Assembly (NCBI GenBank): GCA_037308085.1
Contig: CP147779.1
Span: forward strand, 1,536,001-1,600,000
Origin: Promethearchaeati archaeon SRVP18_Atabeyarchaeia-1
Lineage (GTDB): Archaea > Asgardarchaeota > Atabeyarchaeia > Atabeyarchaeales > Atabeyarchaeaceae
Direction of reading: 5' to 3'
DNA: 64,000 nt
This document shows positions 1-64,000 of the stretch, one piece after another. Positions within the stretch are counted from its first letter, which is position 1. Every line of letters starts with the position of its first letter. The notes beneath the pieces are model-generated. The model was not told the DNA's origin, did no database searches, and saw only the letters and a list, made by a program, of their open reading frames with translations. The position numbers were made by a program, and so were the translations under genes.

Positions 1-2
1 AG

Positions 3-851
3 AAGGATCTTCAGGCGGCCAGATGCCTTCTGAAGGAGAAGTTGTACGCTCAAGCAGTTTTCTACTTACAGCAGAGCGTTGAGAAAGCTGTTAAATCACT
101 TGGAATATGGGACGGGAAGATCACTGAGGTTGAAGCTAGGAGCGAAATTGGGCACAAAACAATCAGAATCTACTTCAGGATATTTGGCGAAACAAAAGAC
201 AAACTGATAGCCTTTGAAAAGGCGCTCCTCATGTTCCCTGATCTTAGGAAGCTAGCTTTCTTGGACGTATCCCAAGTGGCCAGATTGAAGCGTGGGATAG
301 ATGCGTTTCGAAAGGAATTTTCTGACGAGAACGTCGCATTGAGAATCTCTTCCTCGGAGCGCGACCTGCAGGACTTCCTGAGAAAGCTCCGGACGCTGAA
401 AGAAGAGTTGGGCAACGAGCTAACAAGAATAGATAAGGAGTTTAAGGAGCTGTCAGCGAACGAGAAGAAAAGCGGGGATTTCAAGAGTAAGCTGAGCCAA
501 GTACTTGAAGTTGGTTCTCAAATCAGGCCAATTATGGCAGAAGGAAGCACGATCGAGGATGTGGTTGACAAGTCAGTCTCGCCTGAGTTCATTATGATTC
601 TCATTGGTATCTCTAAGTCAATGATCCGACTTAGTTTCTGTTATCAGTCCTTACTCTACTCCTGTCTTATTCTCTATCCGCACGCTGCCAGAACAAGATA
701 TCCTGGAGACGATTTCAATCCAACGGATTTCTATAATGCAAGAGCACCGCTGATCCAACTCCTAGATAATTTCATAGAGTCCACCGGAGGAGTCTTGCGA
801 GAACTTGATCTGATCTACTGTGAAGCCCCTAGATTTGGGAAGAAGCGATGA
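3..851 (+). CDS. HEPN-domain protein with a long helical insertion (5' end lies outside the window)
   Basis: Frame is open from base 3 (KDLQAARCLLKEKLYAQAVFYLQQSVEKAVKS). Has the HEPN signatures QQxxEKxxK, GH and C-terminal RTRYP. Confidence 0.75.
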   Translation, partial: KDLQAARCLLKEKLYAQAVFYLQQSVEKAVKSLGIWDGKITEVEARSEIGHKTIRIYFRIFGETKDKLIAFEKALLMFPDLRKLAFLDVSQVARLKRGIDAFRKEFSDENVALRISSSERDLQDFLRKLRTLKEELGNELTRIDKEFKELSANEKKSGDFKSKLSQVLEVGSQIRPIMAEGSTIEDVVDKSVSPEFIMILIGISKSMIRLSFCYQSLLYSCLILYPHAARTRYPGDDFNPTDFYNARAPLIQLLDNFIESTGGVLRELDLIYCEAPRFGKKR

Positions 852-1293
852 TCTCCATATCCTAGAGACGAGCCGCACACATTCTAACGGTTTGGCCTGT
901 GGATGATCGAAGATCGCGGAGAACAACTCGTTTCTCAGAAGCCTTGCCAGATGCAAAAAGAGAGTGAATGGAGCTTCGATCACTGGGTTCAGCTAAGAGA
1001 ACGATGCACATAAGGTATCTAGGGAAGACGCGCTCCTGCCTTATCCGGAGGAGAATTGGTTTCCTAGCAGTATCAAAGACTTAGTAGTTGAAGGCATGAG
1101 AGACTAGGTAGTGTGAAACCTGTCTCTAGATTAATATCAGCATTCTATTATTCGTCTGCTTGCAGGGTGATTGGCTGGGGCATGGTGAATACCTTGTGCA
1201 GAACCTCAATTGACTTGGTAGCTCAGCGCGCGCTAGATGGGAGTATAGGGACCATCCTTCGATCGCAATCCATAAATGACGAACCAGAGAGTT

Positions 1294-1878
1294 CTATTCC
1301 GTCCCCTCCTCCGTTTCTTGCAGATCCCTCTCAATTTCCGCTCTGATTCGCTTATCGTAGGCTTCTCTACAGTTGTCGTCACAGCATGCAGGAAGAGTAT
1401 AATTCGGTTCCATTTTCTGCACAATGAAGCCTTTTGCGGTAAGTCTTTCCTCCAACAGTCCGAGAAATAGCTCATACTTATCGGGTTTGTATTTCATAAT
1501 GACTTCGTCAATCTCTGAATCCGAAAGGAGCCGCTTCCCGCAATTCGCGCAACACGCGAATTGATTGACGAAATTCCTGTTGATGTAATCCCTGTCCCTC
1601 TCCATCGCTGTTTTAAGGAGATCACTCATTCGGTTTGTTTCATCAGGCCCGTACGCTTCTTTGGCCTCTAACGAGTTGGCGACCACTTGTGAAGCTAGTC
1701 TTCTTAGCGTCTCCGGTACAGAACTTTCCGTGAATCTACTAGGTTCTATAGCCGGGCCTTGTCTATAATGTCGACAATCCCTCTTTCTCGCTATGTTATG
1801 ATGCTTTAGTCCACACGTCTTAGCAAATTTGCAGTCTTCACACCAATTGATGGCAACTGGATACCGCATCCATCTCAC
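1294..1878 (-). CDS. Cys-rich hypothetical protein (putative Zn-binding)
   Basis: 194 aa with CEDC, CANC and CCDDNC clusters. 3-bp gap to the upstream ORF suggests an operon. Confidence 0.6.
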   Translation of the reverse strand: MRWMRYPVAINWCEDCKFAKTCGLKHHNIARKRDCRHYRQGPAIEPSRFTESSVPETLRRLASQVVANSLEAKEAYGPDETNRMSDLLKTAMERDRDYINRNFVNQFACCANCGKRLLSDSEIDEVIMKYKPDKYELFLGLLEERLTAKGFIVQKMEPNYTLPACCDDNCREAYDKRIRAEIERDLQETEEGTE

Positions 1879-1881
1879 CCC

Positions 1882-2295
1882 TCAAACATACATAAGCGCT
1901 AAATTCTCCTTGGTTGACCTCTCTGCTCTTTCCTTGTACTCCTTCTGAGCCGTGTTTTCACTTCCCATATCTGGCTTTGCCTTACGCCTAGGTGGTCTGC
2001 GCTTTCTTTCGACTATTGAGACGCATATCCACAATGGCAGACCTAGCCCTATGTCGTGAATCACATTGCTGATATTGTGAGTCCGGGTCGAAATGCCAAT
2101 AATTAGGCGAGACCTAGGCTTCAGAACAATAGTCATGAAACCGTCCTCATCGAAACCGGTAGCTATGACACAACCTTCTTCAATGATGCGATCAAGTGAT
2201 GCTAGATTCCTGGCATGCACTCTGAGCTGAGCCTCTCCCCTACCGTTGATAAAAAATGCTGGTAAGAGATTTTCCCATTGAAGCTTCTCACTCAT
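1882..2295 (-). CDS. Hypothetical protein
   Basis: 137-aa ATG ORF with GGAGGT just upstream; abuts the 1294..1878 ORF. Confidence 0.55.
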   Translation of the reverse strand: MSEKLQWENLLPAFFINGRGEAQLRVHARNLASLDRIIEEGCVIATGFDEDGFMTIVLKPRSRLIIGISTRTHNISNVIHDIGLGLPLWICVSIVERKRRPPRRKAKPDMGSENTAQKEYKERAERSTKENLALMYV

Positions 2296-3751
2296 TCAGT
2301 GCTACCTCCATAAGAAACCCATGTGGAACGCCGCCACCGTTCATCAAGCGTTTCACTCAATTTCTCGAACCTCTATTTATCAGCTCGACATGCTTAGGGG
2401 TTTCCGGTCATGCTACGAGTCGACCGTCCGCTCTTCTTCTCAACAACACTGTGACAGAGGTGGCTTATAAGTGTGACGGAAAAGCGCCTCTCTGGTGCCT
2501 CTAATCCAGATTTCAGACATGCTAATATCCTATAAATCAAATATAGATAACTGAATGTCCTAAATTATAAATTAAGGCTCACATTTGGTTTATTTACCAA
2601 TTCCTATATTCACTATTTCATTAATTCTTTTCTTTTCATTTGTTTCATTTATCTCACATTGTGATTTGCAGTATTTTCTGTATTTCTTATGCCCCTCCAC
2701 ATTTTAACGGAGAGAATTGCGCACCTTGTACGACCAAAAGGGAAAACCTTGCTTCCCGAACCATGCTGAAAGTAGGTGGCACAGAAGCAGACGGGTTGTT
2801 CCAGAGTGTATCATTAGTCCAATCCAGCAGGGCATGCGAGCAGACTGTGATGGCAATGTGCCCTCGCGGTGCAGTAGTAAACACCTCGACCGCAGCCTGC
2901 GTATCGCTCTTTGTAGGTCTGGTTCAGATGCTGGGTCCGTTAATAGATGCTGCCGACGAATCACTTGGAACACTCTCTCTCAAGGGGAGAGAGGTAACAG
3001 GGTTGGATCGAAATCGACATGTTGGAGAAAAAGACATCAAATTACAGGGAATCAGCTGAGGATCATAAAAGCCGAGTTATGCACAGCCAACACTACGAAA
3101 GTAGCTAAACGGTGGCGCGCTAAACATATTCTTTCAACTTTGCATCGACCTATCATTACCCTGAACTTCCCTGAACTTGTACCTCATTGAGGTGTCTGCA
3201 CCGGAGGAGTTGTCATAACAACTAATGCATTTAGTCAGTTCAAAACGATTCTCGCCATAGCCTCTTCATCGTTTTCTACATAAATCACCTTGATTCAGAG
3301 ATTGTGATTCCTAACTATTTCAGAATAAACAGCCTCTACGCGCCCTCCAACCTCAATCTGCCGCTTACTACGGTCAACATCTACCAGGCCCTACCTTCTA
3401 TCAGCCTTCTCAATGCAGTCGGTCGCATTCATTTTGAGGGTCTCATCAGCGCAGATGCCGTTGGCGGTTATCTCTGAAAGGTTGAAAGGTTTGATCATCC
3501 ATATGCGATCCTGCCTATCTACTCACATACGTCTCCATCTCAGCATCCATTTAATTTCTATTTAAATTCAATAATCCAATCTATCCGTTTCCGACCAGAG
3601 AACCAAACTCATTTATAAAAGTGCTAATATAAGCTACATAGCTATAGGCATCCGTTTAGGTAGGTACTTGTGCCCTCAACAACCTACCTTCTCACGTCAA
3701 GAACCCTTCTTAATCAGCCAAAACAATTCAAATCAATTCGATTATTATTCC

Positions 3752-3976
3752 TCACTCTGACCCGAATAATCCTGATTTATCGTCATTCGATGCAGGATAA
3801 TAACCTAATTCATGTTCTTCTATTAATTTCAAGACAATATCCTCTGCCTCTGGTCTCTCTAAATTCAATTTGCCACGCAGTAAAGAGACAGCTTCATCTG
3901 TGGATAGACTCTGCCCTTTATACTCCGCTCTCCACTTCGAGACCAGACATCTTGATGCCAGACAATATTCACTCAT
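3752..3976 (-). CDS. Small hypothetical protein, possibly wHTH-like
   Basis: 74 aa, ATG preceded by AGGTGA, amphipathic helices. Confidence 0.45.
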   Translation of the reverse strand: MSEYCLASRCLVSKWRAEYKGQSLSTDEAVSLLRGKLNLERPEAEDIVLKLIEEHELGYYPASNDDKSGLFGSE

Positions 3977-4611
3977 GTGAATTCACCTAACCCCGATTGC
4001 CTAAAGTTCCCTTTGCGAGTGGCTCCGTGGAAAGTATGGAAATTGGTCGAATGGTTGCATCGATCTTCGCAGACGCAGGTGTCCTGACCTAAGACCATAT
4101 TATGATCTTAAGCATGACATCCAGGCGAAAATACTTGCTGGGCTTGCCGAGCTCAGATTTGGAGACTCCAAGTTCATATTTGAGCTCCTAGTCCCAAATC
4201 TCATCCTCGTCCAGCATCCGATATTTGGATGGAAAGAGGCAGGTTCAGTGGCTCATATTTGCACGGCTTTAATAAAACAAGGTGAGCATGAGTTGGCGAG
4301 GAGAGCCTATCTGGGACAAGCAGACAAAGAAACCGTCCATAGGATCCACATTGAATATAACAAGGAACTTTGGCGGCTCTTGAGTGCGCTGATGAGCTAA
4401 AGATTACCTGACGGATCACCGTCTCCCAAAGAGATTCTAAAGAATGTCTCTGTTCCCACTTTCTCGGGGTCTGCAAGCCTATACGAGAGTTATTCAAAGT
4501 CTCCGTTTCAACGGACCTGGTTGTGTCTAATGCGACTCTTTCGACTTGAGACATGTTTGGAAAGATCAGCCGGTATTTGACAGAACTTATCATGGAGTCC
4601 TCTCTGCTCCA

Positions 4612-5696
4612 CTACTTAAGGAGTTTCTTGATGAGATTCGCAATCTTCTTTGCTAGGATCGGAGGAACTGCGTTGGCAGCCTGCTGGTACTGACTATTCA
4701 ATGTCCCCATGAATCTGAATCTATCTGGGAAGCTCTGAAGCCTCGCAGCCTCTCTGACAGAGATTATTCCATGCTGCTGCGGGTGAAGAAGCATAGCCCT
4801 TCGCGCATGAACTACCGTCGGCGAAGGCCGACGCCAGGAGAGCCTGCTGTATATACTGCTGTGAAGAGCATCTCGATTATTGAACCTTTTTTAATAGTAT
4901 CAGGCAAGATATTCCATCCTTCCTAAGGCTCTTTCCCTGACCTATCAACCGGATCGTCTCAACGACTTCATCGCTATGTTCAGTGGACCAGTGGTTGTAG
5001 AGTCTGTTAGCTCTCTTCCAAAGCGTTGCGAGATAAGGAGAACCTCTTATCTTTGGGTGGACCACATTTTCTTTCCCACCTCCGCCCCGCGGGAGTGGCA
5101 GGAGATCCTGAATTGCATCACTCACACAGGTTGCGCCTATTCGCTTCAATAACGAAAAATCAAGTTCAGCGTTATCTAGAAAGCCTGCGACAAATAGCCT
5201 CCTTCTCATCTGTGGAATCCCGAACCACTGAGCTTCCAGGCGAGCAATTGAAAGCCTGTAGCCAAGATCGTTTAGATCCTTGTCGAACGCACCCCACTTG
5301 TCCATGTTTTGAAATCTGACAACGTTTTCGAAAAGAAACCCCTTAGGTCTGATCTCTTTGACCAGCCTTACAAAATGGGAAACCGAGGAAGCAGACGGGT
5401 GATTGCCTCTACAAGGATACATGTTCGCAGGCGAATAGGGCCTGACATGGAGGGACCCCAATCACGAATACTCTTTCGAAACCCATACGAGATGCTATGT
5501 CAAGAAGTTCTCGACCATGAACATCCTCTACATCTCCCAGCACCTGCACTTTACGGAAGTTGCGCTGATATGTCTTAGCTGAGTCAGGATCCTTTTCGAT
5601 AGCAGCGACTATCTTAAAACCGGCTTCCCTGAACCCTAGATTTAGCCCGCCTGCACCTGCGAACGAATCTATGACCCCTATATCCTTTGAAAGCAT
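4612..5696 (-). pseudogene. DNA (cytosine-5) methyltransferase pseudogene, paralogue of 16845..17954
   Basis: Motif I DSFAGAGG, PPCQ/PYSPAN, FENV and REAARLQSFPD..NAVPP are split over three reading frames (at least two frameshifts). Confidence 0.9.
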
Positions 5697-6023
5697 TATC
5701 CTACCTCTAGTACACGACCCCTTCGCTCGAAGCAAGATAATCCTTGATCCAATTCACAACTGTCGTTTCGCAGGCGGGACCGGTCGTCTAAACCAGTTTC
5801 TTTGAGGAATTACGGTCTCTAACGCTTCACAAAATCTCAGAGGCAAGCCACACGCTAGCTTGTATGGTTATGCCCTCATGCATCTCGCTTGATTGCTTCT
5901 GTTCTAGGGATAGTCATAGGCAACGAGGTATAAGATTCTATCTTATGGTGTGGAAAGGGCTGATTGAGTAGAGCTGTAGACACACGTTAATCATGTATGA
6001 ACGGAAGGTCCACGCTTTTCCTA

Positions 6024-8951
6024 TCACTCCTTTGATTGAATCGAACTGAGCAACAAGCTGGCCTTTCTCCTTATCTCCTGGTCGGTGTCAAGAGCCAACC
6101 TGTTCAATATTATTCTCGCAAAATCTCTATCGATCTTCGACAAAGTGTTTGAGATCAGTTCGATCGCCATTAGTCTTGTTGAGGTCTCTGCGTTACCCGA
6201 TAGACTTTCAAGAATGAACTGTAGAGAAGGCTGGAGACTATCAAGCGTATTCTTTACGTTTTCTGGAAGTCTGCCGAAATTCTGTGCGATGGCAAGCGCC
6301 ACCCCCAATACTGTCTTATTTCCCTGGGAGAGCCTGAGAAAGAATTCTCTCTGGGTTTGAGAAAGCTTATCGTAGCATGCTGCTAATACTGATGACGCGA
6401 CCCACCCGCTCTGATCTTTTTCCATTAGTCCCAGTAACAGCTGATCCATGACAGTCTGACTAAAACTGTCAAAATTGATGGTTAAGATCGATGTGACAAA
6501 CGGCTTGGTCTCCCATCTAGTTGCAAGTTTCACTAGCAGTTCTTCCCTGATATCTCTAGGGAGGATATCAAAAGCCATCTCTACGCGTAATGCCAAATGA
6601 ACGACCGTTTCAGTTCTTTCTGCCAACTTCAGTAACAACGATTTCCTATTCTTCGCGGGAAGCACGGGGAACATAAAGGTATCGTACACCAGGCTGGTCA
6701 CTACGTCTTTTGCCGTTTCATCTTTTTCCAGAAGTTTATCTAGTAGTAGGTTCCCATCTGCCTCGGTAAACTTATCAAAATGCGTTATTATCGGAACCGA
6801 TGCCATCTCTCTAATCGATTCATCTTTTTCGAGGAGCTTAAGCAATAGTGCTTTCCTATCATTCTCAGGAAACTTATCAAAGTTATAGTTTATTCCAGAT
6901 ACAAGCTGTATTGCACCTTCACACGTCTCTGAGGACTTGAAAAGCAGGCGTCTAACTTGCGTTGGAAGTCTGTCATAGTATGCCGCTACAGCAGGTACTA
7001 CTCTTCTTGCTGTTTCTTTCGTCTCCGCGATCTTGAATAGCAAGTTTCTAGCTCTTTTCGGAAGTTTATCATAATTAGCTGCGACCGCCAGCGCCACAAA
7101 TCCTGCCTCGTCTCTTCTTGCTGCAAGCTTGAACAACAGAACCTTGACTCTGCTGGGAATTAGGCGGTAGCGGGACGTGAGAAATGGGGCTAACACAAAG
7201 GCTATCCCTTTTCTTTTCGAGAGTCTGAGGAGTGACTCGCTTATAACATTCTCAGGAAGTTGCTTGAGATAGGACATGACGAAGAATATTATATGCACTG
7301 CAGCTTCATCTTTTTCCGAAAGTCTTAGTACTACCTTGCTAACGATCTCTTTGTTTATCCGTGTAAATTGACCTCTGTTTACCAGAAGATGAGTCATTGC
7401 TTCACCATAAGATGGATGAGAGAACATTACCGTTCCATCCTTAATATGGATCTTATCATTCTTGAACCAGTTGAGAACCTCGTCAAAAGTCTGCCAGTTT
7501 CTTATCCTCAGATCATGAACAAGCCTTACATACTCTCTTCTTACAAGCCCTACTGGCAGATGTGAGACAAAGGCGAATGATAGAAACAGGATCTTGTCGT
7601 CGCTCATGTCTCCAATTTCTCTCGCGAAACTCCTTTCGGTTTCTTCGGATTTCCGCATGATCTCTTTCTTCAGTTCTTCTTCTCTTTCCACATTGACTGT
7701 AGAAGTGACGAATTCTCTGATGCTCAATGGCGTAGGCAAGATACGTTCTTTATTCAAGTTTTCCAAGATCAGATCTTTCAGTCTGTCATCTTTGAGCCAT
7801 TTGCAGCCTTTCGCCTCAGCCCACTTGAGAAGAATTTCTCTCCTCTTTTCATAGTTGTAAGAAGGCTTTCTTATGCTCAGCTTCTTCTCGAATTGTTCAA
7901 ATTCCAGTGAAGAAACTTGTTCTCTTCTGAACTGCTTGAACGCCTCTTCTCTTGAGGTTATTATTACATATGCATCTTTGACATTGCGAATCTCCACTGT
8001 TATCGTTCCGATAACCCTTTCCAGATTCTCTCTGCGCTCATATTGGGTTTGCCCAAAAGGGTCCTCAAAATAAATAATGCGATGTGGTCTTAACTCTCTG
8101 GCTATTTCCTCTAATCTTGTCCTAACTTCTTCTCGTTCCCTCTCTTCTCTTCCAGGTATCCATATCGGTTCGTATCCTTTGCTGAAATACTCCCAAAGCA
8201 ACCTTATCGCTGTATATGTTTTTCCGTACTCCTTGGTGCCAGATAGGAAGAGGATTCCGTTTCTCTTGAGAACTTCCTTTATTTCCTCGTATTCCAAGGG
8301 AGGAACATACAAATCGTCAATCCTATCATACCACGCGCTACCAGGAATCCCGATCCTTTGGAGGAACTGAAAAACTCTACCTCTCCGTAGAATCTCACTG
8401 ATCTCAGCAATGAAGAAATCAATGGTCTCGCCCTTCTGACCCTCTCGTTTGATTCTCTGGCATCTTCTCCTATCTAGGGGGTCTAATTCATTATATGCCG
8501 ACTCCGTAAGGACGACGAAAGTTGCCCGTGGTCCTTCATTATCATTGCCATGTGTGCTTCTGTACCATGCGTGATAATAACCGATTACAGCGTTCTTCTT
8601 GTTCTTGAGACCTGCGACTAGTTCATTCGTAAGCGGGAAAAATCTTGATCCCACAAGCTCGGGTAATTCCTCAACTACTATTGCAATCTCAAGCTGCAAG
8701 TTAAGGACTAAGAGTTCACCTATGCCTACGAAGACTTTCCAGAGGTCGCTGAAAACGAGTAGCCATTGGTCAAGTTGAAACGGTTCATATTTCATTAGAG
8801 TACCATTGTCACACAGATTACGTAGCCTGCCTTCAATGAGATGCGTCCAAGCGTCCCTGACATACTCCGCGGGTCTCATAAGTATCTCCGCTTCTTTCTC
8901 AGCACCCTTTTCAAATCCTAGTATGTCAATAATCACAATGAAGTGCTTCAT
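6024..8951 (-). CDS. STAND-type (nSTAND3-like) NTPase with N-terminal nucleotidyl-cyclase-like domain and C-terminal HEAT/ARM repeats
   Basis: N-terminal IIDILGF and LDQW acidic motifs; Walker A GTKEYGKT; Walker B IIYFEDPFG; about 35-aa repeats of the type (F/Y)DKLP..R..LL.KL. Confidence 0.75.
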   Translation of the reverse strand: MKHFIVIIDILGFEKGAEKEAEILMRPAEYVRDAWTHLIEGRLRNLCDNGTLMKYEPFQLDQWLLVFSDLWKVFVGIGELLVLNLQLEIAIVVEELPELVGSRFFPLTNELVAGLKNKKNAVIGYYHAWYRSTHGNDNEGPRATFVVLTESAYNELDPLDRRRCQRIKREGQKGETIDFFIAEISEILRRGRVFQFLQRIGIPGSAWYDRIDDLYVPPLEYEEIKEVLKRNGILFLSGTKEYGKTYTAIRLLWEYFSKGYEPIWIPGREEREREEVRTRLEEIARELRPHRIIYFEDPFGQTQYERRENLERVIGTITVEIRNVKDAYVIITSREEAFKQFRREQVSSLEFEQFEKKLSIRKPSYNYEKRREILLKWAEAKGCKWLKDDRLKDLILENLNKERILPTPLSIREFVTSTVNVEREEELKKEIMRKSEETERSFAREIGDMSDDKILFLSFAFVSHLPVGLVRREYVRLVHDLRIRNWQTFDEVLNWFKNDKIHIKDGTVMFSHPSYGEAMTHLLVNRGQFTRINKEIVSKVVLRLSEKDEAAVHIIFFVMSYLKQLPENVISESLLRLSKRKGIAFVLAPFLTSRYRLIPSRVKVLLFKLAARRDEAGFVALAVAANYDKLPKRARNLLFKIAETKETARRVVPAVAAYYDRLPTQVRRLLFKSSETCEGAIQLVSGINYNFDKFPENDRKALLLKLLEKDESIREMASVPIITHFDKFTEADGNLLLDKLLEKDETAKDVVTSLVYDTFMFPVLPAKNRKSLLLKLAERTETVVHLALRVEMAFDILPRDIREELLVKLATRWETKPFVTSILTINFDSFSQTVMDQLLLGLMEKDQSGWVASSVLAACYDKLSQTQREFFLRLSQGNKTVLGVALAIAQNFGRLPENVKNTLDSLQPSLQFILESLSGNAETSTRLMAIELISNTLSKIDRDFARIILNRLALDTDQEIRRKASLLLSSIQSKE

Positions 8952-10047
8952 TCTACCACCTATTCTCTTTTGTGTGCATGTTCTTGAGTTTCGCCTCGCT
9001 ACCTTTCAAACGTATGTATCCCTAGGTTGTTGCCGGCTGAGTCACCCGAGCAAACCAGTTCTGTGGAGTAAAGCATTTTAGACGGCATGCTCACTAATAA
9101 AGTGAGTCAAGCCCTAGCTTAATAATGAAATGCTCAGAATCAGTCGTTGCCTCTCTCAGACAGATGCGGGCTTACGCTGAACCGAGCCTTGTATGAGAGT
9201 ATGTTGTGGGCAGTTGATTTGAGCGTCTTTGACAATGGATTATGTTGGACCCTCTACGAGCTGATGTAAGAAAAGAATCCTGTCAAAAAGGAACCAACTT
9301 GGGACACCCGCGCCGTAGACGCAATCGCGATCGGATGCACTGACATCGGATGCAACAGTTTCTATCCACCGGAGTTCTGGGTTTGGAGATGCTACGAATA
9401 TTCTCGACGACAGCGCCAACAAACTCAACATGTGCTTTACAGGCAACGCTCAGAGGAATTCTGCTTTCACGGTCACATGCACTTAGACTATTTGACAGAT
9501 GAATACAGGATTGGGACAAACCCTCCAAGGTTCTTCAAATGGGCAAGACGTATACTGGTCGGTCTCTGGGTTGTCTACCTCGCGGTACGTTTGATCCTAA
9601 ATGTCATGGCGACGGTATTCCGTCTCTCAATAGTGGTATAGCTAAGAATGGAGCGATCGACATGTTCTCGAATTTTTCTTAGATATGCCACCATTCTTGA
9701 GACGGCCGGTGACCGTGGTTCTTTCTCCTTCACTACTAGTGTTGGTCATCCTATACGGTGTATCTGTGTCTGATCATTTCATTTCCATGCGTCAATCCAC
9801 TCGTTCTCAATTCGAGGTGACGCCCAGCAGTTTCCACACTAGCGGTGCGATTGTGTTTTTGAAGAAGCTGAATCCTGCAACCCAGTTCAGGCACACGGCG
9901 AAGAGGAAGCCGTATACAACTATCGTAGCGATACGCCCGGTGAGAAATTGAAGGATAGAGCCTTCTTTGTTGCTATGAGGAGTTCGGCGAACATGATGAT
10001 GGCGCCTAAGCCGAAGAAAATATCCAGCACTGGCTTCAGCGCGCGCT

Positions 10048-10154
10048 ACCATTTGGCAGTTTTAGATTTTGCCGCGAAGATATGCACCGCCAAGAATCCA
10101 AGGCACGAGGAGTGCCCTGTTCGAGCTTCTTGCGACTTCTATAAGATCCTTTAA
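10048..10154 (+). pseudogene. C-terminal relic of an HhH-GPD glycosylase (second Mig-like copy)
   Basis: YHLAVLDFAAKICTAKNPRHEECPVRASCDFY aligns with [32 protein letters not shown] of 15999..16706. Similarity starts at the palindrome 10038-10047. Confidence 0.8.
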
Positions 10155-10220
10155 CCAGTTTTCAACATTCCGTATTCTCGTATATGGTAGTACTATCTCC
10201 CAAAATATAGGGTTTTAGAG

Positions 10221-10296
10221 AAAGTTTTATAAATACCAATGTATGTTATTGTATGGAAGCAAATAAATCAAAATACATTCAATATGGCGATGTATG
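10221..10296 (+). promoter_or_regulatory. Archaeal BRE/TATA promoter with TGTATG repeats
   Basis: Purine-rich BRE followed by TTTATAAATA (10226-10235); TGTATG at 10240, 10250 and 10291. Confidence 0.5.
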
Positions 10297-10297
10297 A

Positions 10298-11338
10298 TTG
10301 AGATACATCATAGACATTCCTAGATGGCTGGACGTGAAGATCAAAGCAATATTGGCAGATGAGGGATCAGATTATTCCAGCATCGGGGAATTCATCGTAG
10401 TCGCATGCGAGAACCAAATCAGGATTGAAGCCGAGGACACTGAAGTCGGCTCAATCGAGCCCGTGGCTACGGAGAAGAATGTTCCCAGGAAAGAAAAGCT
10501 AGAACACTTGTTGAGTTCTGATATCTCAGCAGTCTCCACGGTGAATAGTCCAAGTCCAGACAAGGTCGACGCTATTCTGCTATGGGGGCAAGTTAACAGG
10601 ATCTTTCCAATCAAACTGGGCACACGTGTTTTAGCCAACTCTCTCAAAGATATGGGCGCTGGATTAATGAATCTGGAGGATTTTAGAAACAAAGCTACGA
10701 GAATTGCCAGGGAATTCGGTCTGAAATTAAGAATTCTCGACAAGAGGAAAATGCGCAAACCCGGCGAGAAGTTATCAACAGGTCTGCCTGCAGGTAGCAA
10801 GGCAGAGCTTTCAATGAACCGCTACAAGGCGCACTACTTAGCGTACCAGACTGGAAAGGGAACTCTCTCGGGAGCACTTGCTGACCTGCGCCTCGCAAAC
10901 ATCGAAGGCGACAACATTGGCATAACTGAAAAAGGACTAGAGTTTGCAAAGTTAAGCAACCCTCTCCTAGATTCCAAAGAAGCCAATTTGACCATGCCCC
11001 TATCAGGGGGGGAGATCAAATGCTTTCTTTCTCTAGTCAGTGAATTCCTTCCAGACGAACATGCGTTCATGAACACTGTGCTCGGAATGATTGAGTCCGG
11101 AGAGCCTCCAAGGGAAGTGTTCAATTCAAGGGTCAAGGGATTTCTCGAGAAAGTTTGGAAGAGAGAGATAACAAACGCGGTGGCAAATACAATGAGATCG
11201 GGAGTATTGAGTAGGATGTGGGAGCTTAAGCTTGTTGAATGTAGACATGTTGGAAAGACCGTTGTATACTCGGCAGTCAGAGGAAGCGGAGGGGAACTCG
11301 GTGGCGCGAAGGAAGAGGTTTCCAGCAATAAGATTTGA
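10298..11338 (+). CDS. DNA-binding protein: N-terminal RHH-like plus winged-helix domains
   Basis: YIIDIP..LD..I......YSSIGEFIVVACENQI (RHH pattern); IGITEKG and LSRMWELKLVE..YS (wHTH wings). Confidence 0.7.
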   Translation: MRYIIDIPRWLDVKIKAILADEGSDYSSIGEFIVVACENQIRIEAEDTEVGSIEPVATEKNVPRKEKLEHLLSSDISAVSTVNSPSPDKVDAILLWGQVNRIFPIKLGTRVLANSLKDMGAGLMNLEDFRNKATRIAREFGLKLRILDKRKMRKPGEKLSTGLPAGSKAELSMNRYKAHYLAYQTGKGTLSGALADLRLANIEGDNIGITEKGLEFAKLSNPLLDSKEANLTMPLSGGEIKCFLSLVSEFLPDEHAFMNTVLGMIESGEPPREVFNSRVKGFLEKVWKREITNAVANTMRSGVLSRMWELKLVECRHVGKTVVYSAVRGSGGELGGAKEEVSSNKI

Positions 11339-11350
11339 GGTGAGTGTAAG

Positions 11351-13729
11351 ATGAGCGAATCCGGCGTGATGAAGTCTCCTCCGGTAAATTGGTCCAGCTT
11401 CCTAGAACAGGTTAGGCGGGACTACGAAACGCCGCCTGCAAAGGGTGTGGCTCACGGCCTTCAAAAGGACGCGATCCAGAACGGCTGGGGAGCTCGAGTC
11501 ACAGAAAAAGGACATGGATGGTCACTTGCCTTCGTGCTAATTGCTTCCCCCGATGGAAGGCTCTTTCTAACCGCCACCGACGCAGGCACAACTGGATTGA
11601 CAGGCAAAGTCTATGACAATGCGAGAGACCAATTGCCCGATGCGTTTCCACCAACTGAAAGACTCGCTCGTTTTGAATGCATGTTTGACTCTGGCGGCAA
11701 TGTGGGACCAGGTCTTTTCGGACGCGGTAAGCTCATTTTCAACTGTTCCTCGAAAGAGAACCTAATATACTATGACAGTCTGACGAAAGATGGTAGCTAT
11801 CGGTTCGGTAAGCGGCACATTTTAGGCCGCGATTGCCTGCAGTATGAAAGAGTGTTCGAGAACTACGAGGCTCGCGAGAAACTGAAGGAGCTTACTGGTG
11901 GGATTATCCCAGCACTTGAGCAGCCCGGCACGCGTATTATTATTGTGAATCCTGTCCAAGATGTTCTCGAAGCTATTCACAGTGGAGTTTTCCTTCAGGC
12001 AATCGAAGAGACTTGGTGGGAAATCATTCTCAAGTACAACGCGGATATCTCTGTGACGGACGAACACCTTGGCATCTCTCGAGCGCAACTCCCAAAGGAG
12101 TTTGATGGTCTTCCTGAGAAAGACGCGAATGGCTGGCGAGTTTATTATAGGACAAACGAAATTGTCCAAGTAGGAGATCAGGAGCTTCGCATCAAGCACC
12201 TTCATTTTCTGCTCCCACCTGCTGGACACACTCTTCGCGAGGACCTGCTTGGTATTAGCGTTCACAGGCGAGGAATGAAAATCGGTCCGCTTCAGTTGAG
12301 CGGGATCCCTGATGAGATCAGTGATCGGTTTTTTGGATATGTCCAGCTAATGCCAAACTTCGAAGATCTTCTAGCAGAAGCTGAGAACACGGTTCACTAC
12401 GGTTTTGCCGGGCACAAGTACAAGCCGGTCTACCGTGGTCTCAAGAAAACGGTTCAAGACCACTTGGAGATCTTCATGCAACAACTCGGCTATCGGAAAC
12501 CCGGCGGTGACCCGGACTTGCAAGCGAAGCAATTGATGGAAGAAGCCCAAGCTGACCTTAACAGCATCCTTAATGGTATGGGCATTCCTAGTCTCGGAAC
12601 CGGAACCGAAAGGGAGTCGGGGATTTTCCTTTCAGTGGAGGGTTTGATTTTTCCACGCGAAACCAACTATCTCACGATCGGAGATGAAATCTCCGGGTTC
12701 TGGTACTTGATAAGGAATACATCAGATAGCCCACAATCCATTCGCTTTGAGGTCTTCACAAATGAAAGAGATGCTGGCAGAATTGAACCACTAATTGAAC
12801 AGAAACTAATAACAGTCGGAAGCAAAAAGGAGTTCAAGACTGATAAGCTGAAGATCGCTATTACTGAGCATAAGTATAGAAGGAACACAAAGGTGGGTTG
12901 CACAGCTCTCATTACTGACCGGAATGGAAAGACCGAAAGAAAGACCTTTTTTTTCTACATTGACTTGCAGCCTCCAGAAGAAGAGGAGAACCTTGCAACC
13001 ATCAAATTGAAGTCAGCTGAATGGCCCCGGAAGAACTCCCGAAGAGTTGACTATAACCAATCTGTCCGCAACCTGACTTATGAGGTTGAAAACAACACGG
13101 CGCTTAACATGCGGATGGAACAGAAGATTAAGACGCTGTGGACTGCCGAAAAAGAACCGATCGTGGATATCTTGAGAGAGAACGACGAACTAGGTCCATA
13201 TGAAGCAAGACTTCTCAGGGTGGACCAGATAACGATGTCTCGTGAGCAGTACCAGGATGTTCTCCGCGGGACGATTACTTTGCGGTGCCACGCCATTGCA
13301 CTTGAGACAACCAAACTTTGGGAGAAAGGACATCGTCTGGCAGAGCATAACATCAATTTCTATTTGAATATGGATCCTTCATATGGCTTCTTTGAAGAGC
13401 CTGAGTACTTTGATGGAGGGCCTAATAAGCCCCGCTCGGAGACGCAACCACTTGAAGGATCTCGGTCATGGCGTTTGCGTATTAACAGGACTCATCCGGC
13501 CTATCTTGTGGCTAGGACCAATGAGTTGCATCATAAGAACTATCTTTTTGAGGAAATGGCGCGGCAGACGGTTTGCGTCCTTATTCGTACGAATCAACGT
13601 GACCCAATTAGAAAGCTGGCTGAGCTACATGGCGAGGAAGTCGACCAGATGGAAGCCGAAGATGTTGTTCAGAATGTGGCATACTGCATAACGGACAGGA
13701 TCCTTGCTAAATACTACGAGGGGTATTGA
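11351..13729 (+). CDS. GHKL (MORC/MutL/sacsin-like) ATPase with C-terminal beta-rich (Ig-like) domains
   Basis: N-box KDAIQNGWGA, G1 DAGTTG, G2 GLFGRGK, G3 PGTRI; ENTVH motif; beta-strand-rich C-terminal half. Confidence 0.75.
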   Translation: MSESGVMKSPPVNWSSFLEQVRRDYETPPAKGVAHGLQKDAIQNGWGARVTEKGHGWSLAFVLIASPDGRLFLTATDAGTTGLTGKVYDNARDQLPDAFPPTERLARFECMFDSGGNVGPGLFGRGKLIFNCSSKENLIYYDSLTKDGSYRFGKRHILGRDCLQYERVFENYEAREKLKELTGGIIPALEQPGTRIIIVNPVQDVLEAIHSGVFLQAIEETWWEIILKYNADISVTDEHLGISRAQLPKEFDGLPEKDANGWRVYYRTNEIVQVGDQELRIKHLHFLLPPAGHTLREDLLGISVHRRGMKIGPLQLSGIPDEISDRFFGYVQLMPNFEDLLAEAENTVHYGFAGHKYKPVYRGLKKTVQDHLEIFMQQLGYRKPGGDPDLQAKQLMEEAQADLNSILNGMGIPSLGTGTERESGIFLSVEGLIFPRETNYLTIGDEISGFWYLIRNTSDSPQSIRFEVFTNERDAGRIEPLIEQKLITVGSKKEFKTDKLKIAITEHKYRRNTKVGCTALITDRNGKTERKTFFFYIDLQPPEEEENLATIKLKSAEWPRKNSRRVDYNQSVRNLTYEVENNTALNMRMEQKIKTLWTAEKEPIVDILRENDELGPYEARLLRVDQITMSREQYQDVLRGTITLRCHAIALETTKLWEKGHRLAEHNINFYLNMDPSYGFFEEPEYFDGGPNKPRSETQPLEGSRSWRLRINRTHPAYLVARTNELHHKNYLFEEMARQTVCVLIRTNQRDPIRKLAELHGEEVDQMEAEDVVQNVAYCITDRILAKYYEGY

Positions 13730-13730
13730 C

Positions 13731-14399
13731 ATGGATTTTGCAATAGTAACAGAGAAGTATCCGGGAGGAAATATCAAAACTCTGAGATCGACAGTAAATC
13801 CGATTACTCCTGAGCTCGAACAACGTGCGCTCAGGCTTGATTCCTATCTTGGTAGTAGGATTCCTGCAATTGAGAAAGAGCTTATTGATGCTGGGTTGTT
13901 GGACGAGAAGATCCCAAAAGAAGGAAGCTTCAAGAATCAAGGTAATATATCACTCTGGCATGCCCTCGGATTAAGACTGTCCGCGCTTTGTGACAAGGAA
14001 GGTGTGACTAGTGTTCGAGAGCGGCGCTGGCTCTGGGAGGCGATCGAGAAAATCTATGCGACTGAGCGAATCAAACGAATTGGACGGGGGCGTACCAGGC
14101 GCCACTTCGAGTACTGTTACCAGGTTTCCAGGTATCCGATTGAATTCGCAGACCAGTTGAATTGGGCAGAATGGGTCTATTTTTTTGACTCGCGCACTGT
14201 GAGAGAAGAAACGCGGGTGCACGTATGGCTTATGACCCGTGTGAAAAAAGGCGAGAAAATTGATCGATCCACTTTTCGCGTTTTCACGCAACATCTCAAT
14301 AGGCGGCTCCGCAAACTCGACACTTCGGTTCTCAACAACGAGGAACTATTCGCGATATATGATAGAATATGGCAAGGTGTCAAGACCCCTGGGGAATAA
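13731..14399 (+). CDS. Hypothetical protein resembling the DUF1016/YhcG N-terminal domain, with no nuclease domain seen
   Basis: LWHALG...GRGRTRRHFEYCY..SRYP....QLNWAEW pattern; starts 1 bp after the ATPase stop codon. Confidence 0.55.
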   Translation: MDFAIVTEKYPGGNIKTLRSTVNPITPELEQRALRLDSYLGSRIPAIEKELIDAGLLDEKIPKEGSFKNQGNISLWHALGLRLSALCDKEGVTSVRERRWLWEAIEKIYATERIKRIGRGRTRRHFEYCYQVSRYPIEFADQLNWAEWVYFFDSRTVREETRVHVWLMTRVKKGEKIDRSTFRVFTQHLNRRLRKLDTSVLNNEELFAIYDRIWQGVKTPGE

Positions 14400-14664
14400 A
14401 AGCGGGTCTCCTCGACTCTGGTGAACTCTTATTACGATATTTGAGGTCTTGCTTTAGAAGTCCAATTATCCTTGCTCCAAGGGACTTCGCGAAAAGAAGT
14501 GGTATGGCATTCGCGACTTGTTGGGTTGGGAACGCAGAGTACCTAAGAACAAGTAATCATCTGGAAACGACTGGATGCGTGCTGGTTCCCTCACTGAGAG
14601 CCCTCTATCTTGTTCTGGATGAATGAGCATGCTCTTGCGGAGGTTTGTGAGCGCAGCGCGCGCT

Positions 14665-14791
14665 AGCGCGGTGCTATTCAGCTGATGTCTTGAGGAGGCT
14701 ATTCGTCTTCATGTTGCTCAAAAATGCTTACCACGTTGCGGAGATGTTCAGGTATTTCGTCATACTTTGGGTAATATTGCCAGTTTATCAC
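14665..14791 (-). pseudogene. N-terminal fragment of a putative restriction-endonuclease-like gene
   Basis: [30 protein letters not shown], then after a 1-bp shift [10 protein letters not shown], ending at the palindrome. Family resemblance is from recall only. Confidence 0.4.
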
Positions 14792-14878
14792 TTCTGATAC
14801 CTCCCGTACTGATGTCTGCCTCATTCCTGATAACTGTTCAGAAATGCCGAGAAGTCTCAAGACCTCCTAATTCTCTTG

Positions 14879-15709
14879 TCATTTCTTGAGGAAGTTGGTT
14901 TCGATGAGCGCATCAGTCTCTCTCAAAATCGGTATGAAGGTTTTCGCAACATTCGTTACCATGTAGAAGAAATCTTGTCCTTTATCTGTTAACTTCACTG
15001 ATGAAAGTGCACTTATGTAGCTTTGATATGCATCATGGCTCAATCCATTGTAACGGCAGGCGGTATTCTTCACCTCCTGTATGCCACTAACCAGACGGTG
15101 AATCAACCTAGCCTGAACTTTAGAGCTAACATTTCTTACAACCGCATTCCACATGCCAGATTCTGTAATGCCATTCAGTCGCGTGCTTCTTTCTTTCAGA
15201 AAATGATGATCGCCAACGACCGTGATGATCCCGAACCTAATAGTGCCTAACTGAACAGGACTAGAGATTATTAGTTCTGACTCGACCAGATAGTCCGTGG
15301 CCAATACGAGACTGCTGTGAAAGAGTATTTCCGCATCTTTGTCGCTCTCCGCACCGAGATAACTCGAAAGGTGCTCAGCGTCAATACAGTAAAGGTTCAA
15401 TTTGCCCAAATTCGCGTCTTGAACAGTCTCATCGTTTGACTCATGATAGAAACAGGGCAAGCCCAGCAGTGCGTGTCTTATGTGACAGACTTCGTGAAAC
15501 GCAATAGATCTTTTGGCCCACTCGGGGTACTTCCTCATTTGTGTGGTGTATTCAATTGTAAAACTATCATTTGTAGTTTCGCCTACCACCCACTTTGCTG
15601 GAGGTACGAGCTGTGCGTTCTCTTTTAACACTATGCGCTGTTCAATTCCGTAAAACTTTTTCGCGTCCTCCAACCGCGTCTGAAAGGGCGACAGATCCGT
15701 TTTAGACAT
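14879..15709 (-). CDS. HExxH (zincin-like) hypothetical protein
   Basis: SIAFHEVCHIRH motif. Confidence 0.6.
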   Translation of the reverse strand: MSKTDLSPFQTRLEDAKKFYGIEQRIVLKENAQLVPPAKWVVGETTNDSFTIEYTTQMRKYPEWAKRSIAFHEVCHIRHALLGLPCFYHESNDETVQDANLGKLNLYCIDAEHLSSYLGAESDKDAEILFHSSLVLATDYLVESELIISSPVQLGTIRFGIITVVGDHHFLKERSTRLNGITESGMWNAVVRNVSSKVQARLIHRLVSGIQEVKNTACRYNGLSHDAYQSYISALSSVKLTDKGQDFFYMVTNVAKTFIPILRETDALIETNFLKK

Positions 15710-15738
15710 TCTATCATCCCCGGTACACTTTCTTGCTC

Positions 15739-16012
15739 TCACATCATTGTGATCTTTCCTCTGCCACCCACGTTAAGCTCTCCGAATATTGTGAATTCCG
15801 TTTTCAATTCTGACTCTATCGCCGACATTTACCATCTCAACCTGTCCTCTCCAGAGGCTCAGCTTAATTTCTTTGGTTTCGTCTCTCAGAATTACCTGAG
15901 CGTAAAGGGCCTGCCCAAACCGGGTCTGTATCGTCCTTTCCTCAGATTTTTCAATTATGGTGCCCTCCACGTTTATCTATTCCATCCTTTCGCCAATATC
16001 ACTTATTTTCAA
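15739..16012 (-). pseudogene. Single OB-fold SSB/RPA-like pseudogene
   Basis: LKISDIGERME*INVEGTIIEKSEERTIQTRFG..LRDETKEIKLSLW..GDRVRIENG; in-frame TAG at 15977-15979 plus a frameshift before FGELNVG. Confidence 0.75.
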
Positions 16013-16706
16013 TCTTCATCGTCGTTCCAGCATAATAGTCGCATATCTCATTGTTGGGGCACTCCCTGCACTTTGGATTCTTCGGTTTGCATACAGCAGC
16101 GGCAAAATCCAAAAGGGCAAGATTGAAATCTCTGCCCTTTCCCGGCATAATGAGCCCTGAAACAAAATTCCAAAATTCTGGGTCTGTTCTCGCCCTCTTT
16201 TTCCGCGCCCTTGGTGAGAACACGCGCTGGACGACTCGAATTGCGTTGGTATCCACTAGCGGCACGTCCTCACCTGCTGAAAAACATAGTACTGCATTGG
16301 TAGCATACATGCCAACTCCCGGCAGTTTGAGAAGCTCTTCTTTCTTCAAGGGAATGGTTCCACCGTGGCCAGACACGATACTGTCTGCAAGCTTCTTTAG
16401 GAGCAGTGCCCTTTTGTGCTCTATTCCGAGTGGCTTTATTATTTCTACGATGTCCGAGGTAGACGCCCCTGCCAGAGACGCCACGTTGGGAAATGACTTG
16501 ATGAACTTGGGAAAGATCTCTCTGACCTGATTCCTTGAAGTCTTTCTGAGCAACATCTCAGCTATGAGAATCTCATAGGAATTTCTTGTTCCCCTCCAAG
16601 GGAATGATGATGTGTTCCGTACATGCCATAACAAAAGTGTCTCGGAGAATGCCCGGCTTTTTACCAGAACCGATGTTTCACTACCAGTCACCCGCTTACT
16701 CACCAC
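15999..16706 (-). CDS. HhH-GPD DNA glycosylase with 4Fe-4S cluster (Mig-like T:G mismatch glycosylase / MutY family)
   Basis: FPWR..YEILIAEMLLRKT, HhH LPGVGMY, VDTNAIRV, C-x6-C-x2-C-x5-C; no MutT-like C-terminal domain; directly downstream of Dcm. Confidence 0.85.
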   Translation of the reverse strand: MVSKRVTGSETSVLVKSRAFSETLLLWHVRNTSSFPWRGTRNSYEILIAEMLLRKTSRNQVREIFPKFIKSFPNVASLAGASTSDIVEIIKPLGIEHKRALLLKKLADSIVSGHGGTIPLKKEELLKLPGVGMYATNAVLCFSAGEDVPLVDTNAIRVVQRVFSPRARKKRARTDPEFWNFVSGLIMPGKGRDFNLALLDFAAAVCKPKNPKCRECPNNEICDYYAGTTMKIENK

Positions 16707-16844
16707 TGAGTTTCGAAATGATAGCCTTCAGACTTTCGAGATCTCGATTCCGATAGCTTCCTATTAGAATCCCCCCAACATCCTGTGCGAGCCTCTCGAT
16801 CTGAACCCGATCTAGATAAGCCGACTGGCGTCTACCTGAACTCA

Positions 16845-17954
16845 TCACAGAACGCCTCCTCCTCTACCATCCAACAACCTCCTGATCAAGTGCGCGACCG
16901 CCTCTGCCACGAGCGGAGGGACCGCGTTAGCAACTTGTTGATATTGATCATTCAGCGAACCCATGAACCTAAACCGGTCTGGAAAGCCCTGGAGCCTTGC
17001 AGCCTCTCTGACAGAAAGTATCCTATGTTGCCCAGGATGAAGAAGCATGGCTCTGCGCGCGTGGACTATGGTTGGAGAAGCCCGCCACCTGCACAGCCTG
17101 CGGTAGATGTTACTGTGAAGAGCCTCAAGATTGGAATATCTCCCTTTAATATCCTCAGGTAAGCGCTTCCATGACCTCCGAAGACTCTCTCCTTGCTTTA
17201 TCAAGCGTATCGTGTCGACGACTTCACTACTGTGCACGGTGGAACGATGGTTGTAGAGCTTGGTAGCTCCTTCTAGAAGTCTCTCCACATAGAGGGATCC
17301 ATTCTTCATTGGGTGGACTGCATCATCCTTACCTCCTCCGCCCTCGGGTAGCCGTGGCAAGCCGCAAATCGCCTCTCCGACATGAGTCGGCTCACGATGT
17401 CCCAATAGTGAAAAATCAAACTTAACCCCATTCTTAAAGCCCGCAACAAAAAGTCTTCTTCTTATTTGCGGCACCCCAAACGTCCGCGCGTCGAGATGAG
17501 AAAACGAAAGCGTGTAACCAACATTGCTGAGAGCATTGACAAACGTCTCCCAGGTATTCATGCGCTGAAACCTCACGACATTCTCAAAGAGAAAGCCCTC
17601 AGGCTTGGTCTCTTGAACTATCCTAACAAAATGTGACACCGAGGAAGCGCAGGGGTGTCGATCACCATTGTTCTTGTGCGTATTTGCAGGCGAATACGGC
17701 TGACAGGGAGGCCCACCAACCAGAAACAATCTGTCAAATCCTGCACTAGCCGAGATGTCGACAAGGTCGGCACCATGAACATTCTCTGCATCTCCAAGTA
17801 GACGTACTTCAGGGAAATTGAGCTTGTAAGTCTGAGCGGAAGGAACATCTCGCTCCACAGCAGCAACTATTCTGAATCCAGCTTCCCTGAAGCCTAAACT
17901 AAGCCCGCCGGGACCTGCGAACAGATCTGTGATTGCGACATCTTCGTAAGGCAT
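16845..17954 (-). CDS. dcm: DNA (cytosine-5) methyltransferase
   Basis: DLFAGPGG, GGPPCQ, FENV, PQIRRR, REAARLQGFPD, NAVPP. Confidence 0.95.
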   Translation of the reverse strand: MPYEDVAITDLFAGPGGLSLGFREAGFRIVAAVERDVPSAQTYKLNFPEVRLLGDAENVHGADLVDISASAGFDRLFLVGGPPCQPYSPANTHKNNGDRHPCASSVSHFVRIVQETKPEGFLFENVVRFQRMNTWETFVNALSNVGYTLSFSHLDARTFGVPQIRRRLFVAGFKNGVKFDFSLLGHREPTHVGEAICGLPRLPEGGGGKDDAVHPMKNGSLYVERLLEGATKLYNHRSTVHSSEVVDTIRLIKQGESLRRSWKRLPEDIKGRYSNLEALHSNIYRRLCRWRASPTIVHARRAMLLHPGQHRILSVREAARLQGFPDRFRFMGSLNDQYQQVANAVPPLVAEAVAHLIRRLLDGRGGGVL

Positions 17955-18257
17955 CACGCCGCCCCCCGCACACAAATTAAAGGGCATTCGCTGTGGTGAA
18001 GAGACCCGAACGTGAATTGAACCAATATCCACTAGTCAATGCCAAGCACTTGAAATGACTTCCCCCCGTAATGCATCGAATCCCTGACCACACTGAGCGA
18101 TAGTGGCACAAACGACCCGCCGAGAATTGATTATGGCGTTGCCTTGCCAAGTTTGTGCCAATCATGTCTGTACCACATTCATTTATGAGTAGCGGAGTAT
18201 AAAACTCTAGCTCTTTCTTCAGATGCAGGGACAATGTAAGACTGCTCTCCCAACATT

Positions 18258-19547
18258 CTATTTCTCTACCTGATTCTCTTCGCTATGTTTGTCTTCCCTA
18301 TGTGTCAGACCGATCACTGTCTTCAACGCCTTCTCCAAATCTTCGATCCTCTTCTCCATGTTCTGAATGGCATAAGCCTGAGTGTCGTTTCTGACTCTGA
18401 GCTCTAATACTTCCTCCTTATCTTCAGACTTGACTGCTACTCCGAGTCTCTTATTCATGCTTTCCAAAGCATTTGTCCTGCCAGCCAGGTCGGAGACTAT
18501 ACCCAGTAGTTTCTGATTCTCTTCTCTGATCTCCGCAACATTATCTTTGAGACCGTTACCGTTGCCATTACTGATCGAAAGATAAGGCTCATACTTTAGG
18601 TATTGTTGTTTGACCTCTTCCGACTGATTCTCCCTGTATGCTTTCCCAAGGCTGCCGATAGCATGACCTAACCAGAATTCTATGATCGAATCATTGCATC
18701 CATTCTCCGCCAATATCTTGGAGAAACTTGATCTGAGTGCATGTGGAGTGACATCACTGATCGGCTCATCGCCTTTGATCAATCCTGATCTCTTCGCAAC
18801 ATCTCTGACCATTACTTCCACTGCGCTCCGACTCAGCGGCTCAAAGACCTGGCCCTTTCGACCGTACTCCTTAAAGAATAATGGATCGCTTTTTCTCAAT
18901 TCAATGCCCTGGGCATTCTTCAGGTCTTCAAGGTATGTTTTCAGCGCTGATACTGCGTCGAAACCCAGATACGTGTTGAACCGTGTGTGGGTCTTCTTGC
19001 GAAGTAGATCAAGTCTCAAAGGATGCTCGCTCTCTTCCAGGCCTCTGGCGACATCTCCGTAGGTCAATCCTGTAAGAGTGGAGACATCGATCCCACTCTG
19101 ATACATCACCAAGATCACGGCCCTGTCCCGAATCGACAAGCAGTGATCAAGCATTTTCCTAACGTCTTTGGGAACGAGTTTTCTGCGCCTGAACTTTATC
19201 TCACTGTCTCCCAGATTCATTCTCACTCTCACGTCAAACGTAGCGTAAAAGCTGCGGATCGCCATCACTGCCGACCTAGACGACTCTTCGGTATGATTCT
19301 TCTTCATGTGATTAAGAAACCCTATCAGTGATATTGACACAACATCTCTTCGCTCTCTAACATCCATTCTCTGATCCTCAATCGCTTCGTCTATGACCTG
19401 TCTGGGAGTCTTCTTGATGTATTCGAGATACTGCCTTAGTCTAAGCAGGTAGTTTCGGCGTGTGCGCTCTTTCGATTGCTTCATTATCCACCTGCTAACA
19501 TAAGCGTCCTTCAGTAGTTGCTCATTTACCCCTGTTTCAACCGTCAA
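18258..19547 (-). CDS. Tyrosine recombinase/integrase with C-terminal coiled coil
   Basis: RDRAVIL..SG, RKKT, HALR, WLGH, AY; N-terminal SAM-like region. Confidence 0.9.
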   Translation of the reverse strand: MTVETGVNEQLLKDAYVSRWIMKQSKERTRRNYLLRLRQYLEYIKKTPRQVIDEAIEDQRMDVRERRDVVSISLIGFLNHMKKNHTEESSRSAVMAIRSFYATFDVRVRMNLGDSEIKFRRRKLVPKDVRKMLDHCLSIRDRAVILVMYQSGIDVSTLTGLTYGDVARGLEESEHPLRLDLLRKKTHTRFNTYLGFDAVSALKTYLEDLKNAQGIELRKSDPLFFKEYGRKGQVFEPLSRSAVEVMVRDVAKRSGLIKGDEPISDVTPHALRSSFSKILAENGCNDSIIEFWLGHAIGSLGKAYRENQSEEVKQQYLKYEPYLSISNGNGNGLKDNVAEIREENQKLLGIVSDLAGRTNALESMNKRLGVAVKSEDKEEVLELRVRNDTQAYAIQNMEKRIEDLEKALKTVIGLTHREDKHSEENQVEK

Positions 19548-19690
19548 TACTACCTTCCACGCTCCTAAGAACAGCTCATTTCCCTAGGATTATATGGTGC
19601 CTACTCGATATAAGTATTTCTATATATATACGTCAGTAGGCGCGTTTGGCAAGGTGAAGGGTTTGAAACGACAGCGTCAAACAACCCCGA

Positions 19691-19726
19691 GTTGCAAGCC
19701 CACAAGCTCAAGCGGTGGGTAACTGA
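19691..19726 (+). mobile_element. IS200/IS605-type end relic
   Basis: GCAAGCCCACAAGCTCAAGCGGTGGGTAACTGA imperfect hairpin; related relics near 39390 and 57316. Confidence 0.5.
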
Positions 19727-19772
19727 TGGGAAGAAAGCGCCAATTTTGAGGGTACCATTCAAGAGGGAAACG

Positions 19773-21341
19773 AGCTGTTCGGATGGACTGTATAAATAGA
19801 TGCAACTACATGTAGGTGAATGTGGAACGGCTATGCTCTTCCAGGGAAGCGCCCTTAGTTGCTTGGGTGCCTGCGTCAAGGTCATGCAGGGCGGGGACAG
19901 AGCAGGCAGGAGCCCTGCGAGAAGCCACAAGGACCGAGAAATTACGAGGCGAATAGGAAGCTTCTCCAATCAGTCAAGGAGGCGGGACTATCAGCACCGC
20001 AGTTGCAGCAGCAGATCCAGGGAAGCATCATAGGTGGAAAACTAGAGAAGGCGAAAAGAGGACCATCGCAGTAGAGTACCAGCCATCCAGTAGCATGCTC
20101 AAATACCTTGAAGATATGAAGGACGCATTAGTGGCGTTTCTCGCCCAGGCATACGCCTCAGCCAAGATAAGCGGCCGCCTCTTGATCCCCAACCCGGTTG
20201 CGCTGAGGAGGAGGGTGAAGCCTTGGTTCGACACCCGCTATGAGTATGCGAGGCACCACGTCAATCCTCTCTGCAGGACGGCCGTGGCGCTCCTACGGTC
20301 GTACAGGAAGAGGCATGGGAGACTCGCCATGCCCCAGGTCAGGAGGCTAGCCATGAGGATCGACTCCGAGCTCTTCCGCCTCACACTGAACCCCGGCGGA
20401 AGCGTGACCGTCAGGGTCACCCTGAAGCCTTTCACCTACGAGTATATCACCTTCATTCCAGGTCACAAGAAGTGGAGCGAGTACAGCGCTGCAGGGGAGG
20501 CGTGCGAGATCCTGTTGACGGACAGGAAACTCTGCGTCACCTTCGCCCTAGGGCGTAGTAGCGGGAAGCCCCTGGCTGCGAGGCTGGCTGGTTTGGACCT
20601 CAACTTTCACAGCGCAGACTCCTCAGCGTTCAGCAGCGGTAGCATGGGGCTGGAGTCACCTCACACCAACTCCCTTAACAGGGTGGTGCAGGTTCAGAAC
20701 GACTTCTCGAGGAGGCGGAGGCGCATCCAACTGCACGTCAGGAACCCGGGGAAGAGAGAGAGGAAGCTTGAGGAGACGAGGGGCAGACAGAGAGACAGGG
20801 TTAAGGATGCGCTCCACAAGCTGTCAACCAGGATCGTCCGAGAGAACCCTGGCACATCATTCATCTTCGAGGACTTGAAGGGCATTAGGCAGGGAAGACG
20901 AAGAGGCCGGCATGATCGGGCAGGCGGTAGGAGGCTGAGGACGTACCTGAACCGCTGGCCCTACAGAGCCTTCCAGAGCATGGTGGAGTACAAGAGCCGG
21001 TGCAGGACGCTGTACGTTAGCCCGAGGGGGACCTCATCGAAGTGTCCCGTCTGCGGTGGAAAACTTGAGCACCCAGCTTGGGCAATAAGCAGATGCAGAA
21101 CATGCGGCGTGGACTACGACCGGGACAGGCTCGCCTCCCTGGCGATACTCCAGCGCGGTCTGCGCCTATGCGGCCAACCGTTTGCCGTGAGTGCGGCTGC
21201 CTCTTGGCAGCAGATGAGGAGTGAATACCTGTACACCCCCGGAGTGCCCAAGGCCGGGGGAGCAGGCGGGACCAAGCATGCTGCCAACGCACCGAATAGA
21301 AGTGCGGCCAACCTCCACGAATTTCCACATTTCTAGAAACG
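19773..21341 (+). mobile_element. IS607-like element with internally deleted tnpA and intact tnpB
   Basis: TnpA relics (VERLCSSREA / LGACVKVMQGGDRAGR HTH-like, then RSH); periodic T(T/C)TCCAC-type repeats at the right end; GAAACG at both junctions. Confidence 0.65.
20095..21336 (+). CDS. tnpB: TnpB RNA-guided nuclease
   Basis: RuvC-I GLDLN, RuvC-II FEDL, Zn finger CPVC..CRTC, RuvC-III DRD. Confidence 0.92.
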   Translation: MLKYLEDMKDALVAFLAQAYASAKISGRLLIPNPVALRRRVKPWFDTRYEYARHHVNPLCRTAVALLRSYRKRHGRLAMPQVRRLAMRIDSELFRLTLNPGGSVTVRVTLKPFTYEYITFIPGHKKWSEYSAAGEACEILLTDRKLCVTFALGRSSGKPLAARLAGLDLNFHSADSSAFSSGSMGLESPHTNSLNRVVQVQNDFSRRRRRIQLHVRNPGKRERKLEETRGRQRDRVKDALHKLSTRIVRENPGTSFIFEDLKGIRQGRRRGRHDRAGGRRLRTYLNRWPYRAFQSMVEYKSRCRTLYVSPRGTSSKCPVCGGKLEHPAWAISRCRTCGVDYDRDRLASLAILQRGLRLCGQPFAVSAAASWQQMRSEYLYTPGVPKAGGAGGTKHAANAPNRSAANLHEFPHF

Positions 21342-21597
21342 GATATGGCGCAGGAGAGCTCAAGATAGTGGACTCAGGCCAGTATGGTTTGCTAAAGGAG
21401 AGTCAAACGAGCTCATAATTATCCTCAAAGGATCAACCCTGAACGGCACCTACGTGATGATAAGCACCGGAGAACACAAGTGGCTCATGTTCAAGAAGAA
21501 AAGCTAAAAGTGGAGCAGTGTCTGAGGCTCTTCTGGCGTTCCGGCTTCCTTTACGCCTTCTGCCTAGAAGCAGTTCCCCGCGCCGACGTCGGGCGCG

Positions 21598-22440
21598 TCA
21601 AGTATGAGTGACCAGCGCACTGGCGAAGACTATCGCCCCAACGTACTCGCCCACCGGCGCAGCCCTTGACGTGTCAATCATGGGTTTCGGCAGTCCGAGA
21701 TAGGGTGCGCCATATGAAGCTCCGCCACCCAAGTGAATAAGCGTACGGTAGGCTAGGTTTCCAGATATGCCGTCGGGCGCAATGATGAGGTTGGCTTTTT
21801 CTGCGATCGCCTCCTCAATCAGGATCTCATAGTGCTTGATATCTAAGTTACCGTTCTCCTTTCTGGCCTCCTTAAGGACGTTCTCTGCTTCTTTGATAGT
21901 ATTGTCAACCGTCCTGTCGCGACCTATATCGCTTATTCTGCCACCCGAAAGCACTGCAACCTTCGGCGTGAATCCCAGCGCTTGTATTATCTTCACTCCT
22001 TCTCTTATGAAGTAGAGTTTCTCTTTGACACTTCTCCCTTCGTCTATTCCAACAGGGGCGAAGAAGAAGTAGTCCTTGCTAGATGTTTCGAGAAGCGCTA
22101 GTCGTGCTGTGAAGGGAAGTTTGAACCTTGTTTTGACCGTCGCCAGTACTCTGTTCGCGCCCAGCGAGCCCCGCACCACAGCATTTACTTGCCCATCAAG
22201 AAGCTTGACCAAATCCCCCTCTGGATCGTCACTAACTATTGATTCAAGCGAAGTGTCGATTGCCCCAACCTCATCGAACGTCTGAGCTGATCCGACCAAG
22301 AAGATGCGCTTCGCGTACCCATTCCACAAGGCCCTCAATGAAGCGTCGATCACTCTTCTACCGCTTTCAACTGGGGTCGATATGCCCATGCCGATTATTG
22401 CCGGAACCGCTTGGGCCATTCTGACAAGGTTGTCTATCAT
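21598..22440 (-). CDS. mtxX: MtxX / methanogenesis marker protein 4 family
   Basis: VRGSL, APVGIDEG, LSGGR..D.GR, ILIE, APDGISGNL, DTSR. Confidence 0.85.
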   Translation of the reverse strand: MIDNLVRMAQAVPAIIGMGISTPVESGRRVIDASLRALWNGYAKRIFLVGSAQTFDEVGAIDTSLESIVSDDPEGDLVKLLDGQVNAVVRGSLGANRVLATVKTRFKLPFTARLALLETSSKDYFFFAPVGIDEGRSVKEKLYFIREGVKIIQALGFTPKVAVLSGGRISDIGRDRTVDNTIKEAENVLKEARKENGNLDIKHYEILIEEAIAEKANLIIAPDGISGNLAYRTLIHLGGGASYGAPYLGLPKPMIDTSRAAPVGEYVGAIVFASALVTHT

Positions 22441-22787
22441 GAGTATTCCCTCGGAACAGACCAGTTTCCTGGGACGGACAACTGGACAAGGACAAAGCTA
22501 GCAATCTAGACCTCTCTCGCTCATCCGCCCTACGCTTCTCCCATTTGAGTGTTAATATTTTCTCCATACTCGCTTAAAAACTTGAAGCCGAGGAGACATA
22601 TGAAACTAGAGTCGAGACGACACGCAGACTTCGTCCCTTAGCTCTGAGAAAAGGTTAAGAGTGTATCTTCATTAAGTAACAGACGCAAAACACGTCATTA
22701 TTTGCCGAATCAAGAGAGCTGATCTCTCCAGATCTAATGCTGGAAAGTTGGAAACAAGGTCGGAGAGGGAATAGGTGTGTCCTAGAT

Positions 22788-23993
22788 ATGCCAACCTCTG
22801 ACAGAAACCCAACATCCTTTCTGCGCGAGGAATACCAGACTCTTGTCGACCAAGAGCTGGATTGGAAGCTCCGTGTCCTTCAGGGTCCAAGCGACACCAA
22901 ATGCATTGTTGACGGAAAACAAGTAATAATGTTATGCTCAAACAACTACTTGGGCTTAAGCACTCACCCCAAGCTGAGAGAAGCTGCGATAAACGCCATA
23001 AAGTCACACGGGGTCGGATCCGGCTCAGTAAGACCAATAGCCGGAAACATGGACCTTCACATCGAACTCGAAAGGAGACTGGCAAAATTCAAGCGAGCCG
23101 AGGCGTCGCTCGTATACACGAGCGGTTTCACAGCAAACTCCGGATTGATTCCTCAGCTCGTTGGAAAGGAAGACCTTATCGTGAGTGACGAGCTGAACCA
23201 TGGCAGCATCATAGACGGGGTGAGACTATCAGTTGCGGAGAGAGCTATCTACAAGCATCGGGACGCAGCAGATCTTGAACGGGTGCTTACCGAGGCGGAG
23301 AAGCATAGACCCGCATACCGCAGGATACTCATAATAACTGACGGCGTCTTTTCCATGGACGGAGATATAGCTCCTCTCGATGAGATCGTGAAGGCGGCAG
23401 AGAGGCACGGCTCAATGGTTTACGTTGACGACGCGCATGGCGAAGCAGTGCTAGGGGAAGGAGGTCGAGGAATAGTCTCACATTTCCACTTGGATCACAA
23501 GAGAGTGCACGTTGAGATGGGCACTTTCTCCAAAGCCTTCGGTGTCATAGGTGGGCACATTAGCGGAACCCAGGACCTCATCAACTTTGCATACAACAAA
23601 TCAAGGACGTGGCTCCTTACAGCATCACACCCGCCACCTGTTGCAGCGGCATGCATAGCCGCCATAGAAGTCCTCGAGACTGAACCCCAGCATGTAAAGA
23701 AGCTATGGGACAACACAAACTACTTCAGGAAGGGACTGGTGGGCCTTGGATTCAACACGGGCAAGAGTCAAACCCCGATAATACCAGCGATCATAGGTGA
23801 GAACGCAACCGCGAAGAAGTTCAGCCAGAGACTATACGAGGGAGGCATTTTCGCTCTGCCGATAATTTACCCAATGGTCCCGAAAGGAACGGCCAGAATA
23901 AGAACAATAATGAACTCAGCTCTGACAAGAGGCGACTTGGATCAAGCACTTGCCGCATTCGGGAAAGTTGGGAAAGAACTCAGCGTATTATAA
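22788..23993 (+). CDS. kbl: Glycine C-acetyltransferase (2-amino-3-ketobutyrate CoA ligase) / AONS family
   Basis: SNNYLGL, DELNHGS, DGVFSMDGD, DDAHG, GTFSKA; adjacent to a threonine dehydrogenase. Confidence 0.85.
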   Translation: MPTSDRNPTSFLREEYQTLVDQELDWKLRVLQGPSDTKCIVDGKQVIMLCSNNYLGLSTHPKLREAAINAIKSHGVGSGSVRPIAGNMDLHIELERRLAKFKRAEASLVYTSGFTANSGLIPQLVGKEDLIVSDELNHGSIIDGVRLSVAERAIYKHRDAADLERVLTEAEKHRPAYRRILIITDGVFSMDGDIAPLDEIVKAAERHGSMVYVDDAHGEAVLGEGGRGIVSHFHLDHKRVHVEMGTFSKAFGVIGGHISGTQDLINFAYNKSRTWLLTASHPPPVAAACIAAIEVLETEPQHVKKLWDNTNYFRKGLVGLGFNTGKSQTPIIPAIIGENATAKKFSQRLYEGGIFALPIIYPMVPKGTARIRTIMNSALTRGDLDQALAAFGKVGKELSVL

Positions 23994-24404
23994 AGTCAGA
24001 GGAATAGGTCAGGTTCGGATAGTTCGCAGCACTGCTCCTCAGACTCACGGTTTTCCTGGTTCTGTAACCCCGACGCTCGGAATGGCGGTCGATTACCGCG
24101 CAGCACAGGCACGGGATTGCCATAATCGTCTTCTTAGAGCTTGAATTAGAAAGACTAATTAAGCAGTATACGTATACATTCCTCGCAGTTAAAGAAAGAG
24201 AAAGACTTGATGAAGTCACCCTTCGACTGACCCCTCTTTGGCTGGGAGCGGTGGTTTCTGGTGGCAGGATTGGGGGGAGGTCTTACTTTTCTTGTAGCGC
24301 TAGTTGTATATTTTCTAACCGCCCTGCTTAGCCAGTTTGGTGCCAAGGCAGCTCCAGCGCTACCTATCAATGATCGTCCCTTTGTGTGACTTCTAATTAC
24401 AAAC

Positions 24405-24631
24405 GCGGGCCAGAAAGCCTACGCCCTTATGGACGTGGGGTGAATGGCGGGTCTAAGTAGAGGAAGATGCATCTGCTTGGGCAGTAGGTACGGTGCGTGC
24501 CGAATCCGCGCCTGCGAAGATCGAAGCCGCTACCCCCGCGCCCCTTGGGCACCTCAACGGTGATCCACACGTCAGGGAAAGCCCGATCCATGAACCAGGA
24601 AGCCAACGCCCTCAAGGCGTTGGAAGCTCAC
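24405..24631 (+). mobile_element. Non-autonomous mini IS200/IS605 element (ends plus probable omega-RNA scaffold)
   Basis: Right end GGAAGCCAACGCCCTCAAGGCGTTGGAAGCTCAC closely matches 39027-39061; left end resembles 37229-37270; no ORF. Confidence 0.75.
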
Positions 24632-24675
24632 GTCCGGATGATCCGCATCCATGAAATTCCATAAGATAATGGGGG

Positions 24676-25617
24676 CTACTTCAGTTTCTTGCTGAGCTTC
24701 TTGATCATATCTTCGGTCATGGATGCCAGGTCATAACTTGGTTTCCAGCCCCATTCCTCTCTCGCTATTGAATCATCAATAGACCTTGGCCATGAATCCG
24801 CAATATCCTGCCGAAAGTCCGGTCTGTAATCTATTTTGAACTCGGGGATGTGCTTCTTAATTTCTGCCGTGAGCTCTCCAGCAGTGAAGCTCATACCTGC
24901 GACATTAAACACGCGATGCTCTAACTTCGAACCATCAGCCTCAGCTAGATCAATTAGGCACTTGATACAGTCTGGCATGTACATCATTGGAAGCATCGTC
25001 TTCTCTTTGACAAAACAAGTGTATCTTCTCTTCCGTATTGCCTCGTAGAATATCTCAACAGCGTAGTCTGTCGTTCCTCCACCAGGCGGCGTCTCACTAC
25101 TGATTATACCAGGTAGTCGCACTGAACGGGTATCCAAACCGTATTTCTTGAAGTAGTATTCCACTAGCAGTTCACCGGTGACCTTCGTTATTCCATACAT
25201 CGTAGTTGGTCGCAGAATAGTGTCATTAGGCGTATTCTCTCTCGGGGTCGACGGACCGAAGGCTGCAATCGAGCTTGGCCACACGATCCGCTCAACACCA
25301 TGTTTTCTTCCAACCTCAAGCACGTTTATCAGACTATTCATGTTAAGATTCCAAGCTGTTTGAGGCACTTTTTCGCCAGTGGCTGACAATATGGAAGCCA
25401 TGTGATAAATCGCATCTATCTCATGCTCGCGGACAATGTCGGCAAGTGCTTCCTGGTCTAGAGCGTCAAAGTGGATGAACAGATCTTCTTCATGCAAGAA
25501 AGTAGGCTCCTTTATATCGGCCTCCAGGACGTTTCCGATTCCATATTTCCCCCTCAGGACCGGAACAAGATCGCTGCCAATTTGACCGGATGAGCCTATT
25601 ACAAGAAATCTCTTCAT
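24676..25617 (-). CDS. tdh: L-threonine 3-dehydrogenase (SDR/epimerase type)
   Basis: GSSGQIG, LSATGE, PSSIAAFG, YGITK, PGGGTTDYAV, ADSWP. Confidence 0.88.
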   Translation of the reverse strand: MKRFLVIGSSGQIGSDLVPVLRGKYGIGNVLEADIKEPTFLHEEDLFIHFDALDQEALADIVREHEIDAIYHMASILSATGEKVPQTAWNLNMNSLINVLEVGRKHGVERIVWPSSIAAFGPSTPRENTPNDTILRPTTMYGITKVTGELLVEYYFKKYGLDTRSVRLPGIISSETPPGGGTTDYAVEIFYEAIRKRRYTCFVKEKTMLPMMYMPDCIKCLIDLAEADGSKLEHRVFNVAGMSFTAGELTAEIKKHIPEFKIDYRPDFRQDIADSWPRSIDDSIAREEWGWKPSYDLASMTEDMIKKLSKKLK

Positions 25618-25827
25618 CTCTTATCAAGATCCGCCTGTTTTGGCATCGTTCAATGAGGCAAAGAATGGAATTGACTCAGCCGCGTCGGTATTTTAGTCTT
25701 TCTCCACAGAGTCCGTTCGCCAAATCAAAGTCTCTCACTAGATTCGTGAACATCACAATCACCAAGACGAAATGGATCATTCAATTCAACAACCTTTAAA
25801 GCTGATTGGAAGTCTTATTTCAAGATC

Positions 25828-26412
25828 ATGAGCAGCAAGAAGTTGCCACCAGATCAAAGAGAGATCGATGAAATCCTAAGGTGGAACATTGACCACCCAG
25901 GAATTATTCCCGAAAATCCACAGATCGATCTGGGGACGTGGAGTCTGACAGTAGATGGCGAAGTTGGGAATCCCGTCAGGTTAAACTGGCAGGAATTGCT
26001 CAGGCTTTCCTCTTCGGAATCCAAGAGCGATTTTCACTGTGTAGAAGGTTGGAGCGTCAGAGACTGCAAGTGGTACGGGATTAAGTTCAGCGTCTTGACT
26101 CAGCTCGTGAAGGTGCGCGAGGGGGCGAAGTACGCCCTATTCAAATGCTCTGATGGCTATACGACATCGTTGCTCCTTAAGGACCTGCTTAAGGACAACG
26201 TGATCTTGGCTTACAAACTTAATGGCGATGATCTCGCGGAATCCCTCGGCGGACCGTTGCGACTTATTGCCCCAGACAAGTACGCATATAAGAGTGCGAT
26301 GTGGATCGAGCGGATAACTTTTATGAAGACCAATCAGCTTGGGTATTGGGAGAAACGCGGGTATAGCGACACAGCGGATGTCTGGAAAAACGATCGCCGC
26401 GCAAGATGGTAA
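25828..26412 (+). CDS. Sulfite-oxidase-like molybdopterin oxidoreductase
   Basis: DFHCVEGWS, GGPLRL, YKSA.W, GYWE.RGY. Confidence 0.88.
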   Translation: MSSKKLPPDQREIDEILRWNIDHPGIIPENPQIDLGTWSLTVDGEVGNPVRLNWQELLRLSSSESKSDFHCVEGWSVRDCKWYGIKFSVLTQLVKVREGAKYALFKCSDGYTTSLLLKDLLKDNVILAYKLNGDDLAESLGGPLRLIAPDKYAYKSAMWIERITFMKTNQLGYWEKRGYSDTADVWKNDRRARW

Positions 26413-26466
26413 CAGCAGCAGAGGGTTTAGCAGTACTTCTGGTAAAAATAGACGGTGGTATGAAGC

Positions 26467-29442
26467 GTGGGAGCAGATAACTCGGCAACAGCAACAGACG
26501 AGAAGGCATTCCAGAAGAAGTATGCCGAAACATGCTCGCTCTCACTGGATGAGCTGACTAAGCAGCTAAAGACCGATCTCACGAAAGGACTATCTCAACG
26601 TGACGCCGAGGAGAGGCTAGAGAAATCGGGTCCAAACCTAATTCCCAAGGTCAAGCCGAGCTTCTACAAGATATGGATCGCTCCTTTCATGAATCTGCTA
26701 ATAACCATCTACCTAATCATCAGCACAGCACTGGCGTTAATCGCCATTTTCATATTGCCCGACGCGGGGGCGCGCTTGTTCATATGGATCCCGATAATCG
26801 CCATCAATGCCATTCTCTCTATCGTACAGCAAGCCAGAGCGCAGAAGAAGCTTGAGGCGCTTCAGCGGCTATCTGCGCCACAGTGTGAAGTGGTCAGGGA
26901 CTCCAAGCTAGCCGTGATTTCCTCCGATCAACTGGTTCCAGGCGATGTCATAAAGCTGAAGCAGGGTGACAGGGTACCAGCTGATGGCAGAGTGATCACT
27001 GCATCAGCCCTTTCTGTAAATGAAGCAATTCTAACCGGGGAATCTGAAGAGGTAGAGAAAGTCGAAAGCCACGCAGAATGTGATAAGGATTCCCCAGTCT
27101 ACTCCTGGAGGAACATGACCTTCCTCGGAACTTACGTGACTGCTGGGTCAGGGAGCCTCTTGGTACTTAAGACTGGTAAGGAGACCCAGCTCGGGAGAAT
27201 CTCAGCAACCTTGGAGCAGCTTGACACTGGCGAAATACCGCTGCGCCAGAAGATCAATAGACTAGCAAGGTACCTCGGGGTCGCAGTCGTGCTTTACCTC
27301 GTCGTGTCACTAACTTACGGCATCTATGTTCTATCTCAGCAGGGCAACCTTTTTGTAGCGGGCGCTTTGGACGTAAGGAGGGTCGCCGATGACGTGGTCG
27401 TAAGCTTGGTCACGGCGATGAGCATAATGCCAATCAACATCCCGCTACTGACAACAATTACGCTGCTGACTGGTATCTTAGCCATGGCGAAGCATCAGGT
27501 TCTAATTCGTGATCTCAGCGCCGTCGAAGGTCTGGGCAGAGTCTCAGTCATATGTTCGGACAAGACCGGGACAATCACGAAAAACGAGATGACTGCAGAG
27601 TGGGTGTGCACGCCGCGAGTTAAAGGACCATTCCCAACCTACAGAGTCAGCGGCGTCGGTTACCAGCCTAGTGGAAGAATCCTAGAAGCCGAGTCAGATG
27701 CAGATGTTAAGGATCCAGTGAAGATGAAACCCGGAGATCCTAGCCAAGATACCGTCGATGTCAAGCATGAAACCCCTCTCGAGTACATCCTCGCCTCCTG
27801 CATACTCGGCAACGAAAGTTCCATCACCCACGACAAGTTGAAAATCGGGAAAGTGGAGCACACGGTCCATAAGGCTGTGGGAAATGCTACTGATGCCTCA
27901 CTACTAGTCCTATTCCGCAAATCCAAGCTAGATGAAAAAGAATATAGATCAAGATTCAAGGAGTTATTTAGCTACCCCTTCGACTCAAGGGCAAAGCGTA
28001 TCACCAATGTCTACAAGGATGACAAGACCCACAAATACGTTGTTCTAGCAAGAGGGGCAACGGAAATGCTGTTGCCGCTATGTGGGCGCCTGGCTGAAAA
28101 GAAGATGGGTGAGACAGCAAGCCTGCGGGAGGATGGTAGATCCGCGATAGAGAAGCATGCCTATCTCTATGCGTCATCTGGTTACAGAGTCATCTCATTT
28201 GCTATTAGGCAGCTAGACGAGCCACCTTCAGCAAGCAAACCCGAAAGAGAGCAACTTGAGAAAGATATGACCTACTTGGGTTTCGTAGCGATTATGGATG
28301 CGCCAAGAGAAGGCGTTCTCGAGTCCGTCCAAGAGGCAAGAATGGCTGGAATAAAACCAGTCATGGTGACTGGAGACAGCCTGCCAACTGCGAAAAGCAT
28401 CGCACAAAAGGTTGGAATAGCTGAGGAAGGAGACAACTGTATAGAAGGATCCAAGATCGATTCTCTATCGAACCAAGAATTCCTTAAGACCAGCGTGTTT
28501 GCCCGCGTTTCCCCAGAACACAAGATGATGATAGTGAATCGATATAAGAAGCAGAAGCGCACAGTCGCGATGACAGGTGACGGAGTAAATGACGCACTTG
28601 CAATTTCCAAGGCTGATGTCGGCATCGCCACGGGAATAACAGGTACGGACGTCGCGAAACAGGCTGCAGGCATGATAATAACTGACGACTCATTCACCTC
28701 GATAATAACAGGTGTCCGTGAAGGACGAGGGCTCTTCCAGAAGATCAGAGCGATAGTCTTTTTCTATATTGCCGTGAACTTCGCTGAAGCCATGATCTAT
28801 TTTGGCTCCTCACTCTTCCCGGGATTCCATCTGCTCAACTCATGGCAGCAGATATACATCTTCGCCACGGTCCACTCAATCCCTCCATTCGCAATAATCT
28901 TCGGCCATATCAGCAAGGACGTCATGAAGGAGAAGCCACGCGACACCGAAGGAATATTCACTAAGCGGCTGGGCATCGCATTACTCCTCTTCTCTCTTTC
29001 ACTGGCGTTAATGCTCTACGTCGTCTACGGCGCCTGCCTGAATGGGATCTGGGCGGTCTTTCCCGAGAACATGCTAGGTTACATCCCGACAGTCAGCTGG
29101 GAACAGGCAAAAGCACGCACGATGCTTCACTCAGTCATAGTGATATCTGAGAGCCTCGTAGTTGCATCATTGATCCAGATGAACAAGCCAATAGACAGAA
29201 CACTGGTGCAGGAGAATCGCCTGATTCTCCCCTTCTTCATCATACTAGTTCCCTTGGCGCATATTGCGCTCATGTATAACCCGGCGCTTCAGTCAATGCT
29301 CTATCACGCTATCGGTCTAGATCTCGAGATTATTCAGCTCAACCTGCTCGACTGGGTCGCTGTTGTGCTTCTCGCGCTATTCCCTGTGTGGATTTTAGAG
29401 ACGTATAAGAAAAGGGTTAGAAACCAAGGCTTGTTCTTCTAA
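26467..29442 (+). CDS. P-type ATPase (P2-like scaffold, atypical membrane sites)
   Basis: TGES, DKTGT, TGD, GDGVND; about 10 TM helices. Confidence 0.95.
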   Translation: MGADNSATATDEKAFQKKYAETCSLSLDELTKQLKTDLTKGLSQRDAEERLEKSGPNLIPKVKPSFYKIWIAPFMNLLITIYLIISTALALIAIFILPDAGARLFIWIPIIAINAILSIVQQARAQKKLEALQRLSAPQCEVVRDSKLAVISSDQLVPGDVIKLKQGDRVPADGRVITASALSVNEAILTGESEEVEKVESHAECDKDSPVYSWRNMTFLGTYVTAGSGSLLVLKTGKETQLGRISATLEQLDTGEIPLRQKINRLARYLGVAVVLYLVVSLTYGIYVLSQQGNLFVAGALDVRRVADDVVVSLVTAMSIMPINIPLLTTITLLTGILAMAKHQVLIRDLSAVEGLGRVSVICSDKTGTITKNEMTAEWVCTPRVKGPFPTYRVSGVGYQPSGRILEAESDADVKDPVKMKPGDPSQDTVDVKHETPLEYILASCILGNESSITHDKLKIGKVEHTVHKAVGNATDASLLVLFRKSKLDEKEYRSRFKELFSYPFDSRAKRITNVYKDDKTHKYVVLARGATEMLLPLCGRLAEKKMGETASLREDGRSAIEKHAYLYASSGYRVISFAIRQLDEPPSASKPEREQLEKDMTYLGFVAIMDAPREGVLESVQEARMAGIKPVMVTGDSLPTAKSIAQKVGIAEEGDNCIEGSKIDSLSNQEFLKTSVFARVSPEHKMMIVNRYKKQKRTVAMTGDGVNDALAISKADVGIATGITGTDVAKQAAGMIITDDSFTSIITGVREGRGLFQKIRAIVFFYIAVNFAEAMIYFGSSLFPGFHLLNSWQQIYIFATVHSIPPFAIIFGHISKDVMKEKPRDTEGIFTKRLGIALLLFSLSLALMLYVVYGACLNGIWAVFPENMLGYIPTVSWEQAKARTMLHSVIVISESLVVASLIQMNKPIDRTLVQENRLILPFFIILVPLAHIALMYNPALQSMLYHAIGLDLEIIQLNLLDWVAVVLLALFPVWILETYKKRVRNQGLFF

Positions 29443-29494
29443 CCTACATGCCTCTAGGAATTCCAGAGAGCAACTCAACCAGAGCGCTATCAAG

Positions 29495-29977
29495 GTGAGC
29501 AAATTGAGCGAGCTTCCTCCTGCCGAAGACGCGAAAGTCACTCTCCGTAGGATCAATGGAAAGACCGTGAGGAGGATCTGCAACCTAGGCGTATCCGAAG
29601 ATCAAAGGAATTTCGTTGCGCCAAACGCAGTATCGATTGCACAAGCCTATTTCAACAAGACAGCATGGTTTCGCGCAATATACGCAGACACAACCCCAGT
29701 CGGCTTCCTGATGCTCTCCGAGGTTCCCAAGCGAGGATTCTACTATCTTTGGCGGTTCATGATCGATGCCAAGTATCAGGGTAAGGGTTATGGACGCAAA
29801 GCTCTTGAACTTGTCATCAAGCGAATCCGGAAAATGCCTAAGGCAAAGGCTCTCTACTTGTCCGTGGTGAGAGCTAAGGGGAGTGCAGAGGATTTCTACA
29901 AGAGCTTCGGCTTTGAGTTTACGGGAAGAATGGATGGCGTCGAGTATGTGATGAAGCTCGCGTTTGGTAAGCAATGA
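29495..29977 (+). CDS. GNAT acetyltransferase (polyamine acetyltransferase-like)
   Basis: Q..FVAPNA.S.A.A, RFMID..YQGKGYG, FY..FGF. Confidence 0.85.
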   Translation: MSKLSELPPAEDAKVTLRRINGKTVRRICNLGVSEDQRNFVAPNAVSIAQAYFNKTAWFRAIYADTTPVGFLMLSEVPKRGFYYLWRFMIDAKYQGKGYGRKALELVIKRIRKMPKAKALYLSVVRAKGSAEDFYKSFGFEFTGRMDGVEYVMKLAFGKQ

Positions 29978-30112
29978 TCTGCGACCGGATTCGAGATAGA
30001 TGGCATCGACCTCTCGTACTACACTAATATGGACATGGTGGACGGAGAGATAGCCATATTCATGAAGAAGAAGATAACGAACGCAAGCAGACAATGAGGA
30101 GCCCGCATAGTT

Positions 30113-30976
30113 TCAAGAGGGGATTCCTGACTCACAGGGCACGCCCGTCTGGCACAGTCCACACCCATAACCTTCAAAGCCGTAGTGGGTTCTCACGTAG
30201 TTCCACATCGAGTCGACATATTCTCTGCACTTGATCTTGTCATGACCTGCTTTGGAGATGGCTCCGACTGGGCACCGTTCGACGCATTTGCCGCATGTCC
30301 CCTTGGAGAAGAAAAGGCAGTAGGCGTGGTGATCAGTGTACGGTCTTTCAGACGGTGGGATGCTGATCTTGGCGACTGCCGAGCCGCATCGCATGGCCTT
30401 CCCCACTGGTGTTATCAGTCCATCACAGAGGCCGAAGGTTCCAAGTCCAGAGACGTATGCAGCATGCCGCTCGGACCAATTCGAAGTGATAAGGTATTTC
30501 CCCGATACTCTGGTTCCCCAGAGATGTGAAAGAGAAGGTGCGACCGACTCATACCCCTTCTCTGCGAGGATGCTGACGACGTGTCGTCGAAGGGTGTCAT
30601 TGAAATTCTCGCCGTAAATTCGAGCTCGAGCCCATCTTTCAGTCGGAAACCTATTCTCCTTTCTGTGTTCATTCTTTGTGGCCTCAGTATGTGGTAGCAC
30701 CCAACTTATCACTGTGAGCTGGTTCGCCGTGGTCCTCGTTTTCGGGAAGGCTCTGGCGAATATTTCGAGTGGTGACAGGTAGAACTCTCCAATATCCTTC
30801 TTAAAGAACTGGTAAAGGGGGTCAGCTCCACTTGAAAAGCCCACAATAGGGTCTGCCCAAGCCCTCTCATTTTCCTTGTTCTTCAGGGAGTTCTCGGGGG
30901 AAACCCCGACAAACCGCTTTACGGAGTCCCCTATCCAGCTAGCCGGGTTTCTGTCTCTCCCAGTCAAATTCACCAT
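30113..30976 (-). CDS. Epoxyqueuosine-reductase-like Fe-S protein
   Basis: SNWSERHAAY..GLG.FG, CGKCVERCP, CGLCQTGVPC. Confidence 0.8.
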   Translation of the reverse strand: MVNLTGRDRNPASWIGDSVKRFVGVSPENSLKNKENERAWADPIVGFSSGADPLYQFFKKDIGEFYLSPLEIFARAFPKTRTTANQLTVISWVLPHTEATKNEHRKENRFPTERWARARIYGENFNDTLRRHVVSILAEKGYESVAPSLSHLWGTRVSGKYLITSNWSERHAAYVSGLGTFGLCDGLITPVGKAMRCGSAVAKISIPPSERPYTDHHAYCLFFSKGTCGKCVERCPVGAISKAGHDKIKCREYVDSMWNYVRTHYGFEGYGCGLCQTGVPCESGIPS

Positions 30977-30994
30977 CGTCTATCTTCATGATTC

Positions 30995-31714
30995 CTACAG
31001 CTTAACAAAGCGAGAGGCTACCCCCAATATCCTCGTCTGCAATCGCAGAGTGACCTTCCCGACAACCAAACCTATGAGAACGCCTACAAGAACATCTAAA
31101 GGATAGTGCACTCCGACGTATATCCTGCTGAAGGCAACCGCGATCGATAGAAGATACAGTAGCAGCACCTTCATGGATTTCCTGGTTGGGAAGACAGCAG
31201 CAAGGGCGAATATCCTCTCCGAGTGACCGCTTGGGAAACTCGAGCCAGACTCGTAGTCGAGGGGGATGACCCCCGATAGTGTTGAGTATGGCCTGGGCCG
31301 CATCACTGCTATCTTCAGGGGGGCTACTATGAGAGTTCCTATCACAACGGTTGTCAGGATCAATACCGCTTCCTTTCTATAGCCCAACCAATACAGCACG
31401 ATGCAAAACACGACGACCGCAAGTGTGCTACCCAAGTGAGTTACCAACCCAAAAAAGGCACTTGGAATAGGGCTCAGAAGCCCGGGGTTAATGGCTAGTA
31501 GCAGAGAGGCGTCCCATTGTGCGATCGGAGGCGGAAAAACATCGGGTCCTGTAGGTCCACCTAGACCTAACCCTATTGTATCGATGTACTCGAAGAGGAC
31601 ACCTAGAACAATAATTACAATTCCAAGTAGAATCTCCCATGATTCTGGTCGACGCCTCAGAACGCTATCTTTCTTGACCTCATTTCCCAATATTGCCGCT
31701 CCCCGAGAAAGCAT
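30995..31714 (-). CDS. PAP2 phosphatase
   Basis: K....RPRP, SFPSGH, SRIYVGVHYPLDV. Confidence 0.9.
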   Translation of the reverse strand: MLSRGAAILGNEVKKDSVLRRRPESWEILLGIVIIVLGVLFEYIDTIGLGLGGPTGPDVFPPPIAQWDASLLLAINPGLLSPIPSAFFGLVTHLGSTLAVVVFCIVLYWLGYRKEAVLILTTVVIGTLIVAPLKIAVMRPRPYSTLSGVIPLDYESGSSFPSGHSERIFALAAVFPTRKSMKVLLLYLLSIAVAFSRIYVGVHYPLDVLVGVLIGLVVGKVTLRLQTRILGVASRFVKL

Positions 31715-32376
31715 GACCTAGAATTTGCAGGCGATTTGAATGGTATGTCTTGTCTTCTCTTATAGATTATGCATTGGACACGTTGCTAGCCGATGCATGA
31801 AGGTGCTTTGGCACCTAGATGATATAAGCCTCAAGCTACCCTCACGTTTACTAGAAGCGGTGGGAGCTGGATCAACTATGGGTGTTGACCTGGGTCTGTA
31901 TCGTTTTCCTGATGGTTTTCTTTGGGGATCATGTATCGGGGACTATGAGACCTTTAGAGGAGCTGAATGACGCAATCGAAGTGGACAAGGTCAATGTCAT
32001 TGGCCACAACTGGTCGTGCGCAATCCACGGCTATACATGGGGATACGGGTTCAAGCCCTTCTTCGCTCTTATGGATGTTGAAGGTGAAGAAAAGGACGTA
32101 GGGGGCTACGAAGACTTGGTCGGCTCCTTGAAGAGAAGGATAACCAAGACTGGAGAATACTACGGCTCAATATGCAGAGACAACGGGTTCCTGCAAAGCT
32201 ACTACCAGAAGTACCATAGTATGGAGAACCCCCTGAAGCAATGGCTTGAATTCTGAATAACGTGTTTCCAACTAGAGCGAGCCCTGGGCGCCAGGATTAT
32301 CACTCTGAATAACCAGAAAAACAAATCAACAAAAAAAGTGAACTAGGCTTCATAGCCGCCGCACTTGCAGGCGCAA

Positions 32377-32775
32377 CTACTCCGTGGTCTTACCGTCGAA
32401 TTTCTCTGGTTTTGCTGCTGCTTCCGATTTTGTGTGACGAACTACCTTGTCCTGGTGCTCGGGAGGCGAATAGATCGTATAGAGTTTGAGCTCCGATTGC
32501 TTAGAGGTGTTGACTACATTGTGCTTGGCGCCCGCGGGGACGATAACTCCATCTCCATCCTTGACGCGGTGTTCAACGCGGTCAATAATCACCTTTCCTT
32601 CTCCTCCCTCAAATCGAAAGAATTGATCAACGTTGCTGTGCGTTTCCATGCCTATTTCTTCCCCAGGCTTGAGGCTCATGAGCACAAGCTGGCTGTGCTT
32701 TCCCGTGTACAGTACACGGCGGAAATCGGCATTCTTCCTCGTCTCACTTTCAAGAGCCGCTACATACCCTTTCAT
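32377..32775 (-). CDS. Cupin-domain protein
   Basis: EIGMETH..DQFF, VPAG..HNV, YSPPEH. Confidence 0.88.
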   Translation of the reverse strand: MKGYVAALESETRKNADFRRVLYTGKHSQLVLMSLKPGEEIGMETHSNVDQFFRFEGGEGKVIIDRVEHRVKDGDGVIVPAGAKHNVVNTSKQSELKLYTIYSPPEHQDKVVRHTKSEAAAKPEKFDGKTTE

Positions 32776-33026
32776 ATACATCACCACGATTTTTCTAACA
32801 CCCACTGCTAGACTTCTCCAGACAGCATTATGCAACCGTATCTATTAAGATGTTGGGAACCTAGACGGATGCAAAGACGAGACGCCACGATAAGACTGCC
32901 ATTCTCAGTGCAAACTGATTCTGCTCCTATTGCCGCCTTCTTGTGCTTCCTGCTACACATCTTCCAAGCTTCAATTGATGACAAAAAAAGGAAGAGATGG
33001 TTTAGGTAGACCATGCAATCTTTTCC

Positions 33027-34478
33027 CTAAAGTTTCAGTCCCGCTGCTGTGCGCTTGCCAAGCTCGGAATCAGCTTTCGCTAGGTTAGCCATCATACGCT
33101 GCTGAATCTGCTTGTTCGCCTTTCCAAGGGAATCGACTATGTTGTCAACTAGATGGTCCTGATCCACCTTGCTAAGCGAACGGTAGCGCTCGCCAGCCTG
33201 CTGGAAATCATTGGTCAGAGAGATCTTCTTTCGCACGATGTCTCCCTCTAGATGAGGGTGACTCACGATGATGCTTGGTGTCTCATGGGGCATTCCATCA
33301 GCCAGCGTATTGGGCTCATAGTTGACAGTGCCTCCACCATACGGCGCATATTGCATGAAGCCATCACGCTGGTTGTTGCTGACTGGTACTTTCGGTTGGT
33401 TCACTGGAATCTGTAGATAGTTGGGGCCTAGCCTGTGCCGCTGTGTGTCCGCGTAGCTGAAGACTCTGCCTTGCAGGAGTTTGTCGGCTGAGAGTTCTAC
33501 TCCTGGGACGATTGAGGCTGGGCAGAAAGCAGCTTGTTCTGTTTCGGCGAAGAAATTCTCTGGGTTGCGATCCAGTACCATCTTGCCAACTGGAATCAGT
33601 GGGAACTTGTTCTCTGGCCATGTCTTCGTAGGATCGAGTGGATCGAATTCCTGCTTCAATTCATCAGGGATTTCCATAGTTTGGACGTTCAATTCGTATT
33701 CCACGGTCTTCCCAGACGCGATTGTGTCGTATAGGTCACGTGTTGCGATGTCTGGGTCTTCCCCCGCGAAACGGGTTGACTCGTGGCGGTCGATCGTCTC
33801 TATCCCAGCCATCGGCTTCCAATGATACTTGACGTAGATAGCCTTGCCTTCCGCGTTCACCCACTTGTAGGTGTTTACGCCGAATCCTTCCATTTTTCTG
33901 TAGCTCTTGACCGTTCCTCGATCGGAGAATAGCCAAGTGATCATGTGGGTCGACTCGGGTGTCAAAGAGATGAAATCCCAGAAGCGGCTGTTCGCTGACG
34001 AGCTGGTCGGTATGCCCGTGTCAGGTGCAGGCTTGAAGGCATGTACCATGTCAGGGAACTTGATAGCGTCTCGAATGAAGAACACTGGCAGATTATTGCC
34101 TACTATATCATAGTTTCCATCTTCGGTGTAGAACTTGACTGCAAAACCCCTAGGATCACGGGCGGTATCGGCTGATCCCCGTGAACCCACCACAGTGGAG
34201 AAACGAACGAAGACCGGTGTCTTCTTCTTCGGGTCCTGAAGGAATTTCGCGCAGGTGTACTTCGCCATACTCTTGTAGACTTGGAAGTAGCCGTGAGCAC
34301 CGGCACCCTTGGCGTGCACGACACGCTCCGGAATGCGCTCACGGTCGAAGTGCGCAAGTTTCTCAATCAAGTGCACATCTTGCAGTAAGACGGGACCTCG
34401 CTCGCCAACTGTGAGTGAATTCTGGTTGTCGCTGACGGGAACCCCTTGATTTGTGGTCAGTTGCTTGTCTTTCGCCAT
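33027..34478 (-). CDS. katA: Monofunctional heme catalase
   Basis: FDRERIPERVVHAKG, VRFSTV, RVFSYADTQ. Confidence 0.96.
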   Translation of the reverse strand: MAKDKQLTTNQGVPVSDNQNSLTVGERGPVLLQDVHLIEKLAHFDRERIPERVVHAKGAGAHGYFQVYKSMAKYTCAKFLQDPKKKTPVFVRFSTVVGSRGSADTARDPRGFAVKFYTEDGNYDIVGNNLPVFFIRDAIKFPDMVHAFKPAPDTGIPTSSSANSRFWDFISLTPESTHMITWLFSDRGTVKSYRKMEGFGVNTYKWVNAEGKAIYVKYHWKPMAGIETIDRHESTRFAGEDPDIATRDLYDTIASGKTVEYELNVQTMEIPDELKQEFDPLDPTKTWPENKFPLIPVGKMVLDRNPENFFAETEQAAFCPASIVPGVELSADKLLQGRVFSYADTQRHRLGPNYLQIPVNQPKVPVSNNQRDGFMQYAPYGGGTVNYEPNTLADGMPHETPSIIVSHPHLEGDIVRKKISLTNDFQQAGERYRSLSKVDQDHLVDNIVDSLGKANKQIQQRMMANLAKADSELGKRTAAGLKL

Positions 34479-34536
34479 TACTGATATCCTCCTCTCATAC
34501 ATTATCCTTGCACAAGGGTATGTACGGAAGGCTATT

Positions 34537-34548
34537 TAATAGCTATTA
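34537..34548. promoter_or_regulatory. Putative PerR/Fur operator between divergent catalase and perR
   Basis: Perfect palindrome TAATAGCTATTA in an AT-rich divergent promoter. Confidence 0.5.
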
Positions 34549-34564
34549 TTACTTAATAGTAGCT

Positions 34565-35035
34565 ATGAACGAATACCAAGAATCCGACCTCCCTATAATC
34601 GAGGCTTTCCGTAAGAAAGGTTACAAAGCAACTCCACAGCGGATAGCGATCTGTCGACTTGCCCTTCGCACCCGCGGGCATCCAAGCGCACAAGCGATAT
34701 ACCAGCAGGTAAGGGCAGTCTTCCCGACTGTGAGCCTTGCAACAGTCTACAAAACTCTTCAGACCCTAGGTGAACTCGGACTGATCCAACAACTTAATTT
34801 CCCGCAGAGCCAAGCCAGATTCGATTCCTACATGAATCCTCACATAAATCTCGTCTGCACGCAATGCGGGAATATCCAAGATCTGGACGATCGTGCTGCA
34901 CGAGAACTGGTGGACAGAGCCTCCTCGGCGGCCAAATTCACCGCAACGGGGCAACGCCTCGACATATATGGCATTTGTGATAGGTGCCGAAAGAGAGGAA
35001 GAACTGCGCCGGTCGAGACCGCAATGGTTGACTAG
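34565..35035 (+). CDS. perR: Fur/PerR family regulator
   Basis: TPQR, HPSA, SLATVYKTL, H.NLVCTQCG, GICDRC; divergent from catalase. Confidence 0.85.
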   Translation: MNEYQESDLPIIEAFRKKGYKATPQRIAICRLALRTRGHPSAQAIYQQVRAVFPTVSLATVYKTLQTLGELGLIQQLNFPQSQARFDSYMNPHINLVCTQCGNIQDLDDRAARELVDRASSAAKFTATGQRLDIYGICDRCRKRGRTAPVETAMVD

Positions 35036-35343
35036 AACTTGGAGCTGGGTCTGTTTCTATTCGAGAAGCATGCACCAAGCTTTCTCTCTCGCTTCGTGGA
35101 GAGATCCTTTGGACTCTCACTTCGATTTCTTTTGTCAAGGATAATCGCAGGTATTCTTTGGTAACGTCATAAATCAACCCCAATCCGGGCAAAATGCGTA
35201 AGCGATCTCATTTACATTGATTTCGTACTAGCTTAAGTAGTGGACTCTTCAATTGCTCTAGGCAAGAAAGGATGGGGTCACGCCTTTCTTCAGGGCAGGA
35301 CACATAACAGGAATACTCTGCAGCGATTCCTGGCGGAGCTGAT

Positions 35344-36678
35344 TTGATGGATAGAATCTCCATTGAAAAGGTTCTACGAATGATAAGCGTTGTAGGAATA
35401 TTGGTCTGCGGAATCACTTTCCTTGTAGTTGTTCTTCCTCTGGCTAGCATAATATCCTATGACATTATGTTGCCCCCGACAGTTATGGACATACTACTTG
35501 GAATGTTCGTGACAGTCACTCTAGTCCTTGCTCTTTCGATGGTTTTGTCCGTCAAATCGCGTATGCGCCTGATAAAACCCAGAAGGCGGCAATCTCACTT
35601 GGTATTGAATGTCTTTGCCATTCTATTCTTGATTGCCATACCATTTTGCACTGCGACCATCTCAAATGCATACCAAGAGCCCAACACCTATCAACCGCTT
35701 AGCACTTTTGATCAAACCAATTGGGTTCACTTCAATGGTACAGCTTGGGGGCAGAGCCAAGAAAAGGTTTGGAGCGAATTGAATTATCTCTGGGGGGACA
35801 AACCGGAAATTGCGCCTTTGAATCCACAAGTCCTTGAGCAGACCCATTTACAGGGATATACGCGTCTCAAGATGCAGATTTCGGTAGAGAATTCTGGCAT
35901 CCCCCAATGGGACGTCGTGCCCTTCTACTTGTTAGTCCCTGATACCCCGCGAGCCTATCCATGCCCAGTGGTGATTGTGCACCATCAGCATAATGGAAGG
36001 TTTGAATATGGCAAGATGGAGCCCTGTGGCATAGCTGGAGACCCGCGACAGGCAATTGGGGTCGATCTTGTTCAGCGCGGATATATTGTCGCTTGTCCTG
36101 ACGCTCTGTGTTTTGGTGAGCGCCAAGTCTATTTTGGCGAAAAATACACTGGCATGCTAATGTTCATGCTCAATCGCACTCTCAATTTCAAGTATATCTG
36201 GGATGTCAGCCGTCTCATAGACTACTTGGTGACACGCTCCGATGTCAACGAATCGCGCATTGGGATAATGGGTCACTCGCTTGGAGGTCAAATGGCAGTA
36301 TGGTGCGCCGTCTACGATCCTCGAATAAAGGTGGTTCTTTCGAATTGCGGAATCGGGAAAATAAGTGGAAACAACTCGATCATCGAAGAGGGGTCTTTCC
36401 AGAACTACGCTTTCTATGTACCTGGCATAGTGAAACTGAATCTGAAAATGGAAGAGATAATTGGGCTAATCGGAAACCGATCACTCTTCCTAGCAGCGGG
36501 CACTGAGGATCACGGCTTGCCGATCAACGGCGTGGCAGAAATACATAATTGGCTTGAAGAGAAATACGCCTACTACGGTCATTCAAACAATCTCGTCACC
36601 CTGCGATTTGTCGGCGGACACATGCTTCCAACCGACACGAAGCTGAGGATGTATGGTTTCTTGGATCAGGAATTGTGA
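35344..36678 (+). CDS. Membrane-anchored alpha/beta hydrolase (dienelactone-hydrolase-like)
   Basis: 3 N-terminal TM helices; GHSLGG; Asp and His of the triad (GTED, GGH). Confidence 0.85.
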   Translation: MMDRISIEKVLRMISVVGILVCGITFLVVVLPLASIISYDIMLPPTVMDILLGMFVTVTLVLALSMVLSVKSRMRLIKPRRRQSHLVLNVFAILFLIAIPFCTATISNAYQEPNTYQPLSTFDQTNWVHFNGTAWGQSQEKVWSELNYLWGDKPEIAPLNPQVLEQTHLQGYTRLKMQISVENSGIPQWDVVPFYLLVPDTPRAYPCPVVIVHHQHNGRFEYGKMEPCGIAGDPRQAIGVDLVQRGYIVACPDALCFGERQVYFGEKYTGMLMFMLNRTLNFKYIWDVSRLIDYLVTRSDVNESRIGIMGHSLGGQMAVWCAVYDPRIKVVLSNCGIGKISGNNSIIEEGSFQNYAFYVPGIVKLNLKMEEIIGLIGNRSLFLAAGTEDHGLPINGVAEIHNWLEEKYAYYGHSNNLVTLRFVGGHMLPTDTKLRMYGFLDQEL

Positions 36679-36712
36679 GTAATCTTGGACGGTCAAGTGG
36701 TGGGGTGGACCT

Positions 36713-37084
36713 TTGAGAATAGAAATAAGTAAATTCCTTGCTATGCTAAGAATAACATTGAGCTCACTTCTAATCGCATTGGCGATTCCTCTGGGTGAGA
36801 CATTTCAGCGCCTGATGGCAATGAACTATCGTGCGGAATATACGTTTGAGGTTCCAATCGGCACCCAGATGAGCAACCTGGGCACTTTCTGCTTGGTTAC
36901 AATGCTTCTCATAGCCGCAGGTTGGGGTATATTGACTAGCCTACTTCCTGAATTCGGAGAGAACCCAACAACTAGAATCCGGGAACTGCGGGTAATTGTC
37001 TTCCTCATTCTTTTGATCTTGTTGATTGGAATGGCGATTGTCGGGAACTATTTCGCCCAGAAAATCGACCGATGGTCATTCTAG
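36713..37084 (+). CDS. Small membrane protein
   Basis: 3 hydrophobic helices. Confidence 0.55.
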   Translation: MRIEISKFLAMLRITLSSLLIALAIPLGETFQRLMAMNYRAEYTFEVPIGTQMSNLGTFCLVTMLLIAAGWGILTSLLPEFGENPTTRIRELRVIVFLILLILLIGMAIVGNYFAQKIDRWSF

Positions 37085-37330
37085 CGCACTTGGGGACTCC
37101 AATATTCTGTGGCACTTGAATCTAGCTCCCCTCCAGAAATCTTTCTACCTGTCAACCTCACACTTTCGCCACCACCTCATATTTGGATATGGTTCAACGG
37201 CAAACATCTTCTTTCTAGAAATGGATTGAGCAAGAAACCCGACACGCTTCAGCGGTTGGATGAATTGTGTGCCATCCTTTAGACTGGGCAATCCCAAACC
37301 TTATGGTGGGCTATCATCTAAGGCGTTTAT

Positions 37331-37726
37331 ATGCCAAGAGGTTATCAAAAGACATCCACAACTATTTACCTGATGAACTACCACTTCGTGTGGAGCCCAA
37401 GATACAGGAGAAAACTGCTGGTCGGGAAGGTCGCCAAGAGGCTGGAGCACTTAATATACGAAAAGGCGAAACAACTGGAGTGCCGAGTTATCCAGCTAGG
37501 AATCATGCCTGACCATGTGCACCTCTTCATAGAGAGCAACCCGAGGATATCCCCAAACCGGGTCATAGGAGAGATGAAAGGCTACACATCACGGGTTCTG
37601 AGGCACGAGTTCCCAGAGCTGCTGAGGATGCCGACTCTATGGACAAGAAGCTACTTCGCCAGCACGGCAGAAAACGTAAGCTCAAAGATAATAGAGGAGT
37701 ACATTGAGGCTCAGAAAGGAGCTTGA
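37331..37726 (+). CDS. tnpA: IS200/IS605 Y1 (HUH) transposase
   Basis: YHFVW.P.YR, DHVHL, LW.RSYF, YI..Q. Confidence 0.95.
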   Translation: MPRGYQKTSTTIYLMNYHFVWSPRYRRKLLVGKVAKRLEHLIYEKAKQLECRVIQLGIMPDHVHLFIESNPRISPNRVIGEMKGYTSRVLRHEFPELLRMPTLWTRSYFASTAENVSSKIIEEYIEAQKGA

Positions 37727-37730
37727 AACC

Positions 37731-39056
37731 ATGCAGGTTACCAAGACCGTCAGGATACCTGTGCACTACTCAATAACGAGGCATAAGCTAGGCATCATAG
37801 ACAAGCTGACGGCCAGGTTGACTTGCGGGGTAGACTTGTGGTCACGGCTGATCGAGGAATACGGCATTAAAGAGAGGGGTAAGCTCAGAAGCCGCGCTTT
37901 TGAGGCTCAGGTGAAGGAGAGAACTGGTCTTGGGGCTGGTCTAGTCCAGTGCTGCGGGGATACTGCCCTCTGGATGTGGCGAAGCTACAGGGAGCTGCAT
38001 AGAGCCTGGGCGGAAGCAGTGGAGATGGCTGGGAGACGAAAGGAGTGGGAATGGCATGGGAAGCTCCTAAGGAGAGAACCCAGGAAACCGCTCACTAGCG
38101 GTCTCAGTCACAAGGTCCCAATCTGGTTCGACTACCGCGTAGGCAAGCTGGAGCACGCCAAGAGTATCAGGATCGCAAGTCACGTTATCCGCGTAGCTAC
38201 GCTGCGGAAAGGTGAATGGGTCACAATTCCGCTTAATGCTGCCCCTTATCATGCTAAGCTGCTTGAGCTGGGGACAGCCAAGAGCTTCCAAATCGTGAAG
38301 AAAGACTCCAAGTACTATGTCCATGTCAAGATTGATTATGACGTGCCGGATAGGCCTGTTGCGGGCGTTCTGGGCGTGGATCTGGGGGTTAAGCGCCAGG
38401 CGGCAACCGTGTTGCTGATCGGCGAGAAGCCCCGAATCACTCCACGGTCCTTCACGACAATCCGGGATGGAGAGAAGAGGCACCGCCTTGACAGGCTGAA
38501 CAGGCTTGTCTCCGACCTGCAGCAAGCAGGGAAGTACGATGCCCTGAGGCGGCTAAGGCACAAAAGGAAGCGCGTCGCAGAGCACTTCGACCGTGTATCC
38601 GCTGTGACGCTCGCCGACATGTCTGAGGGATGTCTCCTCGTCGTCGGCTACCCGAAGGGCATAAAATACAGGAGCTACAGGGGCAACGGCAAGAGAAAGC
38701 TGCGGAAGGCGCTGACGCGCTGGAGCTACGGCCGCATCATGCGGTTCACGGTGGAGGAGAGGGCTGAGAGAGGTCTTCCGACGTTGGTCGTTGATGAGCG
38801 GTGGACCTCCAGGACGTGCTGGAAGTGTGGCTCAAGGCAGACCCTCCGCTTGAACCAGTCGACCCTCTTCTGCCGGTGCTGTGGTATGACTTTCAACGCT
38901 GACTACAACGGTGCGTTGAACATCGGCCTGCCTTACTTGGCTAATGCCGCGGGTCGAGGGGCTGCAGATGAGCCAGCCCAGGAAACCGGGGATGAACAGG
39001 CAAGAGAAATAGTAGCCTGCAAGCCCGGAAGCCAACACCCTTCAAGGGGTTGGTAG
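37731..39056 (+). CDS. tnpB: TnpB with rearranged RuvC-II
   Basis: GVDLG; VVGYP at the canonical Glu position; DERWTS; CWKC..CRCC; NADYNGA.NI. Confidence 0.9.
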   Translation: MQVTKTVRIPVHYSITRHKLGIIDKLTARLTCGVDLWSRLIEEYGIKERGKLRSRAFEAQVKERTGLGAGLVQCCGDTALWMWRSYRELHRAWAEAVEMAGRRKEWEWHGKLLRREPRKPLTSGLSHKVPIWFDYRVGKLEHAKSIRIASHVIRVATLRKGEWVTIPLNAAPYHAKLLELGTAKSFQIVKKDSKYYVHVKIDYDVPDRPVAGVLGVDLGVKRQAATVLLIGEKPRITPRSFTTIRDGEKRHRLDRLNRLVSDLQQAGKYDALRRLRHKRKRVAEHFDRVSAVTLADMSEGCLLVVGYPKGIKYRSYRGNGKRKLRKALTRWSYGRIMRFTVEERAERGLPTLVVDERWTSRTCWKCGSRQTLRLNQSTLFCRCCGMTFNADYNGALNIGLPYLANAAGRGAADEPAQETGDEQAREIVACKPGSQHPSRGW

Positions 39057-39102
39057 CTCACACTAGGAGTGTGTCACTTCGTGATCCGGAGATGTGGAGT
39101 AG

Positions 39103-39366
39103 ATGGAAGGCAAATGCCCTTACTGTGATTCGGAAATCGCTTCCGATCAGATGGACGCTCACCTGAGAAAACACATATTGCCATTGCAGGCGAAAATCGA
39201 CAACGTGACAGTGGATTATGGAAATAGAGTGGCTTTTATTCACGTTGTCGTGGGAGAGAGGGGCAATGCCAAGGGCATTGACACCGCGGTCTCGCTGCCA
39301 CTGGAAATGAAGATACTTGGCAAGGTAGAAGTCGCGGGTTTTTCTTTTAGTCTATTACCCGACTAG
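39103..39366 (+). CDS. Small protein with N-terminal C2H2-like Zn finger
   Basis: CPYC-x9-HLRKH. Confidence 0.55.
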   Translation: MEGKCPYCDSEIASDQMDAHLRKHILPLQAKIDNVTVDYGNRVAFIHVVVGERGNAKGIDTAVSLPLEMKILGKVEVAGFSFSLLPD

Positions 39367-39511
39367 ATATTCACTTGACGAAACGTAGAGTGCAAGCCCA
39401 CGCTCTTTTGGGGTGGGTCCCAACGGTTCCTTAAATACTTTCTCGAGAATACCTGCCTATGCTCAGGACCTGAACTGCTCTGTTTAAGCCCAAAAGAGCA
39501 GGTGGAAAAGA

Positions 39512-39856
39512 ATGGGTAAGAGAAGCATAGTTGAATTGAGGTTCAAATTGGCCGATGGTTTAAGGGATAGGCTATTGAGGAAGCAGTTAGTGGATGAGAG
39601 TGTAGTCTGCTTGCAGAGCGATAATCAAATCATAGATTCTTATTTGCGCTGTGCAGATTGTGGAGAGAGGAATATCCCAGATAAAATTGTTGATTTGGTG
39701 TTAGAAGCAATGCAGAACTCTGTAGCTGTAGCTTTAGATGAGGTTGATCCAGCAGAGTTTGCAGATGTATTTCTGGAACTAATAGACGGCATCACTTATG
39801 AGGAAAGGACAAACACCCTATTTGTAGAAAAGAGACAGGATGATGATAAAGCTTGA
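39512..39856 (+). CDS. Hypothetical acidic protein
   Basis: 114-aa ATG ORF with CADC; AGGTGG upstream. Confidence 0.55.
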   Translation: MGKRSIVELRFKLADGLRDRLLRKQLVDESVVCLQSDNQIIDSYLRCADCGERNIPDKIVDLVLEAMQNSVAVALDEVDPAEFADVFLELIDGITYEERTNTLFVEKRQDDDKA

Positions 39857-39946
39857 TAACTAAGCGAATCTTTGAGAAATAGAATAACACTCTTGAAAGA
39901 AATGAATGCCTCACCATCAACCTGACGTAGGGGATGCGATCAATAA

Positions 39947-40489
39947 ATGGCAAATAATAAACTTACTAACATTACTGCAGAACCAGGAGGACGAGAGATC
40001 GTCATCACCCGAGTCTTCGAAGCGCCGCGCGAACACGTGTTCAAGGCGTACACGGATCCGAATCTCATACCCCTATGGTGGGGTCCGAAAAAGTATGCTG
40101 CTACTGTTGACAAAATTCAGGTGAGCGCGGGGGGTGTTTGGCGATTCGTCCAGCGTGGACCCGACGGCAATGAGTACGCCTTCAACGGCGTGTATCACGC
40201 GATCGTGCCACCCGAGCGACTTGTCTCCACATTTGAATTCGAAGGTATGCCGGGTCATGTATCGCTTGAAACGGTGAAGTTAGAAGAGCAAGACGGCAAG
40301 ACAAAGCTCACGGCCACATCTGTCTTCCAAACGGTTGAAGATCGCGACGCGATGCTCAAGTCGGGAATGGAGGAAGGAGCGGTCGAGACCATGGATCGTC
40401 TTGCCGAACTTCTGCGAAAGCCTAAAGCGTTAACGAAAGAGAAAAGGGGTGAGTCTAGCCATGATCCCAATTCGAGGAGAGTGAGGTGA
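39947..40489 (+). CDS. SRPBCC/AHSA1-domain protein
   Basis: ITRVFEAPR..VF.A.TDP....WWGP, GG.WRF, SGMEEG. Confidence 0.9.
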   Translation: MANNKLTNITAEPGGREIVITRVFEAPREHVFKAYTDPNLIPLWWGPKKYAATVDKIQVSAGGVWRFVQRGPDGNEYAFNGVYHAIVPPERLVSTFEFEGMPGHVSLETVKLEEQDGKTKLTATSVFQTVEDRDAMLKSGMEEGAVETMDRLAELLRKPKALTKEKRGESSHDPNSRRVR

Positions 40490-40630
40490 GATTGCAGTCC
40501 ACAACTTCTAAGTAGAGCCACGTGGAATGATCCGTGAAGCAGTTTCGGGAGGAAACTGACAGTAGGAGAGTGCGCTCCTTTTTGGGAAAGACGGAACCGA
40601 AAGACTCAAAGACTCTACGGTATTTGAGTC
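40461..40630 (+). repeat. 170-bp duplicated segment, copy 1 (copy 2 at 56211-56380), ending in the 33-bp repeat
   Basis: Collinear, high similarity by eye; reads as the relic 3' end of a gene (..EIAVxNFxVEPxGMIxEAVSGGN*). Confidence 0.85.
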
Positions 40631-40795
40631 CTATTCCGCGATACTTCTTTTTCGAGGCGGGGTCAACTTGACTAGCAAGAGAAACTACCCCTGACAATAA
40701 AGAAGGGATGCTAGCATGTGCCGCACGAGTGACGTCTTGTAGCCCCCTGCCCATGAAAATCAGGTCAGAAAAGAGCATTGAAAGCGTTCCATGCA

Positions 40796-41638
40796 CTAAG
40801 CAGGCTTTTCCTTATCCATCTCATCTAGCAAGACCTGTACATCGTCTTCGTCTAAAAGGTCAAACCTTGTTATTCTCCATTGGACTTTCCGACATATTGG
40901 AGTGCCTGGATATGCTCCAACATCGTACAGCTCGTAGTTTCGGAAGATTGTTGGCTTCTCTTGGTAGCATGTCCACACCGCCTTCTTTAAAGTATCAGTA
41001 TCTTCAACTCCTGTGAGATCTATGATTGCCACCTGTTTTCTAAACCTATCAACAGCTTCCATTGTGATGTTGAAAAGGTAAGGCTTGAGTGCCCTCGCAC
41101 CCTTTATGCGTCTTCCCTTGTCAAGCCCCTCTTCGATTAACGCCTTAATAGCCATCCCAGGCATATGCCCCTCAACGCCTCTCCCACATAGTACGAGGTA
41201 GCGTATGTTCGGGTTAGCAACGATATTCGCAATGATTTTCTCGATCCCGATGTTCGCTGTTTGCAGGGTTCCCGCTAGTGCTGCGCCGGACTCGATGGCA
41301 CTCCTTACAAGAGTTTCGATGCCACTGGGGATCTCGCCATAAGATGAACTTAGAAGGGTAATGACAGCTACTGGGGAGTAATCATTTCCTCGGAGATAGT
41401 GCCCATCCTCTGGAGGATAATCATCTGGAGGCTTAACCTTCCGTATCTCCTCAATAATCTCTATCGCTCCTTGAGGACACTTCTCCTCGCATCCTCCGCA
41501 TCTCGAGCATTTCTCCTCTGCCACTGGGACAGCTAGTTCTCTCTCACCGACGGTTCGAAATTCATAGATTCCTTGAGGGCAGGTGTCCACGCAGACGCCG
41601 CATCCCGAGCACTTGTCTTCGTCAACCTTGATCTTCAC
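40796..41638 (-). CDS. 2x[4Fe-4S] ferredoxin-MtrA (corrinoid-binding) fusion
   Basis: CSGCGVCVDTCP and CSRCGGCEEKCP; TANIGIEKIIANIVANPNIRYLVLCG..VEGH; GTG start overlaps the upstream TGA. Confidence 0.88.
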   Translation of the reverse strand: MKIKVDEDKCSGCGVCVDTCPQGIYEFRTVGERELAVPVAEEKCSRCGGCEEKCPQGAIEIIEEIRKVKPPDDYPPEDGHYLRGNDYSPVAVITLLSSSYGEIPSGIETLVRSAIESGAALAGTLQTANIGIEKIIANIVANPNIRYLVLCGRGVEGHMPGMAIKALIEEGLDKGRRIKGARALKPYLFNITMEAVDRFRKQVAIIDLTGVEDTDTLKKAVWTCYQEKPTIFRNYELYDVGAYPGTPICRKVQWRITRFDLLDEDDVQVLLDEMDKEKPA

Positions 41639-42363
41639 TGTCTCCCTGCGCCTCGCTCCCTCGCTGCCTTCTTGATGCGTTCGATTAGACTTAGCTCCTC
41701 GCTTGTCGTCTGGTACTTCCACGGTTCCTTGACCCTTACGGTTATCTTGGTACATATCGCTGGCTTGGGGTAGGCTCCTTCATCATGGAGAAGGTAGCCT
41801 CTGAACTCCACGGGCCTCCTGCTTCTGCACGCTGAGACAGCCTCCCTGACGTATTTAGCATTCATTCCGAGCCAGGGTTCATCCTCTGATATCAGGTTGA
41901 CAGGTTTAATCTGCTCCCTAAACCTCTCAGTTGCCTCTAGCGGCAGATTGTATAGGAATGGTGTTGGGGCCTCAGCCCCGATTATTCTTCGCTTCTCGTC
42001 CACTCCGTTCCCCAAGAGTTTCATAATCGCGTCCGCAGTCAAGTGGCCCGCAGACTCTCTCCAGCATATCACGAGGTATCGTATGTTCGGATTAGCCACA
42101 ACATTCGCAATGATTTTCTCGATCCCAATGTTCTCCGTCTGCACGCTTCCCGCAAGGGTAGCACCGCAGTCTATCGCGGTGCCAATGAGCTCGCTGAGTT
42201 CGACTGGAATATTAGATTCAAGTGTGTCAAGGATCGCCGCTACAGCAACCGGGGAATAATCATCTCCTCTAATGTATCTACCCTCTTCAGGCGGGTACCC
42301 TGGTGGCGGTTTGACCTTGGGGACATCCATACCACTATTCACGTCTACGTTATCACCTCTCAA
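41635..42363 (-). CDS. Soluble MtrA-like corrinoid protein
   Basis: YPPEEGRY.RG...SPVAV, TENIGIEK..NPNIRYL..GH; no C-terminal membrane anchor. Confidence 0.88.
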   Translation of the reverse strand: MRGDNVDVNSGMDVPKVKPPPGYPPEEGRYIRGDDYSPVAVAAILDTLESNIPVELSELIGTAIDCGATLAGSVQTENIGIEKIIANVVANPNIRYLVICWRESAGHLTADAIMKLLGNGVDEKRRIIGAEAPTPFLYNLPLEATERFREQIKPVNLISEDEPWLGMNAKYVREAVSACRSRRPVEFRGYLLHDEGAYPKPAICTKITVRVKEPWKYQTTSEELSLIERIKKAARERGAGRQ

Positions 42364-42584
42364 TCTTGAATTTCAGCTCCTTATTTTTGGCGACTTAAAA
42401 ACCTGTGAAACAAAACGGCTGTCGACACTTGAAGAATAAACGCTATCACGACCACGAATGTTGATGGGTCCCAAATGACAGGACTGCAATTCCCAATGCT
42501 GTGGGCAGGTTCTTCATGCCAGAAGCGTAAGTCACTGAAATACCCTTTGCTCTATTGAAAATCTCTTTTCGGCGCGCATGGGCT

Positions 42585-42854
42585 CTATTCTTCTGCTTCA
42601 CTACGGATGGCATCTTCTAGCTTTTGTGCGTTGAACGTGAACTCGGTCATCTTGATGCCTCCGTTAACGACTACAGCCTTGGTTGACGTCAGACCATATT
42701 TCAAGGCTTCGTCGGAGAAAGCTTGCTTAACTTGGAAGTCAACCTGGCCCCTGAATTTCAAGACAACACTCCAGACCTTATCCATGAAGCTCTGCCAAGA
42801 ACACGCGCAGGCCCCAGTGGGAACAAACACTTCGACCCTGACCTTCTTATCCAT
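42585..42854 (-). CDS. Small thioredoxin-fold protein with CxC motif
   Basis: VEVFVPTGACACS...KYG.....VVVNG. Confidence 0.65.
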   Translation of the reverse strand: MDKKVRVEVFVPTGACACSWQSFMDKVWSVVLKFRGQVDFQVKQAFSDEALKYGLTSTKAVVVNGGIKMTEFTFNAQKLEDAIRSEAEE

Positions 42855-42911
42855 AGTTTACTACCTTCCATATCCATCCTTTGCTGTCTACGGTTCTATC
42901 AATCAGGAGAC

Positions 42912-42973
42912 ACATATTTAAGTTTATAAATATGTTTGGGTCACAAAATACATATTCAGATAGATGAATATGT
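42912..42973. promoter_or_regulatory. Two tandem inverted-repeat operators ACATATTYA-N6-TRAATATGT
   Basis: Perfect 9-6-9 IRs at 42912-42935 and 42950-42973 in the divergent promoter. Confidence 0.8.
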
Positions 42974-43048
42974 TCTTGCTTATGGAAATTAATTCAAACT
43001 AGATGCTTTGCATGCAACAAAGTAAGAGAAAAGAGGGATTGAGCTAAT

Positions 43049-43471
43049 TTGAGCGAGGAAGGCAAAGTTGTCGTCTTGGCCTGTAGTGGCATAGGTAAGG
43101 TTCTGGGGTCGATCACTCGCTTGGTCCTCTACCACATAATAGATGAAATGAGGAGGCAGAACACGACCACGACTTGTCTGCCACTGGTTGCGCTCAAGGA
43201 CAAAGAAGCCGTTGCGCTCGTCAGTAACCATCCATGCATAACTATTGACGGCTGCCCTAACAAATGTGCGAAGGTTTCTGCTGAGAACGCTGGTGCGACC
43301 GCGGTAAAGGCTTTCACTGTGGCCGAGTTCATGCGGAAGTTCAAAGACCTGAAGCCTTCAGCCGCTTCAGTGCTGGAGCCCGGACAAGGTGGAAGGGCAC
43401 TCGCGCGCAAGATTGCTGAACAAATAAGTCTGGAAGTCGACGAGCTATCAAACGAGAATGTCCGGTTTTGA
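43049..43471 (+). CDS. DGC-domain putative Zn-binding protein
   Basis: ACSG, CLP, IDGC...CA. Confidence 0.85.
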   Translation: MSEEGKVVVLACSGIGKVLGSITRLVLYHIIDEMRRQNTTTTCLPLVALKDKEAVALVSNHPCITIDGCPNKCAKVSAENAGATAVKAFTVAEFMRKFKDLKPSAASVLEPGQGGRALARKIAEQISLEVDELSNENVRF

Positions 43472-43937
43472 GGAGGTCCCACGGTTGAGTGAGCATGGCG
43501 ATTGGATGCGCAATAAGGTTGGCGTGGTAACGTGCAGCGGAGAAGAAATCTCCGAGGGAATGGTCTCTAGAGTAGCTGCGAGAAAAGTCCTTGAAGAGCT
43601 CGAACCTAATGACACTATGACGATATGTATTCCTCTTTACTTGGCGGGAGGCGAGGAGGAGAGAAGCTTTGTAACAAAGTCCCCAACAGTCACAATTGAT
43701 GGTTGTGATAAGCTCTGTGCGAAAAGGAGTGTTGAGAAGGTTGGGGGTCGACCCATAGCGGCGGTTGTGGTTACTGACTTCATGAAGAGAGAACACGTCA
43801 AACTCAAGACAGAGTCGCGAAGGGAACTTGAGCCAAAGGGTGCAGAACTGGCAAACACCATTGCTTCCAAGGTCGCTGCCATTATCGAGGATTACGTGAA
43901 GGCTCAAGGCAGAGTGACTGGAAGAAGGGAGGGGTAG
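43458..43937 (+). CDS. DGC-domain putative Zn-binding protein (paralogue)
   Basis: TCSG, CIP, IDGCDKLCA. Confidence 0.85.
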   Translation: MSGFEEVPRLSEHGDWMRNKVGVVTCSGEEISEGMVSRVAARKVLEELEPNDTMTICIPLYLAGGEEERSFVTKSPTVTIDGCDKLCAKRSVEKVGGRPIAAVVVTDFMKREHVKLKTESRRELEPKGAELANTIASKVAAIIEDYVKAQGRVTGRREG

Positions 43938-43941
43938 GAAC

Positions 43942-44397
43942 ATGGAGTTTCTTGAATTTACTATTGACAAATTCATCTTCAGAGTGGTCAAAGGCAACAA
44001 GTACTCTCAAGATGATGTCTGGCTTGCTAGTGCGGGTGAGAGAAGGTGGAGGATCGGGATAACTGACTTCCTTCAGAAAACGAGTGGCGACGCAGTAATT
44101 GCACAATTGCCAGATTTGGGCAGGACCTTTCAGAGGGGTAGCGAGGTGGCGCAGTTTGAAACTGTTAAGACTATCATCTCAGTTCCTATGCCCGTCACCG
44201 GCAAAGTTGTCGAAAGAAATGACAGGATTCTTGATGAGCCTGGGCTCTTGAACAGCGATCCGTATGGTAAAGGCTGGATAGTCACAGTTGAAGCGAGTAA
44301 CGTAGAGAAAGAGTTCAAGCACTTGCTCTCTGACAGCTCCTATTTTGAGTTAATGAAGAAAAAGGTCAGCGAGGTTCAATCCAAGCCGAGAAAGTAA
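43942..44397 (+). CDS. gcvH: Glycine cleavage H-like lipoyl carrier
   Basis: IGITDF.Q...GD, ETVK (lipoyl Lys), N.DPYG.GW. Confidence 0.88.
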   Translation: MEFLEFTIDKFIFRVVKGNKYSQDDVWLASAGERRWRIGITDFLQKTSGDAVIAQLPDLGRTFQRGSEVAQFETVKTIISVPMPVTGKVVERNDRILDEPGLLNSDPYGKGWIVTVEASNVEKEFKHLLSDSSYFELMKKKVSEVQSKPRK

Positions 44398-44472
44398 ACA
44401 TGTCAATATAACATTGTCTCTTGGATCATCGTGTCTATTCCAGAGCCAGATATGTAGGGGTGGTGTTAGTTC

Positions 44473-44898
44473 TTGCCAGTCTACAGAACTAAGGTAACTT
44501 GGTTGGGCGGGAATACTGGTAGCCTTGAGTGTGGGAATGGCACCCGAATGGATTTTAGCGCTCCTCCAAGCCTCCACGGCAAACATGGGGTGATGACTCC
44601 GGAGGATGGTTTCGTGGCTTCGCTGAACATGTGCGTGCACATGATGTTTATTTGGGTCGCAGAGAGGATGAAGATAGAACTTCTGTCTTATGAGTGTGAA
44701 GCGGAGGGGACAGTTCAGGACAGACTTGATAGGACATCCGTCTTTACGAAGCTGATTTTGAGACCAAGAATAGTAGTTAGGATGGCGACAGAAGAGAAGG
44801 TCAAACAGGCGATGCAGCTAGCGAGGAAATTCAGTCTAGTGGCAGAATCAATAAGACCTGAGGTAGTCATTGAGCCCGAGGTAACAATTAAGCGTTAA
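44473..44898 (+). CDS. OsmC-family protein
   Basis: APP...G.....TPED..VASL..C; second Cys apparently replaced (FSLV). Confidence 0.8.
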   Translation: MPVYRTKVTWLGGNTGSLECGNGTRMDFSAPPSLHGKHGVMTPEDGFVASLNMCVHMMFIWVAERMKIELLSYECEAEGTVQDRLDRTSVFTKLILRPRIVVRMATEEKVKQAMQLARKFSLVAESIRPEVVIEPEVTIKR

Positions 44899-45103
44899 CA
44901 CTCCTCTCACCGTATTAACCAGAGTCGCACCTGCTATATATGTGAAGGTCATCTATACGAGCCAGTAGAAGCAGGAGTCTTTGGTGTCTTTGCCTTGGTT
45001 ACGCCCGCTATTTGCGCATCATACCCAAATTTCGTTATTGTGGTGGTCAGCGGATGCGTCAAGTACGAACCTAAGAAGTTCTGAAGAAAACCAATATGGC
45101 GTG

Positions 45104-45820
45104 TTACCCTGTTCCTCTTCTTATCATCTCTGCATACTCGTGTGGTAACTCTGAAGCCTCGATGGCGCTCGTCATTCTTTCCACATCATATTGAACTCTC
45201 CTAAAACCTATGCTCAACTCTTCAGCTGGAGTCAAGAGAGCGTAAGTTGCCCTTGGGTCACCATCCTTGGGCTTTCCGAGACTTCCGACGTTTACGACAT
45301 GCTTATCGTCTATCACCTTGTGGTAGGGCAGATGCGTATGTCCACACACGAGGAGATTGCATCCTCCTGCCTGCAGGAGGCGATTGAAGGTCTTCGCTGG
45401 TCTGTCCTCGTATAGGTACTCATTAATCCTTCTGGGGCTACCATGAGTGAGAAGGATCTCGAATGCCTCTTGGCTGAAGCGTAGCTCGCGCGGCAGGGTC
45501 CTCAGGAATTCCTTGTTCTCCCTTGTGACGTGGGTCTTCGTCCAATCTAGGGAGCGGTGACCGAGCAATCTCTGCGTTTCGTCTGTATAAGCGCACCCAC
45601 AGTCGTCTCTCTCAAAGCCGACACCTTCATCATAGTTGCCCATCACACCTGCGATTCCCTTGCTCCTTATGCTGCTTATCACTTCATTTGGAAAGGGGCC
45701 GTATCCAACAAGGTCCCCACAGTGGAGGATCTTGTCAGCGCCTTGCTCTTCAATGTCAAGGAGAACCGACTCAAGGGCGGGAAGGTTGCTGTGAACATCG
45801 GAGAAAATCGCGTACTTCAT
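45104..45820 (-). CDS. Metallophosphoesterase (calcineurin-like; ars-operon-associated type)
   Basis: SDVHSN, GDLVGYG, GNYD, DCGCAY, HGSPR, GHTH. Confidence 0.9.
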   Translation of the reverse strand: MKYAIFSDVHSNLPALESVLLDIEEQGADKILHCGDLVGYGPFPNEVISSIRSKGIAGVMGNYDEGVGFERDDCGCAYTDETQRLLGHRSLDWTKTHVTRENKEFLRTLPRELRFSQEAFEILLTHGSPRRINEYLYEDRPAKTFNRLLQAGGCNLLVCGHTHLPYHKVIDDKHVVNVGSLGKPKDGDPRATYALLTPAEELSIGFRRVQYDVERMTSAIEASELPHEYAEMIRRGTG

Positions 45821-45844
45821 GGGGGGTGACCATCTCGAGTTTCT

Positions 45845-46234
45845 CTACTTCAGCGATTCCAGTTTCTTCATGGTCTCAACAATCTTTGGGTTTGCAAGGG
45901 AATAGTAAGCCCACTTCCCTTCTTTCCTTCTTTCTAGCAAACCCTCCTTCTCCAACAGCACTAGGTGGTGAGACGCAGTTGGTTGTGTCATGTCCAATGC
46001 AGCCATTATCTCGCAAACGCACATCCTGCGAACCATTAATAACTTCAATATTCTAATTCTGCTGTCGTCACTTAGAGCTTTGAAGAGCCGGCTTTCTCTG
46101 ATGGCTAAATCCTTGTTCGCTACCTTGGCAGCCAACTCCTTCAACTCATTCGCGTATCTGGAAGCATCTTTGCCCTGGCAATAGGGCGAAGCAACCAACC
46201 TAACCAGTCTCCTGTCAGAATGACTCTTCGACAT
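45845..46234 (-). CDS. arsR: ArsR repressor
   Basis: FKALSD..RIRIL, MCVCEI (alpha3 As(III) site), SHHL..L...GL. Confidence 0.9.
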   Translation of the reverse strand: MSKSHSDRRLVRLVASPYCQGKDASRYANELKELAAKVANKDLAIRESRLFKALSDDSRIRILKLLMVRRMCVCEIMAALDMTQPTASHHLVLLEKEGLLERRKEGKWAYYSLANPKIVETMKKLESLK

Positions 46235-46253
46235 GTTCTCATCCACTGCTAGT

Positions 46254-46277
46254 TCATATCTGCGAGACCAAATATGT
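46254..46277. promoter_or_regulatory. Operator copy upstream of arsR
   Basis: TCATATCTG-CGAGAC-CAAATATGT. Confidence 0.65.
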
Positions 46278-46487
46278 ATTTTGCCGGAAGGCAACTTCAG
46301 CCGCTTGAGCTATTGAAGCACCTTGACCCCATAAAGATCTGTGAAACGGCCAGCGCCGCGTTCCCCCCTATTTCTGTCGGTGACGGTCTGCCCCTCCTCT
46401 GAGCATTGTTCCAAACCAGTATCTATGTTAATCTCTTGTCGCTTCTGTGCCGATCATAATAAGATATATATGTCACTTCTTGCGGAT

Positions 46488-46519
46488 TCATATTAATAAA
46501 TCTAAATACGTAAATATGA
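46488..46519. promoter_or_regulatory. Operator copy (or copies) upstream of acr3
   Basis: TCATATTAA-TAAATC-TAAATACGT, plus an overlapping TAAATATGA half-site. Confidence 0.6.
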
Positions 46520-46531
46520 ACCTAGATAGCG

Positions 46532-47620
46532 GTGTGGAACATGCCTGAGAAATCCTTGAAGAAACTTTCGCTGATCGATAGGTTACTTCCGATCTGGATT
46601 TTTCTTGCGATGGCTATCGGCGTGGGAGCAGGGTGGGCATTCCCACAGATTGCGACGATTTTTAACATGCTCCAGATAGGAACGGTTTCGCTTCCCATTG
46701 CGATCGGATTGCTGTGGATGATGTATCCTCCCCTTGCTAAGGTGAAGTATGAGGAGCTCGGGAAGATTAAGGGTGCGAAGAAAATGTTTGGAGTGTCGCT
46801 CTTCCTAAACTGGGTAATTGGACCTTTCCTCATGTTTTCGCTGGCCTGGCTCTTTCTGCCTGATCTGCCTGATTATAGGGTTGGTATCATCATAGTTGGG
46901 TTGGCTAGATGCATTGCGATGGTCTTGATATGGAACCTGCTTGCAGGCGGTGATAGTGAGTATGCCGCTGTCTTGGTTGCTCTCAATTCGATCTTCCAGA
47001 TGGTGTTCTACTCGATCTACGCCTACTTCTTCGTGACCTTGCTCTCCTCTTGGGTAAGCGGGTCTGCGGGCATGGTCGTGAATATCTCGGTTTGGAGTAT
47101 CGCGCAGAGCGTTTTGATCTTTCTCGGTCTTCCTTTCGCCGCCGGAATAATCACTAGGTTCACGTTGATCCACAGAAAGGGGAAGGTATGGTATGAAGAG
47201 AAATTCATTCCGAGGCTGAGCCCCACCGCAATCATCGGCCTCCTCTTCACAATAGTCGTAATGTTCTCCATGAAAGGTGAGTACATATTGAATTTGCCTT
47301 TTGATGTGCTCAGGGTTGCCGTCCCTCTGGCGTTGTATTTTCTGATAATGTTTTTCACTTCTTTTCTCCTGTCTTGGCGCTTGAGGTTCAGTTATCCTGA
47401 AACGGCGACGCTCTCCTTTACCGCTGCGAGCAACAACTTTGAGCTTGCGATAGCTGTAGCTGTCGGGGTGTTCGGGATAAACTCGGGGCAGGCTTTCGCC
47501 GCAGTCATAGGGCCTCTAATCGAAGTTCCGGTGCTTATCGGCCTAGTCTACGTTTCACTCTGGCTAAAGACCAAGATGTTCGCCAAGGCGAGAAGATCTG
47601 GGATGAGTGGCAAGACCTAA
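46532..47620 (+). CDS. acr3: Acr3 arsenite efflux transporter
   Basis: [36 protein letters not shown]. Confidence 0.95.
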
Positions 47621-47901
47621 GAGCGATGCTGCAAGCCTGAAAGCCAACGGTAGCTTAGTCTGAATCTGAAGGACGGAACGGGTGGGAGAGGCAAGGACGC
47701 TCAACTTCAGCGAGGACTCCGTCGAAAGACTCAAAGACTCGCCGGTGAAAAGCGCGCGCTCCGTTTCTGGAAAACTCTGAATATGTGAGAGTGTCTAACA
47801 AGTTTTCCTCAATGAAGAAAGAAAGAGTGAGTGGCTTTTAGGTTCACACTTCCGTAACCCTAATCCTTTCTGGTAGGTAGCGCGCGCTATGAGGGCTAAA
47901 T

Positions 47902-49095
47902 CTAATCGTGTAGAGTAATAGCGACTGGTATCAAAAGGATGAATGCTGCGCCAGTAAAAAGGAAGGTCATATTGATGCTCATGAACCCCATTAGCACACC
48001 AGCCATCAATGGGCCAAGCGTATAGCCTACGTCTTTGAATGCGGCTATCGCCCCAGTCATGGCCACCTTGTTTTCCCCGAGCGTATCAGACATCCTCGAG
48101 TATAACACTATGAAGATCATGGTATAGCTTACTGTAAAAGCAGTCAAGATTGCCATCGTATAGTATATGCTACTCGCGAAAGGTATTATGCTGCTTGGCA
48201 ACGGTATCAGGATCGCAGTGACGGTTGTGAATACTGTCGCCACTATCAGCGTCCTGCGTACGCCAAATCTGTCCACCGCGTTTCCCATCGGTACTTCGAG
48301 AGCAACGGCAGGCAAGAGAGCCACCGTAAGTAATGTACCGATTGTAGGAATAGGGATTCCTTCACTGTAGAGGAGTACCGATAGGAATGAGTAATAAACG
48401 TTGATCAAAGCATAGAACACGACTGTTAGAAAAATAGTCTTTATGAATCGTCTATTACGCATATACTTGAATAGTGTCGCGGTTTGACGACTCGAATGTG
48501 CTCTCTGAGATCTAGGTATATTCTTCAAGAAGATTGAGATCACAAGGAATGCGGTAAAGCTTGTTAGACTAAGCAAATAGAACGGTAGTGAGAATGAAAT
48601 GATAGTGACGAGGCCTCCTATGATGGGGAATATGGCTGAGGCTAGATCATTCATGTCGGAGAAGAATCCGGTTTCCTTTCCCTTTACCTCCTTTTCGGCA
48701 TAGCTGAAGATGTAAGCCCACGAAGTTAGCCAGAGGAAAGATGATGCAACTCCCCTAGTGACACTTACCAGCAGTAGTGGCAGGAAGGAATTTGCCACAG
48801 TATACAGTAATGCAAGGATGGAGTAAACGAGTAACACCACTTGGAGAACTCGTTTCATATTTATCCTGTTCTCTGCGAGACCGACGGGTATATTGAGGAA
48901 TATTCCCATCATTGTTGTCAGTGAAAGAATAACGCCAGTCATGAACAGATCTCCAGTCACGTTCTGTATATATATCGAGAAAACTGGTGAGGCAATTCCC
49001 CAACCGCCAGTGTAGACAAAAAACGCGACCGAGACTGGCAATATTACCCTTTTGAAATTGGTGATATGCCGTAACTCGCTGAACTCCTTGAACAT
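47902..49095 (-). CDS. MFS transporter
   Basis: About 12 TM helices; DRFGVRR; GYTLGP. Confidence 0.85.
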   Translation of the reverse strand: MFKEFSELRHITNFKRVILPVSVAFFVYTGGWGIASPVFSIYIQNVTGDLFMTGVILSLTTMMGIFLNIPVGLAENRINMKRVLQVVLLVYSILALLYTVANSFLPLLLVSVTRGVASSFLWLTSWAYIFSYAEKEVKGKETGFFSDMNDLASAIFPIIGGLVTIISFSLPFYLLSLTSFTAFLVISIFLKNIPRSQRAHSSRQTATLFKYMRNRRFIKTIFLTVVFYALINVYYSFLSVLLYSEGIPIPTIGTLLTVALLPAVALEVPMGNAVDRFGVRRTLIVATVFTTVTAILIPLPSSIIPFASSIYYTMAILTAFTVSYTMIFIVLYSRMSDTLGENKVAMTGAIAAFKDVGYTLGPLMAGVLMGFMSINMTFLFTGAAFILLIPVAITLHD

Positions 49096-49553
49096 ATGAA
49101 ACACCGAGACAGCTTGGTAGGTAACGTGTGCACATAAATATTGCTTTTCGAAATTCGCCTCTCTGTATCTAGCCAGCAAAATAACGAGAAGAACCAAGGA
49201 GTCGCATAACTGCTCAGTTCTGCACAATGTCTACTTGAGTGCCTTTTGCTGAGTGCAGATGCCATTGCCTATCCCAAGAACCCCGTATATGAGGCTAGTT
49301 GCGGGAAACTGCGTATGGACAGAGAGCGCACCAGCGAAAGACTCCAACACTCAACGGTATTTGAGTCTAGTTCTGCCGGCATCCTCTTTTAGCGCGCGCT
49401 GCGCAGATTGCAGTGAAAGCTGGAATCGACTCAACAAAATGAAGTCTAGTATACTGAATGCAACTTATGGCAACTTGAAGAAACCTCTACCATTTTGCAG
49501 TGTTCAGGATAGCCGCGGGGTCATGCTATGGTGGGCAAAGCCCATGATCTTAT

Positions 49554-50596
49554 CTAGGGTTTCGAACGATTCCCACGCGCGTTAAGAGAGTTCAATTTAT
49601 CTCTGAAGATTTTGAGAGACTCGTGATCTGTGAGCACGTAGACCAGATCTCCTTCCTCAAGCTGAAAGTCGTCTACCATATCAGTCATGCTCTCACCGTT
49701 TCTGTAGACAAGCAGGATAGGGCAGATTCCCATGATGTCTCTGTACTGGATTCCAGAGTTTCTTATTCTGAACTCGGCAACGTGCCTCGACTTCAAGTTG
49801 TCTGTAAGGAAGACACCAGCTACCTCCTTTGAACTGGAAGACAATGCAAGTATTTGCCCCGTAATCTCGGAAAACGGGATTACTATGTCAGCACCCGCAT
49901 CCCTCACACCTTTCACTAACTCTCTGTCGTTGACTATGGAGACAGTTCTAATGCTGTTATTGAGCTTCTTTGCCATCATAACTGTCAGCATGTTGTCACC
50001 GTCGTCTTCTAACGTGGATAGTAGGGTGGATGCTTTCTCAACGTTTGCATCCTTAAGCGCCTCATAAACGTTGGTTATAGGCGCGAACATACCTGGAATG
50101 TTACGGGACCTCAGAAGGTCGAGCTGGCTCTCGTCTCTGGCGATAACGATGTATTCGAGTTTGAGTGACTAATGCTCTCCACCACGTATTTCCCTAAGAA
50201 CATGTAACCAACCACGATTACGTGGTTCTCCATCCTCTTCGCCAGTTTCTGGCTCAGCTCCTCGGTCATAAGCCCCTTCTTAATGGTTGCGGAGACAGTT
50301 ACTTGAAGGAGAGACGCGGCTGAACCCACGGCTATGATGAAGACGAATATGAGTAGAACCTTTTCCGTGCTGACCATAGTAACTATGTTGGGCGCGTAGA
50401 TACCGATGGTCGTGATTGTAGAGATCGAGCCTAGAAGGGCGGTCAGAAAGTCTAGCCCCTGATAGTACATGAATATCAGCGCCCCAATCAAGAACATTGA
50501 GAAGAGTATAGTGAGTTGAATCCAGACGCGCTTAAGGATGTAGTACGGCGCGTAGACTGCGATGTCGAGCGTTCTTCTTAGCCTTTTCGCTTTCAA
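49554..50596 (-). pseudogene. K+ channel with RCK (TrkA-N/C) domains, split by one frameshift near 50165
   Basis: TITTIG pore helix, NHVIVVGY..LG; continues LKLEYIVIARD..AGAD.VI.P in another frame. Confidence 0.8.
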
Positions 50597-50949
50597 ATTC
50601 TCGCGTTTCCCGCTCGTTTCCTAGGGGTAGAATTCACGAATCTTTCAACGTGTTCCTGCGTCCACAATGCCCGTCCACTTTTCTTACGACCTTCAAACCT
50701 GCAGTTGCATTCAGAAACTCCGCGCAGCCGTACAAAGTTTTCCGGATAACCTTGGTCTTACCAATCGCACTTGGCTTCTATTATTCACTTCGATGTACTT
50801 CTTTCATGGATTCCTTTCGTCCATGGTCATGGGCAGCAGTCATCAGCGCTCGCGATCAGCAGTAGAATGGAATGGCACCAAGAGCGATGAGAGGAATTGC
50901 CAGAAAGGTGTAACGCTGGCGCGCGTTACGTGCTGCTTGTTCAGCTTGG

Positions 50950-51348
50950 TCAGGTGAGATTCTTCACTTGGTGTGCAAGGATTCCTCTATATCTCGAAGC
51001 ACATTTACGTTCTTCAGAGGAGGCTCTTCTTGCAGCCCACTCTAGAAGCGGAGTGATTGATTTCCTGAGTTCCGTTCCGTCGGTGGTAAGTGAGTATTCT
51101 ACACGGGGAGGTATCTCCGAAAAGGCTTCTCTCCTGATTATGCCTTCACCTTGAAGTCCTTTCAACGTGTCAGATAGGGTTTTGGGGCTGATGCCACCCA
51201 ACTCTTCCATGAGCCCATTGAACCTGAGCCTCCCATTATTGCCGATAGCGTTGACGACCAGGAGCGCCCACTTCTTGCCTATAACATCTATGACGCCTTC
51301 AAGAGGGCAGAGGCATACATGATCACCATTTTCACACATACTAATCAC
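50950..51348 (-). CDS. HxlR-family regulator
   Basis: CP....DVIGKKW, ISPKTLS..LK.L, PPRVEYSLT. Confidence 0.9.
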   Translation of the reverse strand: MISMCENGDHVCLCPLEGVIDVIGKKWALLVVNAIGNNGRLRFNGLMEELGGISPKTLSDTLKGLQGEGIIRREAFSEIPPRVEYSLTTDGTELRKSITPLLEWAARRASSEERKCASRYRGILAHQVKNLT

Positions 51349-51444
51349 TTACTCTGTGCATAGTCACTGTCTTGCTATAAACTTGGTAGTATAAATACTT
51401 CACTTTTGATATTGTTAACCTCATAGAAATGAGGTGAACAAAAA

Positions 51445-51630
51445 ATGTGTTGCCGTTGCAATTGTGAACAGCATCATCATGAGGAAGGACGAGAAGATGA
51501 ATACGGCCTATGCCACACAAGGCGTTTCCTAACTAAAGCAGAGAAGACTGAGAAAATGAAGGGCTATGCAGAGGAGCTAAGGAAGGAACTTGCAGCAGTC
51601 GAAGAGCACATCAAAGAATTGGAAAGCTAA
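51445..51630 (+). CDS. Small Cys/His-rich coiled-coil protein (DUF5320-like)
   Basis: MCCRCNC..HHH, RRFLTK.E, coiled coil; GAGGTGA RBS; divergent from HxlR. Confidence 0.7.
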   Translation: MCCRCNCEQHHHEEGREDEYGLCHTRRFLTKAEKTEKMKGYAEELRKELAAVEEHIKELES

Positions 51631-51844
51631 GGGTAGTCGCGAAATAGACGTCCAAGAACTGCGTTCCCCCTTTCCAATCGCGGGATCATAGTCAAGAACT
51701 GCTTACCTAAAGAAAGAACCAAGTCAGAGAAGGAACCCCCATTTGGGAAACAATGAGTCAGACTGAGACCGGGGAGCGCACAAACCTGCTAGGATGAGGC
51801 TTTGGATTGCAGATAGCTTCTGAGAACGAAAGGAGACTGGAAAT

Positions 51845-52774
51845 ATGACTGCGGAAGACGCCATTGAAGTCTCAAATCTAACCAAACACTATGATAACCT
51901 ACTGGCGGTCGATCACATAAGCTTCGAGGTTAGGAAGGGAGAGATCTTTGGCTTCTTGGGTCCCAATGGTGCTGGCAAGACAACTACGATTAGAATGCTC
52001 ACTGGTATCATCAAACCTGATGACGGCGCGGCTTCGATCTTGGGCCATGACATTCTGAGAGAGGGGCTCAAGAGTAGACAAGTAACAGGGGTCGTTCCAG
52101 AAATGGCGAATGCCTACATTGACCTCTCAGCCTGGGGAAACCTGACACTGATGGGCGAGTTATATGGAGTACCCAGGAGGCAGAGAGAGAAGAGCGCCTC
52201 TGCGCTCCTGAGAAAAGTCAGGCTATATGATCGAAGGAATAGCCTTGTAAGAGGATTCTCAAGAGGAATGAAGCAGAGGCTGCTATTGTGCATGGCACTC
52301 GTCAGTGAGCCACAAATTCTCTTCCTAGACGAACCCACGTCAGGTCTAGATGTCGAGAGCCAATGGTTGATAAAAGATATGATTCGTGAAATCAACAAAA
52401 GCGGAACAACTGTGTTCTTGACAACACATAACATGGAAGAAGCTAACCAGCTCTGCGATAGAATAGCAATCATCAATCACGGCAAGATCGCAGCGATCGA
52501 TACTCCAGAGAAGCTCCGCATGCAAAGCAGCGGATTGAACTCCGTCGAGGTAAGCTTCGAAAAGGCGATACAAGCTGAAGAATTGATGAAAATCGAAGGT
52601 GCAAGAGAGGTCAAAAAAACTGGGGATAAGATAAGACTGTACACAGATCAGCCAAGCATAGTACTCGAGAGGATTGTTGATTTTGCGCGCTCAAGGAGGC
52701 TCAAAATAGTCACCCTCAACACGTTAGGTCCCACTCTAGAAGACGTATTCCTAAGACTTGTGAAGGAAAGTTAA
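51845..52774 (+). CDS. ABC exporter ATP-binding subunit (DrrA-like)
   Basis: GPNGAGKTT, FSRGM, LDEPT. Confidence 0.93.
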   Translation: MTAEDAIEVSNLTKHYDNLLAVDHISFEVRKGEIFGFLGPNGAGKTTTIRMLTGIIKPDDGAASILGHDILREGLKSRQVTGVVPEMANAYIDLSAWGNLTLMGELYGVPRRQREKSASALLRKVRLYDRRNSLVRGFSRGMKQRLLLCMALVSEPQILFLDEPTSGLDVESQWLIKDMIREINKSGTTVFLTTHNMEEANQLCDRIAIINHGKIAAIDTPEKLRMQSSGLNSVEVSFEKAIQAEELMKIEGAREVKKTGDKIRLYTDQPSIVLERIVDFARSRRLKIVTLNTLGPTLEDVFLRLVKES

Positions 52775-52780
52775 GGGAGG

Positions 52781-53548
52781 ATGATGCGATTCTTGGGCAA
52801 ACATGTTTATTCGGAGCAGTTCAAACGGTCTCTTGCGATCGTCAAGAAGAACATACGGATCTACTACTCTAAGGGGCCCGTAATCACTTTTGGTCTTCTG
52901 ATACCATTCTTTCTTTTTCTTTCGTTCTATATTGGGAGGAGTTCAAGTGTTGAGGATTTGATACCCGGGTTGCTTGCAATAACTGTCTTCTTCACAGCTA
53001 GCTCGGTGGGGCCCGCAATAGTTCCTTGGGAAGCGAGATCAAAGACTCTCGAGAGGCTCGTATCCTGTCCCGTCTCAATCTGGACGATCTTTGTCGGCGA
53101 CATGCTTTCATCCTTCCTGTTCGGGGCCATTATCTCAGTATTTCCTGTGATCATCGGCTTGTTGCTAGGCGTGGAGATAGCCAGCCCGCTATTGCTTGGA
53201 CTCGGAATAACTGCGGGAGCATTATGTTTTGCAGCTTTGGGAGTGCTCATGTCTGCCTATCCGCCGACAGATGTTCCAGCGACCATAATGATGCTGTCTT
53301 CTATGATCAAGTTTCCGCTGGTTTTTATAAGTGGTATCTTCATTCCCATTCAAGAGCTGCCGGACTGGGGCAGAATAGTCTCCTCATTTTCTCCGTTGAC
53401 ATATTTCACAGATCTGGGGAGGAGCTCAATACAAGGCTACAGCTACTACCCCTATTGGCTGGACATCGTGGTCGTGGTCGCATTCGCAATTGTCTTCTTG
53501 GTCTCAGCCGTGAAACTTCATGAACGCACAATACAGAAACGACTTTGA
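52781..53548 (+). CDS. ABC-2 permease
   Basis: 6 TM helices; FISGIF.P...LP.W, PLTY. Confidence 0.9.
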   Translation: MMRFLGKHVYSEQFKRSLAIVKKNIRIYYSKGPVITFGLLIPFFLFLSFYIGRSSSVEDLIPGLLAITVFFTASSVGPAIVPWEARSKTLERLVSCPVSIWTIFVGDMLSSFLFGAIISVFPVIIGLLLGVEIASPLLLGLGITAGALCFAALGVLMSAYPPTDVPATIMMLSSMIKFPLVFISGIFIPIQELPDWGRIVSSFSPLTYFTDLGRSSIQGYSYYPYWLDIVVVVAFAIVFLVSAVKLHERTIQKRL

Positions 53549-53730
53549 GACGCACAAAGATGAAGCGAATATCCTCTACGAGGAAGAAGAAAAAGGTGCA
53601 CCCTCGCTCGTCCTAGCGCACGGGGCAGCAATCGTCAGCTGGCAGCACGCGACCTCGCTGATTTGTGGAACAGTCCGCTGACTGCCAAGATGGCAGTGAA
53701 GGTGGGCGCTTTGGGGTCTCTGGATGAATC

Positions 53731-54207
53731 TTAATCCTTTTTTGTTTTCTTCCTCTTGTTGTATCTGTACTGGTAGTATCCGAAAGAACTCATCATAATG
53801 AAGAAGGAGACCACAAGCATATTTCCATAGAAGTTTGAGACTAGGTATCCATACCAGTTCAAGCCTATACTTCCGATGAAAAGGAGCAGAAGGTAAACAG
53901 TGAGGCCGATTGGCCAACGGTCAGGATGATGATAGGGCTTCTTTCGAGTGATTAAACGATACCAAAGGTCGTAGACCAGATAGATGATTATGGGTAGTCC
54001 TGCTACCAAACGTCCTGAATCGTTGCCAATTAAGAGGTTCACCACCCAAAGCAGAGTGAAGGGTATCAGCTGGAGACTGAACACAGGGCTCAACTTCCAC
54101 TCCAGCTTTTCGAGTTGGTGAGCACGCAACAGATATACGACTATCAGGAAAGCATAGAAGACCAGCGCAAAGAAGATAACAAGATTATCGATAAGAACTT
54201 TATCCAT
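53731..54207 (-). CDS. Membrane protein
   Basis: About 5 TM helices, basic C-terminus. Confidence 0.65.
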   Translation of the reverse strand: MDKVLIDNLVIFFALVFYAFLIVVYLLRAHQLEKLEWKLSPVFSLQLIPFTLLWVVNLLIGNDSGRLVAGLPIIIYLVYDLWYRLITRKKPYHHPDRWPIGLTVYLLLLFIGSIGLNWYGYLVSNFYGNMLVVSFFIMMSSFGYYQYRYNKRKKTKKD

Positions 54208-54565
54208 GAGACAGAGCCAACCTGATATTTGACAAGAATTGAGGATAAGAATGTTAGAGTCTGGGGATTCAATACGGTCCTAACTGTGCATATAACGTTT
54301 TCAAGCGCGCGATTTATCTCTTTTTCTTCTGCTGCTTCCTGCTGCTACGTTGAAGCGCTCTACTAGGATAACTACGATGATGGCTCAGTCAGGGACTGCA
54401 CCGAAAGACTCTGGCACCAAGCAGTGTTTGAGTGTAGTTCCCCTATAGCGCGCGCTCATAGAAGGGGGGGATGAGAGTTCTTGATGTCCACATAGGTATG
54501 CCTTTAATACTTTGTTGAGTCAAGGTTTTGCAGAGTTCGAGAAGTTGTACGGGCTGGTTCTGAGC

Positions 54566-55147
54566 ATGACAAGAAAGAAGGTTGGAAGCAAGCCTCTCCT
54601 TTTCCCATTCCCGGTCACGATAGTCGGGGCAGATGTCGGTGGAAAACCAAACTTCATGGCGATCGGATACATTGGAATAATCGATGACACACCATCCATG
54701 ATCGCACTAGGATCACTAAAGAGCCATTACACAAACAGAGGCATCATTGAAAACAAGACCTTCTCTGTCAACATCCCAACAGAAGAGATGCTCCAAATCA
54801 CCGACTATGTAGGGACAATCTCCAGGGAGAAGGTAGACAAGTCGAAGCTATTCGATGTCTTCTACGGTAGGCTGAAGAACGCACCAATGATAGAGCAGTG
54901 CCCAGTCAACCTTGAATGCAAGGTTCTCGATATCCTAGAAAAAGGGGGCACGTATTACAACATCATTGGCGAGATTGTTGAATCTTATGTTGACGAGAAA
55001 TACGTGACTGGAAAGTACCCGGACATCGAGAAGATGAAACCTATGGTCTTCTCAGTAGCCGGCGCCAAGTACTACTCAATTGGCAAGTACCTTGGAACTA
55101 TGGGGAGCGCGAGCAAGGACTTCAAACGCGAGATAAAAAAGCAATAG
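54566..55147 (+). CDS. Flavin reductase (flavoredoxin) family
   Basis: FP.PVTIVG, HYT...I....FSVNIP, APMI..CPVNLEC. Confidence 0.88.
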   Translation: MTRKKVGSKPLLFPFPVTIVGADVGGKPNFMAIGYIGIIDDTPSMIALGSLKSHYTNRGIIENKTFSVNIPTEEMLQITDYVGTISREKVDKSKLFDVFYGRLKNAPMIEQCPVNLECKVLDILEKGGTYYNIIGEIVESYVDEKYVTGKYPDIEKMKPMVFSVAGAKYYSIGKYLGTMGSASKDFKREIKKQ

Positions 55148-55377
55148 CCTTCAGCAGCGCGCGCTAATTGAAACCAGAGCCAGGCGGAGAGGATGGTGTG
55201 GTGGCACTTCTCAGATAATATTTCGCAGAGACTAGCAGAGAGATCAGAAGAGGCGATGTGGAGCTACCCTAGACGCATAATGCATGGTCTCGGTATTGAG
55301 CGGTCAGCCAGACGCTCAAAAGTAATATCAATAGTGCAGATCGGAGGGGCGAGAGAACGGAAAAAATACCGCCGTCT

Positions 55378-56139
55378 TTGGCGAAATCGGGCGCGAAGGA
55401 AATACTAGAACGAATGAAATCAATCTCAGGAGGAAAAGTCTTAGATGTCTGCACGGGAAGCGGTGATTTCATTCAAGCCTTGGTACAGACCCTGAAGGAT
55501 TTTGTTTCCTTCGTAGGAGTTGACGTGTCAGAGAGGGATTTGGAAGCTGGAAAAAAGCGCTTTGTGGGCAGACCTGTAGAGTTTAGGAAAATGGATGCAA
55601 GGATTCTGGAATTCCAAGAAAACAGTTTTGACACTGTCACCATGGCCAATTCAATGCACCATCTTGACGAAGTAGGGAAAGGGCTGGATGAAATGAAACG
55701 TGTTTTGAAGCCCGGAGGGTACCTTATCGTCAATGAGCCATATTGTGATGGTAGGCAAAACGAAGCGCAGAAGACAGACATACTCAAACATCACTGGACT
55801 TCTGAGATTGATTCATTGTTGGGAATCACTCATCATTACACATTCACCAAAAAAGAGATCAAAAGGTTGATCGCTAGGCTTGGATTAAGGGATTTCGAGA
55901 CGCTTGATTCCGCGCGCTATGTCAAATGCTTGTATTGCGAACGAATGTATGAGTGCGAAGACCCAAGAAGTGAAAACCACCTCAAAGACATGATAAAGGA
56001 GATCAACGAAGATCTCGAGCGCTTGAAGACACACCCCGAAGCGAGAAAACTAGGACAGGAGGGCGAGAAGCTGAAGGAGAGAGTCAAGAAAGTCGGCTCC
56101 GCGGACGCCTCAAGCCTGTTTCTCATTGGTACTAAGTGA
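55378..56139 (+). CDS. Class I SAM-dependent methyltransferase
   Basis: VLDVCTGSG, SFDTV, RVLKPGG; extra CLYC....EC. Confidence 0.88.
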   Translation: MAKSGAKEILERMKSISGGKVLDVCTGSGDFIQALVQTLKDFVSFVGVDVSERDLEAGKKRFVGRPVEFRKMDARILEFQENSFDTVTMANSMHHLDEVGKGLDEMKRVLKPGGYLIVNEPYCDGRQNEAQKTDILKHHWTSEIDSLLGITHHYTFTKKEIKRLIARLGLRDFETLDSARYVKCLYCERMYECEDPRSENHLKDMIKEINEDLERLKTHPEARKLGQEGEKLKERVKKVGSADASSLFLIGTK

Positions 56140-56540
56140 CAGCCCCCCTAGTTCTCTTCGGTCACTTCTTGGGTTTGCGCAGATACTCTGGAATTGGAAC
56201 ATCCCTGCTCATGATCCAAAATCGAGGAGAGGAGGGTGAGATAGCTGTCCGCAACTTCCAAGTAGAGCCAAGTGGAATGATCCTTGAAGCAGTTTCGGGA
56301 GGAAATTGACACGAGGACTGCGCGCTCCTTTCTGGGAAAGACGGCACCGAAAGACTCAAAGACTCGCCAGTATTTGAGTCCAAGTTTCCTCCAAACACTT
56401 CTTTTTGAAAAAGAGCTTTCAGCTCTGATTCAGACTGACCTTGATCAGTCTTAAGAGAAGCATGCAGTGCAGAGAAAACGAGGTTTATCGACGTTGGCAG
56501 ATTCTCGACAATTCAAGTGTCTCAACCCCGTCGAGCTCTC

Positions 56541-56804
56541 TCAGGGTCGGTAGACTCTCTTTCTGAGGTCCAGATTAACCAAGACTATTATGCTCTCTTT
56601 TTCGTAGATCTTGAATAGTGCTCTATACTTTCCAAGGCGCAATCTGAAGGTATCCTCTTCTCCAGCAATCTTGACAATGTCCAGTTTGGCACTCGGAAAG
56701 TCTTCGAGTTCTCTGAGCTTTTCTATTACCCGTGTCCTACTGCTGGCATCCAGCCTCCCAATAGCTGATTCAACTTTTCTGTGAAGTAGAACCCTGAACT
56801 TCAT
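56541..56804 (-). CDS. RelE/ParE-family toxin
   Basis: FRLRLGKYRALF, R..VY. Confidence 0.85.
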   Translation of the reverse strand: MKFRVLLHRKVESAIGRLDASSRTRVIEKLRELEDFPSAKLDIVKIAGEEDTFRLRLGKYRALFKIYEKESIIVLVNLDLRKRVYRP

Positions 56805-57018
56805 CGAGAGGCGTCAACTCACTCAATTTCCTTTCCTTGATCATATTGTCAGCTTCTCTGAGCAGTCTGTATTCTTCTGGTGTCAAGAAGACGTCTTCAA
56901 GGAACTCGCGCAATTCATCGATCTTTCTGTCGATCTCCTTGACTTTGTTTAGAACTGATGAACTCGTGGAAACCACCAATCCAGAGTTAATGGAGCGTGT
57001 CTTAAAAAGTCTTCCCAA
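56770..57018 (-). CDS. Putative cognate antitoxin (true start probably downstream of 57018)
   Basis: Small acidic protein (LTPEE..LDEV) overlapping the toxin start. Confidence 0.65.
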   Translation of the reverse strand: MGRLFKTRSINSGLVVSTSSSVLNKVKEIDRKIDELREFLEDVFLTPEEYRLLREADNMIKERKLSELTPLDEVQGSTSQKS

Positions 57019-57477
57019 CCCAGTCGCTGTTTCATCAAACCACTGTGAAGCATTCAGACAGTCTTGGAAAGCTATTGCTCAACCGCTGGAACAGTCTTAG
57101 GCTAAGCTTTTGTTGTTTTCAGTTGGCTTAAGATTCTTGAGCCCCAACGAAAGACTCAAAGACTCGACAGTATTTGAGTCCAGTTCACCGTCAGCCCATC
57201 TTTTTGACTCGAAGGCTTGTTGCTGTGCCTCATACAGGTTCCTAGGGTAACGCCTCCGTCAGTAGGCGCTTCTGGCGTTGTCAAGGGTCGAAGAAGATAG
57301 CCTCGAAGAACTTGGAGTTGCAAGCCCATAAGCATTAACTGCGCGTAACATACCTATCTGATGGACTCAATAGAATAGCCATAACTATTTAATTCGAAAA
57401 GTCCAATGATTACTTGAAGTAAGCTATGATGAAAGAGAAACGTTGGCTTAAGAAAGGTTGGAAGTGAAGTCAAAGAT

Positions 57478-57684
57478 ATGCGTCAAGTTATCCTTTATCT
57501 TGGCGAAGATGGCTACTGGGTTGCTGACTGCTCCAGTCTACCTGGATGTGTTAGCCAAGGCAAGACAAAGGAAGAGGCTATCGCCAATATTAAGGAGGCC
57601 ATCCAAGGTTACATCGAAGCATTGCAGGATGACAATATGCCTGTGCCTGCTGAGCATTTTGAGGCTATCGTGGTGGCAGTATGA
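57478..57684 (+). CDS. hicB: HicB antitoxin
   Basis: EDGYW.A....LPGC.SQG.T.EEA..NIKEAI. Confidence 0.9.
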   Translation: MRQVILYLGEDGYWVADCSSLPGCVSQGKTKEEAIANIKEAIQGYIEALQDDNMPVPAEHFEAIVVAV

Positions 57685-57902
57685 GCAAACTACCCCTCAT
57701 CTCGGGTCGTAAGTGCGTAAAGGCGCTGGAAAAGACGAATTTCTATATCAAGAGGCAAAGCGGAAGTCACATAATCCTGCGCCGCGACGATCCTTTCACT
57801 CAAGTTGTAGTCCCTGATCATAAAGAGCTCGACTGAGGAACTCTGCTAGCCATCATAAAACATGCCGGTCTGACAGTCGAAGACTTTATGAAGCTTCTTT
57901 AG
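57681..57902 (+). pseudogene. hicA: HicA toxin with an in-frame TGA
   Basis: MSKLP..SG...KAL....RQSGSH....VVVPDHKELD*GTL..I...AGL; TGA at 57834-57836. Confidence 0.88.
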
Positions 57903-58297
57903 AATAGAACTTGTGCGGGTCTTGCCAGATTCACCGCACCAAGGTCATTTGCTGGATGCCCGCGCCGAAAGACTCAAATACCAAGATTCTCACTAACTTG
58001 TAAGGACGGCTCAGATTTGAGATCCGTTGAGGTGAACCACAAGATGGTTTGGAGGGATATACAAACCACGGTCTGAGTATCAGGAACTTGTTTTGTTATG
58101 TGGTTACTCCGCCAGTAGTGGTTCCCGTCGCCTTCACCAGTTCTGCATGATTTCCTCCGCTGCGATACCTCTTTCTCCATTTCGTATTATAGAAGAAGCT
58201 AGAAGAGAGCTTTTTTCAGAGGAGGTTATCTTTGTGAACCAACGTGGACAGAGGCAGAGATGGAAACGAGGAGCCGTTAAGGAGATGAATAAGCAGA

Positions 58298-60220
58298 ATG
58301 TCTAAGAAGCAGAAAGAATCAGTAGGAGTCGTGGAACTCACTTTCCCTGATGGTTCGAAGAAGCAGTACCCTAAGGGGGCAACTGCCCTTGAAGTCGCGG
58401 GCAGCATCGGCCCTAGACTTGCTGCAGACGCAATAGCGGCGAAGCTCGATGGGCTACCAGTCGACCTCAACATGCCAATCGAGAAGAACTGCAGGTTCGA
58501 GATTCTCACTTGGGAGTCGAAGGATGGGAAGGAGGTTTTAAGACACTCAGCCGCACATGTGCTCGCTCACGCTGTGATAGAACTGTACCCGAAGGCTCTG
58601 ACAACGATTGGACCCGCCGTTGAGGACGGCTTCTATTATGACTTCGATATGCAACCGCTCAGCTCTGAAGATCTTTCGAAGATCGAGGCAAAGATGAATG
58701 AGATCATCAAGGCAGATCTTCCGTTCAAGAGAACGGTCGTGCCGAAGAAGAAGGCTATCGAGCTCTTCAAGGGAAATAAGTACAAGATCGAGCTGATCAA
58801 TGAACTTGGCGGTGACCAGGTCTCGGTTTACGAGCAGGGTGGATTCAAAGACTTCTGCAGAGGGCCCCACGTTCTTAGCACCGGCAAGATAGGTGCAGTG
58901 AAACTCAGGAAGGTGGCTGGGGCATACTGGCATGCAGACGCCAAGAACCAGCAGCTCCAGAGAATCTATGGGGTTGTGTTTCCGTCGGAGAAGATGCTCA
59001 AAGACTATTTGCACATGCTTGAGGAAGCAGAGAAGAGAGACCACAGGAAACTGGGTCGCGAGTTGGATCTATTCAGCCTGCATGAAGAAGGTCCGGGCAT
59101 GCCTTTCTTCTTGCCCCGTGGTCTAGCTCTGAAAAGCAAGCTCATTGAACTGGAAAGAGAAGAGCACAGGAAAAGAGGGTACGTCGAGATACAGACGCCA
59201 CAGATCCTAAGCAGCAGCCTTTGGACACACTCAGGCCATATGTCCTACTACAAGGACAACATGTATTTCACGGAGATCGAAGGTGCCCAGTTTGTAGTGA
59301 AGCCAATGAACTGCCCTGGAGGATTGCTGGTCTACAATGAGAAGAAACATAGTTATCGGGAGCTGCCACTTCGTGTAGCTGAGTTTGGAATGGTACACAG
59401 GAACGAGCTATCGGGAACATTGTCAGGGTTATTCAGAGTGAGATGCTTCACACAGGATGATGCCCACATCTTCATGGCTCCGGAACAGGTCCGCGACGAA
59501 GTCACAAGGCTGATTGACTTCGTAGGAGATATGTACAGGATCTTTGGGTTCGATTTCCATGTTGAGCTCAGCACACGACCGGCGAACTCAATAGGGACGG
59601 ACGAGGCATGGGAGCAGGCTACTAATGGGCTTAAAGATGCGCTTGAGCACAAGAAGATGAAGTACAAGATCAACCTGGGCGATGGTGCCTTCTACGGACC
59701 GAAAGTCGACTTTCACATCAAGGACGCCATTGGCAGGACATGGCAGTGCGCAACGATCCAGCTCGACATGAACTTGCCCGAACTATTCGACATAAACTAC
59801 GTGGGTGAAGACGGGAAGGAACACCGGTGCGTCATGATACACAGAACAATCTTTGGGAGCCTAGAGCGATTCATGGGAATCCTCATCGAGCACTACGCTG
59901 GAAAATTCCCGCTGTGGCTCAATCCGCTGCAAGTGATGATAGTCAATGTCGCTGAAAGGCACTCGGAAGCCTGCGCTGAACTAAAAGAGACACTCGCCCA
60001 GAAAGGGATACAGGCACAAGTCGATCTACGCAACGAGACGGTCGAGGCAAAGATAAGAGACGCCCACCTCCAGAAGGCCAACTACATTCTGGTGGTGGGG
60101 GACAAGGAAGTAAGGGACGGCACGGTGACGGCGAGAACGAGAGATAACGTTGTTCTAGGATCAGTGAAGACAAATGACTTCATAGATAAGGTGCAGGAAG
60201 AGATCAGGGAAAGGAAGTAG
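58298..60220 (+). CDS. thrS: Threonyl-tRNA synthetase (bacterial type, TGS plus editing domain)
   Basis: HSAAH, CRGPH, RDHRKLG, KPMNCP, QDDAH, GSLERF. Confidence 0.97.
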   Translation: MSKKQKESVGVVELTFPDGSKKQYPKGATALEVAGSIGPRLAADAIAAKLDGLPVDLNMPIEKNCRFEILTWESKDGKEVLRHSAAHVLAHAVIELYPKALTTIGPAVEDGFYYDFDMQPLSSEDLSKIEAKMNEIIKADLPFKRTVVPKKKAIELFKGNKYKIELINELGGDQVSVYEQGGFKDFCRGPHVLSTGKIGAVKLRKVAGAYWHADAKNQQLQRIYGVVFPSEKMLKDYLHMLEEAEKRDHRKLGRELDLFSLHEEGPGMPFFLPRGLALKSKLIELEREEHRKRGYVEIQTPQILSSSLWTHSGHMSYYKDNMYFTEIEGAQFVVKPMNCPGGLLVYNEKKHSYRELPLRVAEFGMVHRNELSGTLSGLFRVRCFTQDDAHIFMAPEQVRDEVTRLIDFVGDMYRIFGFDFHVELSTRPANSIGTDEAWEQATNGLKDALEHKKMKYKINLGDGAFYGPKVDFHIKDAIGRTWQCATIQLDMNLPELFDINYVGEDGKEHRCVMIHRTIFGSLERFMGILIEHYAGKFPLWLNPLQVMIVNVAERHSEACAELKETLAQKGIQAQVDLRNETVEAKIRDAHLQKANYILVVGDKEVRDGTVTARTRDNVVLGSVKTNDFIDKVQEEIRERK

Positions 60221-60250
60221 AGCCACCTGCAAGTGGATCTCCACGGTGCG

Positions 60251-60273
60251 TGGAGCAAAACTCCATTTTTTTT
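60251..60273 (+). terminator. Hairpin plus T-run after thrS
   Basis: TGGAG-CAAAA-CTCCA-T8. Confidence 0.5.
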
Positions 60274-60354
60274 GTGGCATTTTTCTGAGCAAAAATCTTA
60301 ATACAGCTCTTGAGTCTACTTCATTGATGCGGGGAACGGGAGTTTCGGGAGATC

Positions 60355-61212
60355 ATGGACCTGAACGTGCTAGTTGAGAAACTGCGGAATTTCGGCTTGG
60401 TCGAAAATGAGGGAAGAGTCTACGTTGCCTTGGTGCTGAAAAGCCCACAGAGGCCCAGTGAGATAGCGTCGGCAAGTGGAGTGGCGCGAGCAGAGGTGCA
60501 TAGGCATCTTCGCGATCTGGAGAAGAAGGGGTTCTGCGTGGTCGTAGGGGAAAGGGGCAAGAAGTACTCCGCCATCAGCCCAAGCGAGGCGCTGGGTTCA
60601 CTTGTTGAACAGGAAGAGGGTAGAAGGCAACAGATGATCAAGAAGAAGGGCGCCTTGATATCTGAATGGAACTCATCCCAGCATCCATTCAGTTCGATGG
60701 AGACGGCGCCAGAGAGGTTCCAAGTCTTGAGAGACGTGCAGATAGCGCTGGAACGTGGAATCAACTTGGCAATTGAATCCAAGAAGACGTGTAGAGTAGC
60801 GCTCCGCATGTCAACCCTGAAAGAGTTCATTTCCTCGGAGATGCTGCAAACCATCGAGTCTTCGGGGGTACTAGACAGGGTATCGCAGAAGAGTGGAGTG
60901 CATTTCCGCGTGCTGCTTATTTCGCCGACAGATGACGTTATTGGCTTAAGAGAGGTTTTCGAGAAGGTCGAACTTTCCGTCAACGCAGAAGTCAGGTGGA
61001 CAACGTCTCCAATGCTTGAATTCTTCCCAGATGCGGTCATCAAAGACGATGACGAACTGTTAATACATACTCCTCCAGTCAGCAAAATGGAGAACGGGGT
61101 TGCAAAGGAAAGAGGCTCGAAAGCAGTTGTAACTAATGTCGCAGCGATGATCGCATCTTTCATCGCCATGTTTGACCAACACTGGGCCAACGCAGAAGAC
61201 TTGCGTCTCTGA
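60355..61212 (+). CDS. TrmB-family regulator
   Basis: L..FGL..NE..VY..L, L..LEKKG, PLD-like C-terminal domain. Confidence 0.85.
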   Translation: MDLNVLVEKLRNFGLVENEGRVYVALVLKSPQRPSEIASASGVARAEVHRHLRDLEKKGFCVVVGERGKKYSAISPSEALGSLVEQEEGRRQQMIKKKGALISEWNSSQHPFSSMETAPERFQVLRDVQIALERGINLAIESKKTCRVALRMSTLKEFISSEMLQTIESSGVLDRVSQKSGVHFRVLLISPTDDVIGLREVFEKVELSVNAEVRWTTSPMLEFFPDAVIKDDDELLIHTPPVSKMENGVAKERGSKAVVTNVAAMIASFIAMFDQHWANAEDLRL

Positions 61213-61260
61213 GATTAGGGGTGTAGACCTTTGGATTGCTATTGAGGAGGGAACTTTGAT

Positions 61261-62040
61261 ATGGAAGCAGAAGACTTGGAGAAGGAGCTGGAATACTACG
61301 GCTTGTCTAAGAAGGAGTCAATGATTTATCTGTACCTCCTCATAGGCGGGTCAAAGGAGGTCTCTGAGATATCACACGGACTGTCAATAAACAAAGCTGA
61401 TATCTACAAATACCTTAAGGAGCTTGAGGGAAAAGGAATATGCAAGGAGATACTCATCCACCCCTCAAAATTCGAGGCATCTCCCTTGGAAGAAGCCCTG
61501 AGCTCCTTGATAACGAAGCAGGGCCAAAAAGTGGAATCCCTATCTAGGACCAAGGATGAGATTGTGTCTGCTGTGGGCGTAATCTTCCCGCCGACCTCTG
61601 AACCGAAATTCCAGATCCTGCAGGGAAGAGAGCCGACAACCAACAAAATCAGGCGAATCAGAAGGAGCTCCATTGACGCGATGATCTATGTGCGTGAAAG
61701 AACGTTGATGTTTCTCCATATGCTGGGCTTGCTAGATGTGTCACACGTTTCTGAGGGGCTGTCAATTAGAATCTTGTCAAAGTTGACGCCCAAGACAATG
61801 GAGATAGTGAAAGAGTATAAGCACTGCAAGTTCAGGAATATTCGTGAAGAAGCGGACTCTAACCTGCCTGAATTTGCCGTCTTCGACAAGAAGGAGGTTC
61901 TCGTGGCGCTTTCCGTAAGCGACAGAAGCGCCATAATCGATAAGGATGAACTGGCAATGTGGACAGACAGCGAAGCGCCAGTTTCGCTGGTTGTAGCTCT
62001 GTTTGAGAAGATGTGGACCGACGCCGAGGAACCAAAGTAA
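61261..62040 (+). CDS. TrmB-family regulator (tandem paralogue)
   Basis: GLSKKE..IY..LL, L..LEGKG, FAVFDKKE, LFEKMW. Confidence 0.85.
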   Translation: MEAEDLEKELEYYGLSKKESMIYLYLLIGGSKEVSEISHGLSINKADIYKYLKELEGKGICKEILIHPSKFEASPLEEALSSLITKQGQKVESLSRTKDEIVSAVGVIFPPTSEPKFQILQGREPTTNKIRRIRRSSIDAMIYVRERTLMFLHMLGLLDVSHVSEGLSIRILSKLTPKTMEIVKEYKHCKFRNIREEADSNLPEFAVFDKKEVLVALSVSDRSAIIDKDELAMWTDSEAPVSLVVALFEKMWTDAEEPK

Positions 62041-62088
62041 CTGAAGCAAGCCAAGTCACAGGCAGACGATGGTCCCCGTATCCTTCGC

Positions 62089-63537
62089 CTATCCTTCGGG
62101 CTTGATTTCTGAAGATTGACTGTCAAATCTCCATTTCGGCCCTTTCGACGTATCTTCGACCATTATTCCCATATTCTTCAGCTGGTCTCTTATCTCGTCA
62201 GCCTTTCCCCAATTTCCATTCTTTCTGGCCTCTTCTCTCTCCTTGATTAGGTTGGCGGCTCGCTCCGATAGTCCTTCCACCTTTTCCGTGGTTCCGCCAC
62301 TGATTTTGGACAGTCCGATAATCGCGGCAAGCTTCCTGATTTCCTCAATTATGTTCTCCAGCGATTCTCTTCTAGCATTGGAAGATAGAGCCTTGTTTCC
62401 GAGCTTAGCAAGATCCTGCAAGGCGACAATAGCTTGAGGGGTATTGAAGTCGTTATCCATTGCTTCGAGGAACTTGGTCTCGATTAGGGAAACCTGACCT
62501 CTGTAGTCTTGGCCCGTTTCAGGCTCGTCTTCTGCGGCGCTCTTTATTTGCCTCTCGAGTTCGACCACGGTATTCCTGAGCCTAGCTAGATTCTTTTCTG
62601 CTTGCTCAAGAACCTCTTCGCTGAAATCGATTGGGCTGCTGTAGTGAGTTGAGACAACGAACAATCTGAAAACGTCTGGATCCCATTCCTCTAGAAGATC
62701 CCTGATTGTGATGAAGTTGCCCAGCGACTTCGACATCTTTTCTCCAGCCACGTTGAGGAAACCGGTGTGCAGCCAGTATTTCACGAAGGGCGCCTTTCCA
62801 GTTGCGGCCTCGGACTGGGCAATCTCATTCTCGTGATGCGGGAAGACCAGATCCTTCGCGCCGCCATGAATGTCGAGCCTCTCCCCAAGGTACTTCATCG
62901 ACATGGCTGAGCACTCGATATGCCACCCGGGGCGACCTGGTCCCCAGGGGCTGTCGAAGGACGGTTCTCCTTCCTTTGCTCTCTTCCAGAGGGCAAAATC
63001 AGCAGGATCCTTTTTCCTTTCATCCACCTCGACGCGCGCCCCAGCCAAGATCTGCTTAGGAGACTGATGAGAAAGAGCCCCATACTTCGGGAACTTTCTC
63101 ACAGAGAAATACACGTCGCCATCGACCGCGTAGGCGTATCCCCGCCTTATGAGTCTAGCCACTAACCTCACTATGTCTTCCATGTGTTCGGTTACACGCG
63201 GATAGACGTTGGCTCTCTCAATTCCAAGTGCATCAAGATCCTTGGAAGCTTCTGCTGCGAGTCTGGACGCTAGCTTCATAGGGTCGACCCCCTGTTGCTT
63301 AGCCTTCGCAATGATCTTATCCTCAACATCGGTAATATTCTGAACATGAATGACCTCGAAGCCCCTGAACTTCAGATAACGCTTGATCACATCAAAAGCG
63401 ATGTATGTTCTGGCATGACCAATATGGGCATAGTCTTGAGGCGTTAAGCCGCAGACATACATTTTCACTTTGTTGCCTTCGATTGGCTTGAACTCTTCCA
63501 GCTTCTCTGTCAAGTTGTTATAGACTTTAAGAACCAA
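62089..63537 (-). CDS. cysS: Cysteinyl-tRNA synthetase
   Basis: YVCG, HIGH, PGWHIEC, FPHHENE, KMSKS; probable TTG start after GGAGTG. Confidence 0.97.
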   Translation of the reverse strand: MVLKVYNNLTEKLEEFKPIEGNKVKMYVCGLTPQDYAHIGHARTYIAFDVIKRYLKFRGFEVIHVQNITDVEDKIIAKAKQQGVDPMKLASRLAAEASKDLDALGIERANVYPRVTEHMEDIVRLVARLIRRGYAYAVDGDVYFSVRKFPKYGALSHQSPKQILAGARVEVDERKKDPADFALWKRAKEGEPSFDSPWGPGRPGWHIECSAMSMKYLGERLDIHGGAKDLVFPHHENEIAQSEAATGKAPFVKYWLHTGFLNVAGEKMSKSLGNFITIRDLLEEWDPDVFRLFVVSTHYSSPIDFSEEVLEQAEKNLARLRNTVVELERQIKSAAEDEPETGQDYRGQVSLIETKFLEAMDNDFNTPQAIVALQDLAKLGNKALSSNARRESLENIIEEIRKLAAIIGLSKISGGTTEKVEGLSERAANLIKEREEARKNGNWGKADEIRDQLKNMGIMVEDTSKGPKWRFDSQSSEIKPEG

Positions 63538-63737
63538 GTTTGAATCGCACTCCTGGCGCCGCCAATGACGAACAGTGCTGTGCCTAGCCCTCGCTGGAGT
63601 TGAGAATATCCGCCTATTCTTTAATGAATCTTTGGGCACCTCATAGTGCTGGACTGGACATCAGAATGCTGGATCTGCCAAGGGTCAAGAAATCTATGCT
63701 CGACACCGTGCGAGAGTGAACTCCACCAGCAACAAAG

Positions 63738-63895
63738 TGGAGGGGAGTAGGGGAATCTCACCCAGGAGATAGAAACCCCCGGGGAATCGAACCCCTGTCG
63801 CGGACTATCCACGGTGTGGGTACTGCAGGCCTTAGAGTAAGCTTGGCTAGGTCAGCCAGAAGCTCATCGCCCCTAAGCCACTCGGACAACTCCCC
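63738..63895 (-). tRNA. tRNA-Cys(GCA) with three introns and encoded CCA
   Basis: Acceptor GGGGAGT/ACTCCCC, U73, CCA; anticodon GCA at 63824-63826; T-stem AGGGG/CCCCT. Removing inserts of about 36, 16 and 31 nt gives a 75-nt cloverleaf. Confidence 0.88.
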
Positions 63896-64000
63896 ACAAT
63901 TTGCACGTGACTGCAACACTGGTTTTTTCTCTATGACTACCATTGATCAACACACATCCTCATATTATCGTTTTCGGTTCCTCGAAATTCACTTTGATTC

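Follow-up and report, generated by a model that had tools for sequence, protein, structure and literature searches.

Ten genes of an uncultured sediment archaeon (genome 2.81 Mb), located at positions 40796-47620 of the window, the stretch of 64,000 nucleotides that was analysed, are best explained overall, with somewhat better than even confidence, as an arsenite-responsive regulon in which two cobamide-carrying MtrA-like proteins provide a step acting on arsenic or on thiols. Relatives of these proteins are encoded in the ars operons of many oxygen-avoiding microbes, which points to a B12-dependent step of arsenic metabolism that has yet to be described, and a literature search retrieved no paper naming a link between MtrA and ars genes.

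Gene content and boundaries of the block

All genes listed in an earlier note on this DNA were recovered on the strands given there, as judged from open reading frames and from Pfam and NCBIfam matches (Table 1). Its statement that the block carries no further mtr, gcv, arsC or arsM gene was also borne out by Pfam and NCBIfam, such genes being present elsewhere in the genome, which encodes a SAM-dependent ArsM (C1:1752005), a GcvT, two LMW-PTP proteins that could serve as ArsC and an MtrA-MtrH fusion. The Acr3 and the two DGC proteins are the only ones of the genome, and the GcvH-like protein is one of three. The most likely starts are GTG for Fd-MtrA (280 aa, the same length as called homologues) and ATG for ArsR (129 aa, the same length as in L004, a 78%-identical relative). 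The metallophosphoesterase was seen with the module at no locus other than this one and L004.

Table 1. Features of the block and its boundaries (positions in the window).
Feature	Position	Strand	Remarks
Full dif-like site	40598-40630	+	GACTCAAAGAC-TCTACG-GTATTTGAGTC in 33-nt repeat; left block boundary
Fd-MtrA	40796-41638	-	PF04208, 150.8 bits; two complete CxxCxxCxxxCP motifs
CATAT-N12-ATATG, fourth copy	40893-40914		within 3' part of fd-mtrA coding region
MtrA, stand-alone	41635-42363	-	PF04208, 137 bits
CxC thioredoxin-like protein, 89 aa	42585-42854	-	C-A-C motif
Operator-like palindrome 1	42913-42934		CATATTTAAGTTTATAAATATG; divergent trx-like/DGC promoter region; conserved in L004
Operator-like palindrome 2	42951-42972		CATATTCAGATAGATGAATATG; divergent trx-like/DGC promoter region
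DGC protein 1	43049-43471	+	Pfam; four invariant Cys
DGC protein 2	43458-43937	+	Pfam; four invariant Cys
GcvH-like lipoyl-carrier protein	43942-44397	+	Pfam, NCBIfam; lipoyl Lys kept
OsmC-like protein	44473-44898	+	Pfam; far under every NCBIfam peroxiredoxin cut-off
Metallophosphoesterase, YfcE-type	45104-45820	-	24 nt downstream of arsR
ArsR/SmtB repressor	45845-46234	-	C-V-C motif in DNA-binding helix region; one N-terminal Cys
Operator-like palindrome 3	46255-46276		CATATCTGCGAGACCAAATATG; 21 nt upstream of arsR ATG
Palindrome copy with one mismatch	46489-46510		about 30 nt upstream of acr3
Acr3 arsenite efflux permease	46541-47620	+	TIGR00832, 438.5 bits vs cut-off 282.8
Half dif-like site	47723-47746	+	left arm and spacer only; right block boundary

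The 89-aa thioredoxin-like protein has no Pfam match, and its matches to SaoT/TsoX (NCBIfam) are weak and far under the cut-offs; language-model features liken it to an archaeal counterpart of the Thioredoxin_3 genes flanking bacterial MtrA, a resemblance taken as a lead only. DGC protein 2 is modelled with a flavodoxin-like fold and has no solved relative. The GcvH-like protein aligns its ETVKT stretch with ESVKA of E. coli. The GcvH-like or the DGC proteins, for which the lipoyl lysine and four invariant cysteines, respectively, were confirmed, may act as As(III) carriers.

The two 33-bp sites described in the earlier note as bracketing the block are real and dif-like; the right one, however, is only half a site, and it is followed by further copies. 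Their 18-nt core CGAAAGACTCAAAGACTC occurs exactly at 40598 and 47723 (0.11 matches expected in the window), and only five copies with up to two mismatches are present in the 2.8-Mb genome, a sixth with three mismatches lying in the window. All copies are on the + strand in the range from 40598 to 57983, with additional full ones at 49335, 56348 and 57148, and the left site belongs to a 197-nt stretch repeated at 56210-56406. Because of the half-site and the later full copies, the block should be regarded as the first of several site-delimited segments rather than as uniquely bracketed.

A putative ArsR operator shared by the block

The palindrome CATAT-N12-ATATG occurs only eight times in the 2.81 Mb, four of these copies falling into a 5.4-kb stretch of the block, three of them in promoter regions. 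L004 carries palindromes at matching places in its acr3/arsR and DGC/trx intergenic regions, and the one upstream of the trx-like gene is retained although the intergenic DNA around it diverges; elsewhere, only five matches were found in 1.1 Mb of unrelated loci. Since the palindromes are kept at matching places in this relative, the block looks like a single ArsR regulon. L004 also preserves the ten-gene module as an intact unit between different flanks. The earlier view that the MtrA-like genes are functionally part of the arsenic module is upheld by the putative common operator together with the co-occurrence across genomes described below, and the pair very probably does belong to the arsenic regulon.

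The MtrA-like pair

The two paralogues are old and distinct. Fd-MtrA (A-type) consists of an N-terminal 2x[4Fe-4S] ferredoxin domain and a soluble MtrA-like domain, in which Glu54 is replaced by Ala (QTANIG) and the equivalent of His84 sits in LCGRGVEGH. The stand-alone MtrA (E-type) has no ferredoxin domain and retains the Glu that pairs with the cobalt-ligand histidine (QTENIG, LCWRESAGH). As noted earlier, both domains possess the GH histidine, which aligns with the cobalt ligand His84 of solved MtrA, and both proteins lack a membrane anchor, their ends being charged tails without a hydrophobic helix. The His84 equivalent is invariant in two family alignments (89/89 and 65/65 sequences), while the meander motif GAIPF(Y/F)xEN is kept only in part. 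An AF2 model (pLDDT 87) shows the ferredoxin domain and an MtrA domain that matches 5L8X and 5LAA with target TM values of 0.93-0.95 and an rmsd of 2.1 A. Because of the invariant histidine and the match of the modelled fold to these structures, cobamide binding is plausible, and we consider it likely for the pair; the Ala in place of Glu54 in Fd-MtrA and the incomplete meander motif count against it. The organism makes heavy use of cobamides, with at least nine PF02310 proteins; CobS and CbiC were not found in its genome, so the cobamide must be scavenged.

The stop codon of MtrA and the GTG start of Fd-MtrA overlap as GTGA, and a relative (P0005, from a single 1962-nt contig) combines an E-type and an A-type MtrA in one chain of 473 aa. 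This overlap and the natural fusion suggest that the pair is made together and probably functions as a two-cobamide unit.

Distribution of the MtrA-like family

The co-occurrence check proposed in the earlier note revealed ars-type genes within 5 kb in 43 of the 79 loci of this MtrA clade, and in 19 of the 36 whose sequence extends 4 kb or more to each side; by our own estimate, roughly 1-2% would be expected for a random gene. The ars-linked loci belong to Planctomycetota, Acidobacteriota, Aerophobota, Chloroflexota, Bathyarchaeia and Thor-, Sif- and Hadarchaea, whereas about half of the family loci, mostly from Desulfobacterota, have no ars gene nearby, and the family is therefore not strictly bound to arsenic. 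On a quick MtrA tree calculated without bootstrap, the ars label clusters, requiring 16 changes against a mean of 27.5 after shuffling, with none of 500 shuffles as low.

The usual gene order is ArsR-ArsP-MtrA-Trx3-(DGC)-TlpA-DsbD with ArsM, Acr3 or ArsC, and 18 of the 19 planctomycetal members lie within ArsR-ArsP...Acr3/ArsM operons with overlapping or nearly touching genes. Bathyarchaeial relatives (51-52% identity) show the order Trx3-ArsP-ArsR-FdMtrA-DGC-DGC with GcvH, OsmC and ArsR-Acr3 nearby. The cassette GcvH-DGC-DGC-OsmC-Trx-MtrA is seen again in Acidobacteriota, and locus L081 reads ArsR-ArsM-Acr3-ArsC..GcvH-DGC-DGC-OsmC-Trx3-MtrA. Ferredoxin-fused MtrA occurs at nine of the 79 loci, all of them archaeal. 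The steadiest partners of MtrA are generic thiol/disulfide proteins (Trx3, TlpA, DsbD, AhpD-like and TusA), which are as compatible with redox or sulfur chemistry as with arsenic.

Discussion

In the regulon that we propose, ArsR, with its C-V-C site, would most likely bind the palindromes upstream of arsR-phosphoesterase, acr3, trx-like(-mtrA-fd-mtrA) and dgc-dgc-gcvH-osmC, and As(III) or Sb(III) binding to ArsR would release them; for ArsR-type repressors with a CxC site, Cd, Pb or Zn are also possible signals. Acr3 expels arsenite. The lipoyl carrier, the two Cys-rich DGC proteins and the CxC thioredoxin-like and OsmC-like proteins may form a thiol/dithiol set that binds thiol-reactive arsenic, hands it on or repairs its damage. 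Both MtrA-like proteins would hold a cobamide via the conserved histidine, and the fused 2x[4Fe-4S] domain would supply low-potential electrons for generating Co(I), allowing Co(I)/methyl-Co(III) chemistry on thiol-held arsenic or on the partner thiols themselves. The likeliest form of this step would be methyl transfer, and a transfer involving arsenic is tentatively put forward, at less than even probability. Within this form, demethylation of methylarsenicals under anoxia would be favoured over methylation because ArsM already covers the latter. Anaerobic arsenic demethylation is described as unsettled, with corrinoid methyltransferases being suspected (bioRxiv 10.64898/2026.08.27.747368).

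Reductive electron transfer, with ferredoxin and cobamide as a short electron wire and no methyl group moved, would be just as compatible with the partners of the thiol-protein type and with the fused ferredoxin, and is judged possible, if somewhat unlikely. Co(I) might then reduce As(V) and pentavalent organoarsenicals, or disulfides and persulfides of the Trx-like, DGC, lipoyl and TusA partners, nearly all conserved partners being CxxC or sulfur-carrier proteins. The absence of ArsC from the block and the FMN reductase often encoded immediately before MtrA in bacterial operons agree with such a role, as does the fact that the ferredoxin-fused paralogue has lost the Glu54 partner, which may weaken the ligation by histidine; weaker ligation favours Co(II)/Co(I) reduction in general B12 chemistry. 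However, the two LMW-PTP proteins could themselves be ArsC, six loci with ArsC directly beside MtrA argue against a simple ArsC replacement, and Pfam and structure comparison gave no kinship to RdhA or QueG in sequence or fold. Moreover, every characterised MtrA protein is a methyl carrier, bacterial and non-methanogen homologues with His84 being mentioned without an assigned function (PMC4915002).

An unlikely alternative is a general sulfur or thiol role, for instance one in which carriers of the TusA, Trx or DGC type help to process protein persulfides or methylated thiols, the ars genes being co-travelling parts of thiol-stress islands. The ars-free half of the loci would fit this role, as would the family members that are fused to TusA sulfur carriers or neighbour TusA-domain proteins, and locus L005, where the MtrA/Fd-MtrA pair adjoins feoAB without any ars gene; GcvH-like lipoyl carriers and TusA are known to function in sulfur relay (sHdr/LbpA system). 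It is difficult to reconcile with the promoter architecture and operator that the pair has in common with arsR and acr3, with the planctomycetal operons and with a linkage to the Acr3 equivalog, ArsM and ArsC far above random expectation. Methylation of As(III) or Sb(III) on DGC/GcvH thiols by methyl-Co(III), with the ferredoxin reactivating Co(II), appears very unlikely, even though the pairing of a corrinoid protein with a 2x[4Fe-4S] ferredoxin follows the domain logic of HgcA and HgcB, the family is demonstrably linked to ars genes and methylcobalamin with thiols methylates arsenite non-enzymatically. ArsM is encoded elsewhere in the genome and in the operons of 17 of the 79 loci, directly adjoining MtrA in six, so that the pair is not needed as an arsenic methylase, and no methyltransferase able to load or unload the cobamide is present in the block or recurs beside the family. 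Methylarsenite is also more toxic than arsenite under anoxia and hence a poor detoxification product unless exported, and no ArsP-type permease for its export was found in this genome. That the MtrA genes are mere left-overs of C1 (H4MPT) metabolism beside an ars operon is extremely improbable: databases do label family members as tetrahydromethanopterin S-methyltransferase subunit A, and the genome does contain the MtrA-MtrH fusion, but on the tree the latter is a far-removed outgroup with an end branch of 5.2, it lies 1.3 Mb away, and the scores of both proteins against TIGR01111 (142 and 133) are under the equivalog cut-off of 249. The conserved synteny of the module and the common operator contradict this reading, and the ars linkage spans phyla.

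Comparison with known systems

The preferred regulon resembles classical ars operons (ArsR-Acr3/ArsB-ArsC with ArsM, ArsP or ArsD as accessories) in its C-V-C ArsR, its Acr3 equivalog, the divergent promoter layout, the palindromic operator-like sites and the accessory thiol proteins, but adds DGC, GcvH-like and OsmC-like members; the literature search found no described ars gene for a cobamide protein. The SAO/TSO selenoprotein operons (Haft; SaoT, TsoX, TsoR, GcvH_rel_desulf, OsmC_like_Se), which are proposed to handle metal-carbon species, likewise combine an ArsR-type regulator, a small Cys-overloaded thioredoxin-like protein, GcvH- and OsmC-related proteins and an ArsP-like exporter (bioRxiv 10.1101/2022.07.06.499078). 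The matches of the block are far under the respective family cut-offs, however, the block has no selenocysteine codons, MerB-like lyase or ABC transporter, and the term MtrA is absent from the text of that paper.

In reductive dehalogenases and QueG, two cubane [4Fe-4S] clusters feed one cobamide, a cofactor logic resembling that of Fd-MtrA; fold and sequence are unrelated, and the likeness concerns the predicted cofactor set only. HgcA and HgcB are similar in joining a corrinoid protein to a 2x[4Fe-4S] ferredoxin. Their genes also frequently adjoin arsR, acr3, arsC and arsM (PMC7438021). The relation was rightly called analogous rather than homologous, since the HgcAB and HgcB models match on the ferredoxin domain only and far under cut-off (47.6 bits vs 285 for HgcAB), a His takes the place of the Cys ligand that the cap helix of HgcA supplies, and the transmembrane domain is absent.

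The closest known proteins are MtrA of the methanogen methyl-H4MPT:CoM methyltransferase and its cytoplasmic homologues (5L8X, 5LAA, 8Q3V; PF04208; Wagner, Ermler and Shima, 2016, PMC4915002), which show the same Rossmann-like fold, 36-41% identity, the invariant His at the cobalt-ligand position and common LC(G/W)...GH and NPNIR stretches, with the Glu54 partner retained in the E-type paralogue. Unlike methanogen MtrA, the pair has neither a membrane helix nor mtrB-H neighbours and falls below the equivalog cut-off, the ferredoxin-fused paralogue has Ala for Glu54, and archaeal members carry the N-terminal ferredoxin. The family is further set apart by some 60 additional conserved residues at the C terminus, with an extra near-invariant Cys (PIC), and by its residence in ars-type operons and among genes for thiol carriers.

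Gene content and genomic setting

The module extending from the gene of the ferredoxin-fused MtrA paralogue (Fd-MtrA) to acr3 is a real and recurrent variant of ars systems, which appears to be unpublished and to include a putative cobamide-dependent step. All genes named in the earlier note were recovered and are compiled in the table, together with mobile and accessory features of the surroundings.

Features of the arsenic module and its surroundings (positions in the window)
Feature	Position	Strand	Basis or setting
Fd-MtrA, 2x[4Fe-4S]-ferredoxin::MtrA fusion	40796-41638	minus	ORF listing, Pfam, NCBIfam
Stand-alone MtrA	41635-42363	minus	ORF listing, Pfam, NCBIfam
CxC thioredoxin-like protein, 89 aa	42585-42854	minus	ORF listing, Pfam, NCBIfam
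Two DGC proteins, GcvH-like, OsmC-like	43049-44898	plus	ORF listing, Pfam, NCBIfam
Metallophosphoesterase and ArsR	45104-46234	minus	ORF listing, Pfam, NCBIfam
Acr3	46541-47620	plus	ORF listing, Pfam, NCBIfam
IS200/IS605-type element, Y1 transposase TnpA	37331-37726		just upstream of site array
IS200/IS605-type element, TnpB	37704-39056		just upstream of site array
RelE-like pair	56541-57018		inside site array
HicAB pair	57478-57836		inside site array

The start of Fd-MtrA is best placed at the GTG at 41638, the called homologues having 279-280 aa; it overlaps the stop codon of MtrA as GTGA and is preceded by a purine-rich stretch. For ArsR, the ATG at 46234 represents the best start, giving a protein of 129 aa that matches its counterpart in L004, a metagenome contig coding for a 78% identical Fd-MtrA. 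Rfam and tRNA scans over the whole window were empty. The Acr3 protein scores well above the equivalog cut-off (TIGR00832, 438.5 bits; cut-off 282.8) and is the sole Acr3 that the genome encodes; DGC genes likewise occur nowhere outside the block. The structure model of DGC (pLDDT 89.8) gave just weak flavodoxin-like matches, with no relative among solved structures at E <= 0.001, and nothing was found in a sequence search of the PDB. The GcvH-like protein retains the lipoyl-lysine motif (ETVKT, aligned to ESVKA of 3A8I) and stays below the equivalog cut-off (TIGR00527, 102.3 bits; cut-off 115.85), while GcvT is encoded about 955 kb away at C1:624892. Direct reading of the OsmC-like protein (44473-44898) revealed two Cys only about 24 residues apart (NMCVH ... 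YECEA), and the C-terminal Cys that normally serves catalysis in OsmC/Ohr seems to be missing.

The host genome consists of a single contig of 2.81 Mb (96.9% complete). It yielded neither CobS nor CbiC but encodes at least nine proteins with a B12-binding domain (PF02310), so the organism probably scavenges cobamides and makes heavy use of corrinoids. Elsewhere in the genome, there are two LMW-PTP genes (possible ArsC), two more GcvH-like genes and genes of the lipoate ligase family. About 170 kb downstream of the block, a small second arsenic-type cluster (G000:C1:1747000-1759000, 4841-7067 therein) contains genes for ArsM (305 aa), DUF169 and a divergent HxlR-family regulator. A third MtrA gene (G000:C1:237932-241435), 1.3 Mb from the block, codes for a 510-aa MtrA-MtrH fusion, a remote outgroup in the tree, and adjoins a thymidylate-synthase-like gene. 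Separate MtrA clades (P0203-P0233) are fused to thymidylate synthase (PF00303) or to dCTP deaminase and DUF4346, which hints at a connection of cobamides or MtrA-type proteins to thymidylate metabolism. The names of the called homologues indicate Bathyarchaeia-like relatives, and a search of sequencing runs retrieved the window DNA from freshwater-sediment and wetland metagenomes and from no RNA run. Within the window, a catalase gene and an adjacent Fur-family regulator gene (33027-35035) form an oxygen-defence pair, the other gene content looking anaerobic, and a duplication of about 1 kb is present at 4648-5674 and 16902-17932 (69% identity).

The dif-like sites

The two 33-bp sites said to bracket the block are real, but the right copy at 47723 retains the left arm only, and the block is just one of several segments delimited in this way. 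The genome contains five copies of the 18-nt core (up to two mismatches), and the window a sixth one that is degenerate. All of them lie co-oriented on the plus strand at 40598-57983 and nowhere else in the 2.8-Mb genome; the idea of a repeat dispersed across the genome was rejected, since the site is confined to this 17-kb stretch. As checked on the sequences of the copies, the sites read as GACTCAAAGAC-N6-GTATTTGAGTC, corresponding to the 11-6-11 layout of dif-type sites. The segments in between carry the ars module, an MFS transporter, 7 kb of mixed content, the RelE-like pair and the HicAB pair. On metagenome contig L093, HicAB is flanked by the same site, which on contig L092 precedes thrS; L004 has none. 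On these grounds, the block is part of a site-delimited accessory array. No integrase gene was found within the window, and the 3' end of the IS200/IS605-type element showed no sequence relation to the sites. The RNA fold of a 197-nt repeat (40460-40652 and 56210-56406) is not significant (z = -0.28), and the repeat is unrelated to the 3' end of the adjacent tnpB, so its reading as an omega-RNA was dropped.

The MtrA paralogue pair

Both paralogues clearly belong to the MtrA family (PF04208, 150.8 bits for Fd-MtrA and 137 bits for MtrA; cut-off 25). They miss the equivalog TIGR01111 (142.3 and 133 bits; cut-off 249), reaching the subfamily model NF002126 alone (176.9 and 161.3 bits; cut-off 161). 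The family profile matches the solved MtrA at E = 1e-45, and the histidine of the GH motif aligns in both proteins with the lower axial cobalt ligand His84, as previously claimed; it is invariant among relatives (65/65 and 89/89). The earlier note was also correct on the missing membrane anchor and on the lack of other mtr genes: the C-termini of both proteins, which carry a conserved extension, are charged and form no membrane helix, and the partners known from mtrEDCBAFGH are absent from the block. The AF2 model (pLDDT 87.1) superposes on 5L8X/5LAA (target TM 0.93-0.95, rmsd 2.1 Å), with a bacterial-type ferredoxin domain preceding the MtrA domain. Taken from these alignments and the fold, MtrA and Fd-MtrA probably bind a cobamide.

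The paralogues differ at the position of Glu54, the hydrogen-bond partner of His84 in MtrA (PMC4915002), which is kept in the stand-alone MtrA (QTENIG) and replaced by Ala in Fd-MtrA (QTANIG). Ala is present in 18 and Glu absent in 19 of the 65 relatives of the deeper protein set, and by a count of the alignment column Glu is missing in only 6 of the 89 tree sequences. The meander motif GAIPF(Y/F)xEN is kept only in part, as G-A-x-x-P-(Y/F)-L-x-N without the Glu. The two proteins (about 47% identical) are not recent duplicates. According to a quick ML tree, the stand-alone MtrA falls with a support of 95 inside an archaeal, mostly ars-linked Fd-MtrA clade and has thus apparently lost its ferredoxin, and Fd-MtrA groups with a different, mixed clade whose hallmark is Ala or Gly at Glu54. 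A Glu-type and an Ala-type domain are fused in the order of the window and without a ferredoxin in P0005 (473 aa, encoded on a single metagenome contig), and this Rosetta-stone fusion suggests that the two types cooperate. The predicted complex of Fd-MtrA and MtrA scored 0.20 (mark 0.32), which counts neither for nor against contact between them. TusA is fused to the long relatives P0122 and P0173, and the Ala-type group has a recurrent neighbour of 197 aa with a TusA domain; a strict link of TusA neighbours to the Ala type was rejected, as six Glu-type loci also have one.

Conservation of the module and linkage to ars genes

Metagenome contig L004 contains the ten genes of the module in the order of the window, with different flanks. 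Bathyarchaeia contigs with 51-52% identical Fd-MtrA proteins show the order Trx3-ArsP-ArsR-FdMtrA-DGC-DGC-DUF169, with GcvH-DGC-DGC-DGC, OsmC, DsbD, thioredoxin reductase and ArsR-Acr3 nearby, and the cassette even recurs in a bacterium, the Acidobacteriota locus L081 (ArsR-ArsM-Acr3-ArsC..GcvH-DGC-DGC-OsmC-Trx3-MtrA). A family scan with one genome per species yielded 215 relatives, and 80 loci were fetched, whose neighbours were labelled by profiles built from the window genes and recurrent neighbour clusters. An ars-type gene lies within 5 kb in 43/79 loci (19/36 where each flank spans 4 kb or more), and 39 of the 43 contain a gene for a permease, Acr3, ArsM, ArsC or an ArsD-like protein. 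The usual order is ArsR-ArsP-MtrA-Trx3-(DGC)-TlpA-DsbD, with ArsM, Acr3, ArsC, an AhpD-like CMD protein or FMN reductase as further members, and the genes of these operons are often overlapping or only a few bases apart. In six Planctomycetota ars operons (L030, L031, L032, L050, L063, L068), an FMN reductase gene (PF03358) directly precedes the MtrA-like gene; the single copy inspected (L032) starts with a twin-arginine-like N-terminus.

The ars label is clustered on the tree, requiring 16 changes versus a mean of 27.5 after shuffling (0/500 shuffles as low), and applies to 18/19 members of a Planctomycetota subclade, while a Desulfobacterota subclade is mostly unlinked. Given these counts and the clustering, the outcome which the earlier note had named as speaking against its proposal, a clade usually unlinked to ars genes, is not borne out. 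Linkage is not universal either: at locus L005, the MtrA/Fd-MtrA pair adjoins feoAB without any ars gene. Among plasmids, the search recovered just the separate DUF4346 clade of Planococcus, whose surroundings contain no ars genes. Bacterial and other non-methanogen MtrA homologues with a mostly conserved His84 have been mentioned before, with nothing further said on them (Wagner et al., PMC4915002), and no description of a link between MtrA or corrinoid proteins and ars genes was found in the literature covered, which lies mostly outside subscription journals.

A probable common ArsR regulon

The ArsR protein (NF033788, 96.1 bits; cut-off 55) exhibits a C-V-C motif, read directly in RRMCVCEIM, within the helix that in classical ArsR proteins provides the As(III) site, and one additional N-terminal Cys. 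The divergent intergenic region between the genes for the thioredoxin-like and DGC proteins contains two 8-8-8 palindromes, and a third is located 21 nt before the ATG of arsR, all three matching CATAT-N12-ATATG. This pattern occurs eight times in the genome, four of them in the block, and a copy with one mismatch lies about 30 nt before acr3; it is absent from the second cluster with ArsM. In L004, it is present in both the acr3/arsR and the DGC/trx intergenic regions, the palindrome before the trx-like gene being kept next to diverged DNA, and the other fetched loci (about 1.1 Mb) contain only five copies. From this enrichment and conservation, the palindromes at the regulated promoters may be regarded as putative repressor-binding sites. 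Together with the C-V-C motif of ArsR and the sole Acr3 and DGC genes, this suggests that the block forms one ArsR-controlled, arsenite-type regulon, with binding and inducer both deduced from sequence. The regions upstream of mtrA and arsR (42387-42411 and 46323-46347) also have another motif in common on the minus strand, GTTTCACAG(G/A)T(T/C)TTTA, which is kept in part in L004 and possibly acts as a promoter element.

Possible function

While the observation underlying the earlier note is fully borne out, its interpretation as a corrinoid-dependent metalloid pathway is supported in part. In the mechanism we commit to, As(III) or Sb(III) would derepress ArsR, the ferredoxin domain would supply the electrons for Co(I), both MtrA paralogues would function as a unit, the thiol proteins would be their partners in arsenic binding or redox reactions, and Co(I)/methyl-Co(III) chemistry would take place on thiol-bound arsenic. 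The most attractive form of it would be the removal of methyl groups from methylarsenicals, because ArsM already methylates in the host genome and in 17/79 loci, both ArsI, the known C-As lyase, and the oxidase ArsH require oxygen, and canonical MtrA transfers methyl groups between cobalt and a thiol. The methyl group would be passed to cobalt, by a reverse Challenger reaction or transmetalation, and then to a thiol carrier. Stated in full, the pair of E-type (QTENIG) and A-type (QTANIG) MtrA with its built-in ferredoxin would represent the missing oxygen-independent methylarsenical demethylase, breaking C-As bonds with a cobamide across anaerobic bacteria and archaea, a proposal to which we assign a rather low probability. 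Nearly as likely is a function of the MtrA pair as a reductase, which would fit its partners, ferredoxin or FMN reductase, and its neighbours with CxxC motifs. Given that half of its loci are without ars genes, the family may also have a general role as sulfur carrier.

Under anoxia, the speciation of arsenic in soils and sediments governs rice toxicity and yield loss, and we know of no enzymes for oxygen-free demethylation of methylarsenicals. A recent search for anaerobic demethylation was still directed at the corrinoid methyltransferases of methanogens (bioRxiv 10.64898/2026.08.27.747368). A cobamide protein family in the ars regulons of many anaerobic phyla would offer a concrete, clonable candidate, and methyl removal by the MtrA pair, if true, would account for the anaerobic demethylation of arsenic in sediments and paddy soils. 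The new features of the window also provide details amenable to testing, namely a defined operator, the Glu/Ala paralogue pair as a unit with one Glu54-less and ferredoxin-fused member, and the recurrent DGC/GcvH/OsmC/Trx set of thiol-carrier partners.

Comparison with known systems

The block differs from HgcA in lacking a CFeSP-like corrinoid domain, the cap-helix Cys and a transmembrane domain; the match to NF043039 (47.6 bits; cut-off 285) covers residues 35-98 only, i.e., the ferredoxin. This ferredoxin is a generic one and not of the HgcB type (NF040864, 42.6 bits; cut-off 99). None of the block proteins reaches the family cut-offs of the SAO/TSO systems (bits/cut-off: SaoT, 21.5/65; TsoX, 17.3/52; TsoR, 60.1/115; GcvH_rel_desulf, 37.9/150; OsmC_like_Se, 16.6/95). 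A cobamide step would bring a new cofactor into arsenic biology and would constitute the second case, beside HgcAB, of a corrinoid protein plus ferredoxin tied to toxic elements.
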